This document shows, piece by piece, positions 1 through 64,000 of a stretch of DNA of 64,000 nucleotides. Under the pieces are notes generated by a model that ran no database searches, was not told the origin of the DNA, and was given only the letters and a program-made list of their open reading frames with translations. This DNA comes from Patescibacteria group bacterium. GTDB taxonomy: Bacteria > Patescibacteriota > Minisyncoccia > Phycocordibacterales > CSBR16-119. The DNA lies in contig JBPOJJ010000002.1 of NCBI GenBank assembly GCA_052033715.1, positions 94,408 to 158,407 on the forward strand. The letters run 5' to 3'. A program made the translations under genes and the position numbers. Within the stretch, counting starts at the first letter, position 1, and each line of letters begins with the position of its first letter.

Positions 1-449
1 CTCGACTTTTACGCGATCGCCATATGAATATTTGGGAAAAAGTTCAGTCGAAACAAGTATTCTTTGATTTATTGGGTAAATCTCTTCACGAAAATTCAGT
101 TTATCTGCTGAGACTAATAGCCTTTGGCCAGATTCTCTAACATCGACTTCGGAGCGGACAATTCCTTCAATTGAAACACTTTGACCAACAAAATTATCGA
201 GTTTGTTTTTCGGTTCGTTTGTATCTTTGATATAAAATCGCAATATTCCAATCGAGACGAAGATTAGAAATATGGAAAATAAAAGTATGGTTTTCTTCGG
301 ACCAATATTTAAAATCGCTAGCGCAAGGAAGACAATTCCCAGAAGGGCAAAAAATAATACGAGCGAGATTCCGATTAAAAAGATCGAAGAAACAAATACC
401 CCTGTCAAAAATCCAAGGATAATTGAGAGAAATATTTTCTGCGACATTG
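1..449 (-). CDS. Partial CDS running off the window start: N-terminal multi-TM segment plus start of a soluble domain, possibly ComEC/Rec2-like (DUF4131)
   Basis: Manual minus-strand translation from ATG (complement of 447-449): MSQKIFLSIILGFLTGVFVSSIFLIGISLVLFFALLGIVFLALAILNIGPKK...GQSVSIEGIVRSEV. Hydrophobic helices then an OB-like segment. Not in the ORF track because it is truncated by the window edge. Confidence 0.35.
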
Positions 450-451
450 GA

Positions 452-1156
452 TTATTCCAACCAAGATTTTATAATTTTTTCTTCGTCGGCTTTGGAGAAT
501 GTTTTTTTGAATCGCGCCTTCTTACCTTTAACTCTGGATTCGCACTCTTTCCAAGTTTTATGAGTTTTGATTTCTCCGTCTACCATCGATAAGTATGAAT
601 AAATTTTATCGGTTTTTTGACTGGAGGATTTACCATAGGCAGGAGCGAGATTTTTTATGTCGACAGAATATTCATTGATGTTACCCCTGAAAAGAGTTGG
701 TTTCTTGCCGGCAGCAAATTCAGTAGCGATTGTGTCAACTCGTTCGTTCCCTGCGATTCCTGAATGCCCCTCGACATACTTCCACTCAATTTCAAGATCA
801 CGAACCTTGGCAGAAAGTAGCTGCCACAAGTCTTTGTTCAAAACAGATTTTTTATTAGCAGTAAGCCAGCCACGCTCTGCCCAGCCATATACCCATTTAG
901 TAATGCCATTGATGAGATACTGCGAATCAGTAAAAAAAGTTATTTCAGCTTCCGATAAATCTTTTTCGTCTAAAAATTTGAGTGCTTCAATTGCCGCGGT
1001 CATTTCCATCCGATTATTCGTCGTTTTAGGATTGTGTCCGCCAAGCTCATTTACACATTTCCCTGTCTTGTCCGCGACAACCGCCGCCCAACCTCCGGGA
1101 CCAGGATTCCCTAGCGAGCTCCCGTCAGTAAATATCGTAATTTCTTGCATGGACAC
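452..1156 (-). CDS. rnhA: Ribonuclease HI with a C-terminal hybrid-binding (Cauli_VI-like) domain
   Basis: RNase H catalytic core (TDGSSLGNPGPGGWAAV...EGHSGIAGNERVD). C-terminal ~50 aa (IYSYLSMVDGEIKTHKTWKECESRVKGKKARFKKTFSKADEEKIIKSW) matches the FYAV...GIY..W.EC...V.G..GA.YK.F consensus of the RNase H1 hybrid-binding domain. Confidence 0.85.
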   Translation of the reverse strand: MSMQEITIFTDGSSLGNPGPGGWAAVVADKTGKCVNELGGHNPKTTNNRMEMTAAIEALKFLDEKDLSEAEITFFTDSQYLINGITKWVYGWAERGWLTANKKSVLNKDLWQLLSAKVRDLEIEWKYVEGHSGIAGNERVDTIATEFAAGKKPTLFRGNINEYSVDIKNLAPAYGKSSSQKTDKIYSYLSMVDGEIKTHKTWKECESRVKGKKARFKKTFSKADEEKIIKSWLE

Positions 1157-1204
1157 TATTATAACGCAAAATCCCCTTTCGGGGATTTTGCCTGAATTAT
1201 TTTA

Positions 1205-1966
1205 TTATTTGACCCTATAAACAATCGAAACGCTGGAGTAAATTCGATTCTGTCCTGTTTCGATAGTTGGAGCTGGGGTATTTGCGCCACCTGCATCCAT
1301 AGCCATTTCTGCCTTGGCATACATGATTGGTCCGCCATATCCACCTTCGTTAAATGAAACGATGCGTCCAAGTCGAACTCCGAGCTGGTCGGCCAAAATT
1401 TTGGCCTTTTCTTTGGCTTCTTTGATCGCTTCTTTGCGAGCTTCTGTCTGAAGAGCGTCCTTGTTCTCAATATCGAAGTTTGGTCCTTGAATATCAGAAA
1501 CTTTGGCAGTACCGACGGCACCGATAATCTGGCTTACTTTGGCCAAATCGCGAACTTTGACTGTCGTTGTCTGAGTAACCTGATATCCCGTTAGTGTTCC
1601 GTTGGAACCTCCGCAACCGAATTGTCCGCAACGATAATCGTACTGCGGATAAGCATTGTAATAAGTTGTCTGGATGTCTTTGGTATCGATGCCGAGCGCT
1701 TTCACTGCTTCGATAGCCGCACTTGAATTCTTCTCGACTTCAGCTTGAGCGTCTTTGAGTTCTTTCATGGTGGATGATGCTCCAAATGAAATAGTTGCAA
1801 TGTCCGGTGCGGCAAAAATCTCGGCATCACCGTCAACAGTGATCGTGTTCTCGGCATTTACATCGGTTGTCTTAAATCCTTTTACTACTTCAATACCAAA
1901 GAAAATTGCGATGAGTACTAAAACCAGCGTTGCAACCTTGATTAGATCTTTAAGTGTTTTATCCAT
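1205..1966 (-). CDS. SIMPL-domain (DUF541/YggE-like) periplasmic protein with N-terminal TM/signal
   Basis: N-terminal hydrophobic helix. Overall layout and KEAxxxAKxKAxxLA motifs are typical of SIMPL/26 kDa periplasmic immunogenic protein family. Confidence 0.75.
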   Translation of the reverse strand: MDKTLKDLIKVATLVLVLIAIFFGIEVVKGFKTTDVNAENTITVDGDAEIFAAPDIATISFGASSTMKELKDAQAEVEKNSSAAIEAVKALGIDTKDIQTTYYNAYPQYDYRCGQFGCGGSNGTLTGYQVTQTTTVKVRDLAKVSQIIGAVGTAKVSDIQGPNFDIENKDALQTEARKEAIKEAKEKAKILADQLGVRLGRIVSFNEGGYGGPIMYAKAEMAMDAGGANTPAPTIETGQNRIYSSVSIVYRVK

Positions 1967-1998
1967 ATAAGTTGTATGTTTTTTATAATAAATAATCG

Positions 1999-2646
1999 TT
2001 AGCGTACTGGTTCTGACGACAATGCCGGAAGAATATTACTTGGTTCCTCAGATTTACCATTGTTTTTAAGTTTATCGTAAAGAGCGGCCATGGCAATTCC
2101 TGATAGCGGTATGGTAAACAATAACCCAACCAACAAAGCCAAGAAGCCTAAAATATTTATGCCCGCCAACACTAAGACAAAGAGGAAAATTCGCCATTTA
2201 TGACCCTTGGTCATAGAGTAACTTTTCTTGATCGCCTCCCAGAATTTCCAAGATTTCCATGGCATTTTCTTATCTTCCTCAACCAAAATGTAACTTACGA
2301 AAGACAACATAATAGCCACTATCACACCTGGAACGATCAGAAGTCCGAGTCCAGCGACGACAAAAATCGTAGCTATAAAAATTCCAACCAGATAGTGCAG
2401 TATCTTGGCTCCAGACAAATCGTCAAAAACCTTTCTCCTATCAAATTTACCCCCTTTGGCAATTCTCAGAAACACACTTGTCAGGATAAAAGATGTCAAA
2501 ATATCAACAACAAAACCAAGGTGGATTTCTCTTCCCAGCGCCCCAACAACATAAATAATGGCCATGAAAGCAATAATCGGCCAAAAGTTCTCTTTGGTTT
2601 TAGTCCAGCCAATCTTTATGAGTTCTTTGTTTTTCCAGGTTGTCAT
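1999..2646 (-). CDS. Integral membrane protein, hypothetical (about 5 TM)
   Basis: 215 aa ORF with multiple hydrophobic helices. No confident family assignment. Confidence 0.5.
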   Translation of the reverse strand: MTTWKNKELIKIGWTKTKENFWPIIAFMAIIYVVGALGREIHLGFVVDILTSFILTSVFLRIAKGGKFDRRKVFDDLSGAKILHYLVGIFIATIFVVAGLGLLIVPGVIVAIMLSFVSYILVEEDKKMPWKSWKFWEAIKKSYSMTKGHKWRIFLFVLVLAGINILGFLALLVGLLFTIPLSGIAMAALYDKLKNNGKSEEPSNILPALSSEPVR

Positions 2647-2648
2647 TT

Positions 2649-3170
2649 TTATTGCACACCTTTAGGATTTATAGCCAAAAGCTCAACGTCAAAAACCAAG
2701 GTGGCGTTAGCTGGAATAACTCCCGGCACACCCCTTTCACCATAAGCGAATTTGCCAGGAATAACGATTTTTCTAACTTCTCCGACTTTCATACCTTTCA
2801 TGCCAATTTCCCAACCCTGAATAACTTGTCCCATTCCCAGAGTAAATTGAAATGGAGTTCCTCGATCAACGCTCGAATCAAACTTCTTTCCGTCCAAGAG
2901 ATATCCTGTGTAATGTACGGATAAAATGTCTCCGTCTCGAGAAACAGCATCACCTGTGCCAGATTTAACTATGGTCATTTTAAGCTCGTCTTCAGACGCT
3001 GGTTTTGGAGTAGACGCAACAGAGGTCGTTGAAATTTCACTTTGTGTTGCCACAGACTCTTCCTCTGAGACGACTACCGCGTCAGAAGGAGCAACTGGAT
3101 TTCTTTTTAATAGAAGAAAGACAACGACCACGGCAACAACTACAATAATTATCGAATACATTAATTTCAT
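2649..3170 (-). CDS. FKBP-type peptidyl-prolyl cis-trans isomerase, membrane-anchored
   Basis: [15 protein letters not shown]...[63 protein letters not shown] is a canonical FKBP domain. N-terminal TM. Confidence 0.85.
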
Positions 3171-3214
3171 ATTTAATTACTATTTAATAAAGGTTGAGGC
3201 TATTATAGCACCTT

Positions 3215-3901
3215 CTATTTATTGAGGCCTTCAATGACAGACTTGAGCTCATCGTAGGGCAAAGCTCCAGTAAAAGAAAACTTTTGACCATTTTTGTCAA
3301 CCAAGACAGTATGCGGTGTTCCATTGAATCCGAGTAAAATCTTATTTTGGGTGAATTCTTGGCGGATTTCTTTTTCGATTTCAGAATCTTTTATACAGAC
3401 CCCATATTTAGTCGCGTCAATTCCAAAAGTCTGGGCGACTTCTAAATAGTATTCTGTTTTTAGTTTATCTTGATTGGCGAATAATTCATCAGAATATTTC
3501 CAGAAAGCCTCTTCGCCACCGATACGCCCAACGCAAGAGCTCGCCACAGCTGCTTCGACATTAAAAATTGGTAAATGTCGATAAATCCATTTGATCTCGC
3601 CCTCAGACTCGTCCACGAGTTGCTTGAGTGTCAATTGGAACTGTGCGCAAAAATGACACGAAAAGTCTGCATACTCGATAAGAGTGACCGGTGCGCTTGC
3701 CTCCCCTCTCACAAAGTCCTCCTCGCGGACCTCAGCCACGAGATTGAGCTTATCCCCGCCCTCAGCGATAGCCTTCTCCGCCGGCTCTGCGCCTTTCAAG
3801 AAAACCGCGGAAGCTATAATTACAGCTCCCAGTACTATCGCTCCAGGAATGTTCAGTCTTGGCTTCGATACAGTTTCGATTTTTATTTCATTATTTTCCA
3901 T
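3215..3901 (-). CDS. DsbA-like thioredoxin-fold thiol:disulfide oxidoreductase, membrane-anchored
   Basis: CxxC active site in FSCHFCAQF. N-terminal TM. Thioredoxin-like length. Confidence 0.75.
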   Translation of the reverse strand: MENNEIKIETVSKPRLNIPGAIVLGAVIIASAVFLKGAEPAEKAIAEGGDKLNLVAEVREEDFVRGEASAPVTLIEYADFSCHFCAQFQLTLKQLVDESEGEIKWIYRHLPIFNVEAAVASSCVGRIGGEEAFWKYSDELFANQDKLKTEYYLEVAQTFGIDATKYGVCIKDSEIEKEIRQEFTQNKILLGFNGTPHTVLVDKNGQKFSFTGALPYDELKSVIEGLNK

Positions 3902-3902
3902 T

Positions 3903-4316
3903 TTATTTTTTCTTTAAACACTTAACACATTTGCAACCGACTGGTTTTATAAATTCATCAAAATATTCTTCTCCGTAATCATACGAGAGTTCCTCTCCCG
4001 CAGCAATGTTTTTGATGGCCATGATCATAATTCTGCCTTTCTTGATCTCAACTTCGCAGTTTGGCCGACAAGAATGGTTTATATACCTGGCGGTATTCCA
4101 TCTGGGCGAACCATCGATGGTAAATTTATTGTTAATTTCAAACAAGTATTTCCCCGTATGGTCTTCGACTTCTTTGTTCGGCTTTTTTATACCAATATAT
4201 TCGACAATAAAATCACCTTTCTTGAATAATTTATTCGTGACCAAACCAAACCCGAGCCCCTTGCCCGGTCGAATGATTCGAAAATCTTCGACTCTTTTAT
4301 TTTTCATTTTCGCCAT
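3903..4316 (-). CDS. SET-domain protein (putative lysine methyltransferase)
   Basis: NHSCRPNCEV and ELSYDYG motifs typical of SET domains. Ends in a Cys-rich post-SET-like tail (GCKCVKCLKKK). Confidence 0.8.
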   Translation of the reverse strand: MAKMKNKRVEDFRIIRPGKGLGFGLVTNKLFKKGDFIVEYIGIKKPNKEVEDHTGKYLFEINNKFTIDGSPRWNTARYINHSCRPNCEVEIKKGRIMIMAIKNIAAGEELSYDYGEEYFDEFIKPVGCKCVKCLKKK

Positions 4317-4364
4317 ACGCGAGATTATAACACACAGACAAAAACCCCCTTTCGGGGGTTTTTG

Positions 4365-4574
4365 TTAGTTCCTGGGAGCGTCAGGATAAAACTTTTCTGG
4401 ATCTCTCTCGCCAAAACTACTTTCGACAGCTTCTTCAGACTCTAGAATATTTTCTGCCGGATTACTGTTACTTGGATAGTTCGTCTCACCCGTGCTTGAC
4501 GTTTGGTTATTTTTTATAAAAATATAACCGAGAACAATTAAACCGAGTATTAATATAGCAATTATTGTTTTCAT
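4365..4574 (-). CDS. Small secreted/membrane-anchored hypothetical protein
   Basis: 69 aa with N-terminal hydrophobic helix. Flanked by terminator hairpin at 4340-4365. Confidence 0.3.
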   Translation of the reverse strand: MKTIIAILILGLIVLGYIFIKNNQTSSTGETNYPSNSNPAENILESEEAVESSFGERDPEKFYPDAPRN

Positions 4575-4592
4575 AGATTTATTCTATCATGA

Positions 4593-7500
4593 CTAACAAT
4601 TTCCATATTCGACCACGATAGCTGTAAATGGTTGAATGGTATATGTCTGCGTTCCGCTCGTTGATTGGCCATTAACTCTACAAGCGTTGGTTATTACTTG
4701 AGAGGTTGGAGATATAGTCGCGTTGTAGAAGATCTGCGGTGCCTGAGTTGCGGTGTACGTTCCATCAGTTGAGTTAACGTCTTCGTTTGAACTTGTTTTC
4801 CACTGGCCCAAAGTCCAATTGTTTGTTTGACCACTGAAGTTCTTCATCTGTTGAACTTTTGTTGTTCTGTATGGATTGGAATAATAATTGCTGTTTATGG
4901 TTCCAAAATCAGCTACCGCGCCTGTGCCATTACTATATGAGTGCAGGAAGTACAGTGGATTTTGATAAGAAGCTATTCCGTATATCTTGTTTCCAGTGAC
5001 TACGTCATTGTATTGTGGCCAGAAACATGGACTATTTGAGTCGGGTGTAGGACATCCGCCGGAAACAGTTCTATAGTTTGACCAGTCCGCAAAAGCAATT
5101 CCTGATCGATTGAAATCGTAAATTATATTGTTTCGTATTTTGTTGTCACGGAACAATGTATTGTGATCAACCCATATACCATCAGTTGCATTTATAGCGA
5201 TGTTTGAGTCGAGATCAAGATTGATAATAGGGCCTACTGTACCATCTCCAAAGTAGTAGGCCTTGTCTCTTGCTACGTACCCAACGTACAGTATTGGCTG
5301 AGAAGCCATGTTTGGAGAACCACCAGTTCCGGCATTTTGACCAGAACCGACACCGATATCTTTGACGATGTTTTTACTGATAGTCAGGCCGTTTGTGTTG
5401 TCAAAGGTGATTCCTGCGCCGTCGGTAAGCGTCTTCATCGCTCTTTCAACCAAGTTCTCGGTTATAGTACCCGACCCCGCTGCCCAGATTCCGGCATATC
5501 CTGTATCGCGAACAATGTTTCTCCTAGAAACAATATTACTTCCACCACCAATGTGAATTATTCCGGAATGTGTCATTTCTGAACTATACATTCTGTCTTC
5601 TACAGTAGAAACCCGTTCGATGACATTGCCCTCTATCAAGTGACCATTGCCTCCCTGAACAGATATACCAGTTACATTTAGATCATGGAGATAATTATTT
5701 CTCAAAGTATTTTTGTCAGATTCTGCAACACCATCGATTCCTGAATGGTAAACACCGTGGTAAGCATTTCTTATTTCTAGATTTTCTACTGTTATACCTT
5801 TTAGATTTGTTCCACTTTGGCTTCTTAGCCAAACGGCATAACCCGTCTGACCCTCGACGATAAGATTCCTAACTATTATATGTCCGGCGCTCGCGATGTA
5901 GACTCCGTCTGATTCAGAGGTCATTTCGACTGTTAAGGTGTTTGGGTTGGCATTGCCTGGGGCCCATAGGTACACAGTATTTGTCGCGGAGTCAAAATAC
6001 CATTCACCGGCAGTATCAAGTAATGATAATTTATTTCTCAAAATATAACCCCATGCCAGGTTGGTCCATTGTGATCCGTATTTCATGGCAGTGCCGGGAG
6101 TCGTGTGGTCATATCTTTGCAAATCTATTCTCGATCCAGAATTTCCAGTTATTTTTCCGATAGAAATAGACCAAGGTGATCCTCTCGTTACAACCTCTCC
6201 ATTGGTCAATGAATTCGAACCTTGGGCCGAAAGCCATGAATTGTCTGAATCTGTTATGAGATTGGCGCCTCTAGAGTTTGTGAAGTACCATCCTGTGTTT
6301 GGCTGACGAGCCTGTGTTTGATAAGCACTGTTTATGAACAGATATTTCGGCGTTGATGCTGGTGCAGAAGAAACTGTCGCTTTCCAGATATTGCCACTGT
6401 GTTGTGTCCAGTTTGTGACCAATACGTTACCGGAAATCACTGGCGCCGAACCTGCTCCATAAGCGTCAACTATGATCTTGGATGAGGCGGTACCGGACTT
6501 GGTTATCGCTAGACGACCTCTGTGTGATTGCTCCCTCTTGAAACAAATCATTGTTCCAGCGTTGATACTCGACATTGAAGAATTCACCTTACTAATTGTC
6601 TTCCAAGGAGTAGAGACTGATGTTCCGTTGTTTGAATCGTTACCACTTACCGCATCTACGTAAAAGATGGTTCCGCCGGAAGGATTTGTACAAGAAGTCG
6701 GGTTCGTCGTAAGAGATGGTCCGACAGCGCCATTGATTCCGTTCATCGTCTGCCCACCAGTTGGTGGTGGGGGTGTTGGGTCAGATGAAGTTGTTCCTGT
6801 TGTGGCAGATGACCAAGATGTACAGTTTGGAGCAGTAACACCGTCGCATGCTCGGACCTGGTATTCATACGAAGTTCCGGCGACAAGTCCGGTATTTGAA
6901 AATGATGTCGCTCCGCCACTATACACTTCTGCGAATGTTCCTGAAGGAAGAGTTCTTCTTTGAAGTTTGTAAGTAATTGGTGTTGTGGCGTCTGTTGCAG
7001 TGTTCCAAGATACTGTCAATGAAGTAGTCGTTGGTGAAGCGGTGGCTAAATTTGGTGTTCCGGCAGTCCAAACAGGATTCTCGTTGTCAATCAAGGGAGT
7101 GCCCCCGCCCGAGCCATTAACCGCTCTTTGGATTTGTGGAAGTGAAGAATTGTTTGTGTTTACCAGTCTGTAATACGGCGCTGTGGCGTTCGATAGTGTT
7201 ATGGTCTTGATCCCGAGTTTTCCATTTGGTGCAGTAATGCTTGTTTGACCAGACACATCTGTCCAAGATGTTCCGTTCGTTGAACTTTGCAATTTCCATG
7301 TTTCTCCTGGCTTGATGTGGGTTATGTTTATAGCCAAAATGTTATTGGAGAATGTAATCTGTGGATCTTTCCATGGGTTGGCTAGAGGCTCTCCGACGAA
7401 GTTTGTATTTCCATTCTTCTCGACAGAAGACCAGTATGATTGGAGAGCGGATGCACCAGTGTAATATTCTCTCCACAATTGTGTTGTTTTGGAAGATTTT

Positions 7501-10500
7501 CTAGCAACCCCAGATGAACTATCCCATGGCTCTTTTTGTGTGCCAGAACTTGCCGTTGCGCCAGCTTTCAACATTTCTGTTATTGACAGTTGAGCTCCCG
7601 TTCCTCCTGAAACTCCGTCTTGAGACAAAAAGCCACTGTTGCTTGTTGCATAATCAACGAGAGCACCTTTTAGGAAATTTAGAGTTGAAATATACGGCGG
7701 ACAAGCAAGAGCTGTATGGTAGCCCAAAACATCTGTTTTATTTTTCAAGAAACTTGGTTCGTATTGTGAACCACCTATATAACTTTGTGTTGAAGTACAA
7801 TTTCCTGGACTACCTCCGGCAGCATAATTCGATACCGTAGTGTGTTCCGTTGCTAAATTATTTTGATTGAACAATCCAGCGAGAGTTAGTATATTCGAAT
7901 GTCTTATCGGCGCTCTATTTGTATCGAATGTTGAAATTGAATAAATCTTACTTGTTGGATGTGTGTTATCAGCCTGTACACCCTGATCTACGAACTGTTT
8001 ACCTTCGTTATAGTTTCCTGAAGCAAAAGGCAACAAGAAAGCTGGGATGAGGTTATGAGTTTGTCGTGGAGTCAAAAATCCGGAAGAATTTTCAAAATAG
8101 GCATTTGTTGGCATGCTGCCAGAACTAAGCAACGCATCACCATCAACATATTGCCCTTTTGCAAATGCTACAACCAGAGAAACACATGGTTCTGTTCCAC
8201 TGCCGGTATTACAATTAGTGGTAGCGTTTCCAACCATGAAAGGATATCTCCACACAAGCATCGCGCCTTGAATGTCAGGAGAACCAAGACCGGCCGAAGT
8301 ATATGCAGAAGTTATCTGATTTAGAACATGAGCTCGCATGTTTGTTCCACCGAAACCTGTTTCGAAAGTGCTTCTTAGCATAATCCTGCCATTATTATCC
8401 ATCGGCGCGTTAAAACTAAGGGTTACTTTGTTTTGCGCAGGAATACCTCTTTGTTGTATATAGTAATCAGCTAGCTGACACGATTGGGAGTATTGTGAAT
8501 TGCACACAACGGCTATTTGATTTGGATTGAATGACCTTTGTGGAGTTGAAACTATTGGCGCCGAAGATGGAGGTGCGCTTGCAACGCTAAATGTAACACT
8601 TACGCTTGATGTCATCGGATTTCCAGCCGTATCTTGGCAGCGAACATATCTTGTATAAGATGTTCCGTCTGTCAAACCAAGGAGCGGATAGTTGTGAGAA
8701 GTCGATCCAGAGCCAGTAAAGGTGTTGGTCATGGAAGCGTAAGCAGTATCTGTTGTTGCCCACTTACAAGTTGCAGCTTCATTTGTCGTGGCTGTCATCG
8801 TAAATGTTGTTGTACCCGCGGAGAGAACCTGATTATTTGTCGGCGCGGTAATGTTAGCCGTTGGAGGAATTGTGTCAGTTGGTGGTGGAACGTATGAATC
8901 AATATTGTTTTCATTGACCCAACCATCAGTACCAGTTGCAAAGTCGACATACCAATAATTGATTCCGCCACTTATCCAAACTGGATTTATAGGTCCAGCC
9001 GAGCTGTTGGTTATCACGCCAACTGTACCAGCAACTTGATTTCCGGCATTACCAGAAGCGTCAGGTGTAACCTTGATGCTTGCTGTGGTATTTGTCTCAA
9101 CCTGGTTACCATTGGCAAAACTAGTTGAGAGTGTTGGAGCACTGACAGCATTTGAAACACCTGAAGTATTTCCAACGTTATCAACCGCGGTAATCGTATA
9201 GCTATAAGTTCCTGTTGATGTGACGCTGGTATCAACAAAAGTTGTTTGGTTTCCAACGTTTACTGTTGTGCCAGGATTTCTGGTGACATTGTAGTGATTA
9301 ACTCCTCCGGCATCTGTCGAAGCTGCCCAAGACAATCTAATCTCTCCTGCCGAACGATATGTTGAGGCTGCAGAAGTTGGATTGGTTGGAGGAGTTAGAT
9401 CGTCAAAGTTAGACAGGATGAATTGATTAACGACTGGTGTTCCAGCTGCGCCTGTACAAGTGGCGGCGGCATAAGGGGTGACGGTGAGGGTATATGCGCC
9501 CAAAATCTGAGTCGATGTTGGCCAAGAAGTATATGTCCCCGAAGCATCGCCATAAAGAGCAAATGGTGAAGAGCTTTCGCACTGAGTATAGGCGGTAAAT
9601 CCAGACGGCCCAGTTAGATCAAATTTGATACTTGCTGGAGCTGGTGTGCCTGGATTTGCTTTGATTGAGAAAGCTCCGCTAAGTGGTGCATATGTGGCGT
9701 TCGCCTGACTTCCAACGTTTAGCTGCTGACCAGAGGCGAGGGTGGACACAACTGTGCCGTTTATTTGAACAACCTGAAGAGAGGAAACGATTGTTGGTAT
9801 CGCTGTCGTTGTTGCTGTAACTGCAGATGATTGAGCAGAACAATTTTGCGTTGGCGCACTGTCGCAAGCAGAGATGGTGTATGAATAGAGTGTTCCAGCA
9901 ACCAAATCAAGATCCGTCATCGAAGTGCCTGAGATTGGAGAGCCAATGTAAGTACCATTTCGATAAATTCTATAAGTAACTGGAGAAGAAGCATCTGTCA
10001 CAGCATTCCAAGACAAAGCAACGGTTGTCGAAGTAACTGCGCCAACAGAAAGCGTTGGTACAGCTGGAGCGGTAGTATCGACTGGAGCGGCCACGCTAAA
10101 CTCACGACTTACACTTGTCGTCATTGTGTTTCCGACGGTGTCCTGGCAGCGTACGTATCGAGTGTATGATGTTCCGTTAACAAGACCCGTAAGCGACGCG
10201 TTGTGGCTAGTAGAACCAGCCCCAGCAAGTGTGTTGATCATGCTTGAGTAGGCAACGTCTGTTGTGTTCCATTTACATGTTGCCGCTTCGTTTGTTGTGA
10301 CCGACAAGGTTGTGCTTGTCGTACCAGCCGGCAGAACTTGACCCGCGGTTGGAGCAGTAATTGTGGCTGTTGGAGCAGTTGCATCCGACGGCGCTGCTGT
10401 CGTACCACTAACTGCGGATGATTGAGCAGAACAATTTGTGGTAATTGCTATATAGCAAGCCTGAACCTTGTAGTAATAAGTTACGTTTGGAGAAAGAGAC

Positions 10501-11858
10501 GAGTTTGTGTAGGTGAGGGCCGTTTGGAGAGTTGAGTTAAGTTGGGAGAAGGATCCGGTGGCTGAAGTTCCTCGGAAAATTTTATATCCGATTGTCTGCC
10601 CCGCCGCCCCCGTCGAAGCAGCCCAGCTAACGGTGATTGAATTTTGGGTTGAGGTTGTGGCGAGACCAGACGGAGTTGAAGGCGCGGCAACAGTTGCGGT
10701 TGAAGTCGTCCCAGAAACTTGAGAGGTGAGCGATGAAACGTTGCTTGCATCATCACGCGCGCGGAGTCTGTATTTGTAAGTTGTGCCGGGATTTAGGTTT
10801 TGGTGAGTAAAAGTGTGAGTTCCAGCAAGGACAGTTCCGACAGGTGTGGTTGTATTAACAGAAGTTGATCCTCCCGCGTTGGCATAAATTACATAATCAA
10901 AGACGTTAGCAGAAGACGAAGGAGACCAATTCAACGTAAGTGAGCTTGTTGTCGGAGAAACGACAGTAACACTTGTTGGCGCGGCAACGGCGAGCGTTGT
11001 TCCAGCAACCCTGGCGGAAAGCGCCGATTTATTGCCCGCAGCATCCACGGCCTTGATATTGTAGCGATAGGTTCTACTAGAAAGGAGCCCTGAATTTGTA
11101 TAAGTAGTTGCTGGGGCATTTACAATGGCAAATGGCGTCGTGGTATTAACACTGGTCGCACCACCATTATTTCGATAAATCTCGTACTTTACGACTCCTA
11201 CATTGTCGGTCGAAGCTGTCCATGAAACACGCAAAGAACTTGATGTGGCCAAACTAATATTTACACCAGTCGGGACCGAGGGCGCAACGATATCGGCAGC
11301 TGGGTATGTACAAGAGCCATTGTCGACGGTCGCATTCGGATTGTAGTTTGTGGCCGCAGGATCAGTACAGCCAGGAATAGGTGCTGGGGCAGACACAAAA
11401 TTCATCCCAACGGCCTGAGTTATAGAATTATAGTCTGTGTTTGTCGTCAGGTCACGGAAAAATACAACGCACTGGAGTTTAAAATTAGAACCAGGAGTTA
11501 TGCTTGGAAGAGTAACCGTTTTACTATGATTCCCGGCTGTGAGATATTCATTACTTGTAGCTCCGTATTGGTATATTTCAAAAGTACCCACCTGAGCACC
11601 ATTATTCTGAAACCAAGACCATTGCATTCTTCTTACGACAATGTTAGGGCCCGTGGTGCCGACCGTACAAGTCATGTTCCTGGTTTCTCCAGGATAAAGA
11701 GTTGTATTCTGAGCAGGGTCAGTTAGGCTTATTGACCCAACAGCGTTACTAACGCTGGCAACTTGGGCTTTTTGGTTGTCTCCACCAGAGAGCAGAGATC
11801 CGAGCGACACAACGAACGCAAGCGCGATGACTAGAAAGAAAGCCTTTTGTAATTTCAT
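4593..11858 (-). CDS. Giant (2421 aa) secreted surface protein: signal peptide, multiple FN3/Ig-like repeats, central unknown ~450 aa domain, C-terminal right-handed parallel beta-helix region
   Basis: N-terminal signal peptide (MKLQKAFFLVIALAFVVSLGSLLSG). Many repeats of the SW.AS.D..GV..Y.IYR FN3 signature. NxIxN/beta-helix-like repeats near the C-terminus (NNIIYDFNRSGIAF...). Two diverged copies of a ~95 aa module (..TTNEAATCKW.TTD.AY.SM.NT..G.GSTSHN..L.GL..GTSYTRYVRCQDT.GN.M..SVS..FSV). Confidence 0.85.
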   Translation of the reverse strand: MKLQKAFFLVIALAFVVSLGSLLSGGDNQKAQVASVSNAVGSISLTDPAQNTTLYPGETRNMTCTVGTTGPNIVVRRMQWSWFQNNGAQVGTFEIYQYGATSNEYLTAGNHSKTVTLPSITPGSNFKLQCVVFFRDLTTNTDYNSITQAVGMNFVSAPAPIPGCTDPAATNYNPNATVDNGSCTYPAADIVAPSVPTGVNISLATSSSLRVSWTASTDNVGVVKYEIYRNNGGATSVNTTTPFAIVNAPATTYTNSGLLSSRTYRYNIKAVDAAGNKSALSARVAGTTLAVAAPTSVTVVSPTTSSLTLNWSPSSSANVFDYVIYANAGGSTSVNTTTPVGTVLAGTHTFTHQNLNPGTTYKYRLRARDDASNVSSLTSQVSGTTSTATVAAPSTPSGLATTSTQNSITVSWAASTGAAGQTIGYKIFRGTSATGSFSQLNSTLQTALTYTNSSLSPNVTYYYKVQACYIAITTNCSAQSSAVSGTTAAPSDATAPTATITAPTAGQVLPAGTTSTTLSVTTNEAATCKWNTTDVAYSSMINTLAGAGSTSHNASLTGLVNGTSYTRYVRCQDTVGNTMTTSVSREFSVAAPVDTTAPAVPTLSVGAVTSTTVALSWNAVTDASSPVTYRIYRNGTYIGSPISGTSMTDLDLVAGTLYSYTISACDSAPTQNCSAQSSAVTATTTAIPTIVSSLQVVQINGTVVSTLASGQQLNVGSQANATYAPLSGAFSIKANPGTPAPASIKFDLTGPSGFTAYTQCESSSPFALYGDASGTYTSWPTSTQILGAYTLTVTPYAAATCTGAAGTPVVNQFILSNFDDLTPPTNPTSAASTYRSAGEIRLSWAASTDAGGVNHYNVTRNPGTTVNVGNQTTFVDTSVTSTGTYSYTITAVDNVGNTSGVSNAVSAPTLSTSFANGNQVETNTTASIKVTPDASGNAGNQVAGTVGVITNSSAGPINPVWISGGINYWYVDFATGTDGWVNENNIDSYVPPPTDTIPPTANITAPTNNQVLSAGTTTFTMTATTNEAATCKWATTDTAYASMTNTFTGSGSTSHNYPLLGLTDGTSYTRYVRCQDTAGNPMTSSVSVTFSVASAPPSSAPIVSTPQRSFNPNQIAVVCNSQYSQSCQLADYYIQQRGIPAQNKVTLSFNAPMDNNGRIMLRSTFETGFGGTNMRAHVLNQITSAYTSAGLGSPDIQGAMLVWRYPFMVGNATTNCNTGSGTEPCVSLVVAFAKGQYVDGDALLSSGSMPTNAYFENSSGFLTPRQTHNLIPAFLLPFASGNYNEGKQFVDQGVQADNTHPTSKIYSISTFDTNRAPIRHSNILTLAGLFNQNNLATEHTTVSNYAAGGSPGNCTSTQSYIGGSQYEPSFLKNKTDVLGYHTALACPPYISTLNFLKGALVDYATSNSGFLSQDGVSGGTGAQLSITEMLKAGATASSGTQKEPWDSSSGVARKSSKTTQLWREYYTGASALQSYWSSVEKNGNTNFVGEPLANPWKDPQITFSNNILAINITHIKPGETWKLQSSTNGTSWTDVSGQTSITAPNGKLGIKTITLSNATAPYYRLVNTNNSSLPQIQRAVNGSGGGTPLIDNENPVWTAGTPNLATASPTTTSLTVSWNTATDATTPITYKLQRRTLPSGTFAEVYSGGATSFSNTGLVAGTSYEYQVRACDGVTAPNCTSWSSATTGTTSSDPTPPPPTGGQTMNGINGAVGPSLTTNPTSCTNPSGGTIFYVDAVSGNDSNNGTSVSTPWKTISKVNSSMSSINAGTMICFKREQSHRGRLAITKSGTASSKIIVDAYGAGSAPVISGNVLVTNWTQHSGNIWKATVSSAPASTPKYLFINSAYQTQARQPNTGWYFTNSRGANLITDSDNSWLSAQGSNSLTNGEVVTRGSPWSISIGKITGNSGSRIDLQRYDHTTPGTAMKYGSQWTNLAWGYILRNKLSLLDTAGEWYFDSATNTVYLWAPGNANPNTLTVEMTSESDGVYIASAGHIIVRNLIVEGQTGYAVWLRSQSGTNLKGITVENLEIRNAYHGVYHSGIDGVAESDKNTLRNNYLHDLNVTGISVQGGNGHLIEGNVIERVSTVEDRMYSSEMTHSGIIHIGGGSNIVSRRNIVRDTGYAGIWAAGSGTITENLVERAMKTLTDGAGITFDNTNGLTISKNIVKDIGVGSGQNAGTGGSPNMASQPILYVGYVARDKAYYFGDGTVGPIINLDLDSNIAINATDGIWVDHNTLFRDNKIRNNIIYDFNRSGIAFADWSNYRTVSGGCPTPDSNSPCFWPQYNDVVTGNKIYGIASYQNPLYFLHSYSNGTGAVADFGTINSNYYSNPYRTTKVQQMKNFSGQTNNWTLGQWKTSSNEDVNSTDGTYTATQAPQIFYNATISPTSQVITNACRVNGQSTSGTQTYTIQPFTAIVVEYGNC

Positions 11859-11958
11859 ACAATAATGGTGATTATAAAATTTTAATGAACTAATTATAAA
11901 ACAAAGCCCAACAATAAGATATTGTCAAATCAATAAAGTGTTTAAAACTTATGTGTTA

Positions 11959-13722
11959 TTAAATCTTATTTAGTTTAGAAAACTTTTCGAAAATGTCTTC
12001 GAGCGAAACGTCGGAGAACTCTTCGCCTCCCTCGTCCGCGACTCGGCCTTCCAATTTAAATTTATTTGATTCGATTTCTTTGTCGCCGATAACCATAATG
12101 AATGGAACTTTTTGATTTTTTGCTTCACGGACACTTTTGCCAAGTCCGGCGGTCATAAGTTCGGCGCGAACGCCATTTTCAGTCATTTTTTCGTAAATTC
12201 CCTTCGCAAATTCCCCGTGGGTGTCTTCTTTGATTGGAACGATAGCAATTTGAACGGGCGCGAGCCAGAATGGAAAATTACCAGCAAAGTGTTCAATCAT
12301 AATGGCCAGGAAGCGCTCAAGAGAGCCGGCGATCGCGCGATGAATCATGACAGGAGTCTGTTTGGTGCCGTCTTTGGCTGTATATTCGAGTCCAAACCGT
12401 TCTGGCTGGACAAAATCTATCTGGGCGGTTGCAAGCTGGCGCTCACGGCCAAGCGCATCTTTGAACTGAAAGTCTAATTTTGGGCCATAAAATGCCGCTT
12501 CGCCGGGCATGCGCTTGGCATCAAGACCGAACTCGTCGGAAATTTCCTGCAGAAAATTCTCAGCCTTGGCCCAATTCTCATCAGTTCCGAGGTATTTCTC
12601 TGGAGTCTTTGGGTCGCGGACGGACAAGGATACCCAGAAAGTTTCGCCTTTTTTGTACATACCAAGCGCGCTGTAAAATTCCTCGATGGTTTTGACAATA
12701 TTTCTAACTTCGTCCTTGATCTGATCTGGCGTACAGAAAATATGCGCATCATCGACGGAGATCGAACGCACGCGGGAAAGCCCGAGCAATTGTCCCGGCT
12801 TCTCGTCGCGATACATCATCGTCAGTTCATTGAGGCGGATCGGCAAATCACGATAGCTGTGAGGCACGGCGGCGTAAATCTGAGTGTGGTGTGGACAATT
12901 CATCGGTTTGAAGACAAATTCATCTCCGCTTTGCGCGCCACGAACATAGAAAAATTCATCTTTGAATTTGGCGGCGTGGCCCGAAGTCTCGTAGAGGGCA
13001 AGTTTGGCGATATGCGGAATGGTAACTTTCTCGTATCCGTATTTTCGAGATATATTCCAAAGGCGATCAGTCAAAGCTTCACGCAATTTGTGTCCACGCG
13101 GAGTCCACAGAGGCAATCCCGCGCCGACGAGCTCGGAAAAAGTGAAGAGATTCAGCTCTTTACCAATTTTCCGGTGATCCCGTTCTTTGGCTTCTTCCAC
13201 GAGTTTCAAATGGGAATCGAGTTCAGACTTGTTTTCAAATGCCAGGCCGTAGACTCGGGTCAACATCTTGTTATTCTCGTCTCCGCGCCAATAAGCACCG
13301 GCGAGTTTGTCGAGTTTGAAGGATTCAGTGTCAATTTCTTGGGCTGGATTGTCTAAGTGCCCCCCTCGACACAGATCGGTAAAGCCTCCACAGGTATATA
13401 GAGTGATTTTCTCCCCTTTTTCGGCAATTTCCTCAATGAGCTCAAGTTTGTAAGGATTCCCAGCGAAAACACTCTTGGCTTCATCTACCGAAACCTCTCG
13501 ATGAGTGAATTCTGTCCAGCTCGGGAGGAGCTTTCGCATGACTTTCTCGATCTTCGGCAGATCGGCATCGGTCAAAGGCTTGGAAAATTCCATATCATAG
13601 TAAAAGCCGGTATCAATGGCAGGGCCTAAGGTTAATTTCGTATCTGGGTATTGCTCAAGAACGGCCGCCGCCAAAAGGTGGGCCAAAGTATGTCTTTTTT
13701 TCGAAATATCGTTTGTTTCCAT
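11959..13722 (-). CDS. thrS: Threonyl-tRNA synthetase lacking the N-terminal TGS domain
   Basis: Class II aaRS core plus editing-domain motifs (HRKIGKELNLF, FKPMNCPHH, anticodon-binding C-terminus). 587 aa, starting directly in the N2 editing domain. Confidence 0.9.
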   Translation of the reverse strand: METNDISKKRHTLAHLLAAAVLEQYPDTKLTLGPAIDTGFYYDMEFSKPLTDADLPKIEKVMRKLLPSWTEFTHREVSVDEAKSVFAGNPYKLELIEEIAEKGEKITLYTCGGFTDLCRGGHLDNPAQEIDTESFKLDKLAGAYWRGDENNKMLTRVYGLAFENKSELDSHLKLVEEAKERDHRKIGKELNLFTFSELVGAGLPLWTPRGHKLREALTDRLWNISRKYGYEKVTIPHIAKLALYETSGHAAKFKDEFFYVRGAQSGDEFVFKPMNCPHHTQIYAAVPHSYRDLPIRLNELTMMYRDEKPGQLLGLSRVRSISVDDAHIFCTPDQIKDEVRNIVKTIEEFYSALGMYKKGETFWVSLSVRDPKTPEKYLGTDENWAKAENFLQEISDEFGLDAKRMPGEAAFYGPKLDFQFKDALGRERQLATAQIDFVQPERFGLEYTAKDGTKQTPVMIHRAIAGSLERFLAIMIEHFAGNFPFWLAPVQIAIVPIKEDTHGEFAKGIYEKMTENGVRAELMTAGLGKSVREAKNQKVPFIMVIGDKEIESNKFKLEGRVADEGGEEFSDVSLEDIFEKFSKLNKI

Positions 13723-13794
13723 AGGGTTCTATCGTAGCACAAAGGTGGATTTCCAAAAAGATTACAGTTCCTGGTTCAATCTTTGCAACAACGA

Positions 13795-14487
13795 CTACTT
13801 AGTCTTGGAAACTTCCTCGGGCACAGCCAGTGGCTCAATTATCTTTTCCAGTGCAGCGGTGCTTTTTTTGAACAAATTAAAAATGATAGCGATGGTCAAA
13901 ACCGAAAGTGCAAAATTGGTATTGATATAAGCAAGCGGTATGGCGACAAGAGAAAAAATTATCGGAATATTTATACGCATGTGAGCATGGCGACGCTCGG
14001 ATTCTTTCATTTTTCTATTTTTCAATTCTTTGGAACGATGAGCATATTCTCGCATACCAAAAAGTAAAAGGCCGATGACAAAAATATTCACCGCAAAAAC
14101 AACCACTGTGACCGGCGAACGCGAGTAAAGTCCCAAAAGGTGGGACGAAAACGGCACCAAGGCAACGAAAAATAAAAATGTTGCTGAAAGGTTCAGGAAA
14201 TTATGATTGTGAGTTTTTACAAAATCAGTTGCAACAGCGTGGTATCCTCGCCAGTATGTAAACAGTGTGGCAAACGATAATACATATGACAAGAATAACG
14301 GCATGGCATCTTTGAGCACTCGGACAATCGCTTCGTCGGAAACGAATCCGAGATCCGGAACCTTGATCTCAAGCACCAAGAGCGTCATGACAATGGCGAA
14401 AATCCCGTCGGCTAAAACTGAAAGTCTAGATGAGTCTTGCATACGAATATTGTAATACATTTGCGAGTGACTTTCACCTCTCACCAA
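13795..14487 (-). CDS. DUF1211/TMEM175-family putative K+ channel membrane protein
   Basis: Signature RLSVLADGIFAIVMTLLVLEIKVP near the N-terminus and multiple TM helices. Confidence 0.7.
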   Translation of the reverse strand: MVRGESHSQMYYNIRMQDSSRLSVLADGIFAIVMTLLVLEIKVPDLGFVSDEAIVRVLKDAMPLFLSYVLSFATLFTYWRGYHAVATDFVKTHNHNFLNLSATFLFFVALVPFSSHLLGLYSRSPVTVVVFAVNIFVIGLLLFGMREYAHRSKELKNRKMKESERRHAHMRINIPIIFSLVAIPLAYINTNFALSVLTIAIIFNLFKKSTAALEKIIEPLAVPEEVSKTK

Positions 14488-14522
14488 ATCAAAAAACCGA
14501 CTCGTGCCGGCTTTTTGATTTC

Positions 14523-16145
14523 TTATTGCATCGAGTTTATATACGCCCTAGTTTTCTCTCCGAAAAACCCCGTTCCTTTTACGAGACCATAGGGCATCAA
14601 GATCTCGGTCTTGTAAGCTTCCTGGAATTTTACGAGCGCGGCAAAAGTGAGCGGTCCGAAGAATTCTGTTTCGGAGCCTGGCGCGCCAGAACCAGTTGCC
14701 GCAAGTTTAAATCCGGCACTGTTTAGAAACATCTGGAGTTTTTTGACTTCTAGACTTTTTTGTCCGAGGGCGAGATTCATTTCAAATTTACTAGACGAAT
14801 TTACCGTCGGGGCTTGAGTTGGGGCTGGGGCTTTGGGGGCGGTTTGTGATTCTGGTTTTTGAACTACTTGGTTAGTCTGATTGGTAATCGGGTAAGACCC
14901 AGAAGACTGCACCTGACTTGATTCACTTCCAAACAATCCAAATATTGAAAACGATGATGTCTCGCATGTAACAGTCATCGCGCCAGTATTGGTCGAACAA
15001 TTATTAAGTGCCTCCCATCCGATACCATCAGTATAGTGATAAATAGTGAGACTATTAGGATCAAGTCCTACAATGTCTTCTTCGGTATAATCGATAGTAA
15101 TCTCGACCGGCGCGTCAAATTCTTCGTCCAGCTCTGTTTTTTCATCTTCGAACGCTTTCAATGAATATGCTTGCCCAACCCAACTTTTCCCTGACGGAGT
15201 AGAAATCTCACTTTGAACTAAACTTTTCTGCAACTTCAAGGCCTCAACCCCAACCTCAGATAGACCACTCTTAAGATTGGCTGGCACAACAGCCTCAAGT
15301 CCCTTACCCCTAACCTTTGCTGAAATTGTTGTCCCAGCAAGGGCAGTTGATACCGAAGCTTGGTATGTAACGATTTCTGAATCGCCCTTGCATCCAGTAG
15401 TTTTAAAATCTCCGCCCTGACTTTCTGCCAAGTTTGAACTGTCGTCATAAGAAATAACCTTAAACCAGTATCCTGCACAAGAAGTTAAATCTTGGATCTC
15501 TATAGAGTGGTCTGTTGTTTTTGCTGCACCAGCGGTAACCTCTCCTTTAAAATCATCTGTTGGTCCATACTCAACAACCGATGTGCCCTTAACGGTTGTA
15601 GCCCAATCAATAATTGCTGTTGTGGCTGTTGTGGTTACTATAGGTTCCCCAAATAAAGCTATCGGATCATCCGGACCACCGCCACCGGTTGGAGTTGCCG
15701 TGACAGATAAAGACCTCTCACTTTCTGATAAATCAGACAAAGTGGTGATCTCAAAAGTGTACTCAGTATTATTTGTTAGACCAGTAACAGTATATGAAGT
15801 CTCAATACTACCAGTATCAACGGAGCTCTCTCCTTCTTTGCTTGCTGAATAATAGACTCGATAACCTGTTATGACTTCAAGTTGTAATCCTGGTTCCTGC
15901 CAAGCAAGAGACACTTCCCCGTCTCCAGCGGTTGCCGTTGGTTTCGATGGAGAATCTAAACCAAGCGCAATCTCTGGATATATAACAAACCCCCAGAGAG
16001 ACGCGAGTCCGGCGACAATTATCATAACCAAAACATGCTTATGAACTGTTTTTAATGAGTTAATTTTTTGCATATAAAGTAACAAAAATTTTATTAGACC
16101 ACTAATAAACAGATCATAGCACCTTTTCGATTGCGTCAAGGCCAC
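14523..16145 (-). CDS. Secreted protein with FN3 domains and C-terminal peptidoglycan-binding (PG_binding_1-like) domain
   Basis: N-terminal TM/signal, FN3-like segments, and a C-terminal LGQKSLEVKKLQMFLNSAGF...GPLTFAALVKFQEAY motif typical of putative peptidoglycan-binding domains. True start may be an internal Met (MQKINS... or MIIVAGL...). Confidence 0.7.
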   Translation of the reverse strand: MALTQSKRCYDLFISGLIKFLLLYMQKINSLKTVHKHVLVMIIVAGLASLWGFVIYPEIALGLDSPSKPTATAGDGEVSLAWQEPGLQLEVITGYRVYYSASKEGESSVDTGSIETSYTVTGLTNNTEYTFEITTLSDLSESERSLSVTATPTGGGGPDDPIALFGEPIVTTTATTAIIDWATTVKGTSVVEYGPTDDFKGEVTAGAAKTTDHSIEIQDLTSCAGYWFKVISYDDSSNLAESQGGDFKTTGCKGDSEIVTYQASVSTALAGTTISAKVRGKGLEAVVPANLKSGLSEVGVEALKLQKSLVQSEISTPSGKSWVGQAYSLKAFEDEKTELDEEFDAPVEITIDYTEEDIVGLDPNSLTIYHYTDGIGWEALNNCSTNTGAMTVTCETSSFSIFGLFGSESSQVQSSGSYPITNQTNQVVQKPESQTAPKAPAPTQAPTVNSSSKFEMNLALGQKSLEVKKLQMFLNSAGFKLAATGSGAPGSETEFFGPLTFAALVKFQEAYKTEILMPYGLVKGTGFFGEKTRAYINSMQ

Positions 16146-16218
16146 TTGTTCACAGTTTTAAATTCCCTCTCAGTGGAGCAAGACATAAAAAAAATTAATT
16201 TTTATATTTTGCGGAACC

Positions 16219-17988
16219 TTATATGACGCCGTCTTTTTGAGCCTGCCAGAGTTTGAAGTAATATCCGCCCTTGACCAAAAGCTCTTCGTGTCCACCATCT
16301 TCGACGATTTTACCTTTATCAAGCACTACGATACGATCCATTTTCTGCACGGTTGAAAGTCTGTGAGCAATGACTAGCGTCGTACGGTCCTTCATCACCT
16401 CATCAAAAGCTTTTTGGATCAAGTTTTCGCTGATTGAATCAAGACTTGATGTCGCTTCATCGAGAATGAGTATCGGCGCATCTTTGAGCATGACGCGAGC
16501 AATAGCTATGCGCTGGCGCTGTCCACCCGAGAGCTTCACCCCACGCTCGCCAACAAGAGTTTCATAACCTTCTTTGAATTCTTTGATAAATTCATCAGCA
16601 TGGGCTTTCTTCGAAGCTTCTAAAACTAAGAGTTTCGACGCATTCGGGTTTCCATACATAATATTTTCGCGCAAAGTCCTATGAAAGAGTGCCGGCTCTT
16701 GTGGAACATACGAAATATTTCGGCGTAAATCATCCTGGGTGATATTTCGAATATCCTGCCCGTCGATTTTAATCGCACCAGCTTGTACGTCCTCGAACCG
16801 CAAAAGTAGATTCGTAATCGTCGTCTTCCCCGAGCCAGAATGTCCTACAAATCCGACTTTCTGCCCAGCTGGAATCTCAAGGCGGAATTTCTTGAAGACA
16901 TCTTTGCCGTCTTTGTATTCGAATGTGACGTTGTCGAACAAAATATTTCCGTCTTTGATTTTAGACTTCTCTGGCTTCTCAGGATCTTTTATATCAATTG
17001 GTGTTTCAAAAATTTCTACCATTTCTTTGGTATCGGAAATTGAATCTTGTAACCCGATGATTGCGTTGCCCATATTCCAGATTGCCATATCAAGTTGAGT
17101 AATATACACCTGAACCAACACCACAAATCCAATATCGACAACGCCTTTTGACCACAGGGTTATTACGGCATACATCCCGCCAATCTCAAGAGAGAAAAGC
17201 ATGATTGACTGGATCACTTTGTGGAAGTTCGAAACATTTCCGGCTTTCCTGCGAAGCTTTTCTTCTTCGTCAGTTTTTGCAAAATAATTTTTTGCTTCAC
17301 CTTTTGTGAAGGAAAAAACTTTGGCAGTTAAAATATTTGTAACGATGTCTGATAAAAGGCCTGTCGTCCTAGAATTCGCCGCAGCTCGTCTTTCATTGTA
17401 TGGAATCTTGCGTCGAGCAAAAAAAATAGACAGGGTAGTGTACCCGAGAGACCAAAAAAGAAATATGAAACCCAGGAGACTATTCTTGCTAAACAATACA
17501 ATCAAAATTCCCGTAATTGAGACGATTGTTAACCAAAAACTAAAAAGTGTGATTTCGGCGAGCGCCGTAAGGGCTCCGGTAAATCTGGAATGTTTAGCCA
17601 CAATCGATCCTGAAAAATTATCAGCAAAGAATTTCCTGGAATGATTGATTGTAAGATTGAAAGCTCTGTCTGAGAGATCTTTTGTAATTTTTGTCTTGGT
17701 GTAAACAAAAGCATAATCAGATATTCGCCAAGCTAAAGAGTTGCCCAGGAGCGCTAGGATCAAAATCAAAAACCAGTGCCAAATTTCTGGAGTGAAACCA
17801 GGGACGGAAGCCGAGTAAATTGCATTGATGATGTTTTTATAAACTACTGGCTGAAAAACAGCGCCGAGAAAAATCGCTGTTGTACTAGCGAAAAATACTA
17901 CGAGGACCTGCCACTTTAATTTAAGTAGCGACGGCCAAAAGTATTTTAGGACCGTCGAAAATTTTACTTTGCTTTTGTGTTTTTCCAT
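16219..17988 (-). CDS. ABC transporter, fused permease/ATP-binding protein (MsbA-like exporter)
   Basis: Six-TM N-terminal domain, Walker A GHSGSGKTT, signature LSGGQRQRIAIARV, Walker B ILILDEATSSLD. Confidence 0.9.
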   Translation of the reverse strand: MEKHKSKVKFSTVLKYFWPSLLKLKWQVLVVFFASTTAIFLGAVFQPVVYKNIINAIYSASVPGFTPEIWHWFLILILALLGNSLAWRISDYAFVYTKTKITKDLSDRAFNLTINHSRKFFADNFSGSIVAKHSRFTGALTALAEITLFSFWLTIVSITGILIVLFSKNSLLGFIFLFWSLGYTTLSIFFARRKIPYNERRAAANSRTTGLLSDIVTNILTAKVFSFTKGEAKNYFAKTDEEEKLRRKAGNVSNFHKVIQSIMLFSLEIGGMYAVITLWSKGVVDIGFVVLVQVYITQLDMAIWNMGNAIIGLQDSISDTKEMVEIFETPIDIKDPEKPEKSKIKDGNILFDNVTFEYKDGKDVFKKFRLEIPAGQKVGFVGHSGSGKTTITNLLLRFEDVQAGAIKIDGQDIRNITQDDLRRNISYVPQEPALFHRTLRENIMYGNPNASKLLVLEASKKAHADEFIKEFKEGYETLVGERGVKLSGGQRQRIAIARVMLKDAPILILDEATSSLDSISENLIQKAFDEVMKDRTTLVIAHRLSTVQKMDRIVVLDKGKIVEDGGHEELLVKGGYYFKLWQAQKDGVI

Positions 17989-18125
17989 GGGACTTAGATT
18001 ATACCTGACGATCGAGCGTGGCCAACATTTCCCGAAGCAAAGATTATTTTACATTCCAGACAATACTTTTAAAATCCAAATGAGAACTGCCCGAGGGCGA
18101 GCAGTGCTCATCTTCGGGCAGGTTG

Positions 18126-18446
18126 TTACATATTGGCGGCTTCTTCGGCCAAAACCATCTCGCAGTACTTCGCCACGATCTGATTCTTGGCGACTGGACC
18201 CGTTGCCGCTTCGTGCGCCTTGAAAAGTTCATCTGGCGTCTCGAACTTCCCGAGCTGCAAAAGTTCGATGAGCTCCTGGTCCTTTGGACATGGAATGTTC
18301 CATGCTGCGGCGATCTGTCCGACGCTGAACGGGCCGTTTTTGGCTAATTCCGTCGCTCCATCCCAGTTAGAAATGCTCTTCGCTGGCGGCTTGGTTATGG
18401 TACTCATGATGGCGTGGTGTTTTAATGCTATATTACACAAGCCCAC
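18126..18446 (-). CDS. Hypothetical protein, GC-rich (~50%) relative to flanks
   Basis: 106 aa ORF with rho-independent terminator-like hairpin downstream (18093-18133). No recognisable family. Confidence 0.4.
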   Translation of the reverse strand: MGLCNIALKHHAIMSTITKPPAKSISNWDGATELAKNGPFSVGQIAAAWNIPCPKDQELIELLQLGKFETPDELFKAHEAATGPVAKNQIVAKYCEMVLAEEAANM

Positions 18447-18478
18447 GAAAAGAAAAGGCTCAACTTCTCGGATACTTT

Positions 18479-18946
18479 TTATTTCTTGAAACCCCTTAAA
18501 TCCACCAGCACTTCCTCGGCATGAGTTTCTGGATTTACTTTCGAATAAATTTTTCTGATTTTCCCTGTCGGATCGATGAGATACGACTTTCGTAATATGC
18601 CGATAAATTTTTTGCCGTACATACTTTTCTCACCGAGCGCTTCGTATTTGGCGAGTACTTCCCTTTCGACGTCAGCAAGAATTGGAAAAGGCAGGTCGTA
18701 TTTTTCTTCGAAGCGTTTATGACTTTTGACTGTGTCGGCACTCACCGCTAGAACTTTGCATTTCAGCTTTTTGAAATTGTGAAAATCATCGCGAATACTA
18801 CACGCTTCTTTGGTGCAGCCAGGCGTGTCGTCCTTGGGATAAAAATAAAGCAAAACCCAATTACCTGAGTATTCTTTCAAAGAGTGAATTCTACCGTCCT
18901 GGTCTGGAAGCTTGAAGTCCTTGGCCTTGGTTCCAATTTTTATCAT
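18479..18946 (-). CDS. bcp: Peroxiredoxin, Bcp-type (thiol peroxidase)
   Basis: DDTPGCTKEACSIRD peroxidatic Cys motif and thioredoxin-fold length (155 aa). Confidence 0.85.
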   Translation of the reverse strand: MIKIGTKAKDFKLPDQDGRIHSLKEYSGNWVLLYFYPKDDTPGCTKEACSIRDDFHNFKKLKCKVLAVSADTVKSHKRFEEKYDLPFPILADVEREVLAKYEALGEKSMYGKKFIGILRKSYLIDPTGKIRKIYSKVNPETHAEEVLVDLRGFKK

Positions 18947-19000
18947 AGACCCATATTACTACTCTTTTCCCAGCCAGAAAACATCTGATATACTCGGCCC

Positions 19001-19741
19001 ATGGCCACATATGCCCTACTGAGCGTCGTCGTCGTCAGCCTCGTTTCCCTCATCGGGGTTTTTGCCTTGTCTATCAAAGAAGGACGCGTACGCAAATATC
19101 TTTTCATCCTTGTATCGCTTGCCGTCGGTGCGCTTTTGGGTGATGCGTTCATCCACCTCGTCCCCGAGGCATTTGAAATCTCTGCTAACACGACCACTAC
19201 CGCCCTACTCATCATCGGCGGAGTATTAGCGTTTTTCATCATCGAAAAATTCCTGCACTGGCATCATCATGACGATGACACCGCGCATAACCACGTCCAT
19301 CCGGTCGGCAAGCTTATCCTCATTTCTGACGGCGTACACAATCTTATAGACGGTATCATTATCGGCGCTGCATATTTTGTGAGCATTGAAGTCGGCGTCG
19401 CGACGACGATTGCCGTCATCCTCCATGAAATCCCTCAGGAAATCGGCGACTTCGGCGTATTGCTCCATGCTGGATATTCGAAACGAAAAGCTCTCTGGTT
19501 CAATTTCCTCTCAGCGCTTTTCGCTATCGTCGGAGTTGTAATCGCGCTTGCTCTTGGTGAAAATTCTGAAACGTTTATTAATTCAATCCTTCCAATTGCG
19601 GCCGGTGGATTTATTTACATTGCTCTCTCTGATCTAATTCCCGAACTCAATAAAACAAAATCTGGCAAGCAATCCATCTATCAGATACTCGCGGTTATCG
19701 TGGGTGTGCTCGCTATGGTCGCACTCGTCGCTCTCGAGTAA
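19001..19741 (+). CDS. zupT: ZIP-family zinc transporter
   Basis: HNLIDGIIIGAAY and HEIPQEIGDFGVL motifs. Histidine-rich loop (HWHHHDDDTAHNHVH). 8 TM. Confidence 0.85.
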   Translation: MATYALLSVVVVSLVSLIGVFALSIKEGRVRKYLFILVSLAVGALLGDAFIHLVPEAFEISANTTTTALLIIGGVLAFFIIEKFLHWHHHDDDTAHNHVHPVGKLILISDGVHNLIDGIIIGAAYFVSIEVGVATTIAVILHEIPQEIGDFGVLLHAGYSKRKALWFNFLSALFAIVGVVIALALGENSETFINSILPIAAGGFIYIALSDLIPELNKTKSGKQSIYQILAVIVGVLAMVALVALE

Positions 19742-19797
19742 TTACCCCAAACAGAAAGACCCACGCCATATGGCGTGGGTCTTTCTGTCAGAGCAGA

Positions 19798-19995
19798 TTA
19801 TGCTCGTGTGATGTTCTTCGCACTAGGTCCTTTGTCACTTTCAACCAAGTCAAAGTTTAGTGTGTCTCCGACTTTCAAGTCTTCAAAAGCAACACCTTGC
19901 AAATCTTTGGCATGAAAGAATAGATCCTTTTCTTCGCCTTCGCGAGCGATGAATCCAAAACCTCTGTCCGTAAGAGTTTTAATTGTTCCAGTCAT
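19798..19995 (-). CDS. cspA: Cold-shock protein (CspA family)
   Basis: MTGTIKTLTDRGFGFIAREG...FFHAKDLQG carries the RNP1 and RNP2 motifs. ORF-track N-terminal extension to 20094 rejected because it reads through the upstream terminator hairpin and promoter. Confidence 0.85.
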   Translation of the reverse strand: MTGTIKTLTDRGFGFIAREGEEKDLFFHAKDLQGVAFEDLKVGDTLNFDLVESDKGPSAKNITRA

Positions 19996-20075
19996 TTGTT
20001 TTTTATATTTTTCTGCAGAAACCCCGACCTCAATTTCTAATGGGAGTATAATAGCACACCCACATAGAAAGTAAA

Positions 20076-20120
20076 CCCCCACACCAATTTTCATAGAATT
20101 TTAGAAAATTGGTGTGGGGG
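20076..20120 (-). terminator. Perfect 17-bp-stem hairpin immediately after the pif1-like stop codon (CCCCCACACCAATTTTC ... GAAAATTGGTGTGGGGG)
   Basis: Inverted repeat seen directly. It shares its arm sequence with the hairpin after polA (54085-54219). Confidence 0.55.
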
Positions 20121-20125
20121 TAAAG

Positions 20126-21829
20126 CTATTTGGGGACAAAGACCCGAGCCAGCCTAATATCCTCAAAAGACATGTCGTTTCCCGCCCTTTTCAACTGACT
20201 CTTTATATAAGCGAGTTTTCCCTCACTTTTGGGTACATATTTAGCTACTAGTTCGATATTAGCCTCGGCCGGTCGCAAGTATTCCAGATCAATTTCGGGA
20301 AAGTCAGTCGCGATTTGCTCTATGTGATTGATTATGGTGCTCAAGACCAAACCTCGTTCGTCCATAATTTCTTCGATCGACTTTTTCTCCTCGATTAATT
20401 TCCGCGTAATCTCAAGAGTTGAAACTTTTTTCTTCGGTCCGCCGAAGCCTTTGGCGGAGGCGACTATCGTTCCCCCGTTTCGTTCAATAAAAGCATTAAC
20501 GAGTTTCTTGTGTTCGGCGTCCGAGAGCTTACCAAACATTTCGGCGTTCTCATCTGATTCAATTTGCAAACTTTCGTCAAAGGCGAGAATCCGTGGATCC
20601 ATCGACAAAGATTCAGCATTAAATCCAACAAGTCTCAAGCCCTCGAGTTTGCGCACACGCGACAGCGCCACATAGCCCATGCCGTATGTAAAAGTTTTCG
20701 ACAAATCAATTTCGGCGTAATCGAGACTCATGCCCTGACTTTTGTGTATGGTTATGGCCCAAGCGAGTCGTAGCGGATACTGGATAATTTCTGCTTTTAT
20801 TTTTCCTTCTTCGTCAATCTTCCAAGATTCCTGACCGACTTCAATGCGTCGTCCGTCGAGAGTCTCGACAATCGGGTCACCGCTCACTGCAAAATCAACC
20901 ACGGTTCCCTGTGTGCCATTTACGTATCCTTTCTCAGTATTATTTTTCACAAACATTACTTTGGCGCCGACTTTCAGCCGGAGTTCAAAACTCGCCAAAC
21001 ACGATTTTTTTAAAATCTCGATCAGGTTCGTTCGGCCTTTTGAGTACATGTCGAACTTTTTCTCGGTGCTGGAAATTTTCTGAAGTTCAACTAAATTTAT
21101 CGTGTCGACGTCGGCATTGTGCGTGTAAAGTCTAGTCGGCATGACGTGTGTTGGCAGTTCGGCGTGTAGACGCTCTTCGATTATTCCAAAGTTTTCTTCG
21201 TAGACATTGCCCTCACGGATATTATTTAAAATCTTTGTGTACACGTCGTCTTCTTGGCGATGCTGTTCAGTCAAATAGCACACGGCCGGCTTCATGCGGG
21301 CCCAAGCGTCAGAATAAAAAACGAAATCTTTTTTTACTTCATCGGCATCTTGATTATCGTTATCCTCCTGATTCCAGCTTTTGGAAATTGGCGGGAGCTG
21401 GAAAAAGTCGCCCGAGAGAATTACCTGCATTCCACCGAAGGCCAACTCATTTCTTTTAAATGCTCTCGCCACGCGCTCGACCATATCGAGCGTTCGCGCA
21501 TGAAGCATCGAAACTTCATCGATGATTAGAACCTGCGTATCGGCAAAGCGTTTCGCAAGATATGGCTTCTGTGTCAGCGCATCGAGATCGTAGTCGGAAA
21601 GTGTGTCACGAATTCCGACACCCGAGAATCCATGGATCGTCATGCCGCCCATATGCGTGGCCGCAATTCCAGTCGAAGCTGTAACCGCAACAGATATGTT
21701 GTGATCACGAAGCCACTTGATGTATTGATTTAGGAGATATGTCTTGCCCGAACCAGCCGAACCTGATAAATATACGTTTACGCCTGTTTGCATAATTTTG
21801 AGAGCTTCCGCTTGAGTCATATCATTCAT
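20126..21829 (-). CDS. Pif1/RecD-like ATP-dependent DNA helicase with C-terminal HTH-like domain
   Basis: Walker A GSAGSGKTY, AAA_30-like N-domain, Pif1-type motifs (VLIIDEVSM, ILSGDFFQLPP), and a C-terminal helicase domain followed by a small alpha-helical domain. Confidence 0.8.
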   Translation of the reverse strand: MNDMTQAEALKIMQTGVNVYLSGSAGSGKTYLLNQYIKWLRDHNISVAVTASTGIAATHMGGMTIHGFSGVGIRDTLSDYDLDALTQKPYLAKRFADTQVLIIDEVSMLHARTLDMVERVARAFKRNELAFGGMQVILSGDFFQLPPISKSWNQEDNDNQDADEVKKDFVFYSDAWARMKPAVCYLTEQHRQEDDVYTKILNNIREGNVYEENFGIIEERLHAELPTHVMPTRLYTHNADVDTINLVELQKISSTEKKFDMYSKGRTNLIEILKKSCLASFELRLKVGAKVMFVKNNTEKGYVNGTQGTVVDFAVSGDPIVETLDGRRIEVGQESWKIDEEGKIKAEIIQYPLRLAWAITIHKSQGMSLDYAEIDLSKTFTYGMGYVALSRVRKLEGLRLVGFNAESLSMDPRILAFDESLQIESDENAEMFGKLSDAEHKKLVNAFIERNGGTIVASAKGFGGPKKKVSTLEITRKLIEEKKSIEEIMDERGLVLSTIINHIEQIATDFPEIDLEYLRPAEANIELVAKYVPKSEGKLAYIKSQLKRAGNDMSFEDIRLARVFVPK

Positions 21830-21872
21830 TGTAACAAAAGAAGCTCTCGCGAGCTTCTTTTGTTTTTTTATT

Positions 21873-22256
21873 TTATTTAAACCAACTTGTGAGCCAACCT
21901 TTCATCATCTGTATCTCATCTGTCTGGGCCTTTATGATATTGTTCGCAAGATTAATTAATTCCGGCCTTTTGGATTTTTCAAGCACGGCTTCGGCCATGA
22001 CGACTGCACCCTCATGATGAACAATCATTTCAGACAGGAACGCTTGATCAAACTCATCGCCCTTTTTACCTTCGAGCTCTGACATCATGTCAGTCATCAT
22101 GGCATCCATGCTCATTGATTCATCATGCATCATCGTGCCGTCTGGCATCATGTGCATACTTCTCTCTCCACCTCGTGTACCCCAAACCAAGTATCCAACC
22201 AAAACCCCAAGCACCAACGCAACGACGATATAAATTGTGTTATTTTTATTTTCCAT
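21873..22256 (-). CDS. DUF305-family protein (four-helix bundle, metal-resistance-associated) with N-terminal TM
   Basis: HHEGAVVMAE and IIKAQTDEIQMMKGWL motifs typical of DUF305. His/Met-rich linker. Confidence 0.6.
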   Translation of the reverse strand: MENKNNTIYIVVALVLGVLVGYLVWGTRGGERSMHMMPDGTMMHDESMSMDAMMTDMMSELEGKKGDEFDQAFLSEMIVHHEGAVVMAEAVLEKSKRPELINLANNIIKAQTDEIQMMKGWLTSWFK

Positions 22257-22273
22257 AAATTCTTATTAAATTA

Positions 22274-22921
22274 TTAACTTATAAACAACATTATAATCCC
22301 AAGCACCATCATCCCAAAGTCCTCGATCAGGGTAACTTTCGTAAGCGGAACCTTGAGGAACGTCCCCAAACATGCGCACATAAACGGCTCTTTCTTGGTA
22401 ATCTTTATCGCAACACCGAGTCCGCTAAAACCCATGACTATTACTTCAGCCCACAATAACCCTGTAGACATTGCGCCGACAAGCATAGACAAGCCGAAGA
22501 AAAGTTCAATAAACGGGTAGATGTATCCGTAGCCTTTCCACTTCGATGCGAGCAAGTCGTATGTCGAATACCCTTCGGCAAATCCTGGCAGGTCCATAAG
22601 TTTAAACATCGCGAACACCAGAAAGAATCCGACCATGAAATATGAGATAGATGACTGCGCCATGACAACTCCAATGTTTGTATCACGAACAGTCAGAACA
22701 ATCGTCGCCATCAATATCACGCCGACAACAGAGATGAGCGGTAGATAACTTTTCCAAGTTATCGGGCCGAGACCTTGATCTTCGATCGGCGCGACGTTAA
22801 TTCGCGTCGAACCTTCTGGCGCATGATGGTCGCAATAGTAATGAACTAGGCCGGATGCATCACGCTTGGTGTGTGTTCCCTCCATACTGCAGAGTTCACA
22901 TTTTCTTTTTAGCATTTCCAT
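22274..22921 (-). CDS. Membrane protein (DoxX/MauE-like) with N-terminal Cys/His zinc-ribbon-like motif
   Basis: N-terminus CELCSMEGTH...YYCDHH followed by 4-5 TM helices. Confidence 0.4.
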   Translation of the reverse strand: MEMLKRKCELCSMEGTHTKRDASGLVHYYCDHHAPEGSTRINVAPIEDQGLGPITWKSYLPLISVVGVILMATIVLTVRDTNIGVVMAQSSISYFMVGFFLVFAMFKLMDLPGFAEGYSTYDLLASKWKGYGYIYPFIELFFGLSMLVGAMSTGLLWAEVIVMGFSGLGVAIKITKKEPFMCACLGTFLKVPLTKVTLIEDFGMMVLGIIMLFIS

Positions 22922-23047
22922 ATCTGAAGTATATCGTGTTTAACCTTTTCGGGGAAAGGGTGTGAAACGGATAGTCTGTACCTGGATACCCTTACAAAAC
23001 AAGGCTAAAACACAAAACCCTCGACCAAAGGTTCGAGGGCTTTGTTT

Positions 23048-23123
23048 TGGGGTGGCTATCGGGAATCGAACCCGAATTGAGAGCTCCACAAGCTCCAGTG
23101 TTAACCGTTACACCATAGCCACC
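23048..23123 (-). tRNA. tRNA-His(GTG): tRNA-His (anticodon GTG) with extra 5' G(-1), CCA encoded
   Basis: Manual fold of reverse complement GGTGGCTATGGTGTAACGGTTAACACTGGAGCTTGTGGAGCTCTCAATTCGGGTTCGATTCCCGATAGCCACCCCA. Anticodon loop TTGTGGA. Followed by terminator hairpin (23021-23050). Confidence 0.8.
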
Positions 23124-23178
23124 ATGTTCATCGGTCGAAGCCGACGTCTGCTACCTTATCAATTTCTCCTCCGAAAGT

Positions 23179-24228
23179 CTATACGTTGGTCGTCGGACCA
23201 TTCCCGTCCGTTGGATGCTCTTTCTTATAGTTTCGCACCATTTTGCGATCAAGCAACTGACTCGCGACAACAGCGAAACACAACACAAGGCCGTAGAGTA
23301 TCACAGCAGTTTTGAAAGGAATTGGGATGGATTTGAGAGAGCCTAAAATGAAAATGATGTACCAGGAAGAGATTGAGATGCCGCCGAGCGCGAACGACAG
23401 TCGGCGCATAAAACGTACTCCGTTTTTGTCTGAATCTGCAGAATCCGAGAAATCCATCTGGAGCATTTTTGGTGAAACAACCAAGTTCAAGAACACACCA
23501 TTTATCGTCACCACCGCCACCGCGACAACTTTGGTTAGGAATTTGGGCGAGTCGAGAAGTCTTTCGGACGCTGGCAAGTATAGACCAATTCCGGTTAGGA
23601 TAATGACCCCGAGCGCGAACCAAATTATATTGGACAAAGTATCCATCATGTCCTTTTCGCCCTCTGAAATCTTGTAGTCTCTTAAAAACCTGAAGAAGAA
23701 AATGTCCGTTATCGTCGCTGTTCCAACCCCGACTGCCGCAGCCAATGCGTGCGCAACGATGATAAATGTCCTATATTCGGTCAAGAATCCAACGAGGTCG
23801 ATCTGACTACCAAAGACAGCCGTGATGAAAATAAACGTTGAAAATCCAGCCGAAAACAGACACCAGGTACACCATTTCTTAAGGACAAAAGCTTGGATGA
23901 AAATTAGATAAAGAGAAAAGACAAATGCGCCAATCGTCATGCCCATCATGATGAAAAGGACAGTGTCCGATAGAAGCCACGGGATTAGGACATTAAGGAC
24001 ATAAATCAAAACGACAAGTCCATAATAAAGGATCCCCATTGCCTCAACAGGGACGCCGAGGAATTTGGAATATTTACTGGTCGTCACAACTTCACATTCA
24101 CCGTTTAAAGGACAGACCATTGGTTGGGCGGTTTTCTTTTTCCAGAAGACGTATCCGGCGACGCTTAGTCCGGCTAAACCAAAAACAATTGGTCCAAAAC
24201 TAAAAAAAACTTGTTCAAAAATTGTCAT
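23179..24228 (-). CDS. Vitamin K epoxide reductase (VKOR)-family membrane oxidoreductase with C-terminal multi-TM extension
   Basis: CTWC (CxxC) in a TM helix after a Cys-containing loop (MVCPLNGEC). Extra ~180 aa membrane domain. Confidence 0.7.
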   Translation of the reverse strand: MTIFEQVFFSFGPIVFGLAGLSVAGYVFWKKKTAQPMVCPLNGECEVVTTSKYSKFLGVPVEAMGILYYGLVVLIYVLNVLIPWLLSDTVLFIMMGMTIGAFVFSLYLIFIQAFVLKKWCTWCLFSAGFSTFIFITAVFGSQIDLVGFLTEYRTFIIVAHALAAAVGVGTATITDIFFFRFLRDYKISEGEKDMMDTLSNIIWFALGVIILTGIGLYLPASERLLDSPKFLTKVVAVAVVTINGVFLNLVVSPKMLQMDFSDSADSDKNGVRFMRRLSFALGGISISSWYIIFILGSLKSIPIPFKTAVILYGLVLCFAVVASQLLDRKMVRNYKKEHPTDGNGPTTNV

Positions 24229-24496
24229 GGAAATATTTTAACATATCCAATGGGGACTCTGTCACGCATAAATTTCCTGACGGAAATTTTGCTTAAGCCC
24301 GTTTTTTAATTTGTGGTCACAAATAAGGACTCGCTCACGAGTTACTAATTCGCTACGCTTATAAGTACTCGCGAGCCCGCCTCGCAGTCGCTGGGGCGAC
24401 ACGGCTGCGACTTTCTCGTCCTGACAGAGGCCAAGCAGTTGGCCTCTTTCCCGGGCACAAAATAAAAAGACTGGCCAAAGCCAGCTTTCTATTTTG

Positions 24497-24578
24497 TGCC
24501 CGGGACAGGACTCGAACCTGCATGCCTTTCGGCGCTACCACCTCAAGGTAGTAAGTCTACCAGTTTCTCCACCCGGGC
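24497..24578 (-). tRNA. tRNA-Leu(GAG): tRNA-Leu (anticodon GAG), long variable arm
   Basis: Reverse complement GCCCGGGTGGAGAAACTGGTAGACTTACTACCTTGAGGTGGTAGCGCCGAAAGGCATGCAGGTTCGAGTCCTGTCCCGGGCA. Anticodon loop TTGAGGT. Confidence 0.75.
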
Positions 24579-24803
24579 ATAAACGCTATTCTAATAGATT
24601 TTTTATAAATTCTCTACCCTCGCCAGATTTTAGCCACTTTTCTTTTTTTCTGGCTTCCAAACGTATGCAAAATATTCCATAGCTTTTGTCTACCAACCTG
24701 CCGGCAGGCAGGTTTCTCCCCCCGGGCTTATGGAAAGATATTATCAGTTTTTTGAAAAAGTGAAAGGTCGCACAGAGATGCGACCTTTCAAAAGAAAACG
24801 AAC

Positions 24804-25160
24804 TCAGCCGACGACGAGCCTCTTCAGGTCCAGAGCAGAATTTCCACACAAGTGTTCAGCTGCCCTGACGATCAGGTAGAAGGAAACCCTGAATTCGCCA
24901 CCCGGATTTGGGGTGCGCTCAAGGCAGAGGAAGCATGTCACTGTCTGATCGTCATCGACACCGAACCTTCGAAAGGTCTCTTCCCGCAACGTCGTCTTGC
25001 GCAGTAAAAGATGGTAGTCGACAGAACTGTTCTTCAGATCCCTGAGGAAGGACTTTCCTTCCGAACCCTCAAACAAGGGTACTCCTTGGCTTGGTGGCAT
25101 GGGTATCAATGCCCTCTCTGGCGTTTTGTTCATCGCGTGCATGGTTTGCTTGTTCGTCAT
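24804..25160 (-). CDS. Hypothetical protein, GC-rich (~52%)
   Basis: AAGGAG Shine-Dalgarno 9 nt upstream of ATG. Rho-independent terminator hairpin at 24757-24785 followed by a T-run on the minus strand. No family recognised. Confidence 0.5.
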   Translation of the reverse strand: MTNKQTMHAMNKTPERALIPMPPSQGVPLFEGSEGKSFLRDLKNSSVDYHLLLRKTTLREETFRRFGVDDDQTVTCFLCLERTPNPGGEFRVSFYLIVRAAEHLCGNSALDLKRLVVG

Positions 25161-25223
25161 CTTTTATACTCCTTTTGAAAAATAAATCAATAAAAATTTC
25201 GAGTTTTTGAGTATAATAGCCGT

Positions 25224-25994
25224 ATGAAAATCATTTCTTGGAACGTAAACGGCATACGCGCGAATTTCAAAAAAGGTGCGTTCGCCGAGATTTTTAAATT
25301 AAATCCGAATATTCTGTGCCTCCAAGAAACCAAGGCCGAACCATCACAGCTCACAGAAGAAATCTTGAAGCCCAAAGGTTACACGTCATATTTCTCAAGT
25401 TCGAAAATCAAAAAAGGCTACAGCGGTGTGGCAATTTATACGAAAGAAATTCCAGAAAAAGTTACGTATGGAATTGATATGCCCGGTGACGATGATGAGG
25501 GCCGTACCGTCACGGCGCATTACACCGACTTTATTCTCATAAACTGCTACTTCCCCAACGGCGGCGGCGCACCGGAACGTCTGGAATACAAACTAGAATT
25601 CTACGACGCATTTTTGAAATACGTAAATAAATTAAGGAAGGCCGGGAAGCGCATAATTTTTACTGGTGATGTGAATGTTGCGCACACTGAAATAGATATT
25701 GCGAGACCAAAAGAAAATGAAACGCATGTCGGATTCCTCCCCGAAGAACGTGCTTGGGTAGACGAAGTTATCGCTGATGGTTACGTCGACGTGTTTAGGA
25801 ATGTCAATCCGATGAAGAAAGATGTTTACACATACTGGGATCAGAAGAGCGCCGCACGTGAACGCAACGTCGGTTGGCGTATCGACTACTTCTTTGCTTC
25901 ATCTTCAATAATAAAAAATATTAAATCTTTCAAAACTCATGCCGACATCTTCGGCTCGGATCATTGTCCGATCTCCATCGAACTTAATATATAA
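25224..25994 (+). CDS. xth: Exodeoxyribonuclease III (AP endonuclease)
   Basis: MKIISWNVNGIRA..., LCLQETK and GDVNVAHTEID motifs. TATAAT 7 nt upstream of ATG suggests leaderless mRNA. Confidence 0.9.
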   Translation: MKIISWNVNGIRANFKKGAFAEIFKLNPNILCLQETKAEPSQLTEEILKPKGYTSYFSSSKIKKGYSGVAIYTKEIPEKVTYGIDMPGDDDEGRTVTAHYTDFILINCYFPNGGGAPERLEYKLEFYDAFLKYVNKLRKAGKRIIFTGDVNVAHTEIDIARPKENETHVGFLPEERAWVDEVIADGYVDVFRNVNPMKKDVYTYWDQKSAARERNVGWRIDYFFASSSIIKNIKSFKTHADIFGSDHCPISIELNI

Positions 25995-26044
25995 AGTGCA
26001 AACAGCCCTCGTTCACGAGGGCTGTTTGCCAAGAGTGGTCTTGG

Positions 26045-26851
26045 CTACTGCACATAATACCGCACACCTACGCGCCATCCGTCAGTGACCTTGTAGCCGA
26101 TACGAGCCAATTCGTCGCGCTCTGCTTCTTCGGGCATGACGACAAGTCCTTCGAGCACAACATGCGGAACCGGCTTAAAAGAAATACCGGCGCCGTACCC
26201 AGTGAACATCTCCTGAGTCAGCACGACCTCAAGACTTCGCAAGGGCAAGACTTTTTTGGCCGGAACAAGTAGGTGCCCGAGTCGGCCAGTGGCCCTGATG
26301 AACGAATGCATGTCGTTCAGTTCGAAAGTATTCGAGATCAGGAATGTCCAATGCTTCTGAGACGTCTGCATGTACGCGCCCCACAAAGGATACGTATCGA
26401 ACATTTTACTTCGACGAGTAATGAAATTCCCGTCCGAAGCAACATGGCGATAGTATTTGCCACTAGACACTCCGAAGCTCCATCGAAGTGGACGACATGT
26501 TACTCCGAGACTGATCCGCGACGAAATGTAGTGCGACGGATAGCCGTCTAGACCCACCAAAACGTAGGGCTCGAAAAGATGATCTCTCTTGGCGGGAAAG
26601 TAGAATTGAATTTCCATTTGTCCGCCATACAAACGAGATCTCGATTCCACGTCGCCCAACCGCTTGGTCTGGTTGTCGGTCATGGATTCGGTTCGCGGAA
26701 TCATGCAATCGAATCGAAGTAACACGATAACGTCGTTAGTCGTGTCCGCGCGGTTTGGGATAAAATCCGAAACCAGGTTCATCGCTAGTTGGGCCGAGGC
26801 AGTAAGCCAAGAGATTCCAACAGCAAAAATCAAGCAACACATCGTCTTCAT
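26045..26851 (-). CDS. Secreted hypothetical protein, GC-rich (~53%), C-terminal amphipathic beta-strand pattern (beta-barrel-like)
   Basis: Signal peptide MKTMCCLIFAVGISWLTASAQ. Alternating hydrophobic pattern ending ...GWRVGVRYYVQ. Composition strongly atypical versus flanks. Confidence 0.5.
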   Translation of the reverse strand: MKTMCCLIFAVGISWLTASAQLAMNLVSDFIPNRADTTNDVIVLLRFDCMIPRTESMTDNQTKRLGDVESRSRLYGGQMEIQFYFPAKRDHLFEPYVLVGLDGYPSHYISSRISLGVTCRPLRWSFGVSSGKYYRHVASDGNFITRRSKMFDTYPLWGAYMQTSQKHWTFLISNTFELNDMHSFIRATGRLGHLLVPAKKVLPLRSLEVVLTQEMFTGYGAGISFKPVPHVVLEGLVVMPEEAERDELARIGYKVTDGWRVGVRYYVQ

Positions 26852-26935
26852 GGCTTGGGGGTTTATGTGTGGTGGAAAGGACTGTTTCTGTCATTTACAT
26901 TTTACTATATAAAAATAAGCGCTTATAATTAGACC

Positions 26936-27373
26936 ATGCACGATCACGAGAAGAAAAAGTTAGACGAACAACATCCTCTAAACAAAAAGACGGGCAAAGA
27001 ACTCTACAACTTTGTAAAAAGTATGAAGAGTATTGGTCACGCTTGGCGCGGAATAATTGTATTCCTAAAAACGACAAACAATTTACGTTTCCATATTATG
27101 GTCGGCGTCATTGTTGTCTATTTTGGTTTTTATTTTCACATCACCACGACTGAGTGGCTTTTCCTGGTCCTCGCTATCACCATGGTCATCGCAGCCGAAT
27201 GTTTCAACACCGCTATCGAATTTGACATTGATCTGACCTCCCCCGAATATCACCCTTATGCCAAATACACCAAAGACGTCGCCGCCGGCGCTGTGCTTCT
27301 GACCTCTATCGGAGCTGTTGTTGTGGGACTCATCATTTTTATCCCCAAATTCATCCTTTTCTTCTGCTCTTGA
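26936..27373 (+). CDS. dgkA: Diacylglycerol/undecaprenol kinase (DgkA family)
   Basis: Three TM helices and AAECFNTAIE motif. 145 aa. Confidence 0.8.
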   Translation: MHDHEKKKLDEQHPLNKKTGKELYNFVKSMKSIGHAWRGIIVFLKTTNNLRFHIMVGVIVVYFGFYFHITTTEWLFLVLAITMVIAAECFNTAIEFDIDLTSPEYHPYAKYTKDVAAGAVLLTSIGAVVVGLIIFIPKFILFFCS

Positions 27374-27722
27374 CTTTTTTACCTGTGCATGTTATTGTTC
27401 AACTAAGCAGAACATCTCATGTGGATCATCAAGGAACTGATCGATGGGTTTGCCCGACTGACACCGTCAGACGGAATTACCCTTAGCGTAGCAACGGGCT
27501 TACTGGCCACCCTACTGACCTGGGGTATCAATAAGCTCGAGAGCCTGGCAAAGGCTCGTGCATGAAGATCGTTGAACTACGTGGACACAGCGTTTGAAGA
27601 GAAGGCACCGGCACACAGTCATGGTGGAATGGGTGGCGGCATGGACAAGACGCAAGTCGCGTCCAGCGCATCTCTTTGATCGAAGGGCCTCGCACGAGCG
27701 GGGTCCTTTGTCTTTTTAATAA

Positions 27723-29222
27723 TTATTTAACGTTATAATCTTTTCTGATTTTTTTGACTTCGAGGTCTTCTGCTTCGTCTTTAGCATTCTTCCCTGCTTC
27801 ACCAAGCTTGCGCAAATGTTCATCAGAAAGTTTTAGAAGTTCTGTGGCTTTATTTTCTAAATATTCTGCCGTATTTAATTTTGGATCTTCGAGAACTTCT
27901 TCGAGAAGTGCATGAAGTGTCCAACCAATATGTGGACCGGGTCTTCCCTGCCTGCCGGCAGGCAGGTCCGCCATTTCCATAATTCTATTTCCGTCAATTT
28001 TGAGCATGCCGACGTTTATCGGATCACGCATAACTTCTTCGATCATCGATTCAAATTTGCGAAGTCTGTATGGCTCTTCTTTGGGCCTGCCCATTCCGAC
28101 ACGATCACAAATTCGCAGGTCTATAAGATCCCAAACATTGTCTGCACCGACTTTGGCCACAAGTCTCCTGACCGCCGATAGAGTTATCTGATCCGTGTCA
28201 GAGAAGAACATGTGGTATCGCACAAGTCGAGTAATTTTGTCAGTCAATTCGTTGCCAAATTTCAATCGCTCGCAAATCTTCTTTGTGATTTTTGCTCCGA
28301 CAACATCGTGTCCGTAAAACGTATAATCTTCTTTTTCTTTGGACCATTCTCTGGTCGCAGGTTTCCCAATGTCATGAAAAAGCCCAGCCAGGCGAATGTG
28401 TACTGGCCATTCTTTGTCCGCGGCGTGTTGCATTGTACGGAGATTGTGTTCCCAAACATCGTAAATGTGTTCACCGTTTTGTTCGACGCCGATTCCAATC
28501 TCGAGCTCCGGTGAGATGTATTTCATGATTCCCAATTTCTGCGCCAAAGTAATTCCAATTATTGGTTCGGCCGACATTATCATTTTCAAAAACTCGTCGC
28601 GAATGCGTTCGGCTGAAATATTCGCCAGAAGTTCAACGTTTCTATTCATCGCCATCATCGTATCGTGCTCGATGACAAATCCGTGTTGGGTCGAGAAACG
28701 CACAGCACGAAGAATGCGTAAGGCGTCTTCTTGGAACCGCTCATCGGCGATACCCACAGCTTTGATCATTTTATCTTTGATGGCTTCGAGCCCGTCGTAG
28801 AGATCTACCAGTTCCCCATTCGACGGTCGGTAAGCGATGGCGTTCATGGTAAAGTCGCGACGTTTCAAATCGTCTTCTAGATTTTTGGAAAATTTTACCT
28901 CGTCTGGATGACGATTGTCTGAGTAAGTTGATTCGAGTCGATATGGCGTGACCTCAATAACTTTTAGATTTTCATTTTCGGTAATTTTGTTCTCGACACC
29001 GACGGTGCCAAATTTATTTTCATAAAAAGTGTCCGGGAAAATCTCCTGGATTTGCTCCGGCGTTGCATTGGTCGTCACATCCCAGTCTTTCGGCGTCTTC
29101 CCTGTCAACAAATCGCGAACACACCCGCCGACGATGTAGGCCTCAAAACCAGCCGACTCCAGACCATCAGTCACAATCTTAACTTCCGATGGAATATCGA
29201 AATCTTGTTTCATAAGTAACAT
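27723..29222 (-). CDS. cca: CCA-adding enzyme / tRNA nucleotidyltransferase with HD domain
   Basis: Pol-beta-like head (GGCVRDLLTGKTPKDWDVTT) plus HD motif (LAGLFHDIGKP). C-terminal region carries an in-frame GC-rich palindrome insertion (ADLPAGRQGRPG). Confidence 0.85.
   Translation of the reverse strand: MLLMKQDFDIPSEVKIVTDGLESAGFEAYIVGGCVRDLLTGKTPKDWDVTTNATPEQIQEIFPDTFYENKFGTVGVENKITENENLKVIEVTPYRLESTYSDNRHPDEVKFSKNLEDDLKRRDFTMNAIAYRPSNGELVDLYDGLEAIKDKMIKAVGIADERFQEDALRILRAVRFSTQHGFVIEHDTMMAMNRNVELLANISAERIRDEFLKMIMSAEPIIGITLAQKLGIMKYISPELEIGIGVEQNGEHIYDVWEHNLRTMQHAADKEWPVHIRLAGLFHDIGKPATREWSKEKEDYTFYGHDVVGAKITKKICERLKFGNELTDKITRLVRYHMFFSDTDQITLSAVRRLVAKVGADNVWDLIDLRICDRVGMGRPKEEPYRLRKFESMIEEVMRDPINVGMLKIDGNRIMEMADLPAGRQGRPGPHIGWTLHALLEEVLEDPKLNTAEYLENKATELLKLSDEHLRKLGEAGKNAKDEAEDLEVKKIRKDYNVK
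27947..27966. repeat. GC-rich perfect palindrome CCTGCCTGCCGGCAGGCAGG (in-frame inside cca). Related copies at 24697-24712 (16 nt) and 30264-30285 (22 nt)
   Basis: Three occurrences seen directly. Sharply GC-rich in an AT-rich background. Confidence 0.85.
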
Positions 29223-29258
29223 TCTAGCAAGAAACTCTTAATTTAGACTCTAAATTTG

Positions 29259-29330
29259 TGCACCCAGAGGGATTCGAACCCCCAATAACGGTTCCGAAGA
29301 CCGTCGTGATATCCATTTCACCATGGGTGC
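29259..29330 (-). tRNA. tRNA-Arg(TCG): tRNA-Arg (anticodon TCG)
   Basis: Reverse complement GCACCCATGGTGAAATGGATATCACGACGGTCTTCGGAACCGTTATTGGGGGTTCGAATCCCTCTGGGTGCA. Anticodon loop CTTCGGA. Confidence 0.75.
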
Positions 29331-29490
29331 ATCACCTGTGCGAGTAAGGGTCGGTCACAACTCTTTTGCTCCGCAAAAGGTCGCGACCCCGCCTCGCCCG
29401 TCGCTATTGCGACATGGCTCTGGCTTTCGATTCCCCACGCGAGACACGCAGGTGTCTCGCTTTCACGCACAAAAAGCTTTTAGCTTTTTG

Positions 29491-29561
29491 TGCGAGTAAG
29501 GGGAATCGAACCCCTGCCGTCTGATTGGCAACCAGACGTTCTACCATTAAACTATACTCGC
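29491..29561 (-). tRNA. tRNA-Gly(GCC): tRNA-Gly (anticodon GCC)
   Basis: Reverse complement GCGAGTATAGTTTAATGGTAGAACGTCTGGTTGCCAATCAGACGGCAGGGGTTCGATTCCCCTTACTCGCA. Anticodon loop TTGCCAA. Confidence 0.8.
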
Positions 29562-29641
29562 AATAAACAACACAATATCAATTTTCTCCAACAAATACAA
29601 GAAAGCCCGACTCGCGGGCATCCCTGCTAGTCGGGCTCAAC

Positions 29642-30013
29642 CTATTTCCACCGGTATCCAGTTATGCGGTAAAGTCGGTATTTTAGCCTACTTGTTGATT
29701 CTAGTTTGGTCGAACCCAGAAGTTCATCAAAAACCTCGGGCTTGACCAGACAATCAACTAAACAAACTGTCTCCCCTGCGCACGTCCAGGTGCGAGAAAT
29801 CACTTCGGCAACACCTTGTCCAAGGTCACACGCGGAGATCTGGAAATAGTCCCCTTTGCTTATAACCTCGGGCCAGTTCTCTATTTCGACCTCCACATTC
29901 TCAGGCCGGTCAACTGTGCGAAAGTTTAGGATTGCTTTCATGTTCTGTGTTTTGCTAAACATTAACATCCGGCGTTTTATATAGCAACTATTGTCCCTTA
30001 TCCCCCTACCCAC
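29642..30013 (-). CDS. Hypothetical protein (likely starting at an internal Met, ~100 aa), moderately GC-rich
   Basis: 123 aa ORF. No family recognised. Lies between the tRNA cluster and a repeat-rich intergenic region. Confidence 0.35.
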   Translation of the reverse strand: MGRGIRDNSCYIKRRMLMFSKTQNMKAILNFRTVDRPENVEVEIENWPEVISKGDYFQISACDLGQGVAEVISRTWTCAGETVCLVDCLVKPEVFDELLGSTKLESTSRLKYRLYRITGYRWK

Positions 30014-30308
30014 ATGTTTATCCCCTTTTGTCTTTTAAAATCTAAATACACAAGGTGTTGTAAAATAATGCTTTTTTGACACTGGTCTGTGGATAACCCT
30101 GTTTATAACGTTGATAACTAGTAGTTTTTTACCCTAAAAATGTCCTTTATGAATTAAAAACGTTGACTTATAAGGGTTTTTACCATTTCACATGTAACGT
30201 TTCATGTGAAACGTATTTAAGGCACGTTTATAAGGGTTTTTAAACATCAAGTTGTTACGCATGTCCTGCCTGCCGGCAGGCAGGAACATTTACTTAGTTT
30301 CTGGTATT

Positions 30309-30719
30309 ATGTTATTCATGAAACAATTCACTTCCAAAACCCAGAAGTTGGGTGAAATTGGTGAGAAATTGGCCGTAATGTTTCTCATGAAACATGGATT
30401 TCAGGTTTTGGAGACCAATTACACGAAGAAATGTGGGGAAATAGACATTGTGGCCCAAAAGGGTAAAAATTTACACTTTATTGAGGTTAAAAGCGTTTCC
30501 CGTGTAACGTTAGACGATGTTTCATCAGAAACGTCTGGCTATAGGCCAGAAGAGAATATGCATCCGAAGAAAGTCGAGAGATTCGTCCGAACGGCTGATT
30601 ATTACCTTATGGAGAAGAATGTACCTGATACGATCGAATACCAGATCGATCTAGCTCTCGTCTACATAAACCCGATAAAACGCGCAGGGAAGGTAGTCCT
30701 TATGGAGCAGGTGGTTTAA
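30309..30719 (+). CDS. yraN: YraN/UPF0102-family endonuclease-like protein
   Basis: KLGEIGEKLAVMFLMKHGFQVLETNYTKKCGEIDIVAQKGKNLHFIEVKS matches the UPF0102 core. ORF-track start at 30252 reads through the GC palindrome and is rejected. ATG at 30309 or 30318. Confidence 0.75.
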   Translation: MLFMKQFTSKTQKLGEIGEKLAVMFLMKHGFQVLETNYTKKCGEIDIVAQKGKNLHFIEVKSVSRVTLDDVSSETSGYRPEENMHPKKVERFVRTADYYLMEKNVPDTIEYQIDLALVYINPIKRAGKVVLMEQVV

Positions 30720-30769
30720 AAATTTATTGTTTTTCGAATCTGTTGTGCTAATATAACTTCATTGTTTTA

Positions 30770-30842
30770 CGGGGCGTGGTGTAACGGCTAACATGTCTGT
30801 TTTGGGAACAGATGACTCCGGGTTCGAATCCCGGCGCCCCGA
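30770..30842 (+). tRNA. tRNA-Pro(TGG): tRNA-Pro (anticodon TGG)
   Basis: CGGGGCGTGGTGTAACGGCTAACATGTCTGTTTTGGGAACAGATGACTCCGGGTTCGAATCCCGGCGCCCCGA. 7-bp acceptor stem pairs, anticodon loop TTTGGGA. Confidence 0.8.
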
Positions 30843-31046
30843 CAAGGAAGCGAGCGAGCAAACTGCTTTGCTCGCGTCCGGGATTCGAAAGGCTTTTCCG
30901 TACGAGCGAAGCGAGGTGGAAAAGCACCCGCGGCGGTAGGCCGAGAATCCATAAGAGCGCCCCGACTCAGGAAATCAGAAAAACAGATTCTCCGGAGCCT
31001 AAATGGCTCCGCGACCTGAAAGGAGATGACTTTAGTAATAATAATT

Positions 31047-31117
31047 GCGGGATTAGTTTATCGGTAAAACAACAGTTTTCCAAACTGTGGTGAGGAGTTC
31101 GACTCTCCTATCCCGCA
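31047..31117 (+). tRNA. tRNA-Gly(TCC): tRNA-Gly (anticodon TCC)
   Basis: GCGGGATTAGTTTATCGGTAAAACAACAGTTTTCCAAACTGTGGTGAGGAGTTCGACTCTCCTATCCCGCA. Anticodon stem ACAGT/ACTGT, loop TTTCCAA. Confidence 0.75.
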
Positions 31118-31141
31118 CAAAAAATTTGATATACTCTCTTT

Positions 31142-32146
31142 ATGGAAAATGGACCGAAAATCCGAGTCATAGGGAATGCCGACGAGAATCTAAAAAACCA
31201 ACTAAGGGATGAGATTTTTCAAAACCTCCAACAAAAAGGTGGTTTAAACGCCACTGACCTAGAAAAACTAAAAGGGCTCGAGCAAGAAAAAACAGAAAGG
31301 GAGTTGGCTTTAATAGAATTTGCCGATCAAGAAGTTTCACGCCTTATGGAAGAAGCGGGGCTGGAGTCATACAGCATTCCCAGCGACAACTATCATTTGT
31401 TGCCTTCTGACTTCTATCAGAAACATTTTGGTAAAAATAATAACGCCACGGCAAAAATACCTCGACAAGGAATTATGTTTGATGCGGATACTTTTCGCGA
31501 CAAACCAATATTTTTTGGATCTGTCGCGGTTCACGAGACATTACACCTGAAGTCACACCTATCGATGGAATTAAACGAGACTGAAGGGGAACCAGAACAA
31601 ACACCATACAGAGAAGGAGTAGCGATAAAGGCTCTTCAGCGAGATGGTTTCCATGGAAATTATCATGAACATTTTTCTGGTCTACATGAAGCGATTGTGG
31701 CAGAGACACAGAAAAAACTTTTTGATAAAATGTTGAACTTGCCAGAGCTAGCGACTGAAAAAACCTGGCTTGAATCAAAAGAGGCTAAAGATAAGAGGGC
31801 GGCTATCGCTAAGAGAAAAAAGTTACCTGAAGACACGATAATTTGGGTAGGAAACAATGAAGACGAAAAAGATTGGGAGATGATATCTTATGTCACACAA
31901 AGACAAGTATTAAATTATATCTGCGAAGAAATTTCAAAAGATTTGCCAGAAAAATATCCAACACCAGAGGATGTTTACAAAGAATTTTTAAAAGCACAAT
32001 TTACAGGACACCTAACTTCCATCGCAAGAATAGTTGAAGGAACTTTTGGGGAAGGAAGTTTTAGGATTCTGGGAGAAATGAAAACGACAAAAACTAGTGG
32101 GGAAGAGTATTTGAAGAAGATGAAAGACCTAAGATCGAACAAATAA
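31142..32146 (+). CDS. Hypothetical protein with HExxH zincin-like motif
   Basis: VAVHETLHLKSH contains HETLH (HExxH). 334 aa, charged, no signal peptide. Confidence 0.45.
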   Translation: MENGPKIRVIGNADENLKNQLRDEIFQNLQQKGGLNATDLEKLKGLEQEKTERELALIEFADQEVSRLMEEAGLESYSIPSDNYHLLPSDFYQKHFGKNNNATAKIPRQGIMFDADTFRDKPIFFGSVAVHETLHLKSHLSMELNETEGEPEQTPYREGVAIKALQRDGFHGNYHEHFSGLHEAIVAETQKKLFDKMLNLPELATEKTWLESKEAKDKRAAIAKRKKLPEDTIIWVGNNEDEKDWEMISYVTQRQVLNYICEEISKDLPEKYPTPEDVYKEFLKAQFTGHLTSIARIVEGTFGEGSFRILGEMKTTKTSGEEYLKKMKDLRSNK

Positions 32147-32199
32147 CACAAAAGCCCCTCTTGGGGCTTTTGTGATTTACAGAATTCTCTAAATTGTGA

Positions 32200-32472
32200 C
32201 TACTTTACTGCGTCTTTCAAAGCTTTAGAAGCTCTAAACTTTGGCACTTTCTGTGCGGCAACCGCTACAGCTTCGCCCGTTCGAGGATTTCTCGCGGTGC
32301 GAGCTTTTCTCATTTTTGCTGAGAAAATTCCGAATCCAGAAACAGAAACCTCGCCGCCTTTTTTCATCTCGCTGGTGATGGCGTCAAAGATTCCATCTAC
32401 CACTTGTTCGGCCTGAGTTTTGGTGCCGCCAAGCATGCCATGAACATGTTCTACCAATGCTGCTTTATTCAT
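32200..32472 (-). CDS. hup: HU/IHF-family DNA-binding protein
   Basis: MNKAALVEHV...GFGIFSAKMRKARTARNPRTGE, the classic HU arm motif. Confidence 0.9.
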   Translation of the reverse strand: MNKAALVEHVHGMLGGTKTQAEQVVDGIFDAITSEMKKGGEVSVSGFGIFSAKMRKARTARNPRTGEAVAVAAQKVPKFRASKALKDAVK

Positions 32473-32620
32473 ATCGTTTTTAGATTATTAATAATAACCC
32501 TCCCGATTAAGATTTGCTCTGAAACCATTATATAACGAGGCTTCGTAAACCGCAATTATAAAGGCTTTTTCAAAATTTGAAGCGCCTTTATAATTGCGGT
32601 TTGACTACGCAAAAGAGTGA

Positions 32621-34141
32621 CTAGCGGGCGAATGAGATAGTTCTAGATTCTCTGATGACAATAACCTTGATTTCTCCTGGATATTGGAGTTCTTGCTCGA
32701 TTGACTTGGCAATGTCTCGAGAAAGCTCGGCGGCGCGTAAATCGGTCGTTTTCTCAGGGTTTACAAAGACTCGAACCTCGCGACCAGCGGCAATGGCGTA
32801 TGACTTCTCAACGCCGTCAAATGAATTGATGAGAGTTTCGAGTTCTGTCAGGCGTTTCAAATAGTTTTCAGCCGTGTCAGATCGTGCGCCTGGTCGTCCA
32901 CCAGAGATGGCGTCGGCGGTTTGGACAATGTGTGATTCAACTGATTCGTAAGGGAATTCTTCATGATGAGACTTCATGGCGGTGATGATTCGAACATCTG
33001 TGCCAAATTTCTGCAAAATTCTCATGCCGATTTCGACGTGAGTACCCTGAACTTCGTGGGTAAGAGCTTTGCCGATGTCGTGAACGAGGCATCCGGCCTT
33101 GGTCACAGCCACATCAGCCCCGAGCTCAGTCGCGATGATTCCGCCGATGTGTGCCATTTCAACCGAATGAGCGAGGACGTTTTGTCCATAACTTGTGCGG
33201 AAGTGTAGGCGGCCGAGAATAGCGATAACACGTGGATCAAGATTGAATATTCCACATTCGTAAACAGCTTCTTCGCCTTTTTGTTTGATTATTTTATTTA
33301 TATCTTCTTTGGCCTTCTCAACCGTTTCTTCGATCTTGGCTGGCTGGATGCGTCCATCTAGAATCAAGTTCTCTAGGGCAATACGAGCAACTTGTCGGCG
33401 CACAGGGTCAAAAGAAGAAATTGTAATGACCCCAGGTGTGTCATCAACTATGACCTCAACCCCGGCAGCGTTTTCAAAAGCACGAATGTTTCGGCCTTCT
33501 TTCCCAATGATTTTGCCTTTGATTTCGTCGTTAGGAATGGCGACGGTTGTGGCCATCAATTCACCAACGCCGTCATTGGCCAAACGCTGGATCGAAGAGG
33601 CGAGGATCTCTCGAGCGCGTAGATCAAGTTTCTCTTTTGTTGTATTTTCCAATTTCTGCATACGAACCAAAGTATCTTCTTCGCTTCGCGCTTCGATCTC
33701 ACGGAAAAGTTGCTCTCGCGCCTCCTCACGAGTCAGTCCGGAAATTTTCTCAAGTTCTGTTTCTAGGCTTAATTTTTTTTCTTCAATTTCAAGTTTTGTT
33801 TTGTTTACTTCTTCAACTTTCTTGTTTAATTCCTCAGTATGCTTTTGAAGCTCGCGATCTTTTACATCAAGACTGTCTTCTTTACGAATCAGACGATCTT
33901 CAGATTTTTTCAAATCTTCAAGACGAGTTTTTTCATGATCTTCAACTTCTTTTAGTCTGTCTTCGGCCTTTTTGTTGGCCTCAGTTAAAATCTTCTGCGC
34001 CTCCTCCTTGGCTGTGAGCATCTGGTTCTTGATGTCGAGCTCCATCGATCCTTGCTTGGCAAGCGCGACAACCATGCGTAGATAGTATCCGACACCCGCA
34101 CCCACAAGAAGTCCGATGACTGCAAAAATTATTGTGTTCAT
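32621..34141 (-). CDS. rny: Ribonuclease Y
   Basis: N-terminal TM, coiled-coil, KH domain (GKIIGKEGRNIRAFE) and HD domain (LAHSVEMAHIGG...HHE). Confidence 0.9.
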   Translation of the reverse strand: MNTIIFAVIGLLVGAGVGYYLRMVVALAKQGSMELDIKNQMLTAKEEAQKILTEANKKAEDRLKEVEDHEKTRLEDLKKSEDRLIRKEDSLDVKDRELQKHTEELNKKVEEVNKTKLEIEEKKLSLETELEKISGLTREEAREQLFREIEARSEEDTLVRMQKLENTTKEKLDLRAREILASSIQRLANDGVGELMATTVAIPNDEIKGKIIGKEGRNIRAFENAAGVEVIVDDTPGVITISSFDPVRRQVARIALENLILDGRIQPAKIEETVEKAKEDINKIIKQKGEEAVYECGIFNLDPRVIAILGRLHFRTSYGQNVLAHSVEMAHIGGIIATELGADVAVTKAGCLVHDIGKALTHEVQGTHVEIGMRILQKFGTDVRIITAMKSHHEEFPYESVESHIVQTADAISGGRPGARSDTAENYLKRLTELETLINSFDGVEKSYAIAAGREVRVFVNPEKTTDLRAAELSRDIAKSIEQELQYPGEIKVIVIRESRTISFAR

Positions 34142-34331
34142 GCGATTTTAAAATCGCTTTTTAAAAGCCTGTTTTATGGCCGTTTTTGAGTATCTAGGGG
34201 TGATTGTAAACTTCTTAAAAACATATTTTGGTGTAAAACAAACGATTTAAAGCGATTTTTAACTAAAAATTATAAATTTCGGTACTTCCAATATAACAAA
34301 AAAGACCCCCTTATGTCCATGAGAATCTTTT

Positions 34332-34796
34332 TTAAAGAGGTTGTTTGAAAAATATGACGACTCGCCGCGATGGGCCAACACCAGTAGATTCGGAGGCGAG
34401 GTCTGGATGCTTGGAAACGAAATCATGAACAATGCGGCGCTCGTAAGCATTCATCGGTTCGAGTTCGATTTTGCTTTTGAAAAATCTGGCGCGTTCAGCC
34501 ATCATGTGAGCTGTTGTCTTGATTTTGTCGACACGAGCTTTTTGGTAATCGTTGATGTCGATGGTGACACGCGGAGTGTTTTCACCTAAACGCTTCTCGA
34601 GCATTCTTTTAATCAAATGATTTAGACTTTGGATTGTTTCTCCGTTTTTACCAATGAGATGGTGTGAATCCGGCGTACCGACAGAAATCCAATAAGACCC
34701 CGAATCCGTATCGAGTCGAACGTCTATGTTGTGTAAACCGAAACCCGAGCTTTGAATGAATTCTTCGATCAATTGTTTCAAATCAGATTCCATCAT
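34332..34796 (-). CDS. khpB: Jag/KhpB-like RNA-binding protein (KH + R3H)
   Basis: R3H-type C-terminus (MNAYERRIVHDFVSKH). Conserved position next to yidC. Confidence 0.75.
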   Translation of the reverse strand: MMESDLKQLIEEFIQSSGFGLHNIDVRLDTDSGSYWISVGTPDSHHLIGKNGETIQSLNHLIKRMLEKRLGENTPRVTIDINDYQKARVDKIKTTAHMMAERARFFKSKIELEPMNAYERRIVHDFVSKHPDLASESTGVGPSRRVVIFFKQPL

Positions 34797-34799
34797 GTT

Positions 34800-35531
34800 T
34801 TAATTCTTGTTTACGATGACAGCCTGTTCTTTTTTGGTCATCTTTTTGTGAATCAAATATTCTTGAATGGTAGTAAAAATATTGTTGACTGACCAGTAAA
34901 GAGCGATGGCGGCCGAGATTTGATAGGAGATAATGGCCACAAAAACCGGTAAGAAATATTTCATTTGTTTACTCATCATTTTATTCATGTTGGCTGACAT
35001 AGAGTTATCGTTTGGATCGGGAACAGGAGTTCTTTGGGCAGAAAAATGAACCTGAAGATATTGAGTAATTCCAGCAATGGCGGCAAAAATGATTGATTTT
35101 TGTGTTAGATCTAAAAGTCCAAGAAATGTTAGTTTAATCGTTTGGGGCTCTTGGATAAAACTATATAGAGGCATTGTGTCGAAACTAAACCCTCCCAGAA
35201 AAACACGATAAAGCGCCAAGATGATCGGGAGTTGAATTAAAATTGGTAAACATCCGGCGAGTGGAGAAATTTTATGCTCTTTGTAGAGTTCAAATGTTTT
35301 AGCAGCTTGAACTTGCTTGTCAGGATACTGTTTCTTGATTTCGCGAAGCTTTGGCTCGAGTTTCTTCATCTCAAATTGACCGCGAATAGCCTTGGCGTGA
35401 AGCGGCGCCAGGACAAACTTAACCAAAAGAGTGAGAACGATGATGGCAATACCTACATCGTGCCACGGCACGACATTGACGAGAAATACCAATAAGTTAT
35501 ACAAAGGCTCAACAAAAATCGTCTTAAACAT
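34800..35531 (-). CDS. yidC: Membrane protein insertase YidC (short form)
   Basis: YidC/Oxa1 motifs (GCLPILIQLPIILALY). 243 aa short form. Synteny rnpA-yidD-yidC-jag. Confidence 0.85.
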   Translation of the reverse strand: MFKTIFVEPLYNLLVFLVNVVPWHDVGIAIIVLTLLVKFVLAPLHAKAIRGQFEMKKLEPKLREIKKQYPDKQVQAAKTFELYKEHKISPLAGCLPILIQLPIILALYRVFLGGFSFDTMPLYSFIQEPQTIKLTFLGLLDLTQKSIIFAAIAGITQYLQVHFSAQRTPVPDPNDNSMSANMNKMMSKQMKYFLPVFVAIISYQISAAIALYWSVNNIFTTIQEYLIHKKMTKKEQAVIVNKN

Positions 35532-35567
35532 CTTTCGATTCTATCTTAAAAGAGGGGAATCTCAAAA

Positions 35568-35792
35568 TTATTTTGGTACTTCATCCACTCCCGACCCTCC
35601 CCAAGGATGACAGCGCGAAATTCGTCGGAAAGAAAGCCAAAAACCCTTGAAAAATCCGTGTTTTTGGAAGGCTTCACGCGAATAGTGTGAACAAGTTGGG
35701 TAAAACCGGCAATTTACGCCAAGAATACGGAAAAGGGGAGAAAGGGTGTGTTGATAGAGCCAAATCAATGAAATAGCTATATATTTCAACAT
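35568..35792 (-). CDS. yidD: Membrane protein insertion efficiency factor YidD
   Basis: YQHTLSPL...[14 protein letters not shown]...[11 protein letters not shown] is the YidD signature. Confidence 0.9.
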
Positions 35793-36112
35793 ATTTTCGC
35801 CTTTTCTAGGATCGCAATAATATCAGCTTCCGTTTCGGCAAACGTTGCTTTTTCGACACCCTTTTTACCAAAAAGTATTATGTAGTATGGGTTTTTGACC
35901 GCTTTGCCGAGCACGGAGTAAGCTCGGCGACGGATTTTGTTCCTAGAAATGGCTGTTTTGGCGACCTTTTTAGCAACCACAACACTAAAATGCGTTGAAT
36001 TTAAAGGGTTTTTCAGGAATCTGAGCGTGAAAAAAGACGAGTTTAAAAACCCGCCTTTTTTCATTACTTTCTCGAAATCTTCCCGATTCATCCTGTTGGT
36101 CTTCGGGATCAT
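35786..36112 (-). CDS. rnpA: RNase P protein component
   Basis: Basic 108 aa protein with RNR motif region ([14 protein letters not shown]). Sits between rpmH and yidD. Confidence 0.85.
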
Positions 36113-36118
36113 GAGAAT

Positions 36119-36281
36119 ATTATTTAGCCGACTTAATACGAGGTTTAGAAACGGTTAGTTTCTTGCGTCCTTTGCGGCGTCGAGCAAGCAAAACCTTCTT
36201 TCCGGAGGTCGTTTTGGATCGAGCACGAAAGCCGTGAGTTTTGGCTCTTTTTTTCTTTTTTGGATTGTATGTTCGTGACAT
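36119..36281 (-). CDS. rpmH: 50S ribosomal protein L34 (with short C-terminal extension)
   Basis: Manual translation [53 protein letters not shown]. Below the ORF-track size cut-off. Confidence 0.8.
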
Positions 36282-36379
36282 GTAGGGGAGTATATACTAG
36301 ACATAAAAATAAATCAATGTCTGGTGCGAAAAAACTTCTATTTAGAACCTGGTTTGTATATAATTTATTCATAAATTTT

Positions 36380-36427
36380 TTATCCACAGCAATCCACAAG
36401 TTGTTAACAATTTTTGAATTATCCACA
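36380..36427. promoter_or_regulatory. DnaA-box cluster (candidate oriC / dnaA promoter region) in the rpmH-dnaA spacer
   Basis: Two perfect TTATCCACA boxes (36380-36388, 36419-36427) and a near-box AATCCACAA (36390-36398). AT-rich flanks (36300-36480). Confidence 0.75.
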
Positions 36428-36480
36428 GTTTCTGAAAATAGATTATAATTCCAAACATTAATCTTTATAAAAATTAAATC

Positions 36481-37830
36481 ATGGTTGATAACAAGCAAAT
36501 TTGGGAAAGTTGTTTAGACGAGATCGAATCCTCTCTTTCCAGAGCCAATTTTGTCACCTGGTTTAAAAACACCAACCTTTCCAAGCAAGAAAACGGCACC
36601 GCCTACATAAGTGTTCCAAATGAATTTGTTAAAGATTGGTTAAACACCAAACACAAGACGACAATATTGGGCCTTCTTAGAAATTACTCTGACGGAATTC
36701 GAAGCGTTGAGTTTGTAATTTCCAAACTTTCAAACAAAAAGCCGGAGGGGGACACGGGCGGCGGAGATGGTTTTGTGGTCAACGAACTTCCACTAAAGAA
36801 TCTCTACGTCGACAAAAAAGATAACTTGAATCCTCGCTACACATTTGACTCTTTTGTGGTTGGCTCTTTTAACGAACTCGCTCACGCCGCCGCTCAATCT
36901 ATAGTCAAAAATCCAGGACACAACTATAATCCCTTCTTCATCTACGGACCAACGGGCCTTGGTAAGACCCACCTTATCCAGGCGATAGGGAACTCAATAA
37001 AAGAAAAGTTCCCAAACAAACAAATTCACTACATTCCTCTCGAGAAATTCGCCATCGATTATGTAAACGCTCTTCGAAACAATAAACCAAACGAATTTAA
37101 GCAAAAATACCGCAAATACGATGTCTTGATCATGGACGACGTCCAATTTATCTCTAACAAAGAAAAGACCCAGGAGGAGCTCTTCCACCTTTTCAACACC
37201 CTCCACGAAACCCAAAAGCAAATAATCTTCTCCTCGGACAAACACCCAAACCAAATCATCGGCCTTGAAGATCGTCTCAGAACCCGTTTTGGCCAAGGGA
37301 TGATTGTTGACATAACCGAGCCAGATATTGAATCTAGAACAGCAATTATTCGCTCTAAGCTCGACGAAAACAGCCTGACTTTATCAGACGAGGTGGTTGA
37401 GTATATTGCTACGGCCATTTCGGGAAGCGTCCGCGAGCTCGAAGGAAGTTTAAACACAGTAATTTGCCAGATTCAGCTCAAAAAAAGAGACTTGTCGGTT
37501 GTGGAGGTTAAAAAGTTGATAAAAAACAACATCAAGCCAGGTAAAAACGTATCGATTCAGAGTGTGGTCAAGACAATTAGTGACTTCTATGAGGTTGAGG
37601 AGGAAAACATATATGAAAAGACTCGCCGAAAAGAGATTGTCAAAGCCCGACAGCTTATTATGTACATCCTTCGAGAAGACTTCAATATCTCGTACCCATT
37701 AATTGGCCAGAAGCTTGGGGGTAAAGACCACACAACCGTCATCCACTCCTGCCTGAAAATCAAGAACGACCTAAAAGGGGACCAAAAACTTGTTCGAGAC
37801 CTTGAGCAGATACGAATGATGTTTAAATAG
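36481..37830 (+). CDS. dnaA: Chromosomal replication initiator DnaA
   Basis: AAA+ Walker A GPTGLGKTHL, sensor motifs, and C-terminal DNA-binding domain (RQLIMYILRE...GGKDHTTV). Confidence 0.95.
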   Translation: MVDNKQIWESCLDEIESSLSRANFVTWFKNTNLSKQENGTAYISVPNEFVKDWLNTKHKTTILGLLRNYSDGIRSVEFVISKLSNKKPEGDTGGGDGFVVNELPLKNLYVDKKDNLNPRYTFDSFVVGSFNELAHAAAQSIVKNPGHNYNPFFIYGPTGLGKTHLIQAIGNSIKEKFPNKQIHYIPLEKFAIDYVNALRNNKPNEFKQKYRKYDVLIMDDVQFISNKEKTQEELFHLFNTLHETQKQIIFSSDKHPNQIIGLEDRLRTRFGQGMIVDITEPDIESRTAIIRSKLDENSLTLSDEVVEYIATAISGSVRELEGSLNTVICQIQLKKRDLSVVEVKKLIKNNIKPGKNVSIQSVVKTISDFYEVEEENIYEKTRRKEIVKARQLIMYILREDFNISYPLIGQKLGGKDHTTVIHSCLKIKNDLKGDQKLVRDLEQIRMMFK

Positions 37831-38061
37831 TGTTAATAAGTTCTTTAAAAGTAGGTGGAAATTCTTGTGGAATAAAACTAGTAACTTTCAATAAAAAGCC
37901 CTCGCGTTAAAAACCTCGGGGTTGTCGGCGAAAGTTACCTTGTTTTACACACCAGGATTTAGTTGTTTTGTCAGATTTTAAAAGGGCGGATGAGACTTAT
38001 ACACAATATCAACAGGGCTAATAATAATAGTAAATTTTAAAGAGTAATAAAAAAGAAAAAC

Positions 38062-39162
38062 ATGAAAATAGAATGTTCGGTGGAAAAACTAAAAGACGCG
38101 GTTGGTAAGGCAGACAAGATCGTCGGTAAGACCTCCTCTCTAGAGAGCCTTAGGTCTATCCTCTTTATTGCTTCTGGTAATAGTTTGAAAATCCGTTCGA
38201 CAAACCTGTCTCTTGGTTTAGAGATCGAGATTCCGGCCAAAATAGAAGTTGAGGGCGAAGTCGTTGTCTCTGGCGAAGTGATAAACAACACATTGATGAA
38301 TCTTAGTGTTTCGGACAAGACTATACGACTCGAGAAAGTAAACGAAAACCTTTTTTTAAACAACAAGAAAACAGCCATAACAATTAAAAGCATTTCTTCT
38401 GAAGATTTTCCAACAATTCCGACGGTCGAAGGAGCTTCTTTTGAAATCGAAACAGAAAAATTCATAGACGGCATAAAGGCGGTATTTTATAGTTCAGCCA
38501 CAAGCGATATTAAGCCAGAAATTGCCAGTGTATATATATACTCCCAGGAAAACAATATCTTTTTTGTCTCGACCGATTCTTTTCGTTTAGCTGAAAAAAA
38601 TATTAGGACAAAAAAACCAGCAGAAGTCGAAGGTTTAATAATTCCTTTTAAAAATGTTTTAGAAATTATAAAACTTCTCTCGGACACAAAAGGGGACATG
38701 AGGGTTTATTACAACAAGAACCAGATTTCTTTTGTCAGTTCGGGTTTTTATCTAACATCTAGGCTTATCAACGGATCTTTTCCAGACTATCGCCAGATTG
38801 TGCCAAAAGAATACAAAACTCGCGCTGTGCTAATCAAGAAAGATTTTATAGAGGCCATCAGGCTCTCTAATGTCTTCTCAGACAAGTTTAATCAGATAAA
38901 ACTTATCATTGACCCAAAAGCTAAAAAACTCGAGGTCTACGCCCTAAACAAAGATGTAGGTGAAAACAAAACATTTGTTGATGGGGCACTTGAGGGAAAC
39001 GCTGTTGATATGAATTTAAATTACAAATATGTTCTTGATTGCTTCCAGTCCATAAACGAAGATTCTGTTGTGCTTGAAATGAATGAAGTAAACCGGCCGA
39101 TGGTCATAAAAGGCAACGGAGATAAGACGTTTTTATACTTAATTATGCCGATGAATCGCTAA
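38062..39162 (+). CDS. dnaN: DNA polymerase III beta sliding clamp
   Basis: 366 aa, three-domain clamp layout, located immediately after dnaA. Confidence 0.85.
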   Translation: MKIECSVEKLKDAVGKADKIVGKTSSLESLRSILFIASGNSLKIRSTNLSLGLEIEIPAKIEVEGEVVVSGEVINNTLMNLSVSDKTIRLEKVNENLFLNNKKTAITIKSISSEDFPTIPTVEGASFEIETEKFIDGIKAVFYSSATSDIKPEIASVYIYSQENNIFFVSTDSFRLAEKNIRTKKPAEVEGLIIPFKNVLEIIKLLSDTKGDMRVYYNKNQISFVSSGFYLTSRLINGSFPDYRQIVPKEYKTRAVLIKKDFIEAIRLSNVFSDKFNQIKLIIDPKAKKLEVYALNKDVGENKTFVDGALEGNAVDMNLNYKYVLDCFQSINEDSVVLEMNEVNRPMVIKGNGDKTFLYLIMPMNR

Positions 39163-39172
39163 CATAAAACAC

Positions 39173-39433
39173 ATGACAGTAAACATCTCTCAGTTTTTAG
39201 ATATCTTCAAGCAGGCTATTTCGGGTAACGAAAATTTTAAAGAAACCATTTGCGCCGTTGTGTTGGAAACAATAAAATTCCCAATAGAAAAGGGCGCGAT
39301 TTCTTTCAAGAACCAAAATATTTACCTTAAAACCGACCCCTATATCAAAACAGAAATAAAATTACACAAAGAAAAAATTTTAGAGAAGCTAAAAATTGCT
39401 TTCCCTGGAAAAATAATCAAAGATATTTTTTAA
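39173..39433 (+). CDS. Small protein, possibly DUF721/DciA-like (helicase-loader antecedent)
   Basis: 86 aa directly downstream of dnaN. Weak similarity in layout to DUF721. Assignment tentative. Confidence 0.3.
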   Translation: MTVNISQFLDIFKQAISGNENFKETICAVVLETIKFPIEKGAISFKNQNIYLKTDPYIKTEIKLHKEKILEKLKIAFPGKIIKDIF

Positions 39434-41952
39434 ATATCAACGATAAATTCTGCGGTTGCCTCAGCTTTATTGTAGACCTCGTCGCGAAGGATCACTTTTA
39501 TTTCATTAATATCTCCAATGTTTTCAATGTCTCTGGGGACAAAAGAGAAATTAAACGGTGCAGAATTTTTTGTCGCTAAATAGGTGTCGTTAATAAAGAC
39601 GTCAACCGAGCGCACGTCGAAGTGGGAGGTGTAATCAATTCGAATATCGACTGATTGGTTGGCGTCGTAAGTTTCGCCAGCTTCAGGGTTCTCGATTAAA
39701 ACTTCTGGCTGAGTGTTTTCGGTGTGAATGTCGTCGTAGTCGCTTGGAATTTCTGAGTCACCAACTAAATTATATTTACTTTTGTTCTGTTCCCACCAAT
39801 TCTGTGTCGCGGTTTCCCAGTTCATGTATTGTTGGTTTGTTTGTGGTCCGGGTGCGGCACCTAAAATATCGTCGCGGTCAATCCAATAAAGTGTCGAATG
39901 GATATTCCCCGGCACGAGCTCTTTCTTTGTTTCCTCTGGCGTAAGGTCTGTGGCGAGCTTTCCAGAAATCGTGTCAATGAATACCGACTCTCCTCCTTGC
40001 CAAACTCCACGCAAAACAGGCTTCAGGCTCAAATCAGTATTGATTTCCGGAGTATTGAAAGAATCGCGAGGGATTTTCTTGAGCGCCACGTCCATGAATT
40101 CTCTCCAAAGATGTCCGGAGATTGCCGAACCTTTTTTCATTGGGGTGTTGTCGTTGTTTCCAGACCAGACGCCAACAGTAATATTTGGTGTGTAGCCCAT
40201 CATCCAAGCATCCTTATTGTTGTTGGTTGTACCGGTCTTGCCAGCCACAGAAACATTTCCAAAATAAGCGAATGAGTTGGCGCCGAAAAGTGGTGTTCTG
40301 GCGACGTTGTCAGACAAAACATCAGAAATTTGTCGTGCCACATTTTCTTCCAACACTCTTTGGCCACCCCTAGGTTGAAATTCTTCTAAAACTTTACCCG
40401 ATGCGTCCTCGACACGCAGCACTGCTTGTGGCTCGTAACGGATACCTTCTGTTGCGAATACTCCATAAGCTGAAGTCATATCAAGCAAGCTAACCTCACC
40501 ACCTCCCAAGACGAGCGTAAGTCCGTAAGTGTTTGGATCGCGAAGGGTTGTGATTCCCATATTTTTAGCGGTCTTTAAAGAGTCGGCGATTTTAGTTAAA
40601 TATAGAAGCTGAACTGCCGGCACGTTTCTCGATTGCGCTAGAGCGTTTCTTAGGCTCACTGGCCCAATATAGGCGTTGTCGTAGTTGCTTGGGCTATAAC
40701 AGTTTTCTTGAGGACCTGTTTTGGCGCGGCCATAGGGATCACAAGTTGATTGAAATTCGGTTGGTACATCAAAAAGTACTGAGTTTGGAGTGAAGCCTTT
40801 GGCGAAAGCCGTGGCATAGATAAATGGCTTGAAGGACGAACCTGGTTGGCGTTTAGCTAGGGCAATATTGAACTTACCGTCAATTTCTTTGTCAAAATAA
40901 TCACGTGATCCTACCATGGTGAGAATTTCTCCGGTGTTTGGGTCGATCGCGACAAGCGAGGCGTTAGATGCGTCCCAGGCTTTGTCGTTTTCCAGGGCGT
41001 TTTTCAAAACAATGTCTTCGGCTTTTTCTTGTAGCTCGTAATCTAGGGTCGAAATAACTTTTAGACCCCCAGACTCAACCGCCTGAACGCCGTATTTCTC
41101 TTCCAAATAGTCTTTGATATAGAAAACAAAGTGTGGCGCCTTGATGCCAAGTTTGTCTTGGGTTTGAAATTCTACAAGCTCGACTTTGGCCGCGTCGCGT
41201 TCTTCCTCGGTAATAAATCCAAGTTTAGCCATTCTGTCTAAAACAAGATTTTTTCTGGCCTCCAGAAGATCGACCTTTGATCCATAAGGAGAATAACGGG
41301 TCGGGGCCTGGGGAATGGCTGCCAAATAAGCTGATTCAGCCAAAGTTAGGTCGATTGGTTTTTTGGCAAAAAAGGCCGAGGTTGCTTCGCTAATGCCATA
41401 AATACTTCCGCCGTATGGCGCGTCGTTTAGGTAGACTTCTAAAATTTCATCCTTCGTCATTTCCTTGTTGACTTTCAGGGCCAAGAAAATTTCTTTAATT
41501 TTACGAGAGATGGCCTTGTCTGTTGTTAAGAGGGAGTTTTTAACAATCTGCTGGGTGATTGTTGATCCGCCTTGAGAGTAAGATCCAGATCGAATGTTGA
41601 CCAAAATAGCGCGAACAATGGAACGCAAGCTAACACCGCTATTCGTGTAGAAAGTGTCGTCTTCGATGGCGACCGTCGCTTGTGTAATTCTTTCACCCAT
41701 TTGATCGAATGGAATAAGCGTTCTTTTCTTGTCTTGGTGGATATCATAAAGAACGATTTCTCCGGTCTTGTCATAGATTTTAGTCGAACTGTCGATTCGA
41801 CGCTCATCAAAAGACTTAAAATCTGGAACCTTGAGTGTGGTTACCCAGATAACAATAATACCCAAAAAAACGACGCCAACGGATCCTCCAACGATCGCAA
41901 CATTGAGCCAAAAATGCTTGTGGCGGTGAAAGAATTTCTTTAGTTTGTCCAT
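39430..41952 (-). CDS. Class A penicillin-binding protein (PBP1A: transglycosylase + transpeptidase) with C-terminal beta-sandwich extension
   Basis: N-terminal TM. GT51 motifs (EDDTFYTNSGVS, GGSTITQQ). Transpeptidase SxxK (SSFKP), SxN and KTGT motifs. Confidence 0.9.
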   Translation of the reverse strand: MDKLKKFFHRHKHFWLNVAIVGGSVGVVFLGIIVIWVTTLKVPDFKSFDERRIDSSTKIYDKTGEIVLYDIHQDKKRTLIPFDQMGERITQATVAIEDDTFYTNSGVSLRSIVRAILVNIRSGSYSQGGSTITQQIVKNSLLTTDKAISRKIKEIFLALKVNKEMTKDEILEVYLNDAPYGGSIYGISEATSAFFAKKPIDLTLAESAYLAAIPQAPTRYSPYGSKVDLLEARKNLVLDRMAKLGFITEEERDAAKVELVEFQTQDKLGIKAPHFVFYIKDYLEEKYGVQAVESGGLKVISTLDYELQEKAEDIVLKNALENDKAWDASNASLVAIDPNTGEILTMVGSRDYFDKEIDGKFNIALAKRQPGSSFKPFIYATAFAKGFTPNSVLFDVPTEFQSTCDPYGRAKTGPQENCYSPSNYDNAYIGPVSLRNALAQSRNVPAVQLLYLTKIADSLKTAKNMGITTLRDPNTYGLTLVLGGGEVSLLDMTSAYGVFATEGIRYEPQAVLRVEDASGKVLEEFQPRGGQRVLEENVARQISDVLSDNVARTPLFGANSFAYFGNVSVAGKTGTTNNNKDAWMMGYTPNITVGVWSGNNDNTPMKKGSAISGHLWREFMDVALKKIPRDSFNTPEINTDLSLKPVLRGVWQGGESVFIDTISGKLATDLTPEETKKELVPGNIHSTLYWIDRDDILGAAPGPQTNQQYMNWETATQNWWEQNKSKYNLVGDSEIPSDYDDIHTENTQPEVLIENPEAGETYDANQSVDIRIDYTSHFDVRSVDVFINDTYLATKNSAPFNFSFVPRDIENIGDINEIKVILRDEVYNKAEATAEFIVDI

Positions 41953-42008
41953 ATGGATTTAATACTAGCAGGTTTTTGATTTCCTCCCAAAAGTGATAAA
42001 GTATTCTA

Positions 42009-43202
42009 ATGCAGGTAAATAATGACGTGGCAAAGATAGACGAATTACTCTCGCGTGGCGTCGAGGAAATTATTGACGTGAAAGACTTGCGTGAGAAGCT
42101 TTTGTCGGGTAAAAAGCTCCGTGTTAAGCTCGGTATTGATCCGACGAGTCCGAATGTTCACCTGGGTCGTTCGATTCCACTTATAAAGCTTCGTGATTTT
42201 CAAGATCTTGGGCACCAGATTGTTTTCATTGTCGGAGATTTTACTGGAGTTATTGGCGATACTTCTGACAAAGATTCCGAGCGACCAATGTTGACCGCAA
42301 AAACAATCAAAGAAAATCTTAAAGACTACAAAAAACAAATTGGCAAGCTTATCAACGTTAGTAAGGCCGAATTTAAATTCAATAGTAAGTGGTTGAAGAA
42401 ACTGGACTACTTGGATATTTGCGAACAAGCTAATCTTTTCTCAATCAATCAATTTTCTTCACGCGACAATATTCGCAGGCGACTAGACGAAGGAAAAAGA
42501 GTTTCGCTTCGCGAAATGTTGTACCCGCTCATGCAAGGATATGATTCTGTGGCAGTAAAAGCAGACGTTGAGCTTGGTGGGACTGATCAGAAATTCAATC
42601 TACTTGCCGGACGTGACTTGCAAAAGCATTTTGGCCAGACTCCGCAGAATATTCTCATGAATCCGCTCGTGGAAGGCTTGGACGGCAGGAAGATGAGTTC
42701 TAGTTGGGGTAACACAGTTAATTTTCTTGACGACGCAAATGAGATGTTCGGCAAGATAATGTCGATGAAAGATGAATTCGTTGTTAAGTATTTCGAACTC
42801 CTGACCCGTGTGCCGCTTTCACAAATTTCTGAATACCGAAAAGCGCTTGAAAATGGCGAGAACCCGAAAAATATTAAAGTGATTTTGGCCAAAACTATTG
42901 TCACAATGTATCACTCACAAAAAGACGCAGATAAAGCAGCAGGGGCCTGGGAAGAAACTTTTTCCAAAGGCGGAATTCCAACAGATGTCGAAGAGGTGAG
43001 TGTCGCGAGCGGAACAAAATTAAAAAGTGTTTTGGTAGAAAATAAAATCGTCGAATCAAATTCTGAATTCTCCAGACTTCTGTCTGTGGGTGCGATAAAG
43101 AATGCCGAGACCGAAGAAAAGATTATGTCAGATATAGAAATCACAGAGAATCAAATACTTAAAGTCGGGAAGAGGAGGTTTGTAAAAATAATTCTTAAAT
43201 AA
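42009..43202 (+). CDS. tyrS: Tyrosyl-tRNA synthetase
   Basis: HIGH-region GIDPTSPNVHLGRSIPL. KMSKS as KMSSSWG. C-terminal S4-like domain. Confidence 0.9.
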   Translation: MQVNNDVAKIDELLSRGVEEIIDVKDLREKLLSGKKLRVKLGIDPTSPNVHLGRSIPLIKLRDFQDLGHQIVFIVGDFTGVIGDTSDKDSERPMLTAKTIKENLKDYKKQIGKLINVSKAEFKFNSKWLKKLDYLDICEQANLFSINQFSSRDNIRRRLDEGKRVSLREMLYPLMQGYDSVAVKADVELGGTDQKFNLLAGRDLQKHFGQTPQNILMNPLVEGLDGRKMSSSWGNTVNFLDDANEMFGKIMSMKDEFVVKYFELLTRVPLSQISEYRKALENGENPKNIKVILAKTIVTMYHSQKDADKAAGAWEETFSKGGIPTDVEEVSVASGTKLKSVLVENKIVESNSEFSRLLSVGAIKNAETEEKIMSDIEITENQILKVGKRRFVKIILK

Positions 43203-43205
43203 AAT

Positions 43206-43232
43206 CAAAAACCGCCGAGATGGCGGTTTTTG
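43206..43232. terminator. Bidirectional rho-independent terminator
   Basis: AAAAACCGCCGAGATGGCGGTTTTT between convergent tyrS and the acidic small ORF. Confidence 0.7.
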
Positions 43233-43239
43233 ATTTGGC

Positions 43240-43443
43240 CTAGGCCCACTCGTCTGATTTGTAGTCTTCAAGAGGATTATAGCTGACTTCGTCGTCATCG
43301 TCTGCGTCGTCTTCATCTTCGTCATTAGCCAACTCGTCGTCTTCCGGAAGGAAAGTTTCTGGATCGAGCTCTTTGTCAGAGCCGAAATCGTCTTCTAGTT
43401 CGCTCGCGAATATTCCTGATGAATATAGATCGTCACTTTGCAT
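43240..43443 (-). CDS. Highly acidic small protein (67 aa, ~45% D/E)
   Basis: MQSDDLYSSGIFASELEDDFGSDKELDPETFLPEDDELANDEDEDDADDDDEV... No family recognised. Confidence 0.4.
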   Translation of the reverse strand: MQSDDLYSSGIFASELEDDFGSDKELDPETFLPEDDELANDEDEDDADDDDEVSYNPLEDYKSDEWA

Positions 43444-43575
43444 CGTTTTAAAAAATTATTTGTTAAGTTATGCATAGTTTTAACAAATCCATTTTTCCTT
43501 TGCAAGAGTTTTGAAATTCCACTGTGGATTATGGAATTTAGCAAGTCGTAAGTAGTAAGTTGTAAGTCGGGACGA

Positions 43576-44055
43576 TTACAAACGGGTCGTGGCGAATCCG
43601 GTAATGGCGACAGCAATCGCATCCACCTCATCATCTTGTTTGACTGTTTTCGGTAGCTCTATGAGTTTCGAGACCATGGTGTGTACTTGGATTTTTGTCG
43701 CTTTGCCATAACCCGTAACGGCATTTTTGATTTGGAGCGGTGTGTATTCCAAAATTTCTAAACCAGCATTTTTGGCCACGAAAATAATTGCACCGCGCGC
43801 TTCAGAGACGCCCATGGCTGTTTTTTGATTATTCTCAAAAAATAATTTTTCAATAGCCAACTTTTCCGGTTTGTATTTTTTGATCACCGATTCCACTTCA
43901 GCGCCAAGTAAGAAAATGCGTTCGGGGAGGGGGAGTTTCCCAGAAGTTTTGAAGCAGTTCGAATACAAAAGAACTTCTTTTTTATCTCCTTTATTTTTTT
44001 CCAAGACCGCGATGCCGATGCGTTCGTAGCCAGGGTCAATGCCAATGATTATCAT
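43576..44055 (-). CDS. ruvC: Holliday junction resolvase RuvC
   Basis: MIIIGIDPGYERIGIAVLE... RNase H-fold resolvase motifs. Confidence 0.85.
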   Translation of the reverse strand: MIIIGIDPGYERIGIAVLEKNKGDKKEVLLYSNCFKTSGKLPLPERIFLLGAEVESVIKKYKPEKLAIEKLFFENNQKTAMGVSEARGAIIFVAKNAGLEILEYTPLQIKNAVTGYGKATKIQVHTMVSKLIELPKTVKQDDEVDAIAVAITGFATTRL

Positions 44056-44113
44056 TCTAATAGTTTACAGGCTTTAGTCACCAGAGGCCAGTTAATATTG
44101 ACTTTTTGTTTAT

Positions 44114-44506
44114 TTGTGTTATGTTAAGGGCCAACCTGACAAGCACATGAAAAACATCGTATTGGTCGTCCCGCACCCGTTGATATCGGCAACCTTCCAG
44201 GATGTTCTTGGGCTCAAGGATCATTGCTTTTTACGGGCAACGACCGCTCAAGAGTTCCGTACGATCGTGGAGCTCTTGGACCCGGCACTGCCTGACTTGG
44301 TCGCTATGACAAGCGATGCATCGGATCCCGTGATCAAGGCCGTTGTTGATGGGTGGCCAGCCTTGCACGAGCGCATGGTGATCATGGCTATGGATCCTGC
44401 GGTCGCTTTTGACATGGTGCCATTGGTGTCTGTTCCCGTTCTTCCTAGGAGCAATGATCGATACAGCGACTTCTTCAAGAAGTGTCGTGAGATCCTTGGC
44501 GAGTAG
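44114..44506 (+). CDS. Hypothetical protein, GC-rich (~52%), possibly degenerate receiver-like fold; start may be internal Met (44147)
   Basis: Strong terminator at 44524-44558 (GCCGAAGCCCCCATCTCGGGGGCTTCGC + T-run). Interrupts the usual ruvC-yebC adjacency on the opposite strand. Confidence 0.45.
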   Translation: MCYVKGQPDKHMKNIVLVVPHPLISATFQDVLGLKDHCFLRATTAQEFRTIVELLDPALPDLVAMTSDASDPVIKAVVDGWPALHERMVIMAMDPAVAFDMVPLVSVPVLPRSNDRYSDFFKKCREILGE

Positions 44507-44556
44507 TAGAACTGCTCGCAAAAGCCGAAGCCCCCATCTCGGGGGCTTCGCTATTT

Positions 44557-45072
44557 TTATCCCGCGCTTGTATAAACATCTTGGATGTCGTCACGGTCTT
44601 CGAGTGCTTCGACGAGAGCCGACAATTTTTCCGAATCTTCTTCGGATAGTTCTGTTTTCATGTTTGCCACCCAGTCGCCTTCGGCACTCTTTGTAAAATT
44701 CCAAGCGACTGATCCAACACCACCCAAACTTGTTCCGTGTGTGTCGAGGAGATGTCTAAGTTCCTGACTACTCCTGTTGATGCTGTCGGTAAGTCCGGTC
44801 GCGAGAATTCCCACGCCACCTGGTCCATAAAATTCAAAAAGTATTGGTGTCATCTCTGCGCCGTCGGTTTTCTTTATCGCGCGTTCGATGTTTTCACTGG
44901 GCATATTTTCCTTTCGCGCTTTTTCAATCGCGGCTTTGAGTCCAGGAGAACCGAGGTTACCACCGGCCTTTTTTGCTTCCATAGAAATTAATTTTGCTAA
45001 TTTAGAAAAAACCTTCGCTTTTTTGGCGTTATTGTCCGCCATCTTTCCTAGTTTTTTGTGTGTTGATCCCAT
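44557..45072 (-). CDS. yebC: YebC/PmpR-family probable transcriptional regulator (short, 171 aa)
   Basis: N-terminal domain matches YebC (KAKVFSKLAKLISMEAKKAGGNLGSPGLKAAIEKARKENMPSENIERAIKK). Classical neighbourhood with ruvC/ruvB. Confidence 0.7.
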   Translation of the reverse strand: MGSTHKKLGKMADNNAKKAKVFSKLAKLISMEAKKAGGNLGSPGLKAAIEKARKENMPSENIERAIKKTDGAEMTPILFEFYGPGGVGILATGLTDSINRSSQELRHLLDTHGTSLGGVGSVAWNFTKSAEGDWVANMKTELSEEDSEKLSALVEALEDRDDIQDVYTSAG

Positions 45073-45073
45073 G

Positions 45074-46036
45074 TTATTTTTTTATACCCAAGTGTCCGTA
45101 AGCTTTGTCTGTGGCCACTCTTCCACGAGGTGTGCGTTCGATAAATCCGAGTTGTAGTAAATACGGTTCGATGACTTCTTCAATCGTCGCTTCTTCTTCG
45201 GATGTGGCGGCAGCGAGAGTGCCGAGACCAACTGGTCCGCCGTTGAATTTTTCTATAAGTGCCCGGAGAACACTTCGGTCGGTTTCAAAAAGTCCCATTT
45301 CATCGACGCCGAGAAGTTCCAGTGCCTTTTTCACATTTTCTGAATTCATATCTGCCTTGTTAACCTGCGCGTAATCACGAGCGCGTTTTAGGAAATAATT
45401 CGCTGTACGAGGAGTGAAACGACTTCGCTTTGCGATTTCTTTGATTGCCTCGGTTTCAGAGTCGACGTTCAATATCTTGCTTGAGCGTGCGAGAATCCTT
45501 TCCATTTCTTCATTCGTATAAAATTCAAGCCGATGAATTCCTCCCGAGAATCGTGAACGAAGTGGCGCTGACATCATGGCCGGACGAGTAGTGGCCGCGA
45601 TGAGGGTAAATGGAGGGAGGTCGAGCTGAATCGTTCTTGCCGACGGACCTTTGCCGATGATGATATCGAGAACGCCAGACTCCATAGCAGGGTAGAGGAT
45701 TTCCTCGACCATTTTGTTTAGGCGATGTATTTCATCGATGAAGAGGATGTCGCCGGACGAGAGGTTGGTCAGAATTGAAGCCAGGTCACCAACTTTTTCA
45801 ATTGCGGGGCCGGAAGTAATTTTAATTTGTCGGCCAGATTCTTTGGCGATCAAATGTGCGAGCGTGGTCTTACCAAGTCCAGCCGGTCCATGAAATAAAA
45901 TATGTTCGGGCGCGTGATTGCGCTCTTCGGCCGCTTGAATCAAGATCTTCAAGTTCTTTTTTATTTTCTCCTGACCGATGTATTCGTCCCATGTGCCAGG
46001 GCGGAGTTGGTTGTCGAGAAAGATGTCATTTTCCAT
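45074..46036 (-). CDS. ruvB: Holliday junction branch-migration helicase RuvB
   Basis: Walker [13 protein letters not shown], Walker [14 protein letters not shown]+ plus winged-helix C-terminus. Confidence 0.9.
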
Positions 46037-46084
46037 AATTTTATTTGGGGGCCGTGTTCCTCCGTAGCTTTATGCGAAGGGGGA

Positions 46085-46113
46085 TTGACAAACGTATTTA
46101 AAAATGTTATATA
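46085..46113 (+). promoter_or_regulatory. Sigma70-like promoter (TTGACA-17nt-TATATA)
   Basis: TTGACA at 46085-46090, 17-nt spacer, TATATA at 46108-46113. Reads into the candidate structured RNA. Confidence 0.5.
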
Positions 46114-46119
46114 TAAGCG

Positions 46120-46393
46120 CGTTAGGTATAAATTTAAACGTTTATCTCTCACAGTATAGCATTTTTGAAAAATATCGGTTTAGGGGCTTTACAAGAATTT
46201 TGAGGGTGTTATATTTATCACCCAAGCAGAAAGAGCCCTTTAACCTCTAAGTAATCGGGCACAGTTCATATGGTTTCAAAGAGGACGTCATGGTTACCAC
46301 TTCGGTGGAGTTACTGCGACTATCCTTCGCGATTTCATTACTTTTGGTTTTCAATCAAAAGGATTATTTAGAGGTTAAAGGGCTTTTTATTTG
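46120..46393 (+). ncRNA. Candidate structured ncRNA (~270 nt): long imperfect helix closed by a 16-bp stem, UUCG-capped apical hairpin, ends in T-run
   Basis: GCCCTTTAACCTCTAA (46235-46250) pairs with TTAGAGGTTAAAGGGC (46368-46383), followed by TTTTTATTTG. Interior has GGTTACCACTTCGGTGGAGTTACT. No ORF, own promoter. Class unknown (6S-like?). Confidence 0.35.
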
Positions 46394-46447
46394 CAAAAAA
46401 ACGAGGAAGTGATAGTTTGAATAACGAACACACCTAACACCACTTTC

Positions 46448-46651
46448 ATGAAACCGTTTAAAGCCATCTCTCGGGTGCTTCTGATACTTACGGCCGCGAC
46501 CTTCCTTCATAGTCTGGTCCGGCCGGAACACCTAAGCTTCCTGTCCTGGTTGCGCTGGGTGTTCTTGGGCCTCACTATCGTTTTTGCGGTCGTGAACTTC
46601 TTGCTCTCTTTGGTCAACAATCCTCAAGAAGATGGACCCCCAGGAGCATGA
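46448..46651 (+). CDS. Small membrane protein (two TM), GC-rich (~52%)
   Basis: 67 aa hydrophobic ORF followed by terminator GAAAGCCTCGGCACTCCCGAGGCTTTC (46658-46700). Confidence 0.35.
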   Translation: MKPFKAISRVLLILTAATFLHSLVRPEHLSFLSWLRWVFLGLTIVFAVVNFLLSLVNNPQEDGPPGA

Positions 46652-46704
46652 AGTCCTTTGTCGCCTGAAAGCCTCGGCACTCCCGAGGCTTTCGCGTTTT
46701 AGTT

Positions 46705-48537
46705 TTAATTTTCTTTTGTTGAGATCGGGATTTCATCCTCGGCGTATTCGTAAATGTCGACAACTTTTTTCAATTCTTCGATAGAGGTAACTCCGTTTAT
46801 GCATTTTACAAATCCATCCTCAACCATATTTAGAATTCCTTGTTTTTCGGAAATTTCTTTGATTTCTTTTTCACTTGGATTCATCGGCATGATATTTTGC
46901 AGAGCCTCATCGGCCATGATCGCCTCAAAGACCCCAATGCGGCCTTTATAACCAATACCATTACAAGCAGGACATCCTGGCGCCGTCCAAAGTTCTATTT
47001 TTTGTTTTGGGTCGACGTTGTACTCTTTTAATTTTTTTCCAAGTTTGTCGGCGCGGACCAAAGTTTTTCCAATAACGTCTTCCTCTTCCTTGGTTGCTGG
47101 TCTTTTGATCTTACATTTAGTACAAAGTTTTCGAGTGAGGCGTTGCGCGATAGCCATTGAGAGCGCTGAAGCAAGAATTTTTGGATTGACTCCGAGGTCG
47201 ATTAGACGAGGCACGACGCCGGCGGCGTTGTTGGTATGGAGGGTTGAGAATACCATGTGTCCAGTGAGCGAGGCCTCAACGGCAATACGCGCTGTGTCAG
47301 AGTCACGGATTTCTCCAACCATCACCACATCAGGATCCTGACGCAGGGCCGAGACAAGTCCCTCGAGGAAGTCGTAACCACGCTCGGGATTGGTTTGTGT
47401 CTGGGTTATTCCTTCGAGGTGATATTCAACCGGTTCCTCGATTGTCAGAATTTTAATTTCCGGCGAGTAAATTCGACGCAAGAATGCGTAGAGAGAAGTA
47501 GATTTTCCCGAACCTGTCGGGCCAGTGATAAGGATGAGTCCGTTTGGTTTATCAATCTCGCGCGAGATGATCCCGTAAAGTCTTTTGTCGATTCCCATAT
47601 CCTCAAGATCAACTTGAATTGATTTTGGATTCAAGATTCGCATGACAATACCTTCGCCGAACGCTCCGGGAATGATGCTGGTTCGCATGCTAATTTCTTC
47701 ACCACTTACGAAAATAGAAAATCTTCCATCTTGAGCTTTGTTGTGTGCTAGTTTTAGACCAGATAGAAGTTTGATGCGCGAATTTATGAATTCAAAAGTT
47801 TTGTAATCGATGAATGTGATATTGTGAAGTATTCCATCGAGCCTGATTCTCAAACGCACTTGGCCATCTTCGGGCTCGATATGTACGTCAGAAGCGCCAA
47901 GCGCGATTGCGCCCGCAAAAATAATTTCAATAATTTTTGAAACTCGGTGTGTCGTGGTTTCTGCGTTTGTCGCGTCGATCATTGTCTTGATGTCTTCGAG
48001 TAACTTAATTTTTTCGGCTGTTTTTAAAAGTGTATCGCCGGAAATATCCAAGCTTCCGGCTTTTATTTTTTCCGCTTGAGAAATTTCTTGGTAGCGATCC
48101 CAGGCTTTTTCAAGTGAGGCATGCGAAGCCATAAACCAACTAATTACAAAACCTTTTCTTTTCAAATCGGCTTCGAGTTCAGCCAAACCATCGTGTTCTG
48201 GTGCGCGAACGGCGACCAAGAGTTTTTTTCCGGCGATATTAAAGGGTGCGACCTCTAGTTTTCTAGCCAGATCTTCCGGAACAGTCTTGAGGGCGTCGTT
48301 TTCTAGGATGACTTTGCTCAAATCCACGTAGGGGACATGATATTTGGTCTCAGCTAGAGTCTTGGCCAAAGCCTCCTCCTCCTGTAAATAGAGAAGTTCG
48401 AGCTTTTTATCCTCTTTTTGGTCATCGAATCGGGGCATATTGGTAAACATATTATACGGGAAATTGTCAAAAAACCCTTGTTTTTCCTGTGTATTTAGAC
48501 CAGGAAAGGGGCGGTTTAAACGCTTGACAAGATTCAT
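46705..48537 (-). CDS. pilB: Type IV pilus / type II secretion assembly ATPase (PilB/GspE family)
   Basis: Walker A GPTGSGKST, Walker B/Asp box, tetracysteine CPACNG...C, N-terminal GSPII-like domain. ORF-track N-terminal extension to 48939 rejected (overlaps divergent gene). Start placed at MNLVKRLNRPF (ATG 48535-48537). Confidence 0.85.
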   Translation of the reverse strand: MNLVKRLNRPFPGLNTQEKQGFFDNFPYNMFTNMPRFDDQKEDKKLELLYLQEEEALAKTLAETKYHVPYVDLSKVILENDALKTVPEDLARKLEVAPFNIAGKKLLVAVRAPEHDGLAELEADLKRKGFVISWFMASHASLEKAWDRYQEISQAEKIKAGSLDISGDTLLKTAEKIKLLEDIKTMIDATNAETTTHRVSKIIEIIFAGAIALGASDVHIEPEDGQVRLRIRLDGILHNITFIDYKTFEFINSRIKLLSGLKLAHNKAQDGRFSIFVSGEEISMRTSIIPGAFGEGIVMRILNPKSIQVDLEDMGIDKRLYGIISREIDKPNGLILITGPTGSGKSTSLYAFLRRIYSPEIKILTIEEPVEYHLEGITQTQTNPERGYDFLEGLVSALRQDPDVVMVGEIRDSDTARIAVEASLTGHMVFSTLHTNNAAGVVPRLIDLGVNPKILASALSMAIAQRLTRKLCTKCKIKRPATKEEEDVIGKTLVRADKLGKKLKEYNVDPKQKIELWTAPGCPACNGIGYKGRIGVFEAIMADEALQNIMPMNPSEKEIKEISEKQGILNMVEDGFVKCINGVTSIEELKKVVDIYEYAEDEIPISTKEN

Positions 48538-48633
48538 GGTATATGCTATGATACACACAAAGGTTCCAGGCTCTTTGCAAAGTGAACCTACAACCAACGA
48601 AACAACAACCACAACCCAAATACCCAGAACGAC

Positions 48634-49569
48634 ATGAAAAAGCTGTTTTCCCTCCTCGCCATCTTCGTGATGGCCCTGAGCATGAACGCTCAGCAGAACA
48701 ACGCAACCCTGCTTCAGGGGCAAGCGTACCAGATCATGCAGACCATGGAGCGTGATAGCGTCCCGCAGATGACGATCGGAGTCGGTGGCCTCATCGCCAA
48801 CGGCCCGGCAGTGTCTCCTCGGACGGTTTCCCCTCCTGCTTCTGCACAACGCCCCGCGGCGAACAATGGTGTTCCCGCGAAAGCCAAAACGACGAAGATC
48901 AATGGTGTTGAGGTGTTCGTCACCCCGTACGGCCTGCATCTTCCAGGAGACATGTTCCCTGACCCGAATACAGGCGAGGAACTAGTCGTTGATGATTACG
49001 GTAACGTGCTCAAGACCGGCAAGATGTGGAAACAAGCGCCGCTACCTAATCCCAGCAACAACACGGGAAACGCGACAGCTAGTTTGACGGTGGTGCCTTC
49101 GATCGGCGATCTCTACGACACGTTGCCTGGCGGCCGCATTGTGGCTATCGGCGATGTGCGCGTGATCGATTCGGCAGGAAGCACTACTCAAGCCGGTTCA
49201 GGAACAGCCTCTACTGGTGGCGAATCGAAGTTCAAGAAGATGCAGATCGCACCAAACGAAATCCTCTTCAACGAGGAAACTGGTGAGGTTGCTCTGCTCG
49301 ATCGTCGCCGTGAGCGCTTGCGCACAAACCGTGGATACGGCGTTGGCACTAGCCCCGAAGAAGATCATCAACCGAATACGTGGCCGAACGCAATGGCTGC
49401 GCGGTTCAGTTCGATCGATGGTTCTGGAAGCGCCGCGAGCGGTGGAATGATGCTTGGTGCCGGAGGTGTTGCCTGCGGTCCGACCGTGGTCTACAATCAA
49501 CGGCCTCGCGCCGTTGCTACTTACGGTGTGCGTGGTGGTGATTGCTGGACTCCTTCGTGGAGGCGGTAG
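48634..49569 (+). CDS. Secreted hypothetical protein, strongly GC-rich (~57%)
   Basis: Signal peptide MKKLFSLLAIFVMALSMNAQ. Gly/Ala/Ser/Pro-rich. No family recognised. Composition very different from genome background. Confidence 0.6.
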   Translation: MKKLFSLLAIFVMALSMNAQQNNATLLQGQAYQIMQTMERDSVPQMTIGVGGLIANGPAVSPRTVSPPASAQRPAANNGVPAKAKTTKINGVEVFVTPYGLHLPGDMFPDPNTGEELVVDDYGNVLKTGKMWKQAPLPNPSNNTGNATASLTVVPSIGDLYDTLPGGRIVAIGDVRVIDSAGSTTQAGSGTASTGGESKFKKMQIAPNEILFNEETGEVALLDRRRERLRTNRGYGVGTSPEEDHQPNTWPNAMAARFSSIDGSGSAASGGMMLGAGGVACGPTVVYNQRPRAVATYGVRGGDCWTPSWRR

Positions 49570-49677
49570 GTTCTGAAATAGCTTGATGGGCGAGAGACTT
49601 CAAATCTCGCCCTCATTCCTAAGTTCTTGATTTAAAAATCGAGGATTTAGAGATGAAGATTAAATAATATAAATTAT

Positions 49678-51258
49678 ATGAAAAATATTACAAACAAAAT
49701 AAAACTAATCCCGTTTGCCATATTCGCTTTTGCGTTTTTGTTTGGTGCGCCGCAGTCAACTTTGGCTGCTTGTACCGCAACAGGTGGACCAACCGGATAC
49801 AATGAATGGCTCCAGAACCAATGGTGGTGTTTGGATGGTTCAAATGACGATGATAATGACGATGACGATAACGACGGGGACAACGACAATCTAAACGTCA
49901 TTACTCGTTCAGCTATCAATATCGACGAAGATTCTGCGACAATTCGTGGAGAAATCACAGAAATTGATGAAAGCGAGGACTACGTCAGATTCTTCCAGTG
50001 GGGAACTTCATCTTCAAATCTAAATCAAACAAGCACAATGTCTGGTACAACAGACAACGAGGGAACATTCTCTATGACCCTCTCTGGACTAAACGATAAC
50101 GACACTTACTACTATCGTGCTTGTGCGGAAAACGTCGACAATTCAAATGACGACGACTGTGGTTCGACATACTATTTCACAACCGACAACGATAGTTCTG
50201 ACGATAATGACAACGACAACGACAACGATAACGATAATGACAACGATAACGACGGTGACGTCTTGGGCGCGACAGATGGAGACATCATTACTACAGACGC
50301 GACGAATGTTACCGCCACATCTGCGACCCTAAACGGACTTGTTGCAGAAAACGACAGTTCTGAAACAGTTTGGTTCGAATATGGTCCAACCGTAGGTCTT
50401 GGATATAGAACAGCAAACAAAACCATCTACGCTCAACAGAGTATTGTCTCAACAACAATCTACGGCCTTACTCCTGGAAAAGCTTATTTCTTCCGATTGG
50501 TTTCAGCTGATGGCGAAACAGGCGACTTTAAAGCCTTCATTACAAATTCTGCCACAGTAACTTCTTCGGGAGGCGGTCACACTAGTGGAGGATTAAGTAA
50601 TTCTGGAAGCTCTAACTCGAACAACAATTCAAACAACAACACAAATACTGGCGAAGTAATATTCGAAACTATCCAGTACTTGAAAGTCGAATTGGTCGCT
50701 GCTCACTCAGACGTTCGTCCTGGAGACATAATTCCTTTCGAAGTCGTTTATGAAAACCTAAGCGACAAGAACTTGAAAGACGTTATTGTGGTTGTTGATT
50801 TTCCAAAGGAAATGACAGTAACTGATGTTGGTCCAGGTAAACTAATCTCGACTCAGAAGATTGAAGTCAGAATCCCGGTTCTTCCAGCTTACACAAAAGG
50901 TAACTTTGGTGTAACAGCGAAGGTTGGCGAAAAAACTCCTGACGAGACTTTCTTGGTCACCGTTGTTAATGCGAACTTCGAACACCCAGTTGAAAAGAAC
51001 ACTCGAATGGAAGTTGTAAACTCTTCAATCATCCGTGTCTCGATGCTTGCTCCAATGCGTGTGAGCCAGGCAGCTGCACTTGGAACTTTGGGAACATTTT
51101 TCCCAACTACATTCCTCGGATGGCTAGTGCTTATCACTGTTATCGTTATTCTCATCTACGTCTCTCGTAAACTTTACAAAGAGCGTGAAGAGGAAAAGAA
51201 ACGAAAGCAGAAAGAGCAAGCCGCCCACCAGCCTCAATTCAAAATAATCGATAGATAA
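49678..51258 (+). CDS. Secreted, C-terminally membrane-anchored protein with acidic D/N repeat tracts and Ig/FN3-like domains
   Basis: Signal peptide, DDDNDDDDNDGDNDN and (DN)n tracts, C-terminal TM (LGWLVLITVIVILIYV) followed by KR-rich tail. Confidence 0.7.
   Translation: MKNITNKIKLIPFAIFAFAFLFGAPQSTLAACTATGGPTGYNEWLQNQWWCLDGSNDDDNDDDDNDGDNDNLNVITRSAINIDEDSATIRGEITEIDESEDYVRFFQWGTSSSNLNQTSTMSGTTDNEGTFSMTLSGLNDNDTYYYRACAENVDNSNDDDCGSTYYFTTDNDSSDDNDNDNDNDNDNDNDNDGDVLGATDGDIITTDATNVTATSATLNGLVAENDSSETVWFEYGPTVGLGYRTANKTIYAQQSIVSTTIYGLTPGKAYFFRLVSADGETGDFKAFITNSATVTSSGGGHTSGGLSNSGSSNSNNNSNNNTNTGEVIFETIQYLKVELVAAHSDVRPGDIIPFEVVYENLSDKNLKDVIVVVDFPKEMTVTDVGPGKLISTQKIEVRIPVLPAYTKGNFGVTAKVGEKTPDETFLVTVVNANFEHPVEKNTRMEVVNSSIIRVSMLAPMRVSQAAALGTLGTFFPTTFLGWLVLITVIVILIYVSRKLYKEREEEKKRKQKEQAAHQPQFKIIDR
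50201..50259 (+). repeat. In-frame hexanucleotide microsatellite (GACAAC/GATAAC)n encoding (DN)n. Shorter tract at 49845-49890.
   Basis: gacgataatgacaacgacaacgacaacgataacgataatgacaacgataacgacggtgac seen directly. Confidence 0.8.
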
Positions 51259-51307
51259 AACAAAACTACCCCAAAAGGGTAGTTTTGTTTTATGTTAAAA
51301 TGGTCGC

Positions 51308-51742
51308 ATGATTACTAGGGGTCCAGAGGAAACCAAGGAGACGGCCAAGAAGTTTGTGGCAGATTTGGCTGGCTCAAAACTACCAGAACAAGGCGCGACA
51401 ATCGTCGAGCTGGTGGGGGATTTGGGTGCTGGCAAGACGACTTTTATGGGTGGAGTTGGCGAATTCTTTGGTATAAAAGAAGCAATCATTAGCCCCACTT
51501 TTCTAATTCAAAGAAATTACAAAATCGAAGGGAACTTTCCTTGGAAAAACTTGGTTCACCTCGATGCCTATAGAATTGAAAATGGGGATGAACTTCGGGG
51601 AATTAATTGGGAAAAATATTCGAGTAATCCGGAAAATTTGATTTTCGTTGAGTGGCCAGAAAATTTACGGACAAGTTTTCCAGCAACAAAAAGAATCGAA
51701 TTTAAGCATTTAAGCGAAAACGAACGTGAAATCCAAATCTAA
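51308..51742 (+). CDS. tsaE: tRNA t6A37 biosynthesis ATPase TsaE (YjeE)
   Basis: P-loop GDLGAGKTTF, ISPTFLIQRNYKI and HLDAYRIE motifs. Confidence 0.85.
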   Translation: MITRGPEETKETAKKFVADLAGSKLPEQGATIVELVGDLGAGKTTFMGGVGEFFGIKEAIISPTFLIQRNYKIEGNFPWKNLVHLDAYRIENGDELRGINWEKYSSNPENLIFVEWPENLRTSFPATKRIEFKHLSENEREIQI

Positions 51743-54083
51743 AAAAAGAATAGTTTTGCTCGACACTCATGCGATTATTCATCGCGCGTATCATGCCTTA
51801 CCAGACTTCACGACGTCCTCGGGCGAGCCAACCGGCGCGCTTTATGGGCTGTCGACGATGATTCTTTCGATTATCAAAGACTTAAAACCAGATTACATCC
51901 TTGCTTGCTATGACTTGCCGGGTGGAACTTTTCGAAACGAAATGACGGCCACCTACAAAGCCAATCGCAAGAAAGGTGACGACGCTTTGATTGAGCAAAT
52001 CGTAAAATCTCGCGAAGTCATGGAAGCTTTCGCTATTCCTTGTTACGAGAAAAAGGGTTACGAGGCTGACGACTTGCTCGGCACCATTGCCGAGAAACTA
52101 AAGGTCGACAAAGAGCGGGAAATAATTATCGCTTCCGGGGACATGGACACTATGCAGTTGGTGGATAAGGCGCAGGTTAAAATTTTTACTCTTCGAAAAG
52201 GTCTCTCTGACACAATTACTTATGACGAAAAAGCTGTCATTGAGCGCTTTGGCTTTGGTCCAAAATTTTTGGCGGACTATAAGGGCCTCCGAGGCGACCC
52301 ATCAGACAACATTGTTGGTGTTGCTGGAATTGGCGAGAAAACCGCCACAACCCTCATTTCTAAATTCGGTGGAATCGAAAATATTTATAAGAAACTCAAA
52401 AAAGGCGATGCAGAATTTAAAGAAGCCGGACTAACTCCGCGCATTATCGAGCTTTTAAAAAACAACGAAGAAGAAGCGCTCTTCTCTAAAACTTTAGCGA
52501 CCATCGTCCGTGATGCGCCAATCGATTTTACTTTGCCCGAGAAAACTTGGCGAGAAACTATTGATACAAACAAAACCGAAAAAATGTTTCAGAAGTTTGA
52601 ATTCCGTTCACTCGTTTCACGACTGCGAAACATTTTGGAAATAGAAGAGGTTGTCGTACCAAAGGAACAAAACAACATGGACCCGATAGAACTAAAAAAA
52701 CTTGGAATTGCGCTTTGGATTCTTGATTCTGAAACAACGACCCCAGATCTCGAAGATATCTTTGCCTATACCAAGACTCGCGATCTGGGTGACGCCAAAA
52801 AAGTTCTCTGGAACGATTTACAGAAAAACAAACTCGACAAGGTTTACACTGAAATAGAAGAGCCAATCATCAATGTAATTGAAGAAATGCAGCACTACGG
52901 TATCAAGATCGACAAGAAATATTTAGAGAATCTGTCACACAATTATCATAAAACGCTCGAGGGAATCGAAAAAGAAATCTACAAACTTGCCGGTCAAGAA
53001 TTTAACATCAAGTCACCAAAGCAACTCGGTGAAATTTTGTTTGAAGTACTGCATCTTCCAACGGCTGGAATCAAAAAATCCGCCACTGGTGGCTACTCGA
53101 CGCAGATCACTGTTCTTGAAAAACTCGAAGACGCTCATCCGATAATAAAGAAAATCATGGAATATCGCGAACTTCAGAAGCTTCTGTCGACTTATATCGA
53201 CGTCATTCCCGAAATGGTGGCCGAGGACGGACGCTTGCATGCGGAATTTTTACAAGCCGGGACAACAACCGGAAGATTTTCTTCGAACAACCCAAACCTT
53301 CAAAATATTCCGATCAAGTCTGAACTCGGCAAGGCTATACGCGGAGGATTTGTGGCAGGTGAGGGGAATGTCTTGATGTCATTTGATTACTCTCAGATGG
53401 AGCTTCGTTTGGCCGCAATTTTTTCCGGCGACGAGAGTTTGAAAAACATTTTCATTAAAGGTGATGACGTACACACGGCGGTGGCTTCGCGAGTCTTTGG
53501 TGTGCCGATGCCAGAAGTTACAAAAGAAATGCGTCGTCATGCCAAAGTTATTAACTTTGGAATTCTTTACGGCATGGGCGTCAACGCTTTGAAGAAAAAT
53601 CTGGGAAGCTCACATAAAGAAGCGGCGGAGTTTTATGCAGATTACTTCAAACAATTTCAAAGTTTCGAGTCTTATCTCGAAGATACGAAGAATTTTGCCC
53701 GAAAGTATGGTTACACCGAAACTTTGTTTGGCCGCCGCCGATATTTCCCGACGATTAACTCGTCTGTGCCGTTCATTCAAAAAATGGCCGAACGCACTGC
53801 AATAAATGCACCAATTCAGGGAACCCTGGCCGACATCGTTAAACTCGCCATGCGATTTATCGACGAGAGGTTGAAAAGTGAGGGGTTATCTGACTCGGCG
53901 CACTTGATTTTACAGATCCATGACGAGCTTATTTTTGAGGTCCGGGAAGGAGTAGTAGAGAAAGTGGCACCAATAATCAGGGAAGAAATGGAGGGCGTTT
54001 TGGAGAAATCCTATATCCACTTCAAAACCGAAGTGCCAATCACAGTCAATTATTCGGCCGGAAAAACTTGGCAAGAGCTATAA
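51726..54083 (+). CDS. polA: DNA polymerase I (5' nuclease + polymerase. Proofreading domain vestigial)
   Basis: 5'-3' exo/FEN N-terminus. Pol A motifs (DYSQMELRLAA, RRHAKVINFGILYGM, QIHDELIFE). 785 aa leaves little room for a 3'-5' exo domain. Confidence 0.9.
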   Translation: MKSKSKKRIVLLDTHAIIHRAYHALPDFTTSSGEPTGALYGLSTMILSIIKDLKPDYILACYDLPGGTFRNEMTATYKANRKKGDDALIEQIVKSREVMEAFAIPCYEKKGYEADDLLGTIAEKLKVDKEREIIIASGDMDTMQLVDKAQVKIFTLRKGLSDTITYDEKAVIERFGFGPKFLADYKGLRGDPSDNIVGVAGIGEKTATTLISKFGGIENIYKKLKKGDAEFKEAGLTPRIIELLKNNEEEALFSKTLATIVRDAPIDFTLPEKTWRETIDTNKTEKMFQKFEFRSLVSRLRNILEIEEVVVPKEQNNMDPIELKKLGIALWILDSETTTPDLEDIFAYTKTRDLGDAKKVLWNDLQKNKLDKVYTEIEEPIINVIEEMQHYGIKIDKKYLENLSHNYHKTLEGIEKEIYKLAGQEFNIKSPKQLGEILFEVLHLPTAGIKKSATGGYSTQITVLEKLEDAHPIIKKIMEYRELQKLLSTYIDVIPEMVAEDGRLHAEFLQAGTTTGRFSSNNPNLQNIPIKSELGKAIRGGFVAGEGNVLMSFDYSQMELRLAAIFSGDESLKNIFIKGDDVHTAVASRVFGVPMPEVTKEMRRHAKVINFGILYGMGVNALKKNLGSSHKEAAEFYADYFKQFQSFESYLEDTKNFARKYGYTETLFGRRRYFPTINSSVPFIQKMAERTAINAPIQGTLADIVKLAMRFIDERLKSEGLSDSAHLILQIHDELIFEVREGVVEKVAPIIREEMEGVLEKSYIHFKTEVPITVNYSAGKTWQEL

Positions 54084-54084
54084 G

Positions 54085-54219
54085 CCCCGACACCAAATAT
54101 CTCATGGTTTTTTATTATGCCAAAAGATTCGTCCAACCAAACCGGCTTTAGGCGAAGGATTTAAAATATCACGAAATTTATTTCGAAAAAGCAGAATAAC
54201 GAGATATTTGGTGTGGGGG
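54085..54219. repeat. 19-bp inverted repeat (CCCCGACACCAAATATCTC ... GAGATATTTGGTGTGGGGG) enclosing 97 nt, immediately 3' of polA
   Basis: Seen directly. Arm sequence is a close relative of the pif1-terminator hairpin arms (20076-20120). Confidence 0.7.
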
Positions 54220-54242
54220 TAGAAAAGGTCTATAATAGTCTT

Positions 54243-54731
54243 ATGAAAATGAACGAACGTCATCCTAAAGAAAACACTATCTCAAATTTGAGCTCGTATT
54301 CGACCATTGTCTTTGGTTTGGCGCTTTTTGTGGCTATTATCTTGGACATCGTTCACCCACTAAAGTTTTTGACTGAACCATTGAATAGATATCTGGGAAT
54401 CTCTCTAATCGCACTTAGTACGGTTATCATATATTGGGCCGAAAGACTCGGAAAAATATTTTCTGAAAGACGAAAGAAAGGTGAAATCAAAGAAGCAGAA
54501 CATCTGGCCATGGGTCCATATTTTTGGACCAGGAATCCGAAATATTTGGCCCTTGCGATTTTACTTATCGGCCTCGGTATTACTATAAATTCATTATTCG
54601 TTACTCTTTCATCGATCGTCGCTCTCATTATCGTCAATTATTTTCTTCTTTCCAAGGAAGAAGAGCTTATGGAAACTCGTCATGGCGAGATTTACCATGA
54701 ATACAAAAAGAAAGTAAGGAAGTGGTTATAA
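54243..54731 (+). CDS. Isoprenylcysteine carboxyl methyltransferase / phospholipid methyltransferase-family membrane protein
   Basis: WTRNPKYLALAILLIG...EEEELMETRHGEIYHEYKKKV is the ICMT/PEMT C-terminal motif. TATAAT 6 nt upstream of ATG 54243 (leaderless). ORF-track GTG start at 54213 lies inside the inverted repeat. Confidence 0.7.
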   Translation: MKMNERHPKENTISNLSSYSTIVFGLALFVAIILDIVHPLKFLTEPLNRYLGISLIALSTVIIYWAERLGKIFSERRKKGEIKEAEHLAMGPYFWTRNPKYLALAILLIGLGITINSLFVTLSSIVALIIVNYFLLSKEEELMETRHGEIYHEYKKKVRKWL

Positions 54732-54732
54732 A

Positions 54733-55431
54733 ATGATCTACGTTTTTTTAGGAGACGATTCAGATAAAAAATTAAAAGCGCGTGAAGAGGTTTTGAAAAA
54801 TTTCCCCGAAAGAGAAGTCTTTTTTCTAAACGAAGGTAATTTTTCTCGAGACCAATTTCAAAATTTCCTTGCAGGGAGCGATTTGTTTGCCAAAAAATAC
54901 GTCATCGTTCTCGGCTCTTTGATCTCGAGCGATGTTTCTGATTTTGTCTTGGACAAAGCCAGGCAGATGCAAGAATCCGAAAATATTTTTATAATTCTCG
55001 AGACAGAAATCCTAAAAGCCTCAAGCGAAATTTTAAAAAAAGTTGCCAAAGATTGGAAAACTTTTGATTTACCAAAAACGACAGAGACTAAGTTTAATAT
55101 TTTCTCCATCACTGATGCTTTCGGCGCACGAGACAAGAAAAACACCTGGGTTTTGATGCAAAAGGCTTTGCAAGAGGGAATTGCTGCCGAAGAAATTTTG
55201 AATATCTTGATCTGGCAGACCAAAAATCTATTGTTTGTTGTTGGGGGGGAAGACATGAAAAGTACGAGCTTAAGTCCTTTTGTTTACAACAAATCTAAAA
55301 ATTATTCCAAAAATTACAAACCAGAAGAACTCAAAGATATTTCGCGACAACTTGTAACGATGTTTCATGAAAGTCATTTGGGACTAGAGCTTGAGCCAAA
55401 TCTAGAAAAATTCTTATTAAAAACTCTATAA
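54733..55431 (+). CDS. Possible DNA polymerase III delta subunit (HolA-like), short form
   Basis: 232 aa. Layout loosely HolA-like. Followed by hairpin terminator GGCTCATTACT...AGTAATGAGCC (55441-55489). Assignment tentative. Confidence 0.35.
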   Translation: MIYVFLGDDSDKKLKAREEVLKNFPEREVFFLNEGNFSRDQFQNFLAGSDLFAKKYVIVLGSLISSDVSDFVLDKARQMQESENIFIILETEILKASSEILKKVAKDWKTFDLPKTTETKFNIFSITDAFGARDKKNTWVLMQKALQEGIAAEEILNILIWQTKNLLFVVGGEDMKSTSLSPFVYNKSKNYSKNYKPEELKDISRQLVTMFHESHLGLELEPNLEKFLLKTL

Positions 55432-55906
55432 AAGACAAATGGCTCATTACTCGAGTTTCGTCCGCGGGACAAAAACCAAGTAATGAGCCAATTGTTCAGC
55501 CAAGGGCTGATAGAAAAGAGCTGTGTGCCGTAGGAAACGACACCAAACGTCAACAAAGAACTCGGTATCTCGTAATCGGGACTAAGCGATTTGTGTTTCT
55601 TGGAACACCGTTTTATGCCATGCGACCCATTTAACGTTGCGTTAAATATTTTTTTCTAGAACCTACATGGTTCGAATGTTGGGTTGGCACTGAACGTTTC
55701 GCTTGTTTAAATTCTATTACCAAATGTCCTTTATGCAAAGGAGATAAAGGACATTCTGTGGATAAAGGACATTTCGCAAATCGTGTTTAGAAAAAGACAC
55801 GCGTTCCCTCCTGTAAACGGCGAGCCGCTAAGACTCAGAAAGTCGGCCATCAAGCCGACTTTCTTCCGTATTGTCTTTTTCTAAACATGCTTTGCTCCGT
55901 TGGTGG

Positions 55907-56443
55907 CTAGGAGGGGGTGGAGAATCTTCGTTTGTTGAGGGTCATTAGGATTATGACTACGAAGAAGGCTAGAGACATGACAGGGATATCGACAAAGCCG
56001 AAAACTTTGACGTAATTTTGGAGACACGACACGCCGATAACGTCGCAGGCCAAGACGTCTTTACCCAAAAACTTCTCAATATTGTGCCAAAGTGCGATAA
56101 GTCCACCAATGATCGATAAAACTAGGGCGTAATCCCAGATTTCTGTGGCTTTACGCTTCATAAGGGCGACAAAGGACATTATGGCAATCGGATACATAAG
56201 AATTCTCTGGTACCAACAGAGCGGGCAAGGTACAAATCCGATGAATTGGTAGGTCAAACTTCCGGCCATGCCAGCCAAAGAGATCAAAAACACCAACAGG
56301 AGTCCCTTTTTAGCCATCCAGGCGTAAATTGGACCCCTGTCTTTGGTAAACAGGCCAATAAGAAGCACTAAAGAAATAGCCAGAGACAGGATTGTCCCTA
56401 TAGCAAAGATAAAATTGACGGTGTTAATGATATCGGCGTTCAT
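55907..56443 (-). CDS. Disulfide bond formation protein B (DsbB/BdbC family)
   Basis: Four TM helices with CPLCWYQR in the first extracytoplasmic loop and a second Cys pair (C...C) in the second loop. Confidence 0.75.
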   Translation of the reverse strand: MNADIINTVNFIFAIGTILSLAISLVLLIGLFTKDRGPIYAWMAKKGLLLVFLISLAGMAGSLTYQFIGFVPCPLCWYQRILMYPIAIMSFVALMKRKATEIWDYALVLSIIGGLIALWHNIEKFLGKDVLACDVIGVSCLQNYVKVFGFVDIPVMSLAFFVVIILMTLNKRRFSTPS

Positions 56444-56447
56444 GTTT

Positions 56448-63787: not shown

Positions 63788-64000
63788 ATGCCAATTACAG
63801 ATGGAGCAAAAAAGGCCCTTCGAGTCTCTCGCCGCAAGCGCGTTTGGAACGATGCTCGCCGCAAGACTGCCAAAGAATCAATCAAGGCTGTCGCCAAACT
63901 TGTAAAAGACGACAAGAAAGCTGACGCCAAGAAAATGTTGTCCACGGCTTACAAAGCTATCGACAAAGCTGTTAAGCGCGGAGTTATGAACAAAAACGCC
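63788..64000 (+). CDS. rpsT: 30S ribosomal protein S20 (partial, runs off window end)
   Basis: Manual translation MPITDGAKKALRVSRRKRVWNDARRKTAKESIKAVAKLVKDDKKADAKKMLSTAYKAIDKAVKRGVMNKNA, S20-like. Confidence 0.75.
   Translation, partial: MPITDGAKKALRVSRRKRVWNDARRKTAKESIKAVAKLVKDDKKADAKKMLSTAYKAIDKAVKRGVMNKNA

Follow-up and report, generated by a model that had tools for sequence, protein, structure and literature searches.

Three GC-rich patches near a tRNA-Leu gene of a Patescibacteria bacterium are separate small, fast-evolving genes, probably in variable slots between core genes

The window, a 64,000-nt stretch of DNA from a Patescibacteria group bacterium, contains a run of core genes encoding VKOR, tRNA-Leu, Xth, DgkA, and the CCA-adding enzyme, with three small-gene spacers among them (Table 1). 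Judging from the closest xth loci, the host is a CPR/Patescibacteria bacterium (Paceibacteria-like), as the initial annotation had considered possible, and the tRNA-Leu gene and the 118-aa and 268-aa open reading frames that it listed are present. The xth gene was found in all 81 Patescibacteria loci fetched and its protein is 89-96% identical among close relatives, with 90-94% identity for the CCA-adding enzyme. Alleles of dgkA are unusually divergent, with 60-92% identity in genomes whose xth and CCA genes are ∼90-95% identical. Pfam confirms both xth and dgkA, and their GC contents (42.7% and 43.2%, compared with a window mean of 43.7%) agree with the earlier description of the two as background-like. 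A terminator scan placed one terminator in each spacer, so the patches are separate units, and each GC-rich patch is its own transcription unit; the hairpin that separates xth from the convergent orf268 probably works in both directions.

Table 1. Features of the region, with positions in the window; promoter-like sites are called from consensus or conservation only.
Feature	Position	Strand	Evidence
tRNA-Leu (anticodon GAG), intact	24496-24578	-	ARAGORN; Rfam tRNA 45.8 bits; conserved in L096, L097
149-nt insertion specific to this genome	24579-24727	-	Direct repeat; tRNA directly after upstream element in L096, L097, L086
AT-rich conserved element ctttttcaaaaaactgataatatctttccataa	24728-24760	-	∼90% identity to L096, L086, L097 over 56-63 nt
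Intrinsic terminator of orf118, 13-bp stem then T run	24761-24790	-	Terminator scan; inverted repeat; relatives' hairpin at same place
orf118, small conserved protein without signal peptide	24804-25160	-	Homologs, synteny, dN/dS
Promoter-like TTGATT-N16-TATAAA, conserved, heads orf118 slot	25163-25190	-	Alignment, motif search
xth, exodeoxyribonuclease III family, core gene	25224-25994	+	Pfam Exo_endo_phos E 8e-29
Hairpin, 14-bp stem, between convergent xth and orf268; orf268 terminator	25998-26029		Terminator scan
orf268, exported protein, predicted 12-stranded beta-barrel, family F3	26045-26851	-	Homologs, AlphaFold, Foldseek, synteny
Promoter-like TTTACT-17-TATAAT upstream of dgkA, in divergent orf268/dgkA spacer	26901-26929	+	Consensus match only, 10/12
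dgkA, prokaryotic diacylglycerol/undecaprenol kinase family	26936-27373	+	Pfam DAGK_prokar E 5.5e-35
Promoter-like TTGACT-17-TATTGT, TG extension, upstream of orf48	27370-27398	+	Consensus match only
orf48, small single-pass membrane protein (MWIIKELIDGFARLTPSDGITLSVATGLLATLLTWGINKLESLAKARA), 48 aa	27419-27565	+	Translation, homologs
Conserved 3' region after orf48	27566-27680	+	Alignment; blastn 74% over 72 nt
Intrinsic terminator, 13-bp stem and T run, closes dgkA-orf48 unit, adjoins convergent CCA gene	27681-27710	+	Terminator scan
CCA-adding enzyme, core gene bounding region	27723-29222	-	Pfam PolyA_pol head and HD domain

The three patches have GC contents of 52.7%, 50.8%, and 51.6% compared with 43.7% for the window (z 1-2.3), in which about 23 segments reach at least 50%. 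The initial annotation had given ∼50-53% GC for three segments. For 24586-25160 this applies to the ORF at 24804-25160 (52.7%) and not to the whole segment (47.7%, z 0.99); 26045-26900 is GC-rich, if modestly so (50.5%, z 1.9, among the top 3% of windows of that size), and 27400-27700 has 54.8% (z 2.3, top 1.7%). A weak compositional mosaic therefore exists, but its composition is not foreign: fourfold-site GC is 0.54 in both orf268 and xth, 0.55 in dgkA, and 0.51 in the CCA gene, and the tetranucleotide profile, a check suggested with the initial annotation, places the patches at an unremarkable distance from the window mean (z 0.7-1.5). Amino-acid composition, which is poorer in Lys, Ile, and Asn and richer in Arg and Pro, accounts for roughly 40% of the GC excess, and codon choice, mostly at twofold codons, for roughly 60%, with a residual z of +2.2 to +3.1. 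The GC-richer codon choice is common to the patches, a TnpB-like transposase, and the remaining small GC-rich ORFs of the window, and the mild excess may be a mark of the flexible, recombining gene fraction rather than of a recent foreign insertion.

Homologs of orf118 (P0031, 77% identity; P0032, 41%) back a start at the ATG at 25133, giving a 109-aa protein that begins MNKTPERALIPMPPSQG..., and their alignment contains the invariant motifs MPPSQG, YHLLLR, LER, and AEHLC. Comparison with L097 gave dN 0.14 and dS 1.11 (dN/dS 0.13); searches of Pfam, NCBIfam, PHROG, and PADLOC returned no match. In L097 and L096, the homologs lie between xth or a methyltransferase gene and tRNA-Leu/VKOR. The 28-nt leader of orf118 is unique in the window and occurs once each in L001, L086, L089/90, L095/96, and L097; the ORFs behind it are homologous in three loci and unrelated in three (L086, L001, and L089; hhalign probability <1%). 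Because leader and terminator are conserved while the ORF is homologous or unrelated depending on the relative, the orf118 slot can be regarded as a replaceable cassette.

Between this slot and the tRNA lies the AT-rich element, which is conserved even though synonymous sites of the neighbouring genes have reached saturation. Its counterpart in relatives is directly upstream of tRNA-Leu, and it is probably the tRNA promoter. The adjoining 149-nt insertion has two parts, a degenerate tRNA-Leu 5' end that carries a 16-nt palindrome (CTGCCTGCCGGCAGGT) in place of the D-loop and, after it, about 110 nt of AT-rich DNA; it is bounded by a 19-nt direct repeat (24563-24581 and 24712-24730, 89% identical, spacing 149). 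This insertion is the only tRNA-linked scar, and it contains none of the ORFs. A further frame, orf87 (24586-24849), crosses both the terminator and the tRNA-fragment insertion and is spurious.

The protein encoded by orf268 is 58% identical to its ortholog P0002. Third codon positions hold most differences from L001 (dN 0.30, dS 1.49), and orf268 is a real gene, since dN/dS is about 0.2. Its product is a member of a small, unannotated, and previously undescribed family of exported proteins, F3, for which 1.84 billion proteins, searched exhaustively with a profile, yielded about 27 clusters, 24 of them with lengths of 245-272 aa; Pfam and PDB searches with the orf268 sequence gave no match. 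The family alignment supports the signal peptide proposed earlier, which is of Sec type (MKTMCCLIFAVGISWLTASA) with a small-x-small site and predicted cleavage before the invariant Gln21, glutamine being found at +1 in all 24 F3 members aligned.

The initial impression of a beta-barrel likewise gains support from structure prediction and strand amphipathicity. The AlphaFold model (pLDDT 82, pTM 0.78) has 12 long strands of 8-15 residues, all with an amphipathic dyad periodicity that makes one side hydrophobic and the other polar; conserved charges are located on the polar side, with strongly hydrophobic residues opposite. The 26 PDB matches that Foldseek gave at E <= 0.001 all have the fold of a porin or another outer-membrane barrel, as does every significant neighbour in BFVD, and TM scores are highest for 12-stranded barrels (intimin, 0.47/0.52; OMPLA, 0.40/0.42). 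Mature orf268 is predicted to be a 12-stranded amphipathic outer-membrane-type beta-barrel, a prediction based on 24 sequences and with modest TM scores to solved barrels (0.3-0.5). Its C-terminus, YYVQ, lacks the canonical aromatic residue, and a distant F3 subgroup has the classic ...RWF or ...RFF motif. Such a barrel is odd in a lineage supposed to lack an outer membrane, and CPR bacteria examined so far are without one (PMC8871954; bioRxiv 10.64898/2026.03.03.709456).

The GC-rich stretch downstream of dgkA was initially described as ORF-poor, yet 27374-27722 holds the conserved orf48, which fell below the size threshold used. In L089/L090, dgkA is followed by a homolog (phmmer E 5.5e-5, tblastn E 3.5e-6), with differences of 0.32, 0.22, and 0.54 by codon position, and L001 carries a 45-aa ORF at the same place. 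In the 3' region that follows, a block at 27605-27640 is nearly identical in L089, the RNA fold z is -2.5 for the plus strand and -1.6 for the minus strand, and no Rfam match rose above noise; the region is a candidate 3' UTR element or small RNA. The terminator beyond it shares 88% identity with L089 across 34 nt. In relatives, the dgkA-CCA slot holds extra GC-rich genes, such as an NYN-domain gene.

Homologs of orf268 are syntenic in eight related CPR loci, all from one shallow clade and thus not independent. The order dgkA-F3-xth occurs in the window (WIN), L001, L086, L089/90, L091, and L096; dgkA-F3 is kept in L093/94 and a partial F3-xth in L097. F3 is absent in L004, where xth adjoins dgkA, and in L002, which has a different 8.8-kb block instead. 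Identity among relatives is 89-96% for core proteins, 60-92% for dgkA, and 36-79% for F3, and nearest neighbours disagree between F3 and dgkA. This combination of divergent F3 alleles with similarities incongruent with dgkA indicates, at the level of sequence comparison, that alleles were swapped by homologous recombination through conserved flanks. The same allelic divergence and incongruence are the reason for proposing that orf268 may be surface-exposed, either in the cell's own envelope layer or in the membrane of a partner cell, and under diversifying pressure. Diversifying selection is not demonstrated, because the variation is spread across strands and loops without loop concentration and overall dN/dS is 0.2; part of the high divergence could come from weak constraint.

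Each of the three patches represents a real, fast-evolving small gene, separate from the others. We favour, at a probability of about 0.6, a reading in which variable slots with such genes lie between core genes, in place of one island; the region would comprise conserved core genes whose spacers act as slots for genes that are small, restricted to the lineage, and quick to evolve, each slot gene having its own promoter-like site and terminator. The initial annotation saw instead the remains of one old, eroded islet integrated next to tRNA-Leu. Like tRNA-associated integrative islands, the locus has an adjacent tRNA, some compositional deviation (patches GC-richer than background), and a short tRNA duplicate nearby; the insertion with its 19-nt duplicate of the tRNA 5' end points to a past insertion at tRNA-Leu, and slots of relatives hold varying genes. 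However, homologs of all three genes occupy the same positions in related CPR contigs, which speaks against the islet by the initial annotation's own standard, and the arrangement is old and inherited because synonymous divergence among these genomes has reached saturation (dS about 1.3-1.7). The patches are also split by the core genes xth and dgkA, neither ORFs nor Pfam revealed an integrase or recombinase, a repeat search found nothing bracketing the 3 kb, and neither fourfold-site GC nor tetranucleotide usage is foreign. The tRNA segment that was duplicated is its 5' end, and the two copies enclose only 149 nt without an ORF, leaving the genes outside, so that a single islet is very improbable. 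Less credible still is the notion that the patches do not code for protein, being structured RNAs or other non-coding DNA whose ORFs are accidental. In AT-leaning genomes, GC-rich patches often turn out to be RNA genes, 27566-27722 gives a better fold than its shuffled versions and includes the 35-nt block shared with L089, and orf87 is indeed spurious; against this, no Rfam family emerged even at permissive thresholds, third-position bias and low dN/dS (0.13-0.2) rule out orf268 and orf118 as accidental ORFs, and the proteins form families of conserved length, with a confident AlphaFold model.

Two other explanations concern the barrel gene. It and similar 'MKK...AQ' secreted beta-rich ORFs might derive from a diderm donor such as Bacteroidota, with the GC excess as a leftover. 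Outer-membrane barrels and the 'Q-rule' of Gln at +1 are the norm in Bacteroidota, and the predicted fold, the invariant Gln in F3, codon usage that is GC-richer than that of core genes, and a weak T9SS C-terminal-domain match in the neighbour of one F3 member (L088) all fit. The Q-rule has been described as Bacteroidetes-specific (PMC5837995, PMC10653852), and F3 resembles its signal-peptidase I substrates in the small-x-small site followed by Gln in every member and in the MKK-type n-regions, but the host here is CPR and the window's other exported proteins do not obviously follow the rule. A donor is nevertheless unlikely: the 1.84 billion proteins yielded only 27 F3 clusters, none of the contexts examined has firm Bacteroidota markers, Pfam outer-membrane families have no sequence link to F3, and fourfold-site GC equals that of the neighbours. 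The eight syntenic loci are CPR and the L087 neighbour gene has CPR-locus homologs, with L082 and L088 only CPR-like. Q-type signal peptides on other ORFans in distant Paceibacteria loci suggest a native trait, and a donor's composition should have decayed because orf268 was vertically retained past synonymous saturation. Somewhat less doubtful, if still improbable, is the reading of orf268 as an exported all-beta protein, soluble or wall-associated and perhaps with a binding or carrier role, that diverged under weak constraint. The apparent lack of an outer membrane in CPR cells, the dyad periodicity of soluble beta proteins, the modest TM scores, and the absence of loop-focused variation agree with it. 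The barrel is favoured by the twelve long strands, the segregation of conserved charges and strong hydrophobics onto opposite faces, the exclusively porin or outer-membrane barrel neighbours, the ...RWF or ...RFF ends of the distant subgroup, and the lumen of a 12-stranded barrel, too wide for a hydrophobic core.

The only structural neighbours found for orf268 are porins and 12-stranded diderm barrels, namely the intimin/invasin and autotransporter beta-domains, OMPLA, and the COG4313 channel. Like these, it has a Sec signal peptide, a mature all-beta part of about 245 residues, and 12 predicted antiparallel amphipathic strands; the last F3 strand is Gly-x-hydrophobic, and some family members have an aromatic residue at the C-terminus. 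Unlike them, orf268 lacks detectable sequence similarity to Pfam or PDB families, has no recognisable passenger, plug, or catalytic triad, and is encoded in CPR genomes, in which we know of no outer membrane or BAM machinery.

Replacement-type flexible islands and hypervariable surface-antigen loci include O-antigen and capsule loci and porB/ompA-type allele exchange. The slots described here resemble them in occupying the same position between core genes with very divergent alleles or unrelated genes in close genomes, in incongruent similarity implying recombination through conserved flanks, and in exported or membrane products. They differ in being single genes of 0.15-0.8 kb rather than multi-gene clusters, in forming several independent slots interleaved with core genes, and in that the promoter and terminator of one slot are conserved while the ORFs that they enclose are unrelated.

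The region around tRNA-Leu is a series of core genes with variable, single-gene slots interspersed: one between xth and dgkA, one upstream of tRNA-Leu and one between dgkA and CCA, holding the open reading frames orf268, orf118 and orf48, respectively. The substitution pattern of orf268 marks it as a real gene. Its product, used as query in a word-indexed search, retrieved only itself and one 58%-identical protein, encoded between dgkA and xth in the related locus L001. Between the two genes dN = 0.30 and dS = 1.49, with per-site differences of 0.30 at the first, 0.20 at the second, and 0.53 at the third codon position. At equal dS, dN is ~0.05 in the adjacent xth and CCA; orf268 is thus under purifying selection, yet its rate of evolution is about six times that of its neighbors.

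Coordinates of features in the window and in related loci (L handles), with GC content of the compositional patches
Feature	Sequence	Coordinates	Strand	Remarks
Exported protein, 2,421 aa	window	4593-11858	-	four fn3 repeats, right-handed beta-helix
Small ORF	window	18126-18446	-	candidate
tRNA-Leu (GAG)	window	24496-24578	-	Rfam tRNA match
Direct repeat (19 nt, tRNA-Leu 5′ end)	window	24563-24581, 24712-24730		89% identical
Insertion	window	24579-24730
orf87	window	24586-24849		87 aa, treated as spurious
Patch	window	24586-25160		GC 47.7%; z 0.99 vs same-size windows
Terminator, 13-bp stem	window	24761-24790		downstream of orf118
orf118	window	24804-25160	-	GC 52.7% (ORF alone); homolog-supported start ATG at 25133
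28-nt element, TTGATTTATTTTTCAAAAGGAGTATAAA	window	25163-25190	-	upstream of orf118; -35/-10 promoter form
28-nt element	L001	7943-7970
28-nt element	L086	6301-6328
28-nt element	L089	12314-12341
28-nt element	L096	5447-5474
28-nt element	L097	1460-1487
orf268	window	26045-26851	-	predicted barrel
Patch	window	26045-26900		GC 50.5%; z 1.9, top 3% of same-size windows
Probable start misannotation of orf268	window	26782-26851
dgkA	window	26936-27373
Promoter-like site	window	27370-27398		before orf48
Patch	window	27400-27700		GC 54.8%; z 2.3, top 1.7% of same-size windows
orf48	window	27419-27565	+	48 aa, one hydrophobic helix
35-nt block, GCACCGGCACACAGTCATGGTGGAATGGGTGGCGG	window	27605-27640		candidate element
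Conserved terminator	window	27681-27710
Small ORF	window	44114-44506	+	candidate
Small ORF	window	46448-46651	+	candidate
Small ORF	window	49198-49500	-	candidate
Mobile-element gene, 472 aa	window	59997-61415	+	GC 51.5%
Different block, 8.8 kb	L002	7033-15852		at xth-dgkA slot
LAGLIDADG-like ORF	L089	12825-13505		GC 36%
Lipid-related context of remote F3 member	L082	2616-5153
Lipid-related context of remote F3 member	L087	963-1913
Beta-rich ORFan, MKK...(A/S)Q	L001	6520-7215
Beta-rich ORFan, MKK...(A/S)Q	L002	3796-4470
Beta-rich ORFan, MKK...(A/S)Q	L019	8681-9052		C-terminus GLGFVF
Beta-rich ORFan, MKK...(A/S)Q	L020	11389-11991
Beta-rich ORFan, MKK...(A/S)Q	L022	9861-10427
Beta-rich ORFan, MKK...(A/S)Q	L088	701-1765

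The family of orf268, here called F3, is a new, undescribed exported family. It is tiny even under exhaustive search, with 27 clusters found by a profile search of 1.84 billion representatives, 24 of them 245-272 aa in length, and the family profile retrieved only five proteins in a word-indexed search. Scans of genome contigs with the orf268 alignment and of metagenome contigs with a seven-member alignment gave no match. Pfam searches of all 24 aligned F3 members produced nothing beyond noise, orf268 had no match among PDB sequences at E ≤ 10, and searches of orf268, orf118, and orf48 against Pfam, NCBIfam, PHROGs, PADLOC, and PDB sequences were all empty. The signal peptide proposed in the initial annotation is borne out by the family alignment, in which an MK(K) n-region, a hydrophobic core, a small-x-small site, and an invariant glutamine at +1 (Gln21) recur in 24 of 24 members, each predicted to carry a cleavable Sec signal peptide. 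The deposited orf268 protein is 245 aa long and covers 91% of the ORF at full identity. It begins at Met24 and thus omits this conserved signal peptide; its start codon is probably misannotated, and the record would need correcting there.

The barrel-like character ascribed to the protein is likewise supported by structure prediction. AlphaFold was unusable with two sequences (pLDDT 27), but with the 24-member alignment it gave a model of pLDDT 82 and pTM 0.78 with twelve beta-strands of 8-15 residues, each with one strongly hydrophobic face and an opposite polar or charged face (dyad amphipathicity). All 26 Foldseek matches in the PDB at E ≤ 0.001 were porins or other outer-membrane barrel folds, among them OmpM1, porins (including engineered porin-scaffold proteins), OmpG, OMPLA, FadL, and autotransporter beta-domains, and a library of viral structures gave outer-membrane barrels only. 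TM scores to solved barrels are modest (0.3-0.5), and the highest belong to 12-stranded barrels, namely the intimin beta-domain (0.47/0.52; E 1.3e-3, beyond the cut-off) and OMPLA (0.40/0.42). Gly258, at the start of the last strand, is invariant; the C-terminus reads ...RWF, ...RFF, or ...DWY in the distant F3 subgroup and YVN or YVQ, with an aromatic residue at -3, in the window's own subgroup. The model points to an outer-membrane-type 12-stranded barrel and, by extension, a putative surface role. Structurally orf268 resembles the known 12-stranded outer-membrane barrels, but by sequence it belongs to none of the described families. Two other ORFs with signal peptides, of 231 aa in L001 and 354 aa in L088, were considered as barrel paralogs and are not related.

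The position of the barrel gene is conserved. The five closest F3 cluster representatives, together with an extra member from L096 (a locus fetched for its orf118 homolog), all lie in this neighborhood in CPR contigs. The complete order dgkA-F3-xth is present in L001, L086, L089/L090, L091, and L096, while L093/L094 keep dgkA-F3 and L097 has a partial F3 gene beside xth. With the closest long relative, L089, collinearity extends beyond 20 kb (YidC, R3H, RNase Y, HU, UPF0102, CCA, dgkA, barrel, xth, VKOR, MauE, and DUF305). In this clade the barrel gene forms a divergently oriented pair with dgkA, which encodes a lipid kinase. In more distant Paceibacteria the order is methyltransferase-xth-CCA-UPF0102, and both dgkA and the barrel gene are missing. 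A profile search across all fetched loci detected no barrel gene in L004, where xth and dgkA are adjacent, or in the close relative L002, where a different block bounded by two TrmB-family regulators occupies the slot; a GC-rich (57%) Ro60/TROVE+vWA gene is included in that block. Among remote F3 members, that of L087 adjoins a fatty-acid desaturase, that of L082 has BacA and LPG-synthase a few kb away at most, and that of L088 sits beside another exported ORFan. The L087 neighbor gene has homologs in CPR loci, and L082 and L088 are CPR-like by gene content alone. F3 members are found near lipid-related genes in three contexts (dgkA; desaturase; BacA with LPG-synthase), a weak lead toward a lipid-related role.

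Pairwise amino-acid identities among eight close relatives are 89-96% for xth, 90-94% for CCA (81-85% for the partial L091 copy), 60-92% for dgkA, and 36-79% for the barrel. The window and L089 share 89% identity in dgkA and 36% in the barrel, and L001 and L093 share 92% and 41%; the window and L001 are at 60% and 58%, and the barrels of L089 and L097 are 79% identical. Even dgkA, nominally a housekeeping gene, ranges over 60-92% where xth and CCA stay at ~90-95%, and its groupings conflict with those of the barrel. Uniform vertical divergence would not produce these conflicting nearest neighbors; the identity matrices indicate exchange of deeply diverged alleles, with putative breakpoints between xth, barrel, dgkA, and CCA. 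The data give no sign of diversifying selection focused on loops: no hypervariable loops were seen when predicted strands and loops were compared, and the variation is not concentrated there. Variation is spread over the whole protein at an overall dN/dS of 0.2: the connection between beta5 and beta6 (VASDGNFVTRRS) is most conserved, with 75% mean pairwise identity, and the first three strands least, at 27-34%. With very divergent alleles in close relatives, no gene in L004, and other contents in L002, the xth-dgkA position behaves like a replacement-type locus. Replacement-type variable loci encode surface structures, and they are the closest match in genomic behavior, here at single-gene scale.

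Upstream of tRNA-Leu, orf118 encodes a small conserved cytoplasmic-type protein. Its homologs form two clusters, at 77% and 41% identity, and occur in the arrangements xth-[98 aa]-VKOR (L097) and methyltransferase-[108 aa]-tRNA-Leu-VKOR (L096). Against the L097 gene dN = 0.14 and dS = 1.11. Four motifs (MPPSQG, YHLLLR, LER, and AEHLC) are invariant in the family alignment, which shows no signal peptide. The overlapping orf87 has no homologs and covers the terminator and the tRNA-fragment insertion. A single frameshifted gene spanning orf87 and orf118, akin to the 231-aa ORF of L001, was rejected for lack of similarity. The 28-nt element that precedes orf118 occurs once each in L001, L086, L089/90, L095/96, and L097, with no further copy in the window and hence no repeated cassette signal. 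It is ~90% conserved despite saturated synonymous sites and always directly precedes the slot ORF, the upstream gene being xth, the methyltransferase, or another slot ORF. Behind it lies an orf118-family ORF in three loci and an unrelated ORF in L086 (131 aa), L001 (140 aa), and L089 (118 aa); hhalign probabilities below 1% speak against distant homology of the latter to orf118. The terminator hairpin and an AT-rich element downstream of the slot ORF are conserved as well. Since the fixed leader is followed by unrelated ORFs in half of the loci, the slot can be likened to an exchangeable cassette with constant promoter-like signals. In L089 a low-GC LAGLIDADG-like ORF, absent from the window, lies between the slot ORF and VKOR.

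The AT-rich element abuts tRNA-Leu in L096, L097, and L086. In the window only, 149 nt are inserted between the two, comprising a degenerate duplicate of the ~24 nt at the tRNA-Leu 5′ end, with a 16-nt palindrome inside it, and then AT-rich sequence. The palindrome occupies the D-loop position of this upstream tRNA-Leu copy. The insertion holds no gene, is the sole tRNA-linked insertion signature found, and may be what a small mobile element or an aborted integration left behind.

The stretch at 27374-27722 was described in the initial annotation as ORF-poor, a label that does not survive the identification of orf48, predicted to encode a 48-aa membrane protein. L089/L090 encode a homolog downstream of dgkA (phmmer E 5.5e-5, tblastn E 3.5e-6), substitutions are biased to the third codon position, and L001 has a 45-aa ORF at the same position. 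In the ~155 nt that follow orf48, a 35-nt block hardly differs in L089, although synonymous sites are saturated, and could be an RNA or protein-binding element. On the plus strand this 3′ region folds somewhat better than shuffled sequences (z -2.5), with homologous sequences numbering only two. In relatives the dgkA-CCA slot additionally carries other GC-rich genes, an NYN-domain gene in L001 and L002 and unrelated ORFs in L086, L004, and L089. Decay of an NYN gene as the origin of 27374-27722 was dismissed, there being no tblastn or blastn similarity to the L001 and L002 genes.

These slots had been interpreted together as an old, eroded genomic islet beside a tRNA gene, on the strength of GC-rich patches (~50-53%) interleaved with background-like genes. 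The tRNA-Leu is indeed present, and xth and dgkA are background-like (42.7% and 43.2% GC against a window mean of 43.7%). Patch GC does lie 7-10 points above the window, but the elevation is modest: with ~23 segments of the window reaching at least 50% GC in 300-nt windows, the patches are real, yet unexceptional, and their tetranucleotide distances to the window mean are ordinary (z 0.7-1.5). Nor are they known RNA genes, since Rfam returned tRNA only, both for the whole window at gathering thresholds and for 24.2-28.0 kb under permissive settings. What decides the matter is that homologs of orf268, orf118, and orf48 occupy equivalent positions in related CPR contigs, which refutes the islet. 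The integrase, bracketing repeat, and site empty in relatives that go with a tRNA-associated integrative island were not found for the region: no integrase occurs among its ORFs (ORFs of at least 50 aa listed for 22-30 kb; the region's ORFs compared with Pfam), no tRNA-end repeat brackets the block, and the only tRNA-derived repeat has its copies 149 nt apart with no ORF between them. The heuristic by which a GC-rich patch near a tRNA is taken for an island fails at this locus.

GC3 of the F3 barrel gene is 0.56-0.65 in every relative, compared with ~0.43-0.58 in flanking genes. Foreign composition at neutral sites is unsupported as the cause because GC at fourfold sites in the window equals that of the neighbors (barrel 0.54, xth 0.54, dgkA 0.55, CCA 0.51). 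Partitioned with the codon table of core genes, ~40% of the barrel's excess comes from amino-acid composition (Lys, Ile, and Asn are rarer, Arg and Pro commoner) and the remaining ~60% from GC-richer codon choice (residual +0.047, z +2.2). Codon residuals of z +2.2 to +3.2 are common to orf118, orf48, four small ORFs, and a TnpB/OrfB_IS605-like gene. The four small ORFs (67-130 aa, GC3 0.60-0.64) are located between housekeeping genes, gave nothing significant in family searches apart from one weak PHROG match for the 67-aa ORF, and may represent additional variable slots. The 472-aa ORF weakly matches OrfB_IS605 (TnpB-like transposase); this mobile-element gene shares its codon bias with the slot genes. 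High GC is not a uniform trait of accessory genes, as AT-rich ones are also present in L089. We conclude that the excess marks a flexible, fast-evolving gene class rather than a recent foreign insertion; it may stem from a GC-richer exchange pool or from biased gene conversion at recombining slots. The locus is a miniature of the flexible gene fraction in a streamlined CPR genome, with single-gene slots in which alleles or whole ORFs are swapped and, in at least one slot, promoter and terminator are retained.

A comparison of the window's xth with 185,579 species genomes placed its closest relatives in Patescibacteria/CPR MAGs, labeled mostly Paceibacterota, Nomurabacteria, Parcubacteria, or "Candidatus Saccharibacteria", with two distant relatives labeled Nitrospirota and Spirochaetota. 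The gene set is typical of CPR (type IV pilus ATPase, class A PBP, DsbA, DsbB, VKOR, membrane-anchored FKBP). A 2,421-aa exported protein is also encoded in the window and is probably a surface adhesin or enzyme. No outer-membrane biogenesis domain and no glutaminyl cyclase was detected in the ~35 window proteins scanned against Pfam. CPR examined so far are described as having no outer membrane (PMC8871954; bioRxiv 10.64898/2026.03.03.709456), and the Q-rule, glutamine at +1 of the mature protein, has been reported as specific to Bacteroidetes (PMC5837995, PMC10653852). F3 shares the invariant Gln at +1 with the Bacteroidetes substrates but differs in its organism, whose closest genomes are Patescibacteria/Paceibacterota, and the F3 contexts examined contain no firm Bacteroidota markers.

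It is an unlikely but specific proposal, to which we assign a probability of roughly 12%, that this Paceibacteria clade, thought to be without an outer membrane and unable to make its own lipids, keeps a hypervariable exported 12-stranded barrel of outer-membrane type in an unrecognised outer layer or in the host membrane, where it would serve in attachment, as a channel, or in lipid uptake, its alleles shuffled by host or phage pressure. The locus bears on how CPR/Patescibacteria build their envelope and tap their hosts. F3, conserved yet hypervariable, with a predicted barrel fold and a Bacteroidetes-like Gln at +1, offers concrete material for the study of the CPR envelope. The oddity of an outer-membrane fold in CPR, with fold and role both predicted, makes the locus moderately interesting. 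In distant Paceibacteria, further beta-rich ORFans located near xth have signal peptides of the MKK...AQ type, and some have C-termini like those of outer-membrane proteins (GLGFVF, SVSCAF). This hints at a broader repertoire of exported proteins of outer-membrane-like character in this lineage and at a possible Gln+1 habit.

Follow-up and report, generated by a model that had tools for sequence, protein, structure and literature searches.

REP/REPIN sequences are short, dispersed, GC-rich palindromes (20–40 nt for REP) that are non-autonomous, use hairpin-based targeting and leave no classical target-site duplication. Their partner, RAYT, is an IS200/IS605-like Y1 HUH enzyme; REP units have a conserved 5′ GTAG and an imperfect palindrome, are species-specific and are mostly intergenic, with tens to hundreds of copies per genome. 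MITEs (e.g., Correia/NEMIS, RUP and BOX) are small, non-autonomous, dispersed elements of 50–400 bp with inverted-repeat ends, which are IS-derived, create fixed-length target-site duplications and are sometimes co-transcribed or located in genes. Rickettsia palindromic elements (RPEs), ~100–150 bp in length, are confined to Rickettsia, and we know of no enzyme partner for them. In yeast and fungal mitochondria, mobile GC clusters, which are short GC-rich palindromes of ~30–40 bp, fall into several classes and usually have a short target duplication; they are organellar, eukaryotic elements and, to our knowledge, lack a dedicated GIY-YIG partner.

Among GIY-YIG nucleases, phage T4 SegB is an example of a free-standing homing endonuclease, located in a tRNA gene cluster (PMC2330249). 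Genes of this kind lie among or against tRNA genes, vary in presence between relatives, and should spread through the repair of breaks, co-converting their flanks. The Seg and Tev enzymes are larger (~200–250 aa) than the protein described below and have separate DNA-binding domains, and we are aware of no dispersed palindrome or tRNA-fragment duplication associated with them. Another GIY-YIG protein, SLX1, acts with SLX4 in eukaryotic repair; as far as we know, neither SLX1 nor UPF0213 occurs in a mobile element or is tied to a specific palindrome.

The palindrome that we describe here, P (CCTGCCTGCCGGCAGGCAGG), is a perfect 20-nt palindrome consisting of two abutted 10-nt arms, CCTGCCTGCC and GGCAGGCAGG, and nothing more. 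The window, i.e., the whole 64-kb stretch of DNA analysed, contains exactly three occurrences of CCTGCCGGCAGG, where 0.06 would be expected, and none of 100 shuffled windows had three or more; they lie where the preliminary description had placed them (Table 1). That description had also called the motif dispersed, which does not apply to the window, as all three copies lie inside 5.6 kb and the remaining 58 kb hold no further one. The full 20-mer is perfect in copies 2 and 3, whereas copy 1 is a 16-nt derivative with one TGCC missing. On its own, copy 1 folds into a 6-bp stem with a 4-nt loop, and together with its flanks (AACCTGCCGGCAGGCAGGTT) into an 8-bp stem with a 4-nt loop. The hairpin formed by P has a predicted stability of −8 kcal/mol as DNA and −13.9 kcal/mol as RNA. 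In an Rfam scan of the window only seven tRNAs reached the gathering score, and no family matched P.

Table 1. Coordinates of palindrome copies and associated features in the window
Feature	Position	Strand	Remarks
tRNA-Leu(GAG), intact	24496..24578	-	ARAGORN; Rfam RF00005, 45.8 bits
Decayed GIY-YIG nuclease gene	24587..24687	-	Family HMM match and DNA alignment with intact cassettes
Spare tRNA-Leu fragment, continued, TTGGTAGAC	24688..24696	-	Remaining D-loop and D-stem
Copy 1, 16-nt palindrome derivative, CCTGCCGGCAGGCAGG	24697..24712	.	Inserted in D-loop of spare tRNA-Leu fragment
Spare tRNA-Leu 5′ fragment, GCCCGGGGGGAGAAA	24713..24727	-	Matches tRNA positions 1-15
cca (CCA-adding tRNA nucleotidyltransferase)	27723..29222	-	499 aa, full length; host gene of copy 2
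Copy 2	27946..27966	-	Perfect P (27947-27966) plus extra base 27946; 21-nt in-frame insertion in cca
Copy 3	30265..30284	.	Perfect 20-nt P; ends 33 nt upstream of ATG (30318) of yraN (UPF0102)

Copy 2 adds seven residues, LPAGRQG, to the CCA-adding enzyme directly before its PGP motif. An alignment of CCA homologs, which have PF01743, PF12627 and PF01966 domains, revealed that this loop is missing in 117 of the 120 best homologs; the in-frame insertion proposed earlier is thus genuine, with a length of seven rather than six residues. At the nucleotide level, P is missing from the cca site in L001, L004, L242 and L243, while L005 (P0014) has the identical 20-mer at the same codon and L006 (P0029) a degenerate, expanded version of it. 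Two independent assemblies, made from different samples, have P translated in frame within cca, with the compensating extra base in place. Near P, 18 of 27 informative sites in the window's cca agree with L005, which has P, compared with 87 of 271 elsewhere, for an interval picked post hoc; in a fixed window of ±120 columns the resemblance is weak (p = 0.044).

Alignment with empty sites showed copy 3 to be a clean 20-nt insertion, TGTT^ACATG, without target-site duplication; the yraN-leader site is empty in the syntenic loci L001, L006 and L242. The copy is present and perfect as described before, but the span of 22 nt (30264-30285) given then includes a flanking T/A pair. Copy 3 alone passes a lenient terminator scan (tail ACATTTACTT), and copies 1 and 2 have no T-tract. 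A role for P as an intrinsic terminator was rejected, given that two copies fail the scan, that copy 2 lies within a coding sequence and that relatives do without the hairpin.

A search of species-representative genomes found exact P in more than 120 stretches, which is a lower bound, where ~0.5 would be expected, and a further 35 stretches came from viral contigs. The genome matches listed cover at least eight phyla, with P in Patescibacteria, Bacteroidota, Omnitrophota, Planctomycetota, Gamma- and Deltaproteobacteria, Bdellovibrionota, Nitrospirota and Chloroflexi. Among these listed matches, nearly every stretch represents a single copy from a different genome. Comparison of the flanks, which the preliminary description had proposed as a check, showed that an identical 20-mer stands between unrelated flanks in many phyla.

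These distributions bear on the proposal that the motif is a host functional site for restriction, recombination, protein binding or termination, or else an adapter or chimera junction arising in sequencing or assembly. Its core, GCCGGC, is a type II restriction-enzyme recognition sequence, copy 3 does resemble a terminator, and junction adapters are often palindromic. Close relatives, however, have the same sites without P, unrelated phyla would not share a host regulator, and the palindrome lies inside coding sequence, so that the restriction, recombination or protein-binding site considered in the preliminary description finds no support. As for an artefact, the in-frame copy in two independent cca assemblies speaks against it, and P occurs in assemblies with differing contig-name styles (apparently both short-read and long-read, judging from those names), in cultured isolates, including Bacteroidota with Mb-scale contigs, and in a genome from a single cell. 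We consider such explanations very improbable.

Solo copies of P are exact 20-bp insertions, mostly without target duplication. Their landing sites are tRNA loops, hairpin tips, the junctions between tandem-repeat units and essential genes, where they stand in frame as 20 + 1 nt, read as LPAGRQ; besides cca, P is in frame in the conserved genes for FtsK, RfbB, GatB, RpsF, ScpB and DapF. P can also be nested in P (L048, L024). The insertion offset was 0 at all 22 tRNA-fragment sites, and immediate direct repeats of 5–14 nt, often 7 nt, occur at 8 of 191 sites (4%) with none at the remainder, which fits poorly with a single simple cut geometry. Position −1 shows a weak preference (A 43%, T 10%).

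An unbiased all-versus-all comparison of open reading frames (ORFs) ranked a GIY-YIG protein first among the families that P loci have in common, and in L043, L112, L124 and L066 P lies immediately 5′ of the GIY-YIG ORF. No HUH/Y1 protein was among the 25 largest cross-locus clusters listed, and the clustering yielded no transposase family common to P loci. Approaching the association from the protein side, we collected 80 metagenome loci with resemblance to the GIY-YIG protein as the sole criterion; P (≤3 mismatches; 20 exact) was located 30–72 nt upstream of the ORF in ~30 and just downstream in ~10 of these, in a sample whose ranking by similarity to one P-associated protein favours P-bearing clades. 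About 60 of the 80 loci adjoin a co-oriented tRNA gene, and at the far side of these cassettes there is a duplicate tRNA fragment split by a palindrome. A complete cassette reads spare tRNA piece with P in its loop, GIY-YIG ORF, intact tRNA; the mirror image also occurs. Single tRNA fragments contain nested or double palindromes in L135, L171, L133 and L166, which, together with P nested in P, would point to repeated action. A clade of the GIY-YIG protein without a tRNA neighbour has no palindrome.

The window contains one such cassette in a decayed state, in which P has shrunk to 16 nt and the ORF has lost an internal segment; two solo copies of P lie 3.2 and 5.6 kb from it. The copy next to tRNA-Leu was correctly located before, but it is not simply intergenic, as it belongs to this cassette on a duplicated tRNA-Leu fragment. 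The spare fragment, which we compared with the 5′ end of the intact tRNA (GCCCGGGTGGAGAAACTGGTAGAC), lies upstream of the palindrome; a terminator (24790-24761) and an extended −10-like TGATAATAT immediately precede the fragment. Behind the palindrome, a possible ATG at 24680 (MEYFAYV, read by eye) would start the nuclease gene, which in alignment with intact cassettes has a ~150-nt internal deletion and a frameshift; its 3′ part still encodes the conserved C-terminus, EARKKEKWLKSGEGREFIKNLLE, followed by a stop codon (24589-24587). The ORF at 24589-24855(-) matches the HMM of intact cassette proteins with E = 2e-5. The cassette adjoins tRNA-Leu(GAG) and leaves it functional. Copy 1 aligns along its length with complete tRNA-Leu(GAG) cassettes in L161, L146, L132 and L124, which share its insertion point in the D-loop and have a perfect P. 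There is no intact GIY-YIG gene in the 64-kb window, and the two perfect solo copies therefore have no visible driver here. In L001, the region at tRNA-Leu does not align and the motif copy is absent; upstream of its tRNA-Leu is a LAGLIDADG-like ORF.

Intact cassette ORFs match PF01541 (GIY-YIG) with E values of 1e-14 to 1e-17 and encode a protein of ~80 aa, i.e., the bare catalytic domain, with no obvious DNA-binding module for reading 20 bp. The closest solved structures are those of the UPF0213 proteins BH0048 and EF2693 (1ZG2, 1YWL; E ~1e-13), the family of YhbQ, followed by SLX1 (E ~1e-6). The proteins score far under the cut-off of TIGR01453, the model for group I intron endonucleases (19 versus 56 bits). 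SLX1 cuts branched and hairpin-like DNA, which would fit a hairpin or cruciform substrate for the cassette nuclease.

Taken together, the insertions in the window, the spread over many phyla and the association with the cassettes indicate that P is probably a mobile palindrome, the non-coding hairpin partner of tiny selfish UPF0213/Slx1-type GIY-YIG cassettes at tRNA genes. We infer that the nuclease itself mobilises P. The protein would cut DNA according to its structure, at hairpins, cruciforms or cloverleaf-like folds, and P, which itself forms a stable hairpin or cruciform, would enter these cuts by being moved or copied in trans, depending on the nuclease much as REP depends on RAYT or a MITE on its transposase. 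Once inserted, P could spread among related genomes by homologous recombination, taking some flanking sequence along. By splitting the spare tRNA copy, it may also shorten direct repeats between which the cassette might otherwise be lost by deletion.

A rather unlikely alternative, in our view, is that P is mobile but is moved by host repair or replication acting on hairpins, or by another enzyme, and accumulates beside cassettes only because a spare tRNA fragment, rich in loops, offers a neutral place to land. It would account for the ~94% of genomic copies with no nuclease gene inside the 8-kb block, for GC-rich viral contigs that have several copies of P and lack the GIY-YIG gene, and for insertions in ordinary hairpin tips and tandem repeats unrelated to tRNAs. 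In addition, the CCCGCCCG and TCCCGAC palindrome types are scattered on the GIY-YIG protein tree and do not track it cleanly, so the type may depend on the host genome and not on the nuclease. Such a mover would not explain, however, why P keeps a constant position and spacing relative to the ORF in about half of the protein-selected loci of the relevant clades, nor why the ORF or a remnant of it adjoins P at no fewer than seven of the ~11 genomic sites where P lies in a tRNA fragment. Moreover, most of the P-less cassettes inspected by eye (~14) have other GC-rich palindromes at the same place in the fragment, which suggests that a palindrome is a required part and not an accident.

Alternatively, P could have no role beyond acting in cis for the cassette, for instance as an RNA hairpin in the nuclease mRNA transcribed from the tRNA promoter, which it would stabilise, insulate or regulate; solo copies would then be left over from ORF deletion and not inserted independently. 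Its position in the 5′ leader, the great stability of the RNA hairpin and the visible decay of the window's own cassette agree with this, and in L154, L134 and L169 P is present on both sides of the ORF, where recombination could leave a single P. Yet solo copies are exactly 20 bp, or 21 bp in frame, and bring no other cassette or tRNA-derived sequence, and in the essential cca, ftsK, gatB and rpsF a cassette intermediate of ~300 bp would be lethal. Copies nested in P and in unrelated hairpin tips are also difficult to reconcile with it, and host tRNA sequence separates P from the ORF, which shows that the two are not one contiguous block. We therefore hold this explanation to be improbable.

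Returning to P as a mobile partner of the nuclease cassettes, its likeness to REP/REPIN with RAYT extends to its short length, GC content, non-autonomy, proposed hairpin-based targeting and usual lack of a classical target-site duplication, and to a putative enzyme gene that is itself flanked by palindromes. The partner, however, is an 80-aa UPF0213/Slx1-like GIY-YIG protein, its gene sits in a tRNA-gene duplication, and P is a perfect palindrome without GTAG that is apparently low in copy number (three in 64 kb), identical across phyla, and able to enter tRNA-gene loops and coding genes in frame. Membership in the REP/RAYT family was rejected on the lack of an HUH/Y1 partner among the 25 largest clusters listed, the perfect palindrome lacking a GTAG head and the unrelated flanks. 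With MITEs, P shares small size, non-autonomy, inverted-repeat ends, dispersal and occasional insertion in genes. Classification as a MITE was also rejected, since P has only 20 bp, usually no duplication and none of fixed length (copy 3; 22 of 22 tRNA-fragment sites), no shared transposase and no related IS, and is separated from its partner ORF by host tRNA sequence. Of the REP/MITE-like reading put forward initially, what stands is a mobile, GC-rich palindrome of short length whose insertion in frame is tolerated, borne out by empty sites in relatives, the cca loop missing in orthologs and the many phyla, while family membership falls for want of RAYT/HUH, GTAG and a target-site duplication.

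In the literature searched, we found no description of the pairing between P and a GIY-YIG cassette. It is possible, although we put this forward only tentatively, that P is the first hairpin transposon of minimal size (20 bp) and owes its mobility to the action in trans of Slx1-like GIY-YIG nucleases consisting of the bare domain, which would read not sequence but the secondary structure of DNA, as in tRNA-gene cloverleafs, hairpin tips and cruciforms. If true, it would constitute a GIY-YIG counterpart of REP/RAYT with a sequence unchanged across at least eight bacterial phyla, and would provide a function for the uncharacterised UPF0213 family.

The other systems offer partial parallels. Like RPEs, P is found in a small, reduced genome, but it has 20 bp, occurs in many phyla and is linked to a nuclease cassette. 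With the mitochondrial GC clusters it shares the invasion of an AT-richer genome, positions beside tRNA genes and in frame in coding sequences, nesting, and a proposed spread by gene conversion. Finally, the cassettes, which like the SegB gene lie against tRNA genes and would be expected to spread through break repair, display two features of homing endonucleases, namely an ORF with a GIY-YIG domain and presence or absence at a conserved site, the D-loop of tRNA-Leu(GAG).

The window has three copies of the motif CCTGCCGGCAGG, which start at 24697, 27951 and 30269; shuffles of the 64 kb give an expectation of 0.06, and none of 100 shuffles contained three or more. The three dispersed palindromes of the preliminary description are confirmed at the places it gave. 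Two of them, in cca (copy 2) and in the yraN leader (copy 3), are exact copies of the 20-nt perfect palindrome CCTGCCTGCCGGCAGGCAGG (P); copy 1, near tRNA-Leu(GAG), is P minus one TGCC, a loss of 4 nt (P16). All copies lie within 5.6 kb, and the other 58 kb contain none. Folding predicts a hairpin with an 8-bp stem and a 4-nt loop (−8 kcal/mol as DNA, −13.9 as RNA). Rfam at gathering thresholds returned only tRNAs in the window and no match at the palindrome sites, and terminator identity of P was rejected after a terminator scan. Positions 5 and 12 of P co-vary in two variant types, with few independent variants; a shifted 6-bp hairpin register, which this covariation could support, was set aside, as independent variants were too few and folding gave no clear preference for it.

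Copies 2 and 3 are insertions. The cca gene of the window was compared with its 120 best homologs from Paceibacteria/Parcubacteria, which are 60–92% identical. The protein reads ...EMGE-(K/R)PGP... in 117 of these 120 versus ...EMAD-LPAGRQG-RPGP... in the window, and in the DNA the 21 extra nt, which keep the frame, consist of P and one further base; the in-frame insertion proposed earlier for cca is thus borne out by the alignment. The CCA homolog P0014 (locus L005; L numbers denote loci from other genomes, metagenomes and viral contigs), from a different sample and 84% identical, has the 20-mer unchanged at the corresponding codon, with differences at nearby synonymous sites. Insertion in frame in two independent assemblies argues against an adapter or assembly artefact. 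In the homolog P0029 (L006), the cca insert is degenerate and 12 nt longer than that of the window; it reads PPSPKAPAGRG (L006 10040–10080), and a second small palindrome, GCCTTCGCCAAAGGC, lies near the tip of the old P. Comparable nested palindromes are present in L166, L175 and L135.

At yraN, alignment gave TGTT[P]ACATG in the window versus TGTTACATG in L001 and L006 and TGTTACACG in L242; copy 3 is an exact 20-nt insertion without a target-site duplication. The syntenic relatives L001 (a 274-kb contig with about 80% nucleotide identity to the window), L242 and L243 have no copy of P anywhere, and the restriction-site and protein-binding-site alternatives of the preliminary description fall with the lack of the site in these relatives. 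CRISPR repeats, integron attC and dif were also rejected, given that an array and an R/L box structure are absent and that the copies are insertions. Upstream of yraN, the palindrome GTTTCATGTGAAAC (30199–30212) is invariant in L001, L006 and L242, and a direct repeat, CGTT(G/T)A(C)TTATAAGGGTTTTTA, is found at about 30161–30183 and 30225–30243; the stretch 30160–30243 looks like an operator or promoter region, with P inserted directly 3′ of it.

Overall, L001 is the closer relative of the window; near P, the cca of the window is nearer to the P-bearing L005 and L006. From −102 to +60 nt of P, an interval picked post hoc, 18 of the 27 informative sites are L005-like, versus 87 of 271 elsewhere; with a fixed span of ±120 columns the effect is weak (p = 0.044). 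This local likeness suggests that P in cca may have arrived or spread by recombination along with some flanking DNA.

A scan for the exact 20-mer through one genome per species (596 Gb) found at least 120 stretches carrying P, against about 0.5 expected by chance for a 20-nt palindrome. The matches listed include many classes of Patescibacteria; Bacteroidota, with cultured isolates among them (e.g. Winogradskyella echinorum, Flagellimonas yonaguniensis, Longitalea luteola, Aquiflexum lacus, Agriterribacter humi and Aestuariivivens sediminis); Omnitrophota, one of them a single-cell genome; Planctomycetota, Gamma- and Deltaproteobacteria, Bdellovibrionota and Thermodesulfovibrionales; and Verrucomicrobia, Elusimicrobia and Chloroflexi. 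The presence of P in isolates, in a single-cell genome and in assemblies whose contig names follow several assembler conventions argues against an adapter or library artefact, and we reject the reading of P as a host site or artefact. Since the flanks are unrelated between genomes, the 20-mer alone is the repeated unit.

Most copies of P are intergenic. P often sits at the tip of an older hairpin (e.g. L085, L046 and L119), and inverted repeats of at least 8 nt flank 16% of P sites versus 8% of control positions. Other copies separate tandem-repeat units (L107, L088), interrupt another P (L048, L024) or, at 12 of 125 sites among the matches listed, lie within sequence resembling a tRNA. In-frame copies occur in FtsK (L019), RfbB (L027), GatB (L110), ribosomal protein S6 (L053), ScpB (L059) and DapF (L063), where P is translated as LPAGRQ almost without exception. 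Immediate direct repeats adjoin P at 8 of 191 sites (4%) versus 0.8% of control junctions, and most copies have none; they measure exactly 7 nt in L051, L086, L088, L107 and L225, and 5, 8 and 14 nt in L126, L209 and L215, respectively. Flanking direct and inverted repeats are enriched, yet belong to a minority of P sites. A search for a target consensus revealed a weak bias at position −1 and nothing else, and an A on either side of P was not more frequent than by chance. P is inserted DNA, placed exactly and usually without target duplication, preferably in loops and hairpin tips, and it either tolerates in-frame positions or is filtered to them. The exact 20/21-nt insertions inside essential genes make it unlikely that P is solely a cis-acting RNA element whose solo copies, those without a cassette, are deletion leftovers.

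When all ORFs of the P loci were compared with one another, the top cross-locus family was a protein of 80–95 aa with the C-terminus ...EARKREKYLKSGxGKEFLK. It matches Pfam PF01541 (GIY-YIG) with E = 1e-14 to 1e-17, and the nearest solved structures are UPF0213 BH0048 (1ZG2) and EF2693 (1YWL), with the structure-specific endonuclease SLX1 next. P lies directly 5′ of this ORF in L043, from a curated complete WWE3 genome; in L112, which is labelled as Gammaproteobacteria; in L124, from Chitinophagales; and in L066, from Thermodesulfobacteriota, where the ORF is fused into hsdS. In L066 (3780–4200), P and the GIY-YIG domain stand in frame between the two target-recognition halves of this type I restriction-modification specificity gene, so that the cassette lies within a defence gene rather than at a tRNA. 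The order of the cassette is a tRNA 5′ part split by P, the ORF, and the same tRNA intact; in L043, GGGGACGTAGCTCAGTGGTAGA[P]GCAGCGGC is followed by the ORF and by an intact tRNA-Lys with the same first 30 nt.

As a test from the protein side, 80 metagenome loci were picked solely by similarity to the cassette protein. P with at most three mismatches was found 30–72 nt upstream of the ORF in about 30 of these loci (20 exact) and 20–100 nt downstream in about 10. A co-oriented tRNA gene abuts the ORF in about 60, most commonly for Leu and Arg and also for Lys, Met, Gly, Thr, Phe, Ile, Val, Ser, Asn, His and Ala, and nearly all of these loci have a partial duplicate of the abutting tRNA at the other end of the ORF. 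Mirror cassettes run from an intact tRNA through the ORF to a 3′ tRNA fragment whose T-loop or variable loop is split by P (L130, L163, L133). P stands between two neighbouring tRNA nucleotides, at offset 0, in 22 of 22 cases, usually after an A in the D-loop, at tRNA position 14/15 or 20–23. Most of about 14 P-less cassettes have, as judged by eye, another GC-rich palindrome in its place: CCCGCCCG...CGGGCGGG, TCCCGAC..GTCGGGA, TCCGCCGCGGCGGA, or a P whose tip holds another, nested palindrome. In a tree of the 80 proteins, P tracks the ...KSG[IVC]GKE[FY]LK clades, both the palindrome and the tRNA neighbour are lacking in a ...KSGMGKRYLK clade, and the minor palindrome types are scattered; co-phylogeny of palindrome and nuclease thus gives a coarse signal only, of P-rich clades versus the palindrome-less, tRNA-less clade. 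P is a regular part of GIY-YIG/tRNA cassettes across phyla, and we hold the descriptive claims on P and the cassettes, as a set, with high confidence.

Two palindromes within one tRNA fragment (L135, L171, L133), tandem units of tRNA 5′ fragment, P and ORF (L154 1380–1833, L134 1380–1780), and, in L091, a tRNA behind the ORF that is invaded in its turn make insertion look like a repeated and active process. Three origins are conceivable for the tandems: renewed invasion of a tRNA after its restoration, a circular or concatemeric form, or an effect of assembly, as the contigs are short. Full-length tRNA copies retained upstream in L147 and L136 are compatible with duplication of a whole tRNA gene, followed by P insertion and decay.

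Copy 1 shows the same arrangement on the minus strand (Table).

Table. Features of the window at copy 1, in minus-strand order, and at the two solo copies.
Feature	Position	Strand	Remark
Terminator	24790-24761	minus	first element of the copy 1 region
GCCCGGGGGGAGAAA	24727..24713	minus	first 15 nt of tRNA-Leu
P16 (copy 1)	24712..24697	minus-strand order	follows GCCCGGGGGGAGAAA
TTGGTAGAC	24696..24688	minus	D-arm continuation after P16
Remnant GIY-YIG ORF	between TTGGTAGAC and tRNA-Leu	minus	short
Intact tRNA-Leu(GAG)	24578..24496	minus	last in order
cca	27723..29222	minus	499 aa; host gene of copy 2
P (copy 2)	27947-27966		exact
P (copy 3)	30265-30284		exact

The C-terminus of the remnant ORF, EARKKEKWLKSGEGREFIKNLLE before the stop, is the C-terminal signature of the cassette-protein family (HMM E = 2e-5); upstream and in another frame, MEYFAYV was read by eye as a possible start. 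The region aligns over its full length with the complete tRNA-Leu(GAG) cassettes of L161, L146, L132 and L124, except for gaps of about 150 nt inside the ORF and 4 nt in P. By this match, copy 1 is a decayed cassette at a recurrent target site; the copy had been described as intergenic, and while the palindrome stands, its surroundings read as a GIY-YIG cassette in decay rather than plain intergenic DNA. The solo perfect copies 2 and 3 sit 3.2 and 5.6 kb away, and an intact GIY-YIG gene was not found within the 64 kb. The window is a local footprint of a cross-phylum palindrome/GIY-YIG/tRNA system, with one decayed cassette and two solo hairpins. At the site equivalent to copy 1, 5′ of its tRNA-Leu, L001 has a 226-aa ORF (15616–16296) with a faint LAGLIDADG match, and this neighbourhood may host another homing-endonuclease gene; a cassette-family GIY-YIG ORF lies at L001 19803–20090, with no P nearby.

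That the nuclease mobilises P is a tentative proposal, which we regard as possible and somewhat short of probable. The cassette protein is seemingly a bare catalytic domain of the Slx1/UPF0213 branch, and for that reason we propose that it reads DNA structure: extruded hairpins, cruciforms and the cloverleaf-like folds of strongly transcribed tRNA genes. It would nick at such structures, and the breaks would receive P, which makes an ideal hairpin or cruciform, by copying or pasting in trans. Solo P would then be non-autonomous offspring of the cassette, as REPs are of RAYTs. Splitting the spare tRNA copy would shorten the direct repeats and so lower the chance of ORF deletion, and the placement would let the cassette use the tRNA promoter and leave an intact tRNA. 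That P is instead moved by something else, and merely piles up in neutral tRNA fragments, we consider plausible but less likely.

Among known systems, REP/RAYT is the nearest to P in its way of working, but P lacks an HUH enzyme and GTAG; it differs from MITEs in having neither a target-site duplication nor a parent IS. The preliminary description of a REP/MITE-like mobile palindrome is therefore retained for mobility and REP/RAYT-like working, and dropped as regards membership of either group. Rickettsia RPEs and the GC clusters of yeast mitochondria resemble P in tolerating in-frame insertion. The cassette, for its part, is akin to free-standing GIY-YIG homing endonucleases, of which T4 SegB in a tRNA cluster is an example (PMC2330249), but is without their DNA-binding domain and adds a dispersed palindrome and a tRNA duplication. 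GIY-YIG genes are among the predicted transfers from Patescibacteria to other bacteria (PMC12455944). The full text of openly accessible literature held nothing relevant on the 20-mer, its 12-mer core or the encoded peptides; papers that matched the 10-nt half-sites, or GIY-YIG in combination with tRNA or palindrome terms, were unrelated by title and abstract. Provisionally, within this open literature, the palindrome/GIY-YIG system is undescribed, and with its tRNA component it appears new among selfish elements that combine a nuclease with a palindrome.

If correct, our proposal would add an enzyme class, GIY-YIG, and an architecture to the few systems that pair a nuclease with a travelling short palindrome, and would suggest a possible role for the widespread, uncharacterised UPF0213/YhbQ-type proteins. 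At least some of the partial tRNA genes and "tRNA with insert" calls of Patescibacteria and Bacteroidota may be explained by P, which also accounts for recurrent LPAGRQ, PACRQA and CLPAGR loops in otherwise conserved proteins. A 20-bp sequence that stays identical from phylum to phylum is a marker of DNA exchange between phyla that is both rare and direct. Because cultured Bacteroidota, Agriterribacter humi, Winogradskyella echinorum, Flagellimonas yonaguniensis and Longitalea luteola among them, carry P, the mechanism is experimentally testable, and a structure-recognising nuclease with a 20-bp tag insertable without target duplication may be of practical interest.

In the window, the cumulative GC skew has its minimum at 28–30 kb (28000–30000), and dnaA-rnpA-yidD-yidC lie at about 34.3–37.8 kb by synteny with L001, placing the three P copies and six tRNA genes near a probable replication origin. 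P is also present in 35 viral-contig stretches, GC-rich for the most part. One viral contig of 29.5 kb (L227, L234 and L235; GC about 0.6) has at least six perfect copies and no GIY-YIG gene, with several of the copies in a longer repeat, GGGTGCCCCATCCTCGCGGTTTTTG[P]CGAGGGTGGGTC, in both orientations. In L208 (8616) and L231 (2284), also viral, a tRNA-Met that is otherwise of full length has P at its variable-loop position (...GGCTCATAACCACGAGG[P]TCGCCGGTTCGAATCC...). The hairpin there might stand in for a long variable arm, with the tRNA still usable; ARAGORN still calls the gene of L231 as tRNA-Met.

Follow-up and report, generated by a model that had tools for sequence, protein, structure and literature searches.

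The tRNA-Gly(GCC) gene discussed here lies on the minus strand of a Patescibacteria genome and is followed by two hairpins, an inverted piece of its own T-arm and a second copy of its 3' end. The question raised by this locus is whether such a trailer is a chance assembly of repeats or a recurring element. The window, meaning the whole stretch of DNA that was analysed, comprises 64,000 nucleotides. All features that the original prediction had listed behind this tRNA are present. The first hairpin (GCACAAAAAGC-TTTTA-GCTTTTTGTGC) overlaps the final 4 nt of the tRNA, with an imperfect palindrome reaching 19 nt per arm, and the second (GCGAGACAC-GCAG-GTGTCTCGC) was found as described; the inverted T-arm copy (GGGGAATCGAA, 29426-29436 on the minus strand) matches the reverse complement of the T-loop and T-stem 3' strand of tRNA-Gly exactly over 11 nt, and the 14-nt repeat (TGTGCGAGTAAGGG) has exactly two occurrences, at 29337-29350 and 29489-29502. 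When 400 nt of the Gly trailer were shuffled 2000 times with dinucleotides preserved, a direct repeat of at least 14 nt never arose (0/2000), an inverted copy of at least 11 nt arose in 7/2000 shuffles, and the two were never combined (0/2000). The further suggestion that this was a recurring element, not chance, was borne out: the architecture occurs three times in the window and in at least 119 genome stretches, and its core helices covary. The Gly trailer is one member of a large, apparently uncatalogued family of protein-less folded insertion elements of about 110-170 nt.

Members of this family share one layout. The target tRNA, whose part from the T-loop to the end is here called X1, is followed by a spacer hairpin (h1), an antisense copy of X (x-bar), a core, a direct second copy of X (X2) and then the native flank. 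The x-bar segment is 12-22 nt long and is optionally split at the acceptor/T-stem boundary by a CUGC-loop hairpin (hp2). The core, of about 70 nt, consists of two helices, P2 and P3, at a three-way junction with GUGAC at its end, and includes the conserved boxes GGUCGCG and YGUGACC. An exact 22-base core pattern was found in at least 119 genome stretches, nearly all of them from Patescibacteria or Elusimicrobia among the matches listed, and a covariance model gave 126 and 31 hits in fetched loci in two search sets. In the proposed structure 91.4% of cells are paired, versus 72% in shuffles and 35-45% in slid controls; the covariation score is 0.494 versus 0.152, a value reached in 0/500 shuffles, and both P2 and P3 are supported by covariation in the family alignment. 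Conserved G-U pairs and an alternative form with tandem G-A indicate that it is the tRNA-sense strand that folds. P3 of the Gly copy has the conserved G-U pairs and a bulged A at 29362, which is invariant in the 39-sequence seed alignment.

Within the window there are two clear copies, at tRNA-Gly(GCC) and tRNA-Leu(GAG), and a degraded relic after tRNA-Pro (Table 1). Against a covariance model built from the copies of other genomes, the Gly module scores 65.9 bits (E of about 1e-15) and the Leu module 52.2 bits (hit at 24320-24428, E 7.5e-12), and the Pro module is not detected. The Leu module (24310-24495) had not been listed in the original prediction, which had paired Gly with Pro, and is a better second copy than the latter. 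The design proposed to be common to Gly and Pro stands as regards the CUGC-loop hairpin, the GT, the inverted T-arm, the AAAG and the P2-like hairpin, but the 3' half of the core is missing in Pro, and this module has the look of a degraded relic. The tRNA-Pro trailer contains a 10-nt direct repeat (GCGCCCCGAC), at 30834 and 30957. The same shuffling (2000 dinucleotide shuffles of 400 nt) yielded a direct repeat in 166/2000 cases for the Leu trailer and 31/2000 for the Pro trailer, an inverted copy in 3/2000 and 2/2000 respectively, and both together in 0/2000 for each. The region is highly rearranged among relatives, with tRNAs flipped in place and further partial tRNA-Pro duplications. A replication origin beside the module was considered and rejected, there being a single perfect DnaA box (30088-30096) and a window-wide count not above chance.

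Table 1. Positions of the elements of the Gly and Leu copies and of the Pro relic in the window.
Feature	Position	Strand	Basis
tRNA-Gly(GCC), target gene; X1 is its part from T-loop to end	29490-29561	minus	ARAGORN; Rfam tRNA, 73.6 bits
Gly spacer hairpin h1 (GCAC-AAAAAGC-UAAAA-GCUUUUU-GUGC), last 4 nt of tRNA included	29467-29493	minus	palindrome
Gly anti-acceptor GUGCGUGAAAG, imperfect complement of 3' acceptor strand and discriminator	29460-29470	minus	17/19 complementary
Gly hairpin hp2, 9-bp stem, CUGC loop, at exact acceptor/T-stem boundary of antisense copy	29439-29460	minus	stem covariation Gly/Pro/Leu
Gly antisense T-arm GU-GGGGAAUCGAA; final 11 nt exactly complement tRNA positions 54-64	29426-29438	minus	inverted-repeat match
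Gly core helix P2: GCC-AGA-(variable hairpin)-GA-GGC	29391-29424	minus	covariance model alignment; P2 covariation
Gly core helix P3: GGUCGCGAC-(variable hairpin)-A-GUUGUGACC, ending at junction GUGAC/CGA	29353-29388	minus	covariance model; covariation
Gly X2, direct, partly decayed second copy of tRNA 3' end (CGA-CCCUUACUCGCACA); final 14 nt are the exact repeat	29337-29353	minus	direct repeat
tRNA-Leu(GAG), target of second copy	24496-24578	minus	ARAGORN; Rfam tRNA
Leu h1, terminator-like hairpin, flagged in both strand directions	24459-24495	minus	terminator prediction
Leu antisense block: anti-acceptor GUGCCCGGGA (10/10 complementary), hp2, T-arm	24413-24458	minus	complementarity
Leu hp2 with CUGC loop	24426-24447	minus	stem comparison with Gly, Pro
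Leu antisense T-arm GUCAGGACGAGAA, GAGAA class	within 24413-24458	minus	complementarity
Leu core (P2 24379-24411, P3 24333-24376)	24333-24411	minus	covariance model
Leu X2, decayed direct copy of tRNA-Leu 3' end (CGAGUCCUUAUUUGUGACCACAAA)	24310-24333	minus	direct repeat
tRNA-Pro(TGG), target of degraded third copy	30770-30843	plus	ARAGORN; Rfam tRNA
Pro relic hp2 with CUGC loop	30850-30877	plus	comparison with Gly, Leu
Pro relic antisense T-arm CCGGGAUUCGAA, exact 12 nt	30878-30889	plus	inverted repeat
Pro relic P2-like hairpin; P3 missing	30891-30925	plus	fold comparison
Pro relic, decayed direct copy of tRNA-Pro 3' end (GAGAAUCC...GCGCCCCGAC); final 10 nt exact repeat	30943-30966	plus	direct repeat

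The two hairpins outside the core behave differently. The hp2 hairpin is an optional module, present in 30/119 elements among the matches listed, with the consensus loop region CAAACUGCUUUG and a steady distance of 13-14 nt to AGCC in the copies inspected. The spacer position is occupied in most members by an A-tract/GC-stem/T-tract hairpin, terminator-like in appearance; a GC-rich stem with a T-run is found in the Leu h1 and, by eye, in many other family members, but not in the Gly h1, which has an AT-rich stem and was not flagged as terminator-like. The h1 sequence is wholly different between copies with near-identical cores. Its origin by fold-back copying of the native flank can be rejected, as the left arm mismatches the flank in both clean comparisons of filled and empty sites. 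Core sequences have a mean identity of 0.64 among copies at the same tRNA versus 0.63 among copies at different tRNAs, so that tRNA-specific lineages can be dismissed; this independence of core similarity from tRNA type may reflect frequent retargeting or nothing more than a strongly constrained core.

The association with targets is close. A tRNA on the same strand lies 44-321 nt upstream in 83 of 125 covariance-model hits, with more than 30 anticodon species represented, and about 45 of those 83 tRNA-linked hits have an exact repeat of 17-30 nt starting at the T-loop CGA. Copies also follow tmRNA and, rarely, sit at the ends of protein genes: at the 3' end of rpsI (where x-bar and X2 match the rpsI target) and at that of a second protein-coding gene, interpreted as topA-like, with a repeat of about 60 nt. 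The duplication is typically 17-30 nt long, reaches about 60-110 nt in loci L030 and L032, and always runs through the end of the target gene. Up to three or four copies occur within 8 kb of a tRNA cluster, and tandem arrays are found in three loci (L083, L019 and L052).

Filled and empty versions of the same site were found among relatives. The tRNA-Arg site is empty in the window and in L125, whereas L001, L128 and L129 have an element there with a perfect 22-nt repeat. The tRNA-Gly(TCC) site is empty in L001 and L005 and filled in L003, with a perfect 19-nt repeat and an identical downstream flank. L125, the closest relative, has no element in the Gly-Arg spacer, and the tRNA-Arg core subtype of L003 differs from that of L001. 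The fresh Arg insertion of L001 has an x-bar with one mismatch to the target. The parts of the element age unequally: of 149 sites with a difference between X1 and X2, 101 have an x-bar base complementary to X1 and 18 one complementary to X2, and x-bar and core are retained while X2 decays. Some copies form pseudo-tRNAs in which the core sits inside the T-loop (L042, L100 and L097), and in two of these (L042 and L100) the x-bar hairpin is kept by compensatory changes.

Searches for a protein partner and for known relatives were negative within their scope. The 110-170-nt elements contain no internal ORF. The original prediction had suggested looking for integrases that use att sites in tRNA-Gly or tRNA-Pro; none is supported, and neither a recombinase nor a transposase recurs in the 620 ORFs within 2.5 kb of copies in the fetched loci, nor does an IS110- or TnpB-type ORF adjoin copies among the neighbouring ORFs examined. 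Housekeeping genes account for the neighbours that do recur (those for a translational GTPase, the CCA-adding enzyme, YraN and HU), which reflects synteny. No cognate autonomous element with a transposase was seen in about 0.9 Mb of fetched loci, and no transposition intermediate or trans-acting enzyme in the loci examined. The only long insert seen is in locus L032, which has 2.4 kb between tRNA-Ala and the element, with small ORFs, none of them integrase-sized, and a flanking repeat of about 110 nt; it was considered as an ORF-carrying autonomous version and rejected, as it carries small ORFs only and looks like a separate insertion. The core pattern had no match in 2.9 million viral contigs, and the Gly module had none in a blastn search of phage and plasmid records. 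The three window modules and the best-scoring family member had no match in Rfam 15 at the gathering score or at E up to 10; a weak match to the Brucella sRNA CII26 was discarded (21 bits versus a gathering score of 218, mostly from the terminator hairpin). Full-text literature searches turned up no account of an element like this; the nearest match was a paper on the group I introns in anticodon loops of Patescibacteria tRNAs.

We consider it somewhat more probable than its negation (roughly 0.55) that the family is a non-coding, structure-bearing, non-autonomous mobile element of Patescibacteria and Elusimicrobia, with the 3' ends of tRNA and tmRNA genes as its targets, which keeps the target gene intact by duplicating that 3' end. 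As part of this explanation, 29337-29489 on the minus strand is best read as an old, partly decayed copy of a protein-less folded element. Mobility is preferred because there is a family, with filled and empty alleles and tandem arrays, because there is no ORF and no recurrent recombinase, and because x-bar and core are retained. The active form would be a folded single strand (RNA or ssDNA), a Y-shaped hairpin with x-bar/X as its stem and P2 and P3 as its arms, and the integrated order would result if the tRNA gene and a small X-spacer-x-bar-core intermediate crossed over within X. The chemistry might be carried out by a factor encoded elsewhere (a recombinase or nuclease) or by host recombination after DNA uptake, and X and x-bar would be copied from, or corrected against, whichever target adjoins the element. 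Insertion would cost the host little, since the duplicated X leaves the tRNA gene intact and adds a new terminator. Presence and absence may in part represent losses via X1-X2 recombination, not gains. Other points against this explanation are that no autonomous relative, transposition intermediate or trans-acting enzyme turned up in the loci examined, that h1 varies so completely between copies with near-identical cores and is not native flank, that the x-bar of the fresh L001 insertion is not a perfect copy, and that core similarity is independent of tRNA type. A more daring proposal, which we make tentatively and would sooner expect to fail than to hold, is that the core works as a nucleic-acid machine in its own right, belonging to a new class of small structured RNAs (or of folded ssDNA), that mimics the acceptor/T-arm half of the neighbouring tRNA in order to spread without a protein of its own, via ribozyme-type strand transfer at the T-loop or hijacked tRNA-processing or recombination enzymes, and that copies the 3' end of each new target into its stem.

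A functional tRNA-like RNA would be just as compatible with the strong cross-phylum conservation and with the precise placing of hp2 at the acceptor/T-stem boundary, and on the whole of the evidence such a small RNA gene, or a cis-acting trailer, is an unlikely explanation that still deserves a hearing. After read-through from the tRNA, x-bar could pair with X2 as an acceptor/T-stem minihelix, with hp2 in place of the D and anticodon arms and the core in place of the T-loop, and RNase P, RNase Z and the CCA-adding enzyme could trim the product to a stable RNA; in an alternative form, x-bar would pair with the 3' half of the tRNA itself and modulate its maturation. The constant site of hp2, 13-14 nt from AGCC in the copies inspected, argues for a role of this kind, as do the G-U pairs and the tandem G-A alternative, typical of folded RNA, the strong covariation of a core conserved across phyla, and an x-bar still complementary to the tRNA while X2 decays. 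In terminator-less copies, such as the one at tRNA-Arg in L088, tRNA and element would be in one transcript, and the predicted fold pairs the 5' T-stem strand of the tRNA with X2. Most copies, however, have a terminator-like hairpin between tRNA and core and no space for a promoter of their own, and the element is dispensable, as the same tRNA is found with or without it in close relatives. Many copies are also visibly decayed (for instance the Pro relic in the window), and tandem arrays and copies at the ends of protein genes suit a selfish element better. The terminator that usually separates tRNA and core weighs as well against taking the family for a new kind of small, ribozyme-type mobile intron that resides in the tRNA T-loop and carries a spare 3' exon, a reading that we regard as improbable. 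Here x-bar would be an internal guide docking X1 or X2, cleavage and ligation would occur at U55/C56 and GUGAC/C56', and the excised X-spacer-x-bar-core could enter a matching tRNA by reverse splicing and be restored to DNA by reverse transcription and recombination. Of group II introns, one obvious source of reverse transcriptase, one paper reports none in Patescibacteria (PMC13011429), so that this source is missing. In favour of the intron, both junctions are followed by the same CGA, a bulged A, invariant in the seed alignment, sits in the highly conserved three-way-junction core at 8 nt from its 3' junction, the predicted excised form would have the topology to regenerate the integrated arrangement, and some pseudo-tRNA copies have the core inside the T-loop. 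Against this, no known ribozyme or intron model matches. When the element was removed in silico and the 5' part before it was joined to X2, a tRNA resulted only in copies that have an intact one upstream anyway, so that splicing was never required, and no such join rebuilt one in copies without an upstream tRNA; a true T-loop intron is rejected on this ground.

Integration into tRNA genes classically leaves a duplicate of the tRNA 3' end that starts in the T-loop, and the tyrosine-integrase elements found at tRNA and tmRNA 3' ends resemble the family in targeting the 3' part of the gene, rebuilding the gene, leaving its 3' end from the T-loop as a flanking direct repeat and being able to form tandem arrays. 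The direct repeat itself is found here (14 nt in Gly, 10 nt in Pro and 17-30 nt in about 45 members). The copies might on this basis be relics of integrase-mediated islands or prophages, the repeat being attL/attR and the interior an island arm left by deletion, and the 2.4 kb of small ORFs and long repeat of L032 would be in keeping with this. Yet the family comprises hundreds of copies with the same boundaries, a length of 110-170 nt and covarying hairpins, whereas random deletion remnants would differ from one another; no integrase was found in or near any copy in the fetched loci, the ORFs of L032 being too small for one, and the viral, phage and plasmid searches described above returned nothing related. 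Integrase elements measure kilobases and encode an integrase, whereas the family has no ORF; it contains in addition an inverted copy of its target, and the compensatory changes in its core imply a folded single strand and not double-stranded arm sites. The att-relic reading is largely refuted, and we give it very little chance. Debris of local tRNA-gene rearrangement (pseudogene fragments and fold-back duplications, with no defined element) might be suspected from the flipped tRNAs and partial tRNA-Pro duplications of this region, but a core that measures about 70 nt and bears no relation to tRNA sequence is found again, with compensatory changes, in more than 100 species of two phyla, and the window copies are recognized by the covariance model at E values of 1e-15 and 7e-12. 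Family-wide conservation rules debris out; this reading is already refuted.

Returning to the mobile structured element that we prefer, several other known systems offer points of comparison. Integron attC hairpins and the attP(+) of CTX phage, used by XerCD, likewise form imperfect hairpins, about 60-150 nt long, that conserve structure more than sequence and have conserved extrahelical bases, and the family has such a hairpin in P3, which covaries and has the bulged A invariant in the seed alignment. The x-bar/X pairing would be explained by a hairpin stem mimicking the double-stranded target, and single-strand exchange followed by replication would give the order X-spacer-x-bar-core-X. The core boxes of attC sites are R'' RYYYAAC and R' GTTRRRY. 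The family, in contrast, has no R' box GTTRRRY, and GGUCGCG and YGUGACC fit neither attC nor a dif-like XerC/XerD consensus; no IntI or Xer partner was identified for it, its stem is derived from the target and varies by tRNA, and it has three helices, not one. MITEs, REP/BIME sequences and Rickettsia palindromic elements are also small, non-coding, hairpin-forming and multi-copy, presumably mobilised in trans, and tolerated beside or inside RNA genes. They differ in having a fixed duplication of 2-10 bp, as opposed to the gene-restoring 17-22 nt or more of the family, which has no fixed short target-site duplication. The family also has no shared, element-specific terminal inverted repeats, its x-bar/X differing with each tRNA and copying the target; it is strictly specific for tRNA-like targets, and no related autonomous transposon is known.

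Group I introns in Patescibacteria tRNAs are structured, protein-less RNA elements of the same phylum, linked to tRNAs and equipped with a guide-like segment complementary to the exon. They interrupt the anticodon loop and need splicing, whereas the family has a complete tRNA upstream and nothing to remove; nor is the host gene interrupted in the manner of a group I or II intron or a self-cleaving ribozyme, since class I copies come after an intact tRNA. The core measures about 70 nt as against 200 nt or more, and no Rfam intron model matches. The bridge RNA of IS110 and the omega RNA of IS200-IS605 share with the family a structured non-coding part of 100-200 nt with segments complementary or identical to the boundary target, but the family has no adjacent recombinase or TnpB gene, and its guide-like segments, 12-22 nt long, copy a single uninterrupted part of the target and do so in both orientations.

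The genomes of Patescibacteria are among the smallest of any bacteria, and still this element is present in multiple copies beside essential tRNA genes. If it is mobile, it enters essential genes without harm and without an encoded protein, bringing a spare 3' end and a terminator, and it would explain part of the rapid rearrangement around tRNA clusters. For annotators it is a new family to mask or name, absent from Rfam 15. It is moreover a compact, naturally retargetable structured module that can be tested for ribozyme activity, tRNA mimicry and structure-guided recombination. If the core is a functional RNA instead, few uncharacterised RNAs of the candidate phyla radiation would be more widespread.

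The original prediction had placed two hairpins, an inverted T-arm copy and a 14-nt repeat of the tRNA 3' end after tRNA-Gly(GCC), and all of these are present in the 159-nt spacer leading to tRNA-Arg(TCG) (see table). Genes for RNase Y, HU, YraN and the CCA-adding enzyme lie nearby, and homologues of the last of these assign the window to Patescibacteria, class Paceibacteria. In dinucleotide shuffles of the Gly trailer, a direct match at least as long as the repeat never arose (0/2000), an inverted match at least as long as the inverted copy arose in 7/2000, and the two never arose jointly (0/2000). The Gly-Arg spacer alone folds 6.5 standard deviations better than shuffles.

Coordinates and composition of the features (window positions unless a locus from another genome, L, is named)
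Feature	Position	Strand	Composition or place
tRNA-Gly(GCC)	29490-29561	(-)	
11-bp hairpin	29467-29493	(-)	Gly-Arg spacer
9-bp hairpin with CUGC loop	29439-29460	(-)	Gly-Arg spacer
Exact 11-nt reverse complement of tRNA-Gly	29426-29436	(-)	T-loop and T-stem 3' strand
Exact 14-nt second copy of tRNA-Gly 3' end	29337-29350	(-)	
tRNA-Arg(TCG)	29258-29330	(-)	
Module after tRNA-Leu(GAG)	24310-24495	(-)	
Helix P1			x-bar (antisense copy) paired with X (tRNA 3' part)
Helix P2			GCC-GGA-(variable hairpin)-GA-GGC
Helix P3			GGUCGCGnn-(variable hairpin)-bulged A-nnYGUGACC
Core inside T-loop of tRNA pseudogene	L042 ~130-330; L100 7600-7750; L097 3090-3260		
Long insert after tRNA-Ala(TGC)	L032 5154-7600		
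Spacer of closest relative	L125 1209-1310		
tRNA genes seemingly flipped	29258-29561; 30770-31118		
Small insert after tRNA-Pro	30967-31031; L003 7558-7648; L001 8391-8485		~60 nt
Hairpin of that insert	30990-31011		CUCCGGAGCCUAAAUGGCUCCG
Remnant of its repeat	31023-31031		GAGATGACT
Intergenic region, small ORF to yraN	29950-30530		
34-nt repeat, three copies	30168; 30228; 30478		TTATAAGGGTTTTTACC...
Perfect DnaA box	30088-30096		

All window tRNAs were checked for direct and inverted copies of their own 3' ends. The tRNA-Pro module was borne out by this check, with an inverted copy of 12 nt and a direct copy of 10 nt, and a third module came to light behind tRNA-Leu(GAG). When aligned, the three have their parts in identical order: first a spacer hairpin, next a stretch able to pair with the acceptor 3' strand, a CUGC-loop hairpin whose stems differ yet still pair, then GU with the complement of the respective tRNA's own T-arm, and AAAG. 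The T-stem part of the antisense segment varies with the tRNA: Gly has GGGG, Pro CCGGG and Leu CAGG. A common core, ...GCC..UGUCGC-nnnn-GCGAC..GCGAGGCGGGnUCGCGA...GUGAS, comes next in the Gly and Leu copies (S stands for C in Gly and for G in Leu), and a covariance model scores these copies at 65.9 and 52.2 bits, with nothing else in the window above noise. The proposed common design of the Gly and Pro modules stands for the order of parts, but the Pro copy, missed by the model, is a relic that has lost P3. Given three copies in the window, a large family in other genomes and a covarying core, the Gly module was correctly read as a recurring element rather than chance.

A different small insert also follows tRNA-Pro in the window and in two relatives (L001 and L003). 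An exact 29-nt repeat of tRNA-Pro's 3' part (GACTCCGGGTTCGAATCCCGGCGCCCCGAC) borders it in L003; only the first 9 nt of this repeat remain in the window. The insert may represent another family duplicating tRNA 3' ends. The intergenic region beside yraN carries a 34-nt repeat, several GTTTCATGTGAAAC-type palindromes and one DnaA box; an origin there is unsupported, as the count of such boxes over the whole window is not above chance.

Scanning one genome per species (GTDB) with the pattern GAGGCGGGGTCGCG-N(4-34)-GTGACCGA matched at least 119 genome stretches. Nearly all matches listed are from Patescibacteria (Paceibacteria, Saccharibacteria, Microgenomates, Gracilibacteria, WWE3, Berkelbacteria) or Elusimicrobia; two GC-rich ones (Nocardioidaceae, Gemmatimonadales) look like chance. 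A same-strand tRNA, of more than 30 anticodon species overall, lies 44-321 nt upstream in 83 of the 125 matches listed. Among the matches listed, GUGAC always runs into CGAnUCC..., which corresponds to the tRNA from position 56 in the T-loop up to its 3' end; in about 45 this stretch exactly repeats the upstream tRNA over 17-30 nt, the longer repeats arising from tandem arrays (L083, L019, L052, L009). Copies also lie behind tmRNA (L054, L078) and, more rarely, at the rpsI 3' end at UGGUCGAAACGCUAA (L047, L070), where x-bar and the downstream direct copy (X2) match rpsI; one, with a repeat of ~60 nt, sits where another protein-coding gene ends, read as topA-like (L030).

An alignment of 39 diverse copies supports three helices joined at a junction. 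Paired cells amount to 91.4%, against 72% in column shuffles and 35-45% with slid partners; double-sided changes number 254 cells, with 82 expected; and the covariation score is 0.494 versus 0.152, reached by 0/500 shuffles. Two G-U pairs of P3 are retained in nearly all of 126 model matches, and the fold is therefore assigned to the tRNA-sense strand. In about one-fifth of copies (the ...GAGAA class), tandem G-A takes the place of P1's inner U-A and C-G pairs.

Copies from different genomes with cores 90-95% identical have only ~70 nt in common, from (U/G)(C/A)GAA-AGCCGGAG to GUGAC-CGA; their spacer hairpins, x-bar and X all differ, the last two tracking the local target. Most spacers take the form of an A-tract/GC-stem/T-tract hairpin, and that of the Leu copy is called a terminator on either strand; by filled/empty comparisons the spacer is not native flank of the tRNA. 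The CUGC-loop hairpin was found in 30 of 119 copies among the matches listed. In all inspected, it interrupts the antisense copy precisely where acceptor and T-stem meet, with AGCC 13-14 nt further on. In one subclass (L044, L023, L054, L058, L060, L077) an extra small hairpin, e.g. AGCGG-UAAU-CCGCG, lies just after GTGACCGAA, between the post-core CGAA and the remainder of the duplicated tRNA end; this separation suggests that the CGA following GUGAC is part of the core, not of the target copy.

Where the tRNA's own 3' part (X1) and X2 differ (149 positions), x-bar complements X1 at 101 and X2 at 18. The window and L001 share a deletion in X2, yet x-bar still complements the tRNA without a mismatch. 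The core in L042 and L100 lies within a tRNA-Lys pseudogene with an intact tRNA-Lys downstream, and the hairpin of x-bar and its partner is preserved by compensatory changes. Thus x-bar and core are retained, whereas X2 can decay freely, which could be through selection or quasi-palindrome correction. With L097, these loci show a second configuration: tRNA 5' part, short compensated hairpin, core, truncated T-arm palindrome and, downstream, an intact copy of the same tRNA.

Among syntenic loci of relatives (CCA-adding enzyme 84-92% identical), element turnover at tRNA sites is rapid. Besides the Gly(GCC) element, L001, L128 and L129 have another behind tRNA-Arg, bordered by the perfect 22-nt repeat CGAATCCCTCTGGGTGCACAAA; the tRNA-Arg site is without an element in the window and in L125, the closest relative (92%), whose Gly(GCC)-Arg spacer also lacks one. 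In L003 an element after tRNA-Gly(TCC), which has a perfect 19-nt repeat, is followed by the native flank CGCTTAAAAGCG, which in L001 lies directly 3' of this tRNA; L003 also has elements of a different core subtype at Arg and Gly(GCC). L005 has none at the four tRNAs compared, its empty tRNA-Gly(TCC) site having a different flank. These differences are no artefact of alignment but clean alleles, filled or empty. The L125 spacer holds an unrelated 78-nt GC-rich hairpin (CACAAACCCCCG...CGGGGGTTTGTG), then AAAAAGCTTTTTGCTTTTT, which resembles the window's spacer hairpin. Some tRNA genes also seem to have turned round on the spot among close relatives: the order of Gly(GCC) and Arg beside cca is kept, but they are on the opposite strand in L003 and L005, and compared with L001, L003 and L005 the window has Pro and Gly(TCC) flipped too. 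Had a simple block been inverted, the order would have changed as well, which it has not.

Most likely, the element is mobile DNA of the kind that inserts at the 3' ends of tRNA genes and leaves the gene reconstituted. The integrated order is tRNA(X1)-spacer-x-bar-core-X2-native flank, as would be expected from a crossover inside X between a tRNA gene and a small intermediate, X-spacer-x-bar-core. A single-stranded intermediate would fold as a rod, X paired with x-bar, capped by the spacer hairpin at one end and a P2/P3 fork at the other, resembling the folded single-stranded att sites of integrons (attC) and CTX phage (attP(+)). Such a design would leave the target gene whole and supply a terminator. 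The repeat stops 0-4 nt beyond the discriminator, at the point where between-species conservation ends too; homologous recombination after DNA uptake could then also spread the element between genomes. The active form may be a folded single strand, RNA or DNA. Two RNA-level readings, a processed RNA that mimics a tRNA or a T-loop element of ribozyme type, are less likely but fit the exact placement of the CUGC-loop hairpin, the G-U and G-A features and conservation across phyla. An obligatory intron was rejected because in silico removal never rescues an otherwise broken tRNA.

As to partners of such a mobile element, it contains no ORF, and the 620 neighbouring ORFs show no recurrent recombinase, transposase or reverse transcriptase; the suggested integrases using tRNA-Gly or tRNA-Pro att sites found no support. 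Viral contigs gave 0 matches to the core pattern, and phage and plasmid records none to the Gly module. The sole long insert, ~2.4 kb between tRNA-Ala(TGC) and a family element in L032, has small ORFs only, none integrase-sized. These include a 183-aa product that looks hydrophobic and a 110-aa Cys-rich one, and the insert is bounded by a ~110-nt direct repeat including the tRNA end, its terminator and a promoter-like stretch. That the element is categorically new, self-sufficient and driven by its own structure is a tentative idea we consider rather unlikely.

No copy examined matched Rfam 15, and full-text literature searches did not return a description of the element; the nearest published work deals with group I introns located in the anticodon loops of tRNAs from Patescibacteria, group II introns being reported absent from these bacteria (PMC13011429). 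As a family, these structured elements, linked to tRNA gene 3' ends, are widespread and apparently uncatalogued.

What the first reader, a model, noticed from the sequence alone, without database searches (positions are those of the whole stretch)
30770..30966. tRNA-Pro followed by a structured ~125 bp module ending in a direct repeat of the tRNA 3' terminus
Directly after tRNA-Pro comes a perfect 9-bp-stem hairpin (GCGAGCAAA-CTGC-TTTGCTCGC). Next is an inverted partial copy of the tRNA T-arm (CCGGGATTCGAA), and ~70 nt later a direct repeat of the last 10 nt of the tRNA (GCGCCCCGAC at 30834-30843 and 30957-30966). A reverse-complement read of the module also begins with the tRNA 5' acceptor sequence (CGGGGCG). 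This is the signature of an att-site remnant or a small tRNA-targeting or tRNA-derived element.
Basis: seen in the sequence. Interest (0 to 1): 0.6.

Follow-up and report, generated by a model that had tools for sequence, protein, structure and literature searches.

The report
Decayed tRNA-linked structured insertion element
The stretch after tRNA-Pro is a worn-down copy of an apparently undescribed, protein-less, structured element of about 130-190 bases that sits just behind many different tRNA genes in Patescibacteria and Elusimicrobia, is always followed by a duplicate of that tRNA's last ~19 bases, and is present or absent between close relatives as a mobile element would be.

Summary
The 9-bp hairpin, the 12-nt inverted T-arm copy and the 10-nt direct repeat are exactly where stated and are far above chance. 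The module is not unique. The same architecture follows tRNA-Gly(GCC) (29331-29489, minus) and tRNA-Leu(GAG) (~24300-24495, minus) in this window, each built from its own tRNA's sequence. A genome scan and a covariance model found 94 copies in 74 loci of Patescibacteria and Elusimicrobiota, behind tRNAs of 14 amino-acid specificities. The canonical element is a three-way junction (P1-P4) with strong covariation. It ends in ..UGUGAC followed by a copy of the tRNA from T-loop C56 to its 3' end. Nothing in Rfam 15 matches it. Relatives show precise empty sites, tandem and nested copies, and nearly identical cores behind different tRNAs in different phyla. No integrase, transposase or reverse transcriptase is linked to it. 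The tRNA-Pro copy is a relic that has lost helix P4 and part of its repeat. Best reading: a small non-coding, tRNA-3'-end-targeting insertion element whose enzyme and intermediate (RNA or single-stranded DNA) are unknown. The main rival is a host tRNA-operon RNA.

The parts
30770..30843 (+). tRNA-Pro(TGG). The last 19 nt (C56..C74, 30825-30843) are the segment that canonical elements duplicate.
   Evidence: ARAGORN; Rfam tRNA 64.9 bits.
30844..30853 (+). Linker AAGGAAGCGA. Canonical copies carry a terminator-like hairpin plus the complement of the acceptor 3' strand here; both are missing in this copy.
   Evidence: Comparison with the canonical tRNA-Pro modules in L167 and L055.
30854..30875 (+). 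P0 hairpin: 9-bp stem, CUGC loop, followed by GU (30876-30877).
   Evidence: I10. The same hairpin type occurs at 29439-29460(-) and 24426-24447(-) only and in many copies elsewhere.
30878..30889 (+). Inverted segment (IR): complement of the T-loop and 3' T-stem. It forms the 5' strand of helix P1.
   Evidence: I3; P1 pairing statistics.
30890..30942 (+). Residual core. Junction AAAG; P2 = GGC (30891-30893) / GCC (30940-30942); P3-like hairpin CUUUUCC (30893-30899) / GGAAAAG (30918-30924), whose loop carries ACGAGCGAAGCGAG (30902-30915). Helix P4 (GGGGUCGCG..UGUGAC) is deleted.
   Evidence: Folding. The motif is shared with L003 Arg, L120 His and others. Model R1 finds no meaningful match to the element here (best 7.5 bits, aligned to the tRNA/IR palindrome). 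Comparison with L167.
30943..30966 (+). Decayed direct repeat of the tRNA 3' part: GAGAATCC (T-loop/T-stem remnant, 3' strand of P1), ATAAGA filler, then GCGCCCCGAC (exact copy of 30834-30843).
   Evidence: (D8).
30967..31031 (+). Former downstream flank of tRNA-Pro: the remnant of an older, different insert. It includes hairpin GGAGCC-UAAAU-GGCUCC and ends in GGAGATGACT, the start of a second partial tRNA-Pro copy.
   Evidence: Homologous to the sequence directly after tRNA-Pro in L001 and L003, where a 31-nt tRNA-Pro copy follows.
31047..31118 (+). tRNA-Gly(TCC). Empty site here; it carries a canonical module in L003.
29331..29489 (-). Canonical family member between tRNA-Gly(GCC) (29490-29561) and tRNA-Arg (29258-29330). 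In order: A/U hairpin, acceptor complement GUGCGUGAA, P0 (29439-29460), IR GGGGAAUCG (29428-29436), P2/P3, P4, UGUGAC, then direct repeat CGACCCUUACUCGCAC (29338-29353).
   Evidence: Model R1 66.7 bits, E 5e-18. MFE fold reproduces the helices, z -6.5. No promoter-like site in the spacer.
24300..24495 (-). Family member behind tRNA-Leu(GAG) (24496-24578). In order: terminator hairpin, GUGCCCGGG, P0 (24426-24447), IR CAGGACGAG, core, then a decayed and rearranged repeat.
   Evidence: Model R1 52.9 bits at 24314-24429.

Best explanation
The tRNA-Pro module is a degenerate copy (helix P4 deleted, repeat partly eroded) of a family of small, non-coding, structured insertion elements that land at the 3' end of tRNA genes.

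Shown:
- A canonical element lies on the tRNA's strand, directly after the tRNA.
- Its order is: usually a terminator-like hairpin; a more or less complete complement of the tRNA's 3' strand, often interrupted by hairpin P0; junction AAAG; P2 (G-N-C/G-N'-C) with a bulged G and tandem GA/GA; variable hairpin P3; GG; and a long hairpin P4 (GGUCGCG..UGUGACC).
- It then continues into a direct copy of the tRNA from T-loop C56 to the gene's end.
- The inverted segment pairs with that copy (P1), closing a three-way junction.

Inferred:
- Insertion duplicates the target segment C56-to-end, either as a target-site duplication or as a displaced native 3' end.
- The folded sense strand, as RNA read through from the tRNA promoter or as single-stranded DNA, is the cis-acting structure recognised by a trans-acting enzyme encoded elsewhere.
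- Loss occurs by recombination between the two repeats, restoring a clean tRNA.
- Whether the intermediate is RNA (SINE-like, target-primed) or DNA (IS200/IS605-like or casposase-like) is not resolved.
- The tRNA-Pro copy is probably inert.
For: 1. Recurrence with cognate flanks. Three copies lie in the window. There are 94 model hits in 74 loci. 70 of them have a same-strand tRNA within 300 nt upstream and 10 lie at locus edges, covering 14 amino-acid specificities.

2. The sequence after UGUGAC copies the upstream tRNA from C56 onwards. It stops at N73/C74 in genes without CCA and at A76 in genes that encode CCA.

3. Structure. 87.6-89.8% of cells are paired, against 69-70% in shuffles. The covariation score is 0.46-0.50 against 0.14-0.15 (0/500 shuffles), and all slid registers collapse. 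P2, P3 and P4 are 97-100% paired with many double changes. Two invariant G.U pairs sit on the tRNA-sense strand.

4. Precise presence or absence between relatives.
- tRNA-Gly(TCC): empty in L001, filled in L003, with the same downstream flank after the repeat.
- tRNA-Arg: empty in the window, filled in L001.
- tRNA-Pro and tRNA-Gly(GCC): filled in the window, empty in L169.
- L005 has no copy at all.

5. Tandem copies occur in L012, L042 and L048, and a nested copy in L167.

6. Cores are 92-97% identical behind different tRNAs in differently classified genomes. Examples are L007 Ser versus L011 Trp-type, and L013 Lys versus L039 Arg including the whole left part.

7. One copy sits next to a protein-gene end that resembles a T-loop (L122).

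8. A canonical tRNA-Pro copy (L167) shares P0, GU and CCGGGAUUCGAAAGGC with the window copy.

9. No Rfam family matches.
Against: - No transposase, integrase, reverse transcriptase or HUH nuclease recurs near the copies. None was found next to the modules in the window.
- No circular or free form was observed.
- Copies that match only the middle of the model (both ends missing) are rare among model hits, which does not favour LINE-like target-primed copying.
- The Gly(GCC) copy has been kept in both the window and L001, with a compensatory change in P0. It must also be transcribed for tRNA-Arg to be expressed, because only 7 nt and no promoter-like site separate them. This fits a host function as well.
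- The inverted segment is often less perfect than the direct repeat, which no simple one-step mechanism explains.
- Near-identity of cores across phyla could partly reflect constraint or MAG mis-binning.
Confidence: 0.55

Rival explanations
1. Host-beneficial tRNA-operon RNA. The element is a spacer or trailer domain of tRNA precursors. It might be a processing, termination or anti-termination device, or a decoy that presents a duplex copy of the tRNA's 3' strand. On this reading it is gained and lost by ordinary recombination and is not mobile in its own right.
For: - Strong structural conservation with conserved unpaired nucleotides.
- Always on the tRNA's strand.
- In the window, tRNA-Arg starts 7 nt after the Gly(GCC) module and no promoter-like site lies between them, so the module is part of the transcript.
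- It is retained in very small genomes, and a compensatory change occurs in P0 between the window and L001.
- The inverted segment can pair either with the tRNA's own 3' end or with the downstream copy, which is a switch-like layout.
Against: - The same tRNA has or lacks it in close relatives, and L005 and L169 lack it at all sites examined.
- Tandem, nested and internally deleted copies exist.
- Direct repeats decay freely, as in the window Gly(GCC), Pro and Leu copies.
- Near-identical cores occur behind unrelated tRNAs in different phyla.
- A 19-nt copy of each tRNA cannot arise by point mutation, so a copying mechanism is still required.
Confidence: 0.25
2. Guide-RNA reading, a special case of mobility. 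The conserved scaffold followed by an 18-21-nt tRNA-derived 3' segment would work like the omega-RNA of TnpB or a type V crRNA. It would direct an RNA-guided nuclease or recombinase to the T-loop-to-3'-end segment of the cognate tRNA gene, with GGTT upstream serving as the adjacent motif.
For: - The layout of scaffold plus an 18-21-nt 3' segment identical to the flanking target is the layout of right-end-derived omega-RNAs (comparison from my own knowledge of the TnpB literature).
- The insertion point immediately 3' of a fixed short motif (..GGTT|CGA..) is what IS200/IS605 elements do.
- The sense strand is the folding strand.
Against: - No TnpB, IscB or TnpA gene is linked to any copy.
- The Rfam IS605-orfB and HEARO families do not match.
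- The intact upstream tRNA carries the same motif and target, so a nuclease would cut its own locus.
- The inverted segment would sequester the start of the guide.
- IS200/IS605 elements do not make direct repeats.
- The only TnpB-like ORF in the window (59997-61415) belongs to a CRISPR mini-locus.
Confidence: 0.1
3. att-site scar. On this reading attL and attR were left behind after an integrase-borne island or prophage was deleted. The tRNA 3' end would be duplicated by site-specific recombination.
For: - A direct repeat of a tRNA 3' segment starting in the T-loop is the classical signature of tRNA-targeting tyrosine integrases (established knowledge).
- An older insert of that kind, with a 31-nt repeat, does lie next to tRNA-Pro in L003, L001 and L006.
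Against: - In 94 copies the interval between the repeats is always about 110-190 nt and is homologous.
- No integrase is present, and no cognate tRNA lies kilobases away.
- No true hit was found in viral contigs.
- Covarying helices and conserved junction nucleotides are not expected in a scar.
Confidence: 0.07

Closest known systems
Integrase-mediated insertion into tRNA genes and their protein-less derivatives (attL/attR duplications, CIME-type elements)
   Same: It targets the 3' part of tRNA genes. The tRNA stays intact. The insert is bounded by a direct repeat of the tRNA 3' segment that begins in the T-loop. Loss restores a clean site.
   Different: No integrase is found anywhere near 94 copies, and no large parent element was seen. 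The interior is a conserved, covarying three-way junction of about 80-100 nt. One family serves at least 14 tRNA specificities with nearly identical cores.
Casposons (Cas1 'casposase' transposons)
   Same: Site-specific insertion at the very 3' end of tRNA genes with an unusually long target duplication. PMC6977970 reports 14-15 bp, with tRNA-Leu and tRNA-Pro as targets.
   Different: In casposons the duplication overlaps only the last 4 bp of the tRNA and extends downstream (PMC6977970). Here it lies inside the tRNA (C56 to the end, 18-21 nt) and its length follows whether CCA is encoded. This element has no terminal inverted repeats and no Cas1 or PolB, and it is two orders of magnitude smaller.
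IS200/IS605 elements, their non-autonomous PATE derivatives and TnpB omega-RNAs
   Same: Strand-specific. The ends are structured hairpins rather than inverted repeats. Insertion is immediately 3' of a short fixed motif. A right-end scaffold is followed by flanking sequence.
   Different: Those elements make no target duplication. They need TnpA or TnpB, which were not found here. The Rfam omega-RNA families do not match.
Integron attC sites / CTX-phage attP (folded single-stranded recombination sites)
   Same: A recombination substrate defined by secondary structure. Sequence conservation is limited to a few positions, and an inverted segment re-creates a duplex copy of the target.
   Different: No IntI or Xer link was shown. 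The target is a tRNA gene. A large conserved junction core is present.
tRNA-linked retroposons (SINE-like elements copied by target-primed reverse transcription)
   Same: Non-coding. It can be transcribed from a tRNA promoter. The 3' junction is precise and the left part is variable. It is flanked by a direct repeat of the target. It has a structured 3' region, as needed for recognition by a reverse transcriptase.
   Different: No bacterial system of this kind is known. No reverse transcriptase was found. There is no A-tail, and few copies match only part of the model.

Membership tests
Any described RNA family (Rfam 15) | Match to a curated covariance model at or near its gathering score | tested here: not met
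   Only tRNAs reach gathering score in the window. E-value scans of the Pro spacer and the canonical Gly(GCC) module give only sub-threshold hits, at most 23 bits, which overlap the tRNAs or are plainly spurious.
   This row refers to the tRNA-Pro copy. Model R1 finds no meaningful match to the element there: the best hit is 7.5 bits and aligns to the tRNA/IR palindrome. P4 is absent and the repeat is interrupted. The copy keeps P0+GU+IR+AAAG+P2, which it shares with the canonical tRNA-Pro copy L167, so it is a derivative and not an intact member. The Gly(GCC) and Leu copies in the window do meet the criterion (66.7 and 52.9 bits).
Tyrosine-integrase att remnant / CIME | Direct repeat of the tRNA 3' segment flanking the insert | tested here: met
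Tyrosine-integrase att remnant / CIME | Related full-length elements with an integrase between the same ends, or an integrase nearby | tested here: not met
   No recurrent integrase in 74 loci. No distant cognate tRNA or large insert. No true viral hits. The one integrase seen (L006 16446-17417) is about 6.5 kb from the nearest module and is not bounded by it.
MITE (DDE-transposon derivative) | Terminal inverted repeats and a short, fixed-length target duplication (2-14 bp) | tested here: not met
   The left ends are unrelated between copies, and the right end UGUGAC has no inverted partner at the left terminus. The repeat is 18-21 nt and is delimited by tRNA landmarks.
Casposon | Cas1-family integrase, terminal inverted repeats, and a 14-15 bp duplication overlapping only the end of the tRNA | tested here: not met
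   Features taken from PMC6977970. Here no Cas1 lies next to any copy and the duplication is internal to the tRNA. The window's cas1 fragment (58803-59531) sits beside a CRISPR array about 28 kb away.
IS200/IS605-type element or TnpB omega-RNA | TnpA/TnpB gene in or next to the element; no target duplication | tested here: not met
   The Rfam IS605-orfB families do not match.
IS110 bridge RNA | A recombinase gene adjacent, and two internal loops each holding guides for two adjacent half-sites | tested here: not met
   No recombinase is present. In well-preserved copies the inverted and direct segments cover the same tRNA positions and pair with each other, rather than addressing adjacent halves.
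Group II intron fragment / retron ncRNA | Domain V/VI or msr-msd signature with an adjacent reverse transcriptase | tested here: not met
   No Rfam Intron_gpII or msr hit. No reverse-transcriptase ORF is linked. The upper part of P4 varies widely in length, unlike domain V.
Mobile element in general | Excised or free intermediate, or insertion polymorphism within one population | not testable with these tools
   Only assembled contigs are available. Presence/absence was shown between related genomes, not within a population.

The most novel reading that the evidence does not exclude
A new class of protein-less mobile element whose only conserved part is a folded three-way-junction nucleic acid. 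The element would use the universally conserved T-loop (..GGTT|CGA..) of any tRNA gene as its landing pad and duplicate the tRNA's 3' segment on entry. It would spread through an RNA or single-stranded-DNA intermediate, handled either by an as yet unidentified or host enzyme or by its own catalytic activity. If so, it would be a bacterial counterpart of tRNA-linked retroposons, or a new structure-guided transposition mechanism, specific to reduced-genome lineages (Patescibacteria, Elusimicrobiota).
Probability: 0.3. Interest if true: 0.9.

Novelty: new variant of a known kind. Interest (0 to 1): 0.72.

Why it matters
Patescibacteria have tiny genomes that are usually described as poor in mobile DNA. 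Here a structured non-coding element occupies several tRNA loci per genome: three of seven tRNAs in this window, and often 2-3 copies per 8 kb elsewhere.

If it is mobile, it has three consequences:
- It defines a new way of targeting tRNA genes without carrying a recombinase gene.
- It offers a natural marker of recent gene flow between phyla of uncultured bacteria.
- It may explain the frequent reshuffling of tRNA gene order seen in these lineages.

If it is instead a host RNA, it is a widespread new tRNA-operon RNA domain whose stem is custom-built from each tRNA.

Either way it is a well-supported new structured family with about 100 sequences and strong covariation. It deserves a curated model and transcript mapping. 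It also affects annotation, because spurious ORFs are called across it (for example 30812-31093 here).

Tried and rejected
- **Known RNA family.** Three Rfam scans found nothing.
- **Antisense pseudo-tRNA.** The minus strand has no T-arm or D-arm, ARAGORN finds nothing, and it folds less well.
- **Hammerhead or other small ribozyme; group II domain V.** There are superficial similarities: GAAA, UGAUGAG-like variants, and a 9-bp lower P4 helix with a CGC/G.U triad and a bulge. Against these, no Rfam hit was found, the P4 upper stem varies widely in length, and the junction order is wrong for a hammerhead. Not pursued further.
- **IS110 bridge RNA.** In the tRNA-Pro copy the inverted and direct segments look adjacent on the target. 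Intact copies show that they overlap and pair with each other, so this was rejected.
- **Prophage or island att region.** The viral scan gave only chance hits in coding sequence, and no large versions exist.
- **Linked protein.** All-against-all clustering of 817 ORFs from 74 loci gave only syntenic housekeeping genes. A LAGLIDADG gene family next to tRNA-Leu(GAG) is not tied to modules. Pfam scans of 30 window ORFs found no transposase near the modules.
- **Closest relatives of the Pro copy.** Contigs of the nearest CCA-enzyme homologues break at the tRNAs. The exact 334-aa neighbour protein was not on record for an exact-sequence contig look-up. One metagenome scan with GTCCGGGATTCGAAAGGC gave 16 chance hits and one true hit, L167.
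- **Target-derived inverted segment.** The idea that it is made at insertion by fold-back copying stays open. It is cognate in many copies (L073, L003 Arg, L058) but poor in others that have a perfect direct repeat.
Full report
**1. Observation**

The window carries tRNA-Pro(TGG) at 30770-30843 and tRNA-Gly(TCC) at 31047-31118, separated by a 203-nt spacer that is richer in G+C than its surroundings.
- the perfect 9-bp hairpin with a CTGC loop (30854-30875);
- the 12-nt reverse complement of the T-loop and 3' T-stem (30878-30889 against 30823-30834);
- the 10-nt direct repeat of the tRNA end (30834-30843 and 30957-30966).

The 10-mer and the 12-mer each occur twice in 64 kb, where 0.09 and 0.02 are expected, and no shuffle reaches two. 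The sense strand of the spacer folds better than its shuffles (z -3.8). The antisense strand does so less clearly (z -1.95). No ORF of note, promoter-like site or terminator-like site explains the spacer.

**2. The module is not unique**

The other six tRNAs of the window were read along with their trailers. Two more modules with the same order of parts appeared, each written in the sequence of its own tRNA.
- Behind tRNA-Gly(GCC), on the minus strand at 29331-29489: a small A/U hairpin; GUGCGUGAA, a near-complement of the acceptor 3' strand; hairpin GCGAGACAC-CUGC-GUGUCUCGC; GU; GGGGAAUCGAA, the complement of that tRNA's T-loop and T-stem; a G+C-rich core; UUGUGAC; and CGACCCUUACUCGCAC, a copy of the tRNA-Gly 3' end.
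- Behind tRNA-Leu(GAG), at about 24300-24495: the same plan.

In the whole window, 9-bp CTGC-loop hairpins followed by GT, and the motif GCGAGGYGG, occur only at these three places. All three are on the tRNA's strand.

**3. Relatives show insertion and loss**

The neighbouring CCA-adding enzyme places the organism in Patescibacteria/Paceibacterota. It also served as an anchor to fetch syntenic loci.

| tRNA site | window | L001 | L003 | L005 | L006 | L169 |
|---|---|---|---|---|---|---|
| Pro | module | none | none | none | none | none (51-nt spacer) |
| Gly(GCC) | module | module | module | none | none | none (46-nt spacer) |
| Arg | none | module | module | none | module | none |
| Gly(TCC) | none | none | module | none | none | none |

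- In L001, tRNA-Gly(TCC) is followed directly by CGCTTAAAAGCG. In L003 a ~160-nt segment (135-nt module plus the repeat) is inserted after ..CCCGCAC. That insert ends in UUGUGAC plus a perfect 19-nt copy of the tRNA (CGACTCTCCTATCCCGCAC), and the same CGCTTAAAAGCG then follows.
- tRNA-Arg is bare in the window, but in L001 it carries a module whose repeat is followed by the window's trailer sequence.
- In the window, the sequence after the second GCGCCCCGAC (30967-31031) is homologous to what follows tRNA-Pro directly in L001 and L003.

The module is therefore an insertion between tRNA-Pro and its former flank.

**4. A large family**

About half of these are chance hits in high-G+C genomes. 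The others are all Patescibacteria (Saccharibacteria, Paceibacteria, Nomura-, Campbell-, Yanofsky- and Berkelbacteria, Minisyncoccia), Elusimicrobiota, or two MAGs labelled Bdellovibrionales and Deltaproteobacteria.

In these hits a tRNA lies 54-211 nt upstream on the same strand. The bases after TGTGAC repeat that tRNA from C56 of the T-loop onwards.

A covariance model built from 30 copies (R1) found 94 copies in 74 loci, often two or three per 8 kb. Of these:
- 70 have a same-strand tRNA within 300 nt upstream;
- 10 lie at a locus edge;
- the remainder are tandem arrays, decayed sites or rare non-tRNA sites.

Fourteen amino-acid specificities are represented. The same pattern gave only chance matches in coding regions of viral contigs.

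**5. Structure**

RNAalifold and explicit pair counts support a three-way junction.
- **P1** pairs the inverted segment with the start of the direct repeat. The inner seven pairs are well kept; the outer ones decay.
- **Junction:** AAAG.
- **P2** is G-N-C/G-N'-C. Its middle pair occurs as CG, AU, GC and UA and is essentially always paired.
- A bulged G and tandem GA/GA follow, a k-turn-like arrangement. This is inferred from sequence only.
- **P3** is a hairpin of variable length.
- **P4**, after GG, is a long hairpin (GGUCGCG..UGUGACC). It has a 9-bp lower helix, a bulge on the 3' strand and a very variable upper stem.

On the 94-sequence alignment, 89.8% of cells pair against 69.2% in shuffles. 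The covariation score is 0.495 against 0.148 (0/500), and every slid register falls to about 40% paired.

Two invariant G.U pairs at the base of P4 lie on the tRNA-sense strand, so that is the strand that folds. G.U pairs are almost absent from the variable part of P4. This may mean that new perfect stems replace old ones, or that the fold matters as DNA. It does not settle whether the functional form is RNA or DNA.

The minimum-energy fold of the window's Gly(GCC) copy reproduces all helices (z -6.5). No Rfam 15 family matches the Pro spacer, the canonical Gly(GCC) copy or anything else in the window except tRNAs. Three full-text searches aimed at such an element found no description of it.

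**6. Boundaries**

The direct repeat always begins at C56, so the junction reads UGUGAC|CGA. It ends at N73 or C74 in genes without CCA and at A76 in genes that encode CCA, giving 18-21 nt. Two readings fit this:
- an insertion at 55|56 that brings a replacement 3' end;
- an insertion at the gene's end that duplicates C56-to-end.

A fixed-length staggered cut fits less well.

Among 23 copies with a perfect or near-perfect direct repeat, the inverted segment matches only about 7.8 of 10 positions over the T-loop and T-stem. Its acceptor part is often degenerate or carries indels. In some copies, however, it is perfect over 16-19 nt (L003 Arg, L073, L058).

Cores are 92-97% identical behind different tRNAs in genomes assigned to different phylum-level groups, for example L007 Ser and L011 Trp-type. 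L013 Lys and L039 Arg share even the whole left part.

Also observed:
- tandem copies in L012, L042 and L048;
- a second core nested 9 nt into the repeat of the first (L167);
- internally deleted copies lacking P2/P3 (L125, L028) or P1;
- one copy fused into the T-arm of a pseudo-tRNA (L107);
- one copy beside a protein-gene end reading GGTCGAAAC (L122).

**7. The tRNA-Pro copy**

Model R1 finds no meaningful match to the element in the Pro spacer (best 7.5 bits, aligned to the tRNA/IR palindrome). A metagenome scan with GTCCGGGATTCGAAAGGC recovered one canonical tRNA-Pro module (L167), and L055 holds another.

The window copy shares with L167:
- the P0 hairpin with its CUGC loop;
- GU;
- CCGGGAUUCGAAAGGC, including the GGC of P2;
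- the matching GCC (30940-30942).

The window copy lacks:
- the terminator-like hairpin and the acceptor complement on its left;
- the whole of P4, so that GCC runs into GAGAAUCC;
- 5 nt of the T-stem in its repeat, replaced by AUAAGA.

Its P3 loop (ACGAGCGAAGCGAG) recurs in other copies such as L003 Arg and L120 His. It is therefore a relic of a canonical tRNA-Pro element, and it is inserted upstream of a still older tRNA-Pro-linked insert.

**8. Mechanism: what is shown and what is inferred**

Shown:
- a recurrent structured element;
- strict linkage and co-orientation with tRNAs;
- a target-matched direct repeat;
- precise empty sites in relatives;
- tandem and nested copies;
- near-identical cores at different targets;
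- no linked protein gene.

Inferred: the element is mobile and non-autonomous, and its folded sense strand is the cis-acting signal.

Three classes of mechanism remain open.

- **(a) RNA-mediated, SINE-like copying.** The element is transcribed with the tRNA. In the window, tRNA-Arg starts 7 nt after the Gly(GCC) module with no promoter-like site between them. The left boundary coincides with the tRNA 3'-processing site, the right junction is precise and the left part is heterogeneous. Against this, no reverse transcriptase was found, and few model hits match only part of the model.
- **(b) Single-stranded-DNA transposition of the IS200/IS605 type.** It is strand-specific, has hairpin ends and inserts 3' of a fixed motif, GGTT. 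However, those elements leave no repeat.
- **(c) A casposase- or integrase-like reaction with long or homologous junctions.** No Cas1, terminal repeats or integrase are linked.

I put 0.55 on [quoted passage not shown]. I put 0.25 on a host-beneficial tRNA-operon RNA, about 0.1 on a guide-RNA version, and 0.07 on an att scar.

**9. Novelty**

The general kind is known: site-specific insertion behind tRNA genes that leaves a repeat of the tRNA end. This element fails the tested defining features of integrase remnants, MITEs, casposons, IS200/IS605 elements and omega-RNAs, bridge RNAs, retrons, group II fragments and every Rfam family. I rate it a new variant of a known kind. I give a 0.3 chance that the mechanism itself is new.

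Noticed in passing
window 58803-61415: A compact CRISPR-Cas locus. It has a cas1 fragment (58803-59531, Pfam Cas_Cas1 E 1e-20, C-terminal part only) and three 39-nt repeats (59553-59591 degenerate, 59624-59662, 59694-59732) with 31-32-nt spacers. A 472-aa ORF (59997-61415) follows, whose only Pfam hit is the TnpB RuvC-like domain OrfB_IS605 (29.3 bits, just under the cutoff). This may be a miniature type V effector in a Patescibacterium.
   Followed up: partly
window 24697-24712, 27947-27966, 30265-30284: The perfect 20-nt palindrome CCTGCCTGCCGGCAGGCAGG occurs at three sites where 0 are expected. One copy lies in frame inside the CCA-adding enzyme gene (..LPAGRQG..). That gene is 7-10 residues longer than its homologues. 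Another lies in the 5' part of the YraN ORF. The palindrome also appears at the end of a module in L108.
   Followed up: partly
window 30967-31031; L003 7558-7651; L001 8391-8480; L006 downstream of 8044: A second, older kind of tRNA-Pro-linked insert. It is about 60 nt long, with hairpin GGAGCC-UAAAU-GGCUCC, and is followed by a 31-nt copy of the tRNA-Pro 3' part from the variable region on. The copy is perfect in L003, degenerate in L001 and L006, and truncated to GGAGATGACT in the window. This one looks like a classical att duplication.
   Followed up: partly
window 29258-31118 versus L001, L003, L005, L006, L169: The order and orientation of the tRNA-Gly(TCC)/tRNA-Pro and tRNA-Gly(GCC)/tRNA-Arg pairs differ between close relatives. 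In the window the order is Pro then Gly(TCC), head-on to replication from the nearby dnaA region. In L001, L003 and L005 it is Gly(TCC) then Pro, co-oriented. The Gly(GCC)/Arg pair is inverted in L003 and L005. The repeated tRNA-end copies may drive these rearrangements.
   Followed up: no
L001 15616-16296; L039 4793-5470: Homologous free-standing LAGLIDADG-type ORFs end 11-13 nt upstream of tRNA-Leu(GAG) in two different genomes. The ORF is absent at the same place in the window and in L003. It is probably a separate homing-endonuclease insertion that targets the 5' flank of that tRNA.
   Followed up: partly
alignments A2/A3; e.g. window 30902-30915, L003 Arg, L030, L113: A GA-rich cap motif (GAGCGAAGCGAG or GCGCGACGGCGCG, flanked by GA..GA) recurs at the tip of either P3 or P4 in different copies, as if it were a movable sub-module. 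G.U pairs are almost absent from the variable part of P4, while two G.U pairs at its base are invariant.
   Followed up: no
L013, L015, L039, L073, L091 (after UGUGACCGA): A sub-family carries an extra ~12 nt (AAGTGTACTCAC or ACATGTACTCAC) between the first CGA and the start of the full direct repeat. This may be the stump of an earlier element's right end, or it may be a sub-family-specific extension.
   Followed up: no
window 31142-32146: A 334-aa ORF with an HExxH-like motif and no Pfam domain has more than 120 homologues in Patescibacteria. It lies between tRNA-Gly(TCC) and the HU gene in the window and in L169, but not in L001 or L003, where a different 93-aa ORF is called on the other strand.
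   Followed up: partly
window 35786-39162: This is a replication-origin neighbourhood: rnpA, yidC and jag on the minus strand, and dnaA (36481-37830) and dnaN (38062-39162) on the plus strand. The tRNA cluster with the three modules therefore lies 5-12 kb from oriC.
   Followed up: no
window 30812-31093 (+), 30748-30927 (-); L001 7784-8065: Open reading frames of 59-93 codons run across the module and the tRNAs, and a comparable small ORF is called as a gene beside the tRNA pair in a public relative (L001 7784-8065, just upstream of tRNA-Gly(TCC)). These are likely annotation artefacts caused by the G+C-rich structured element.
   Followed up: no
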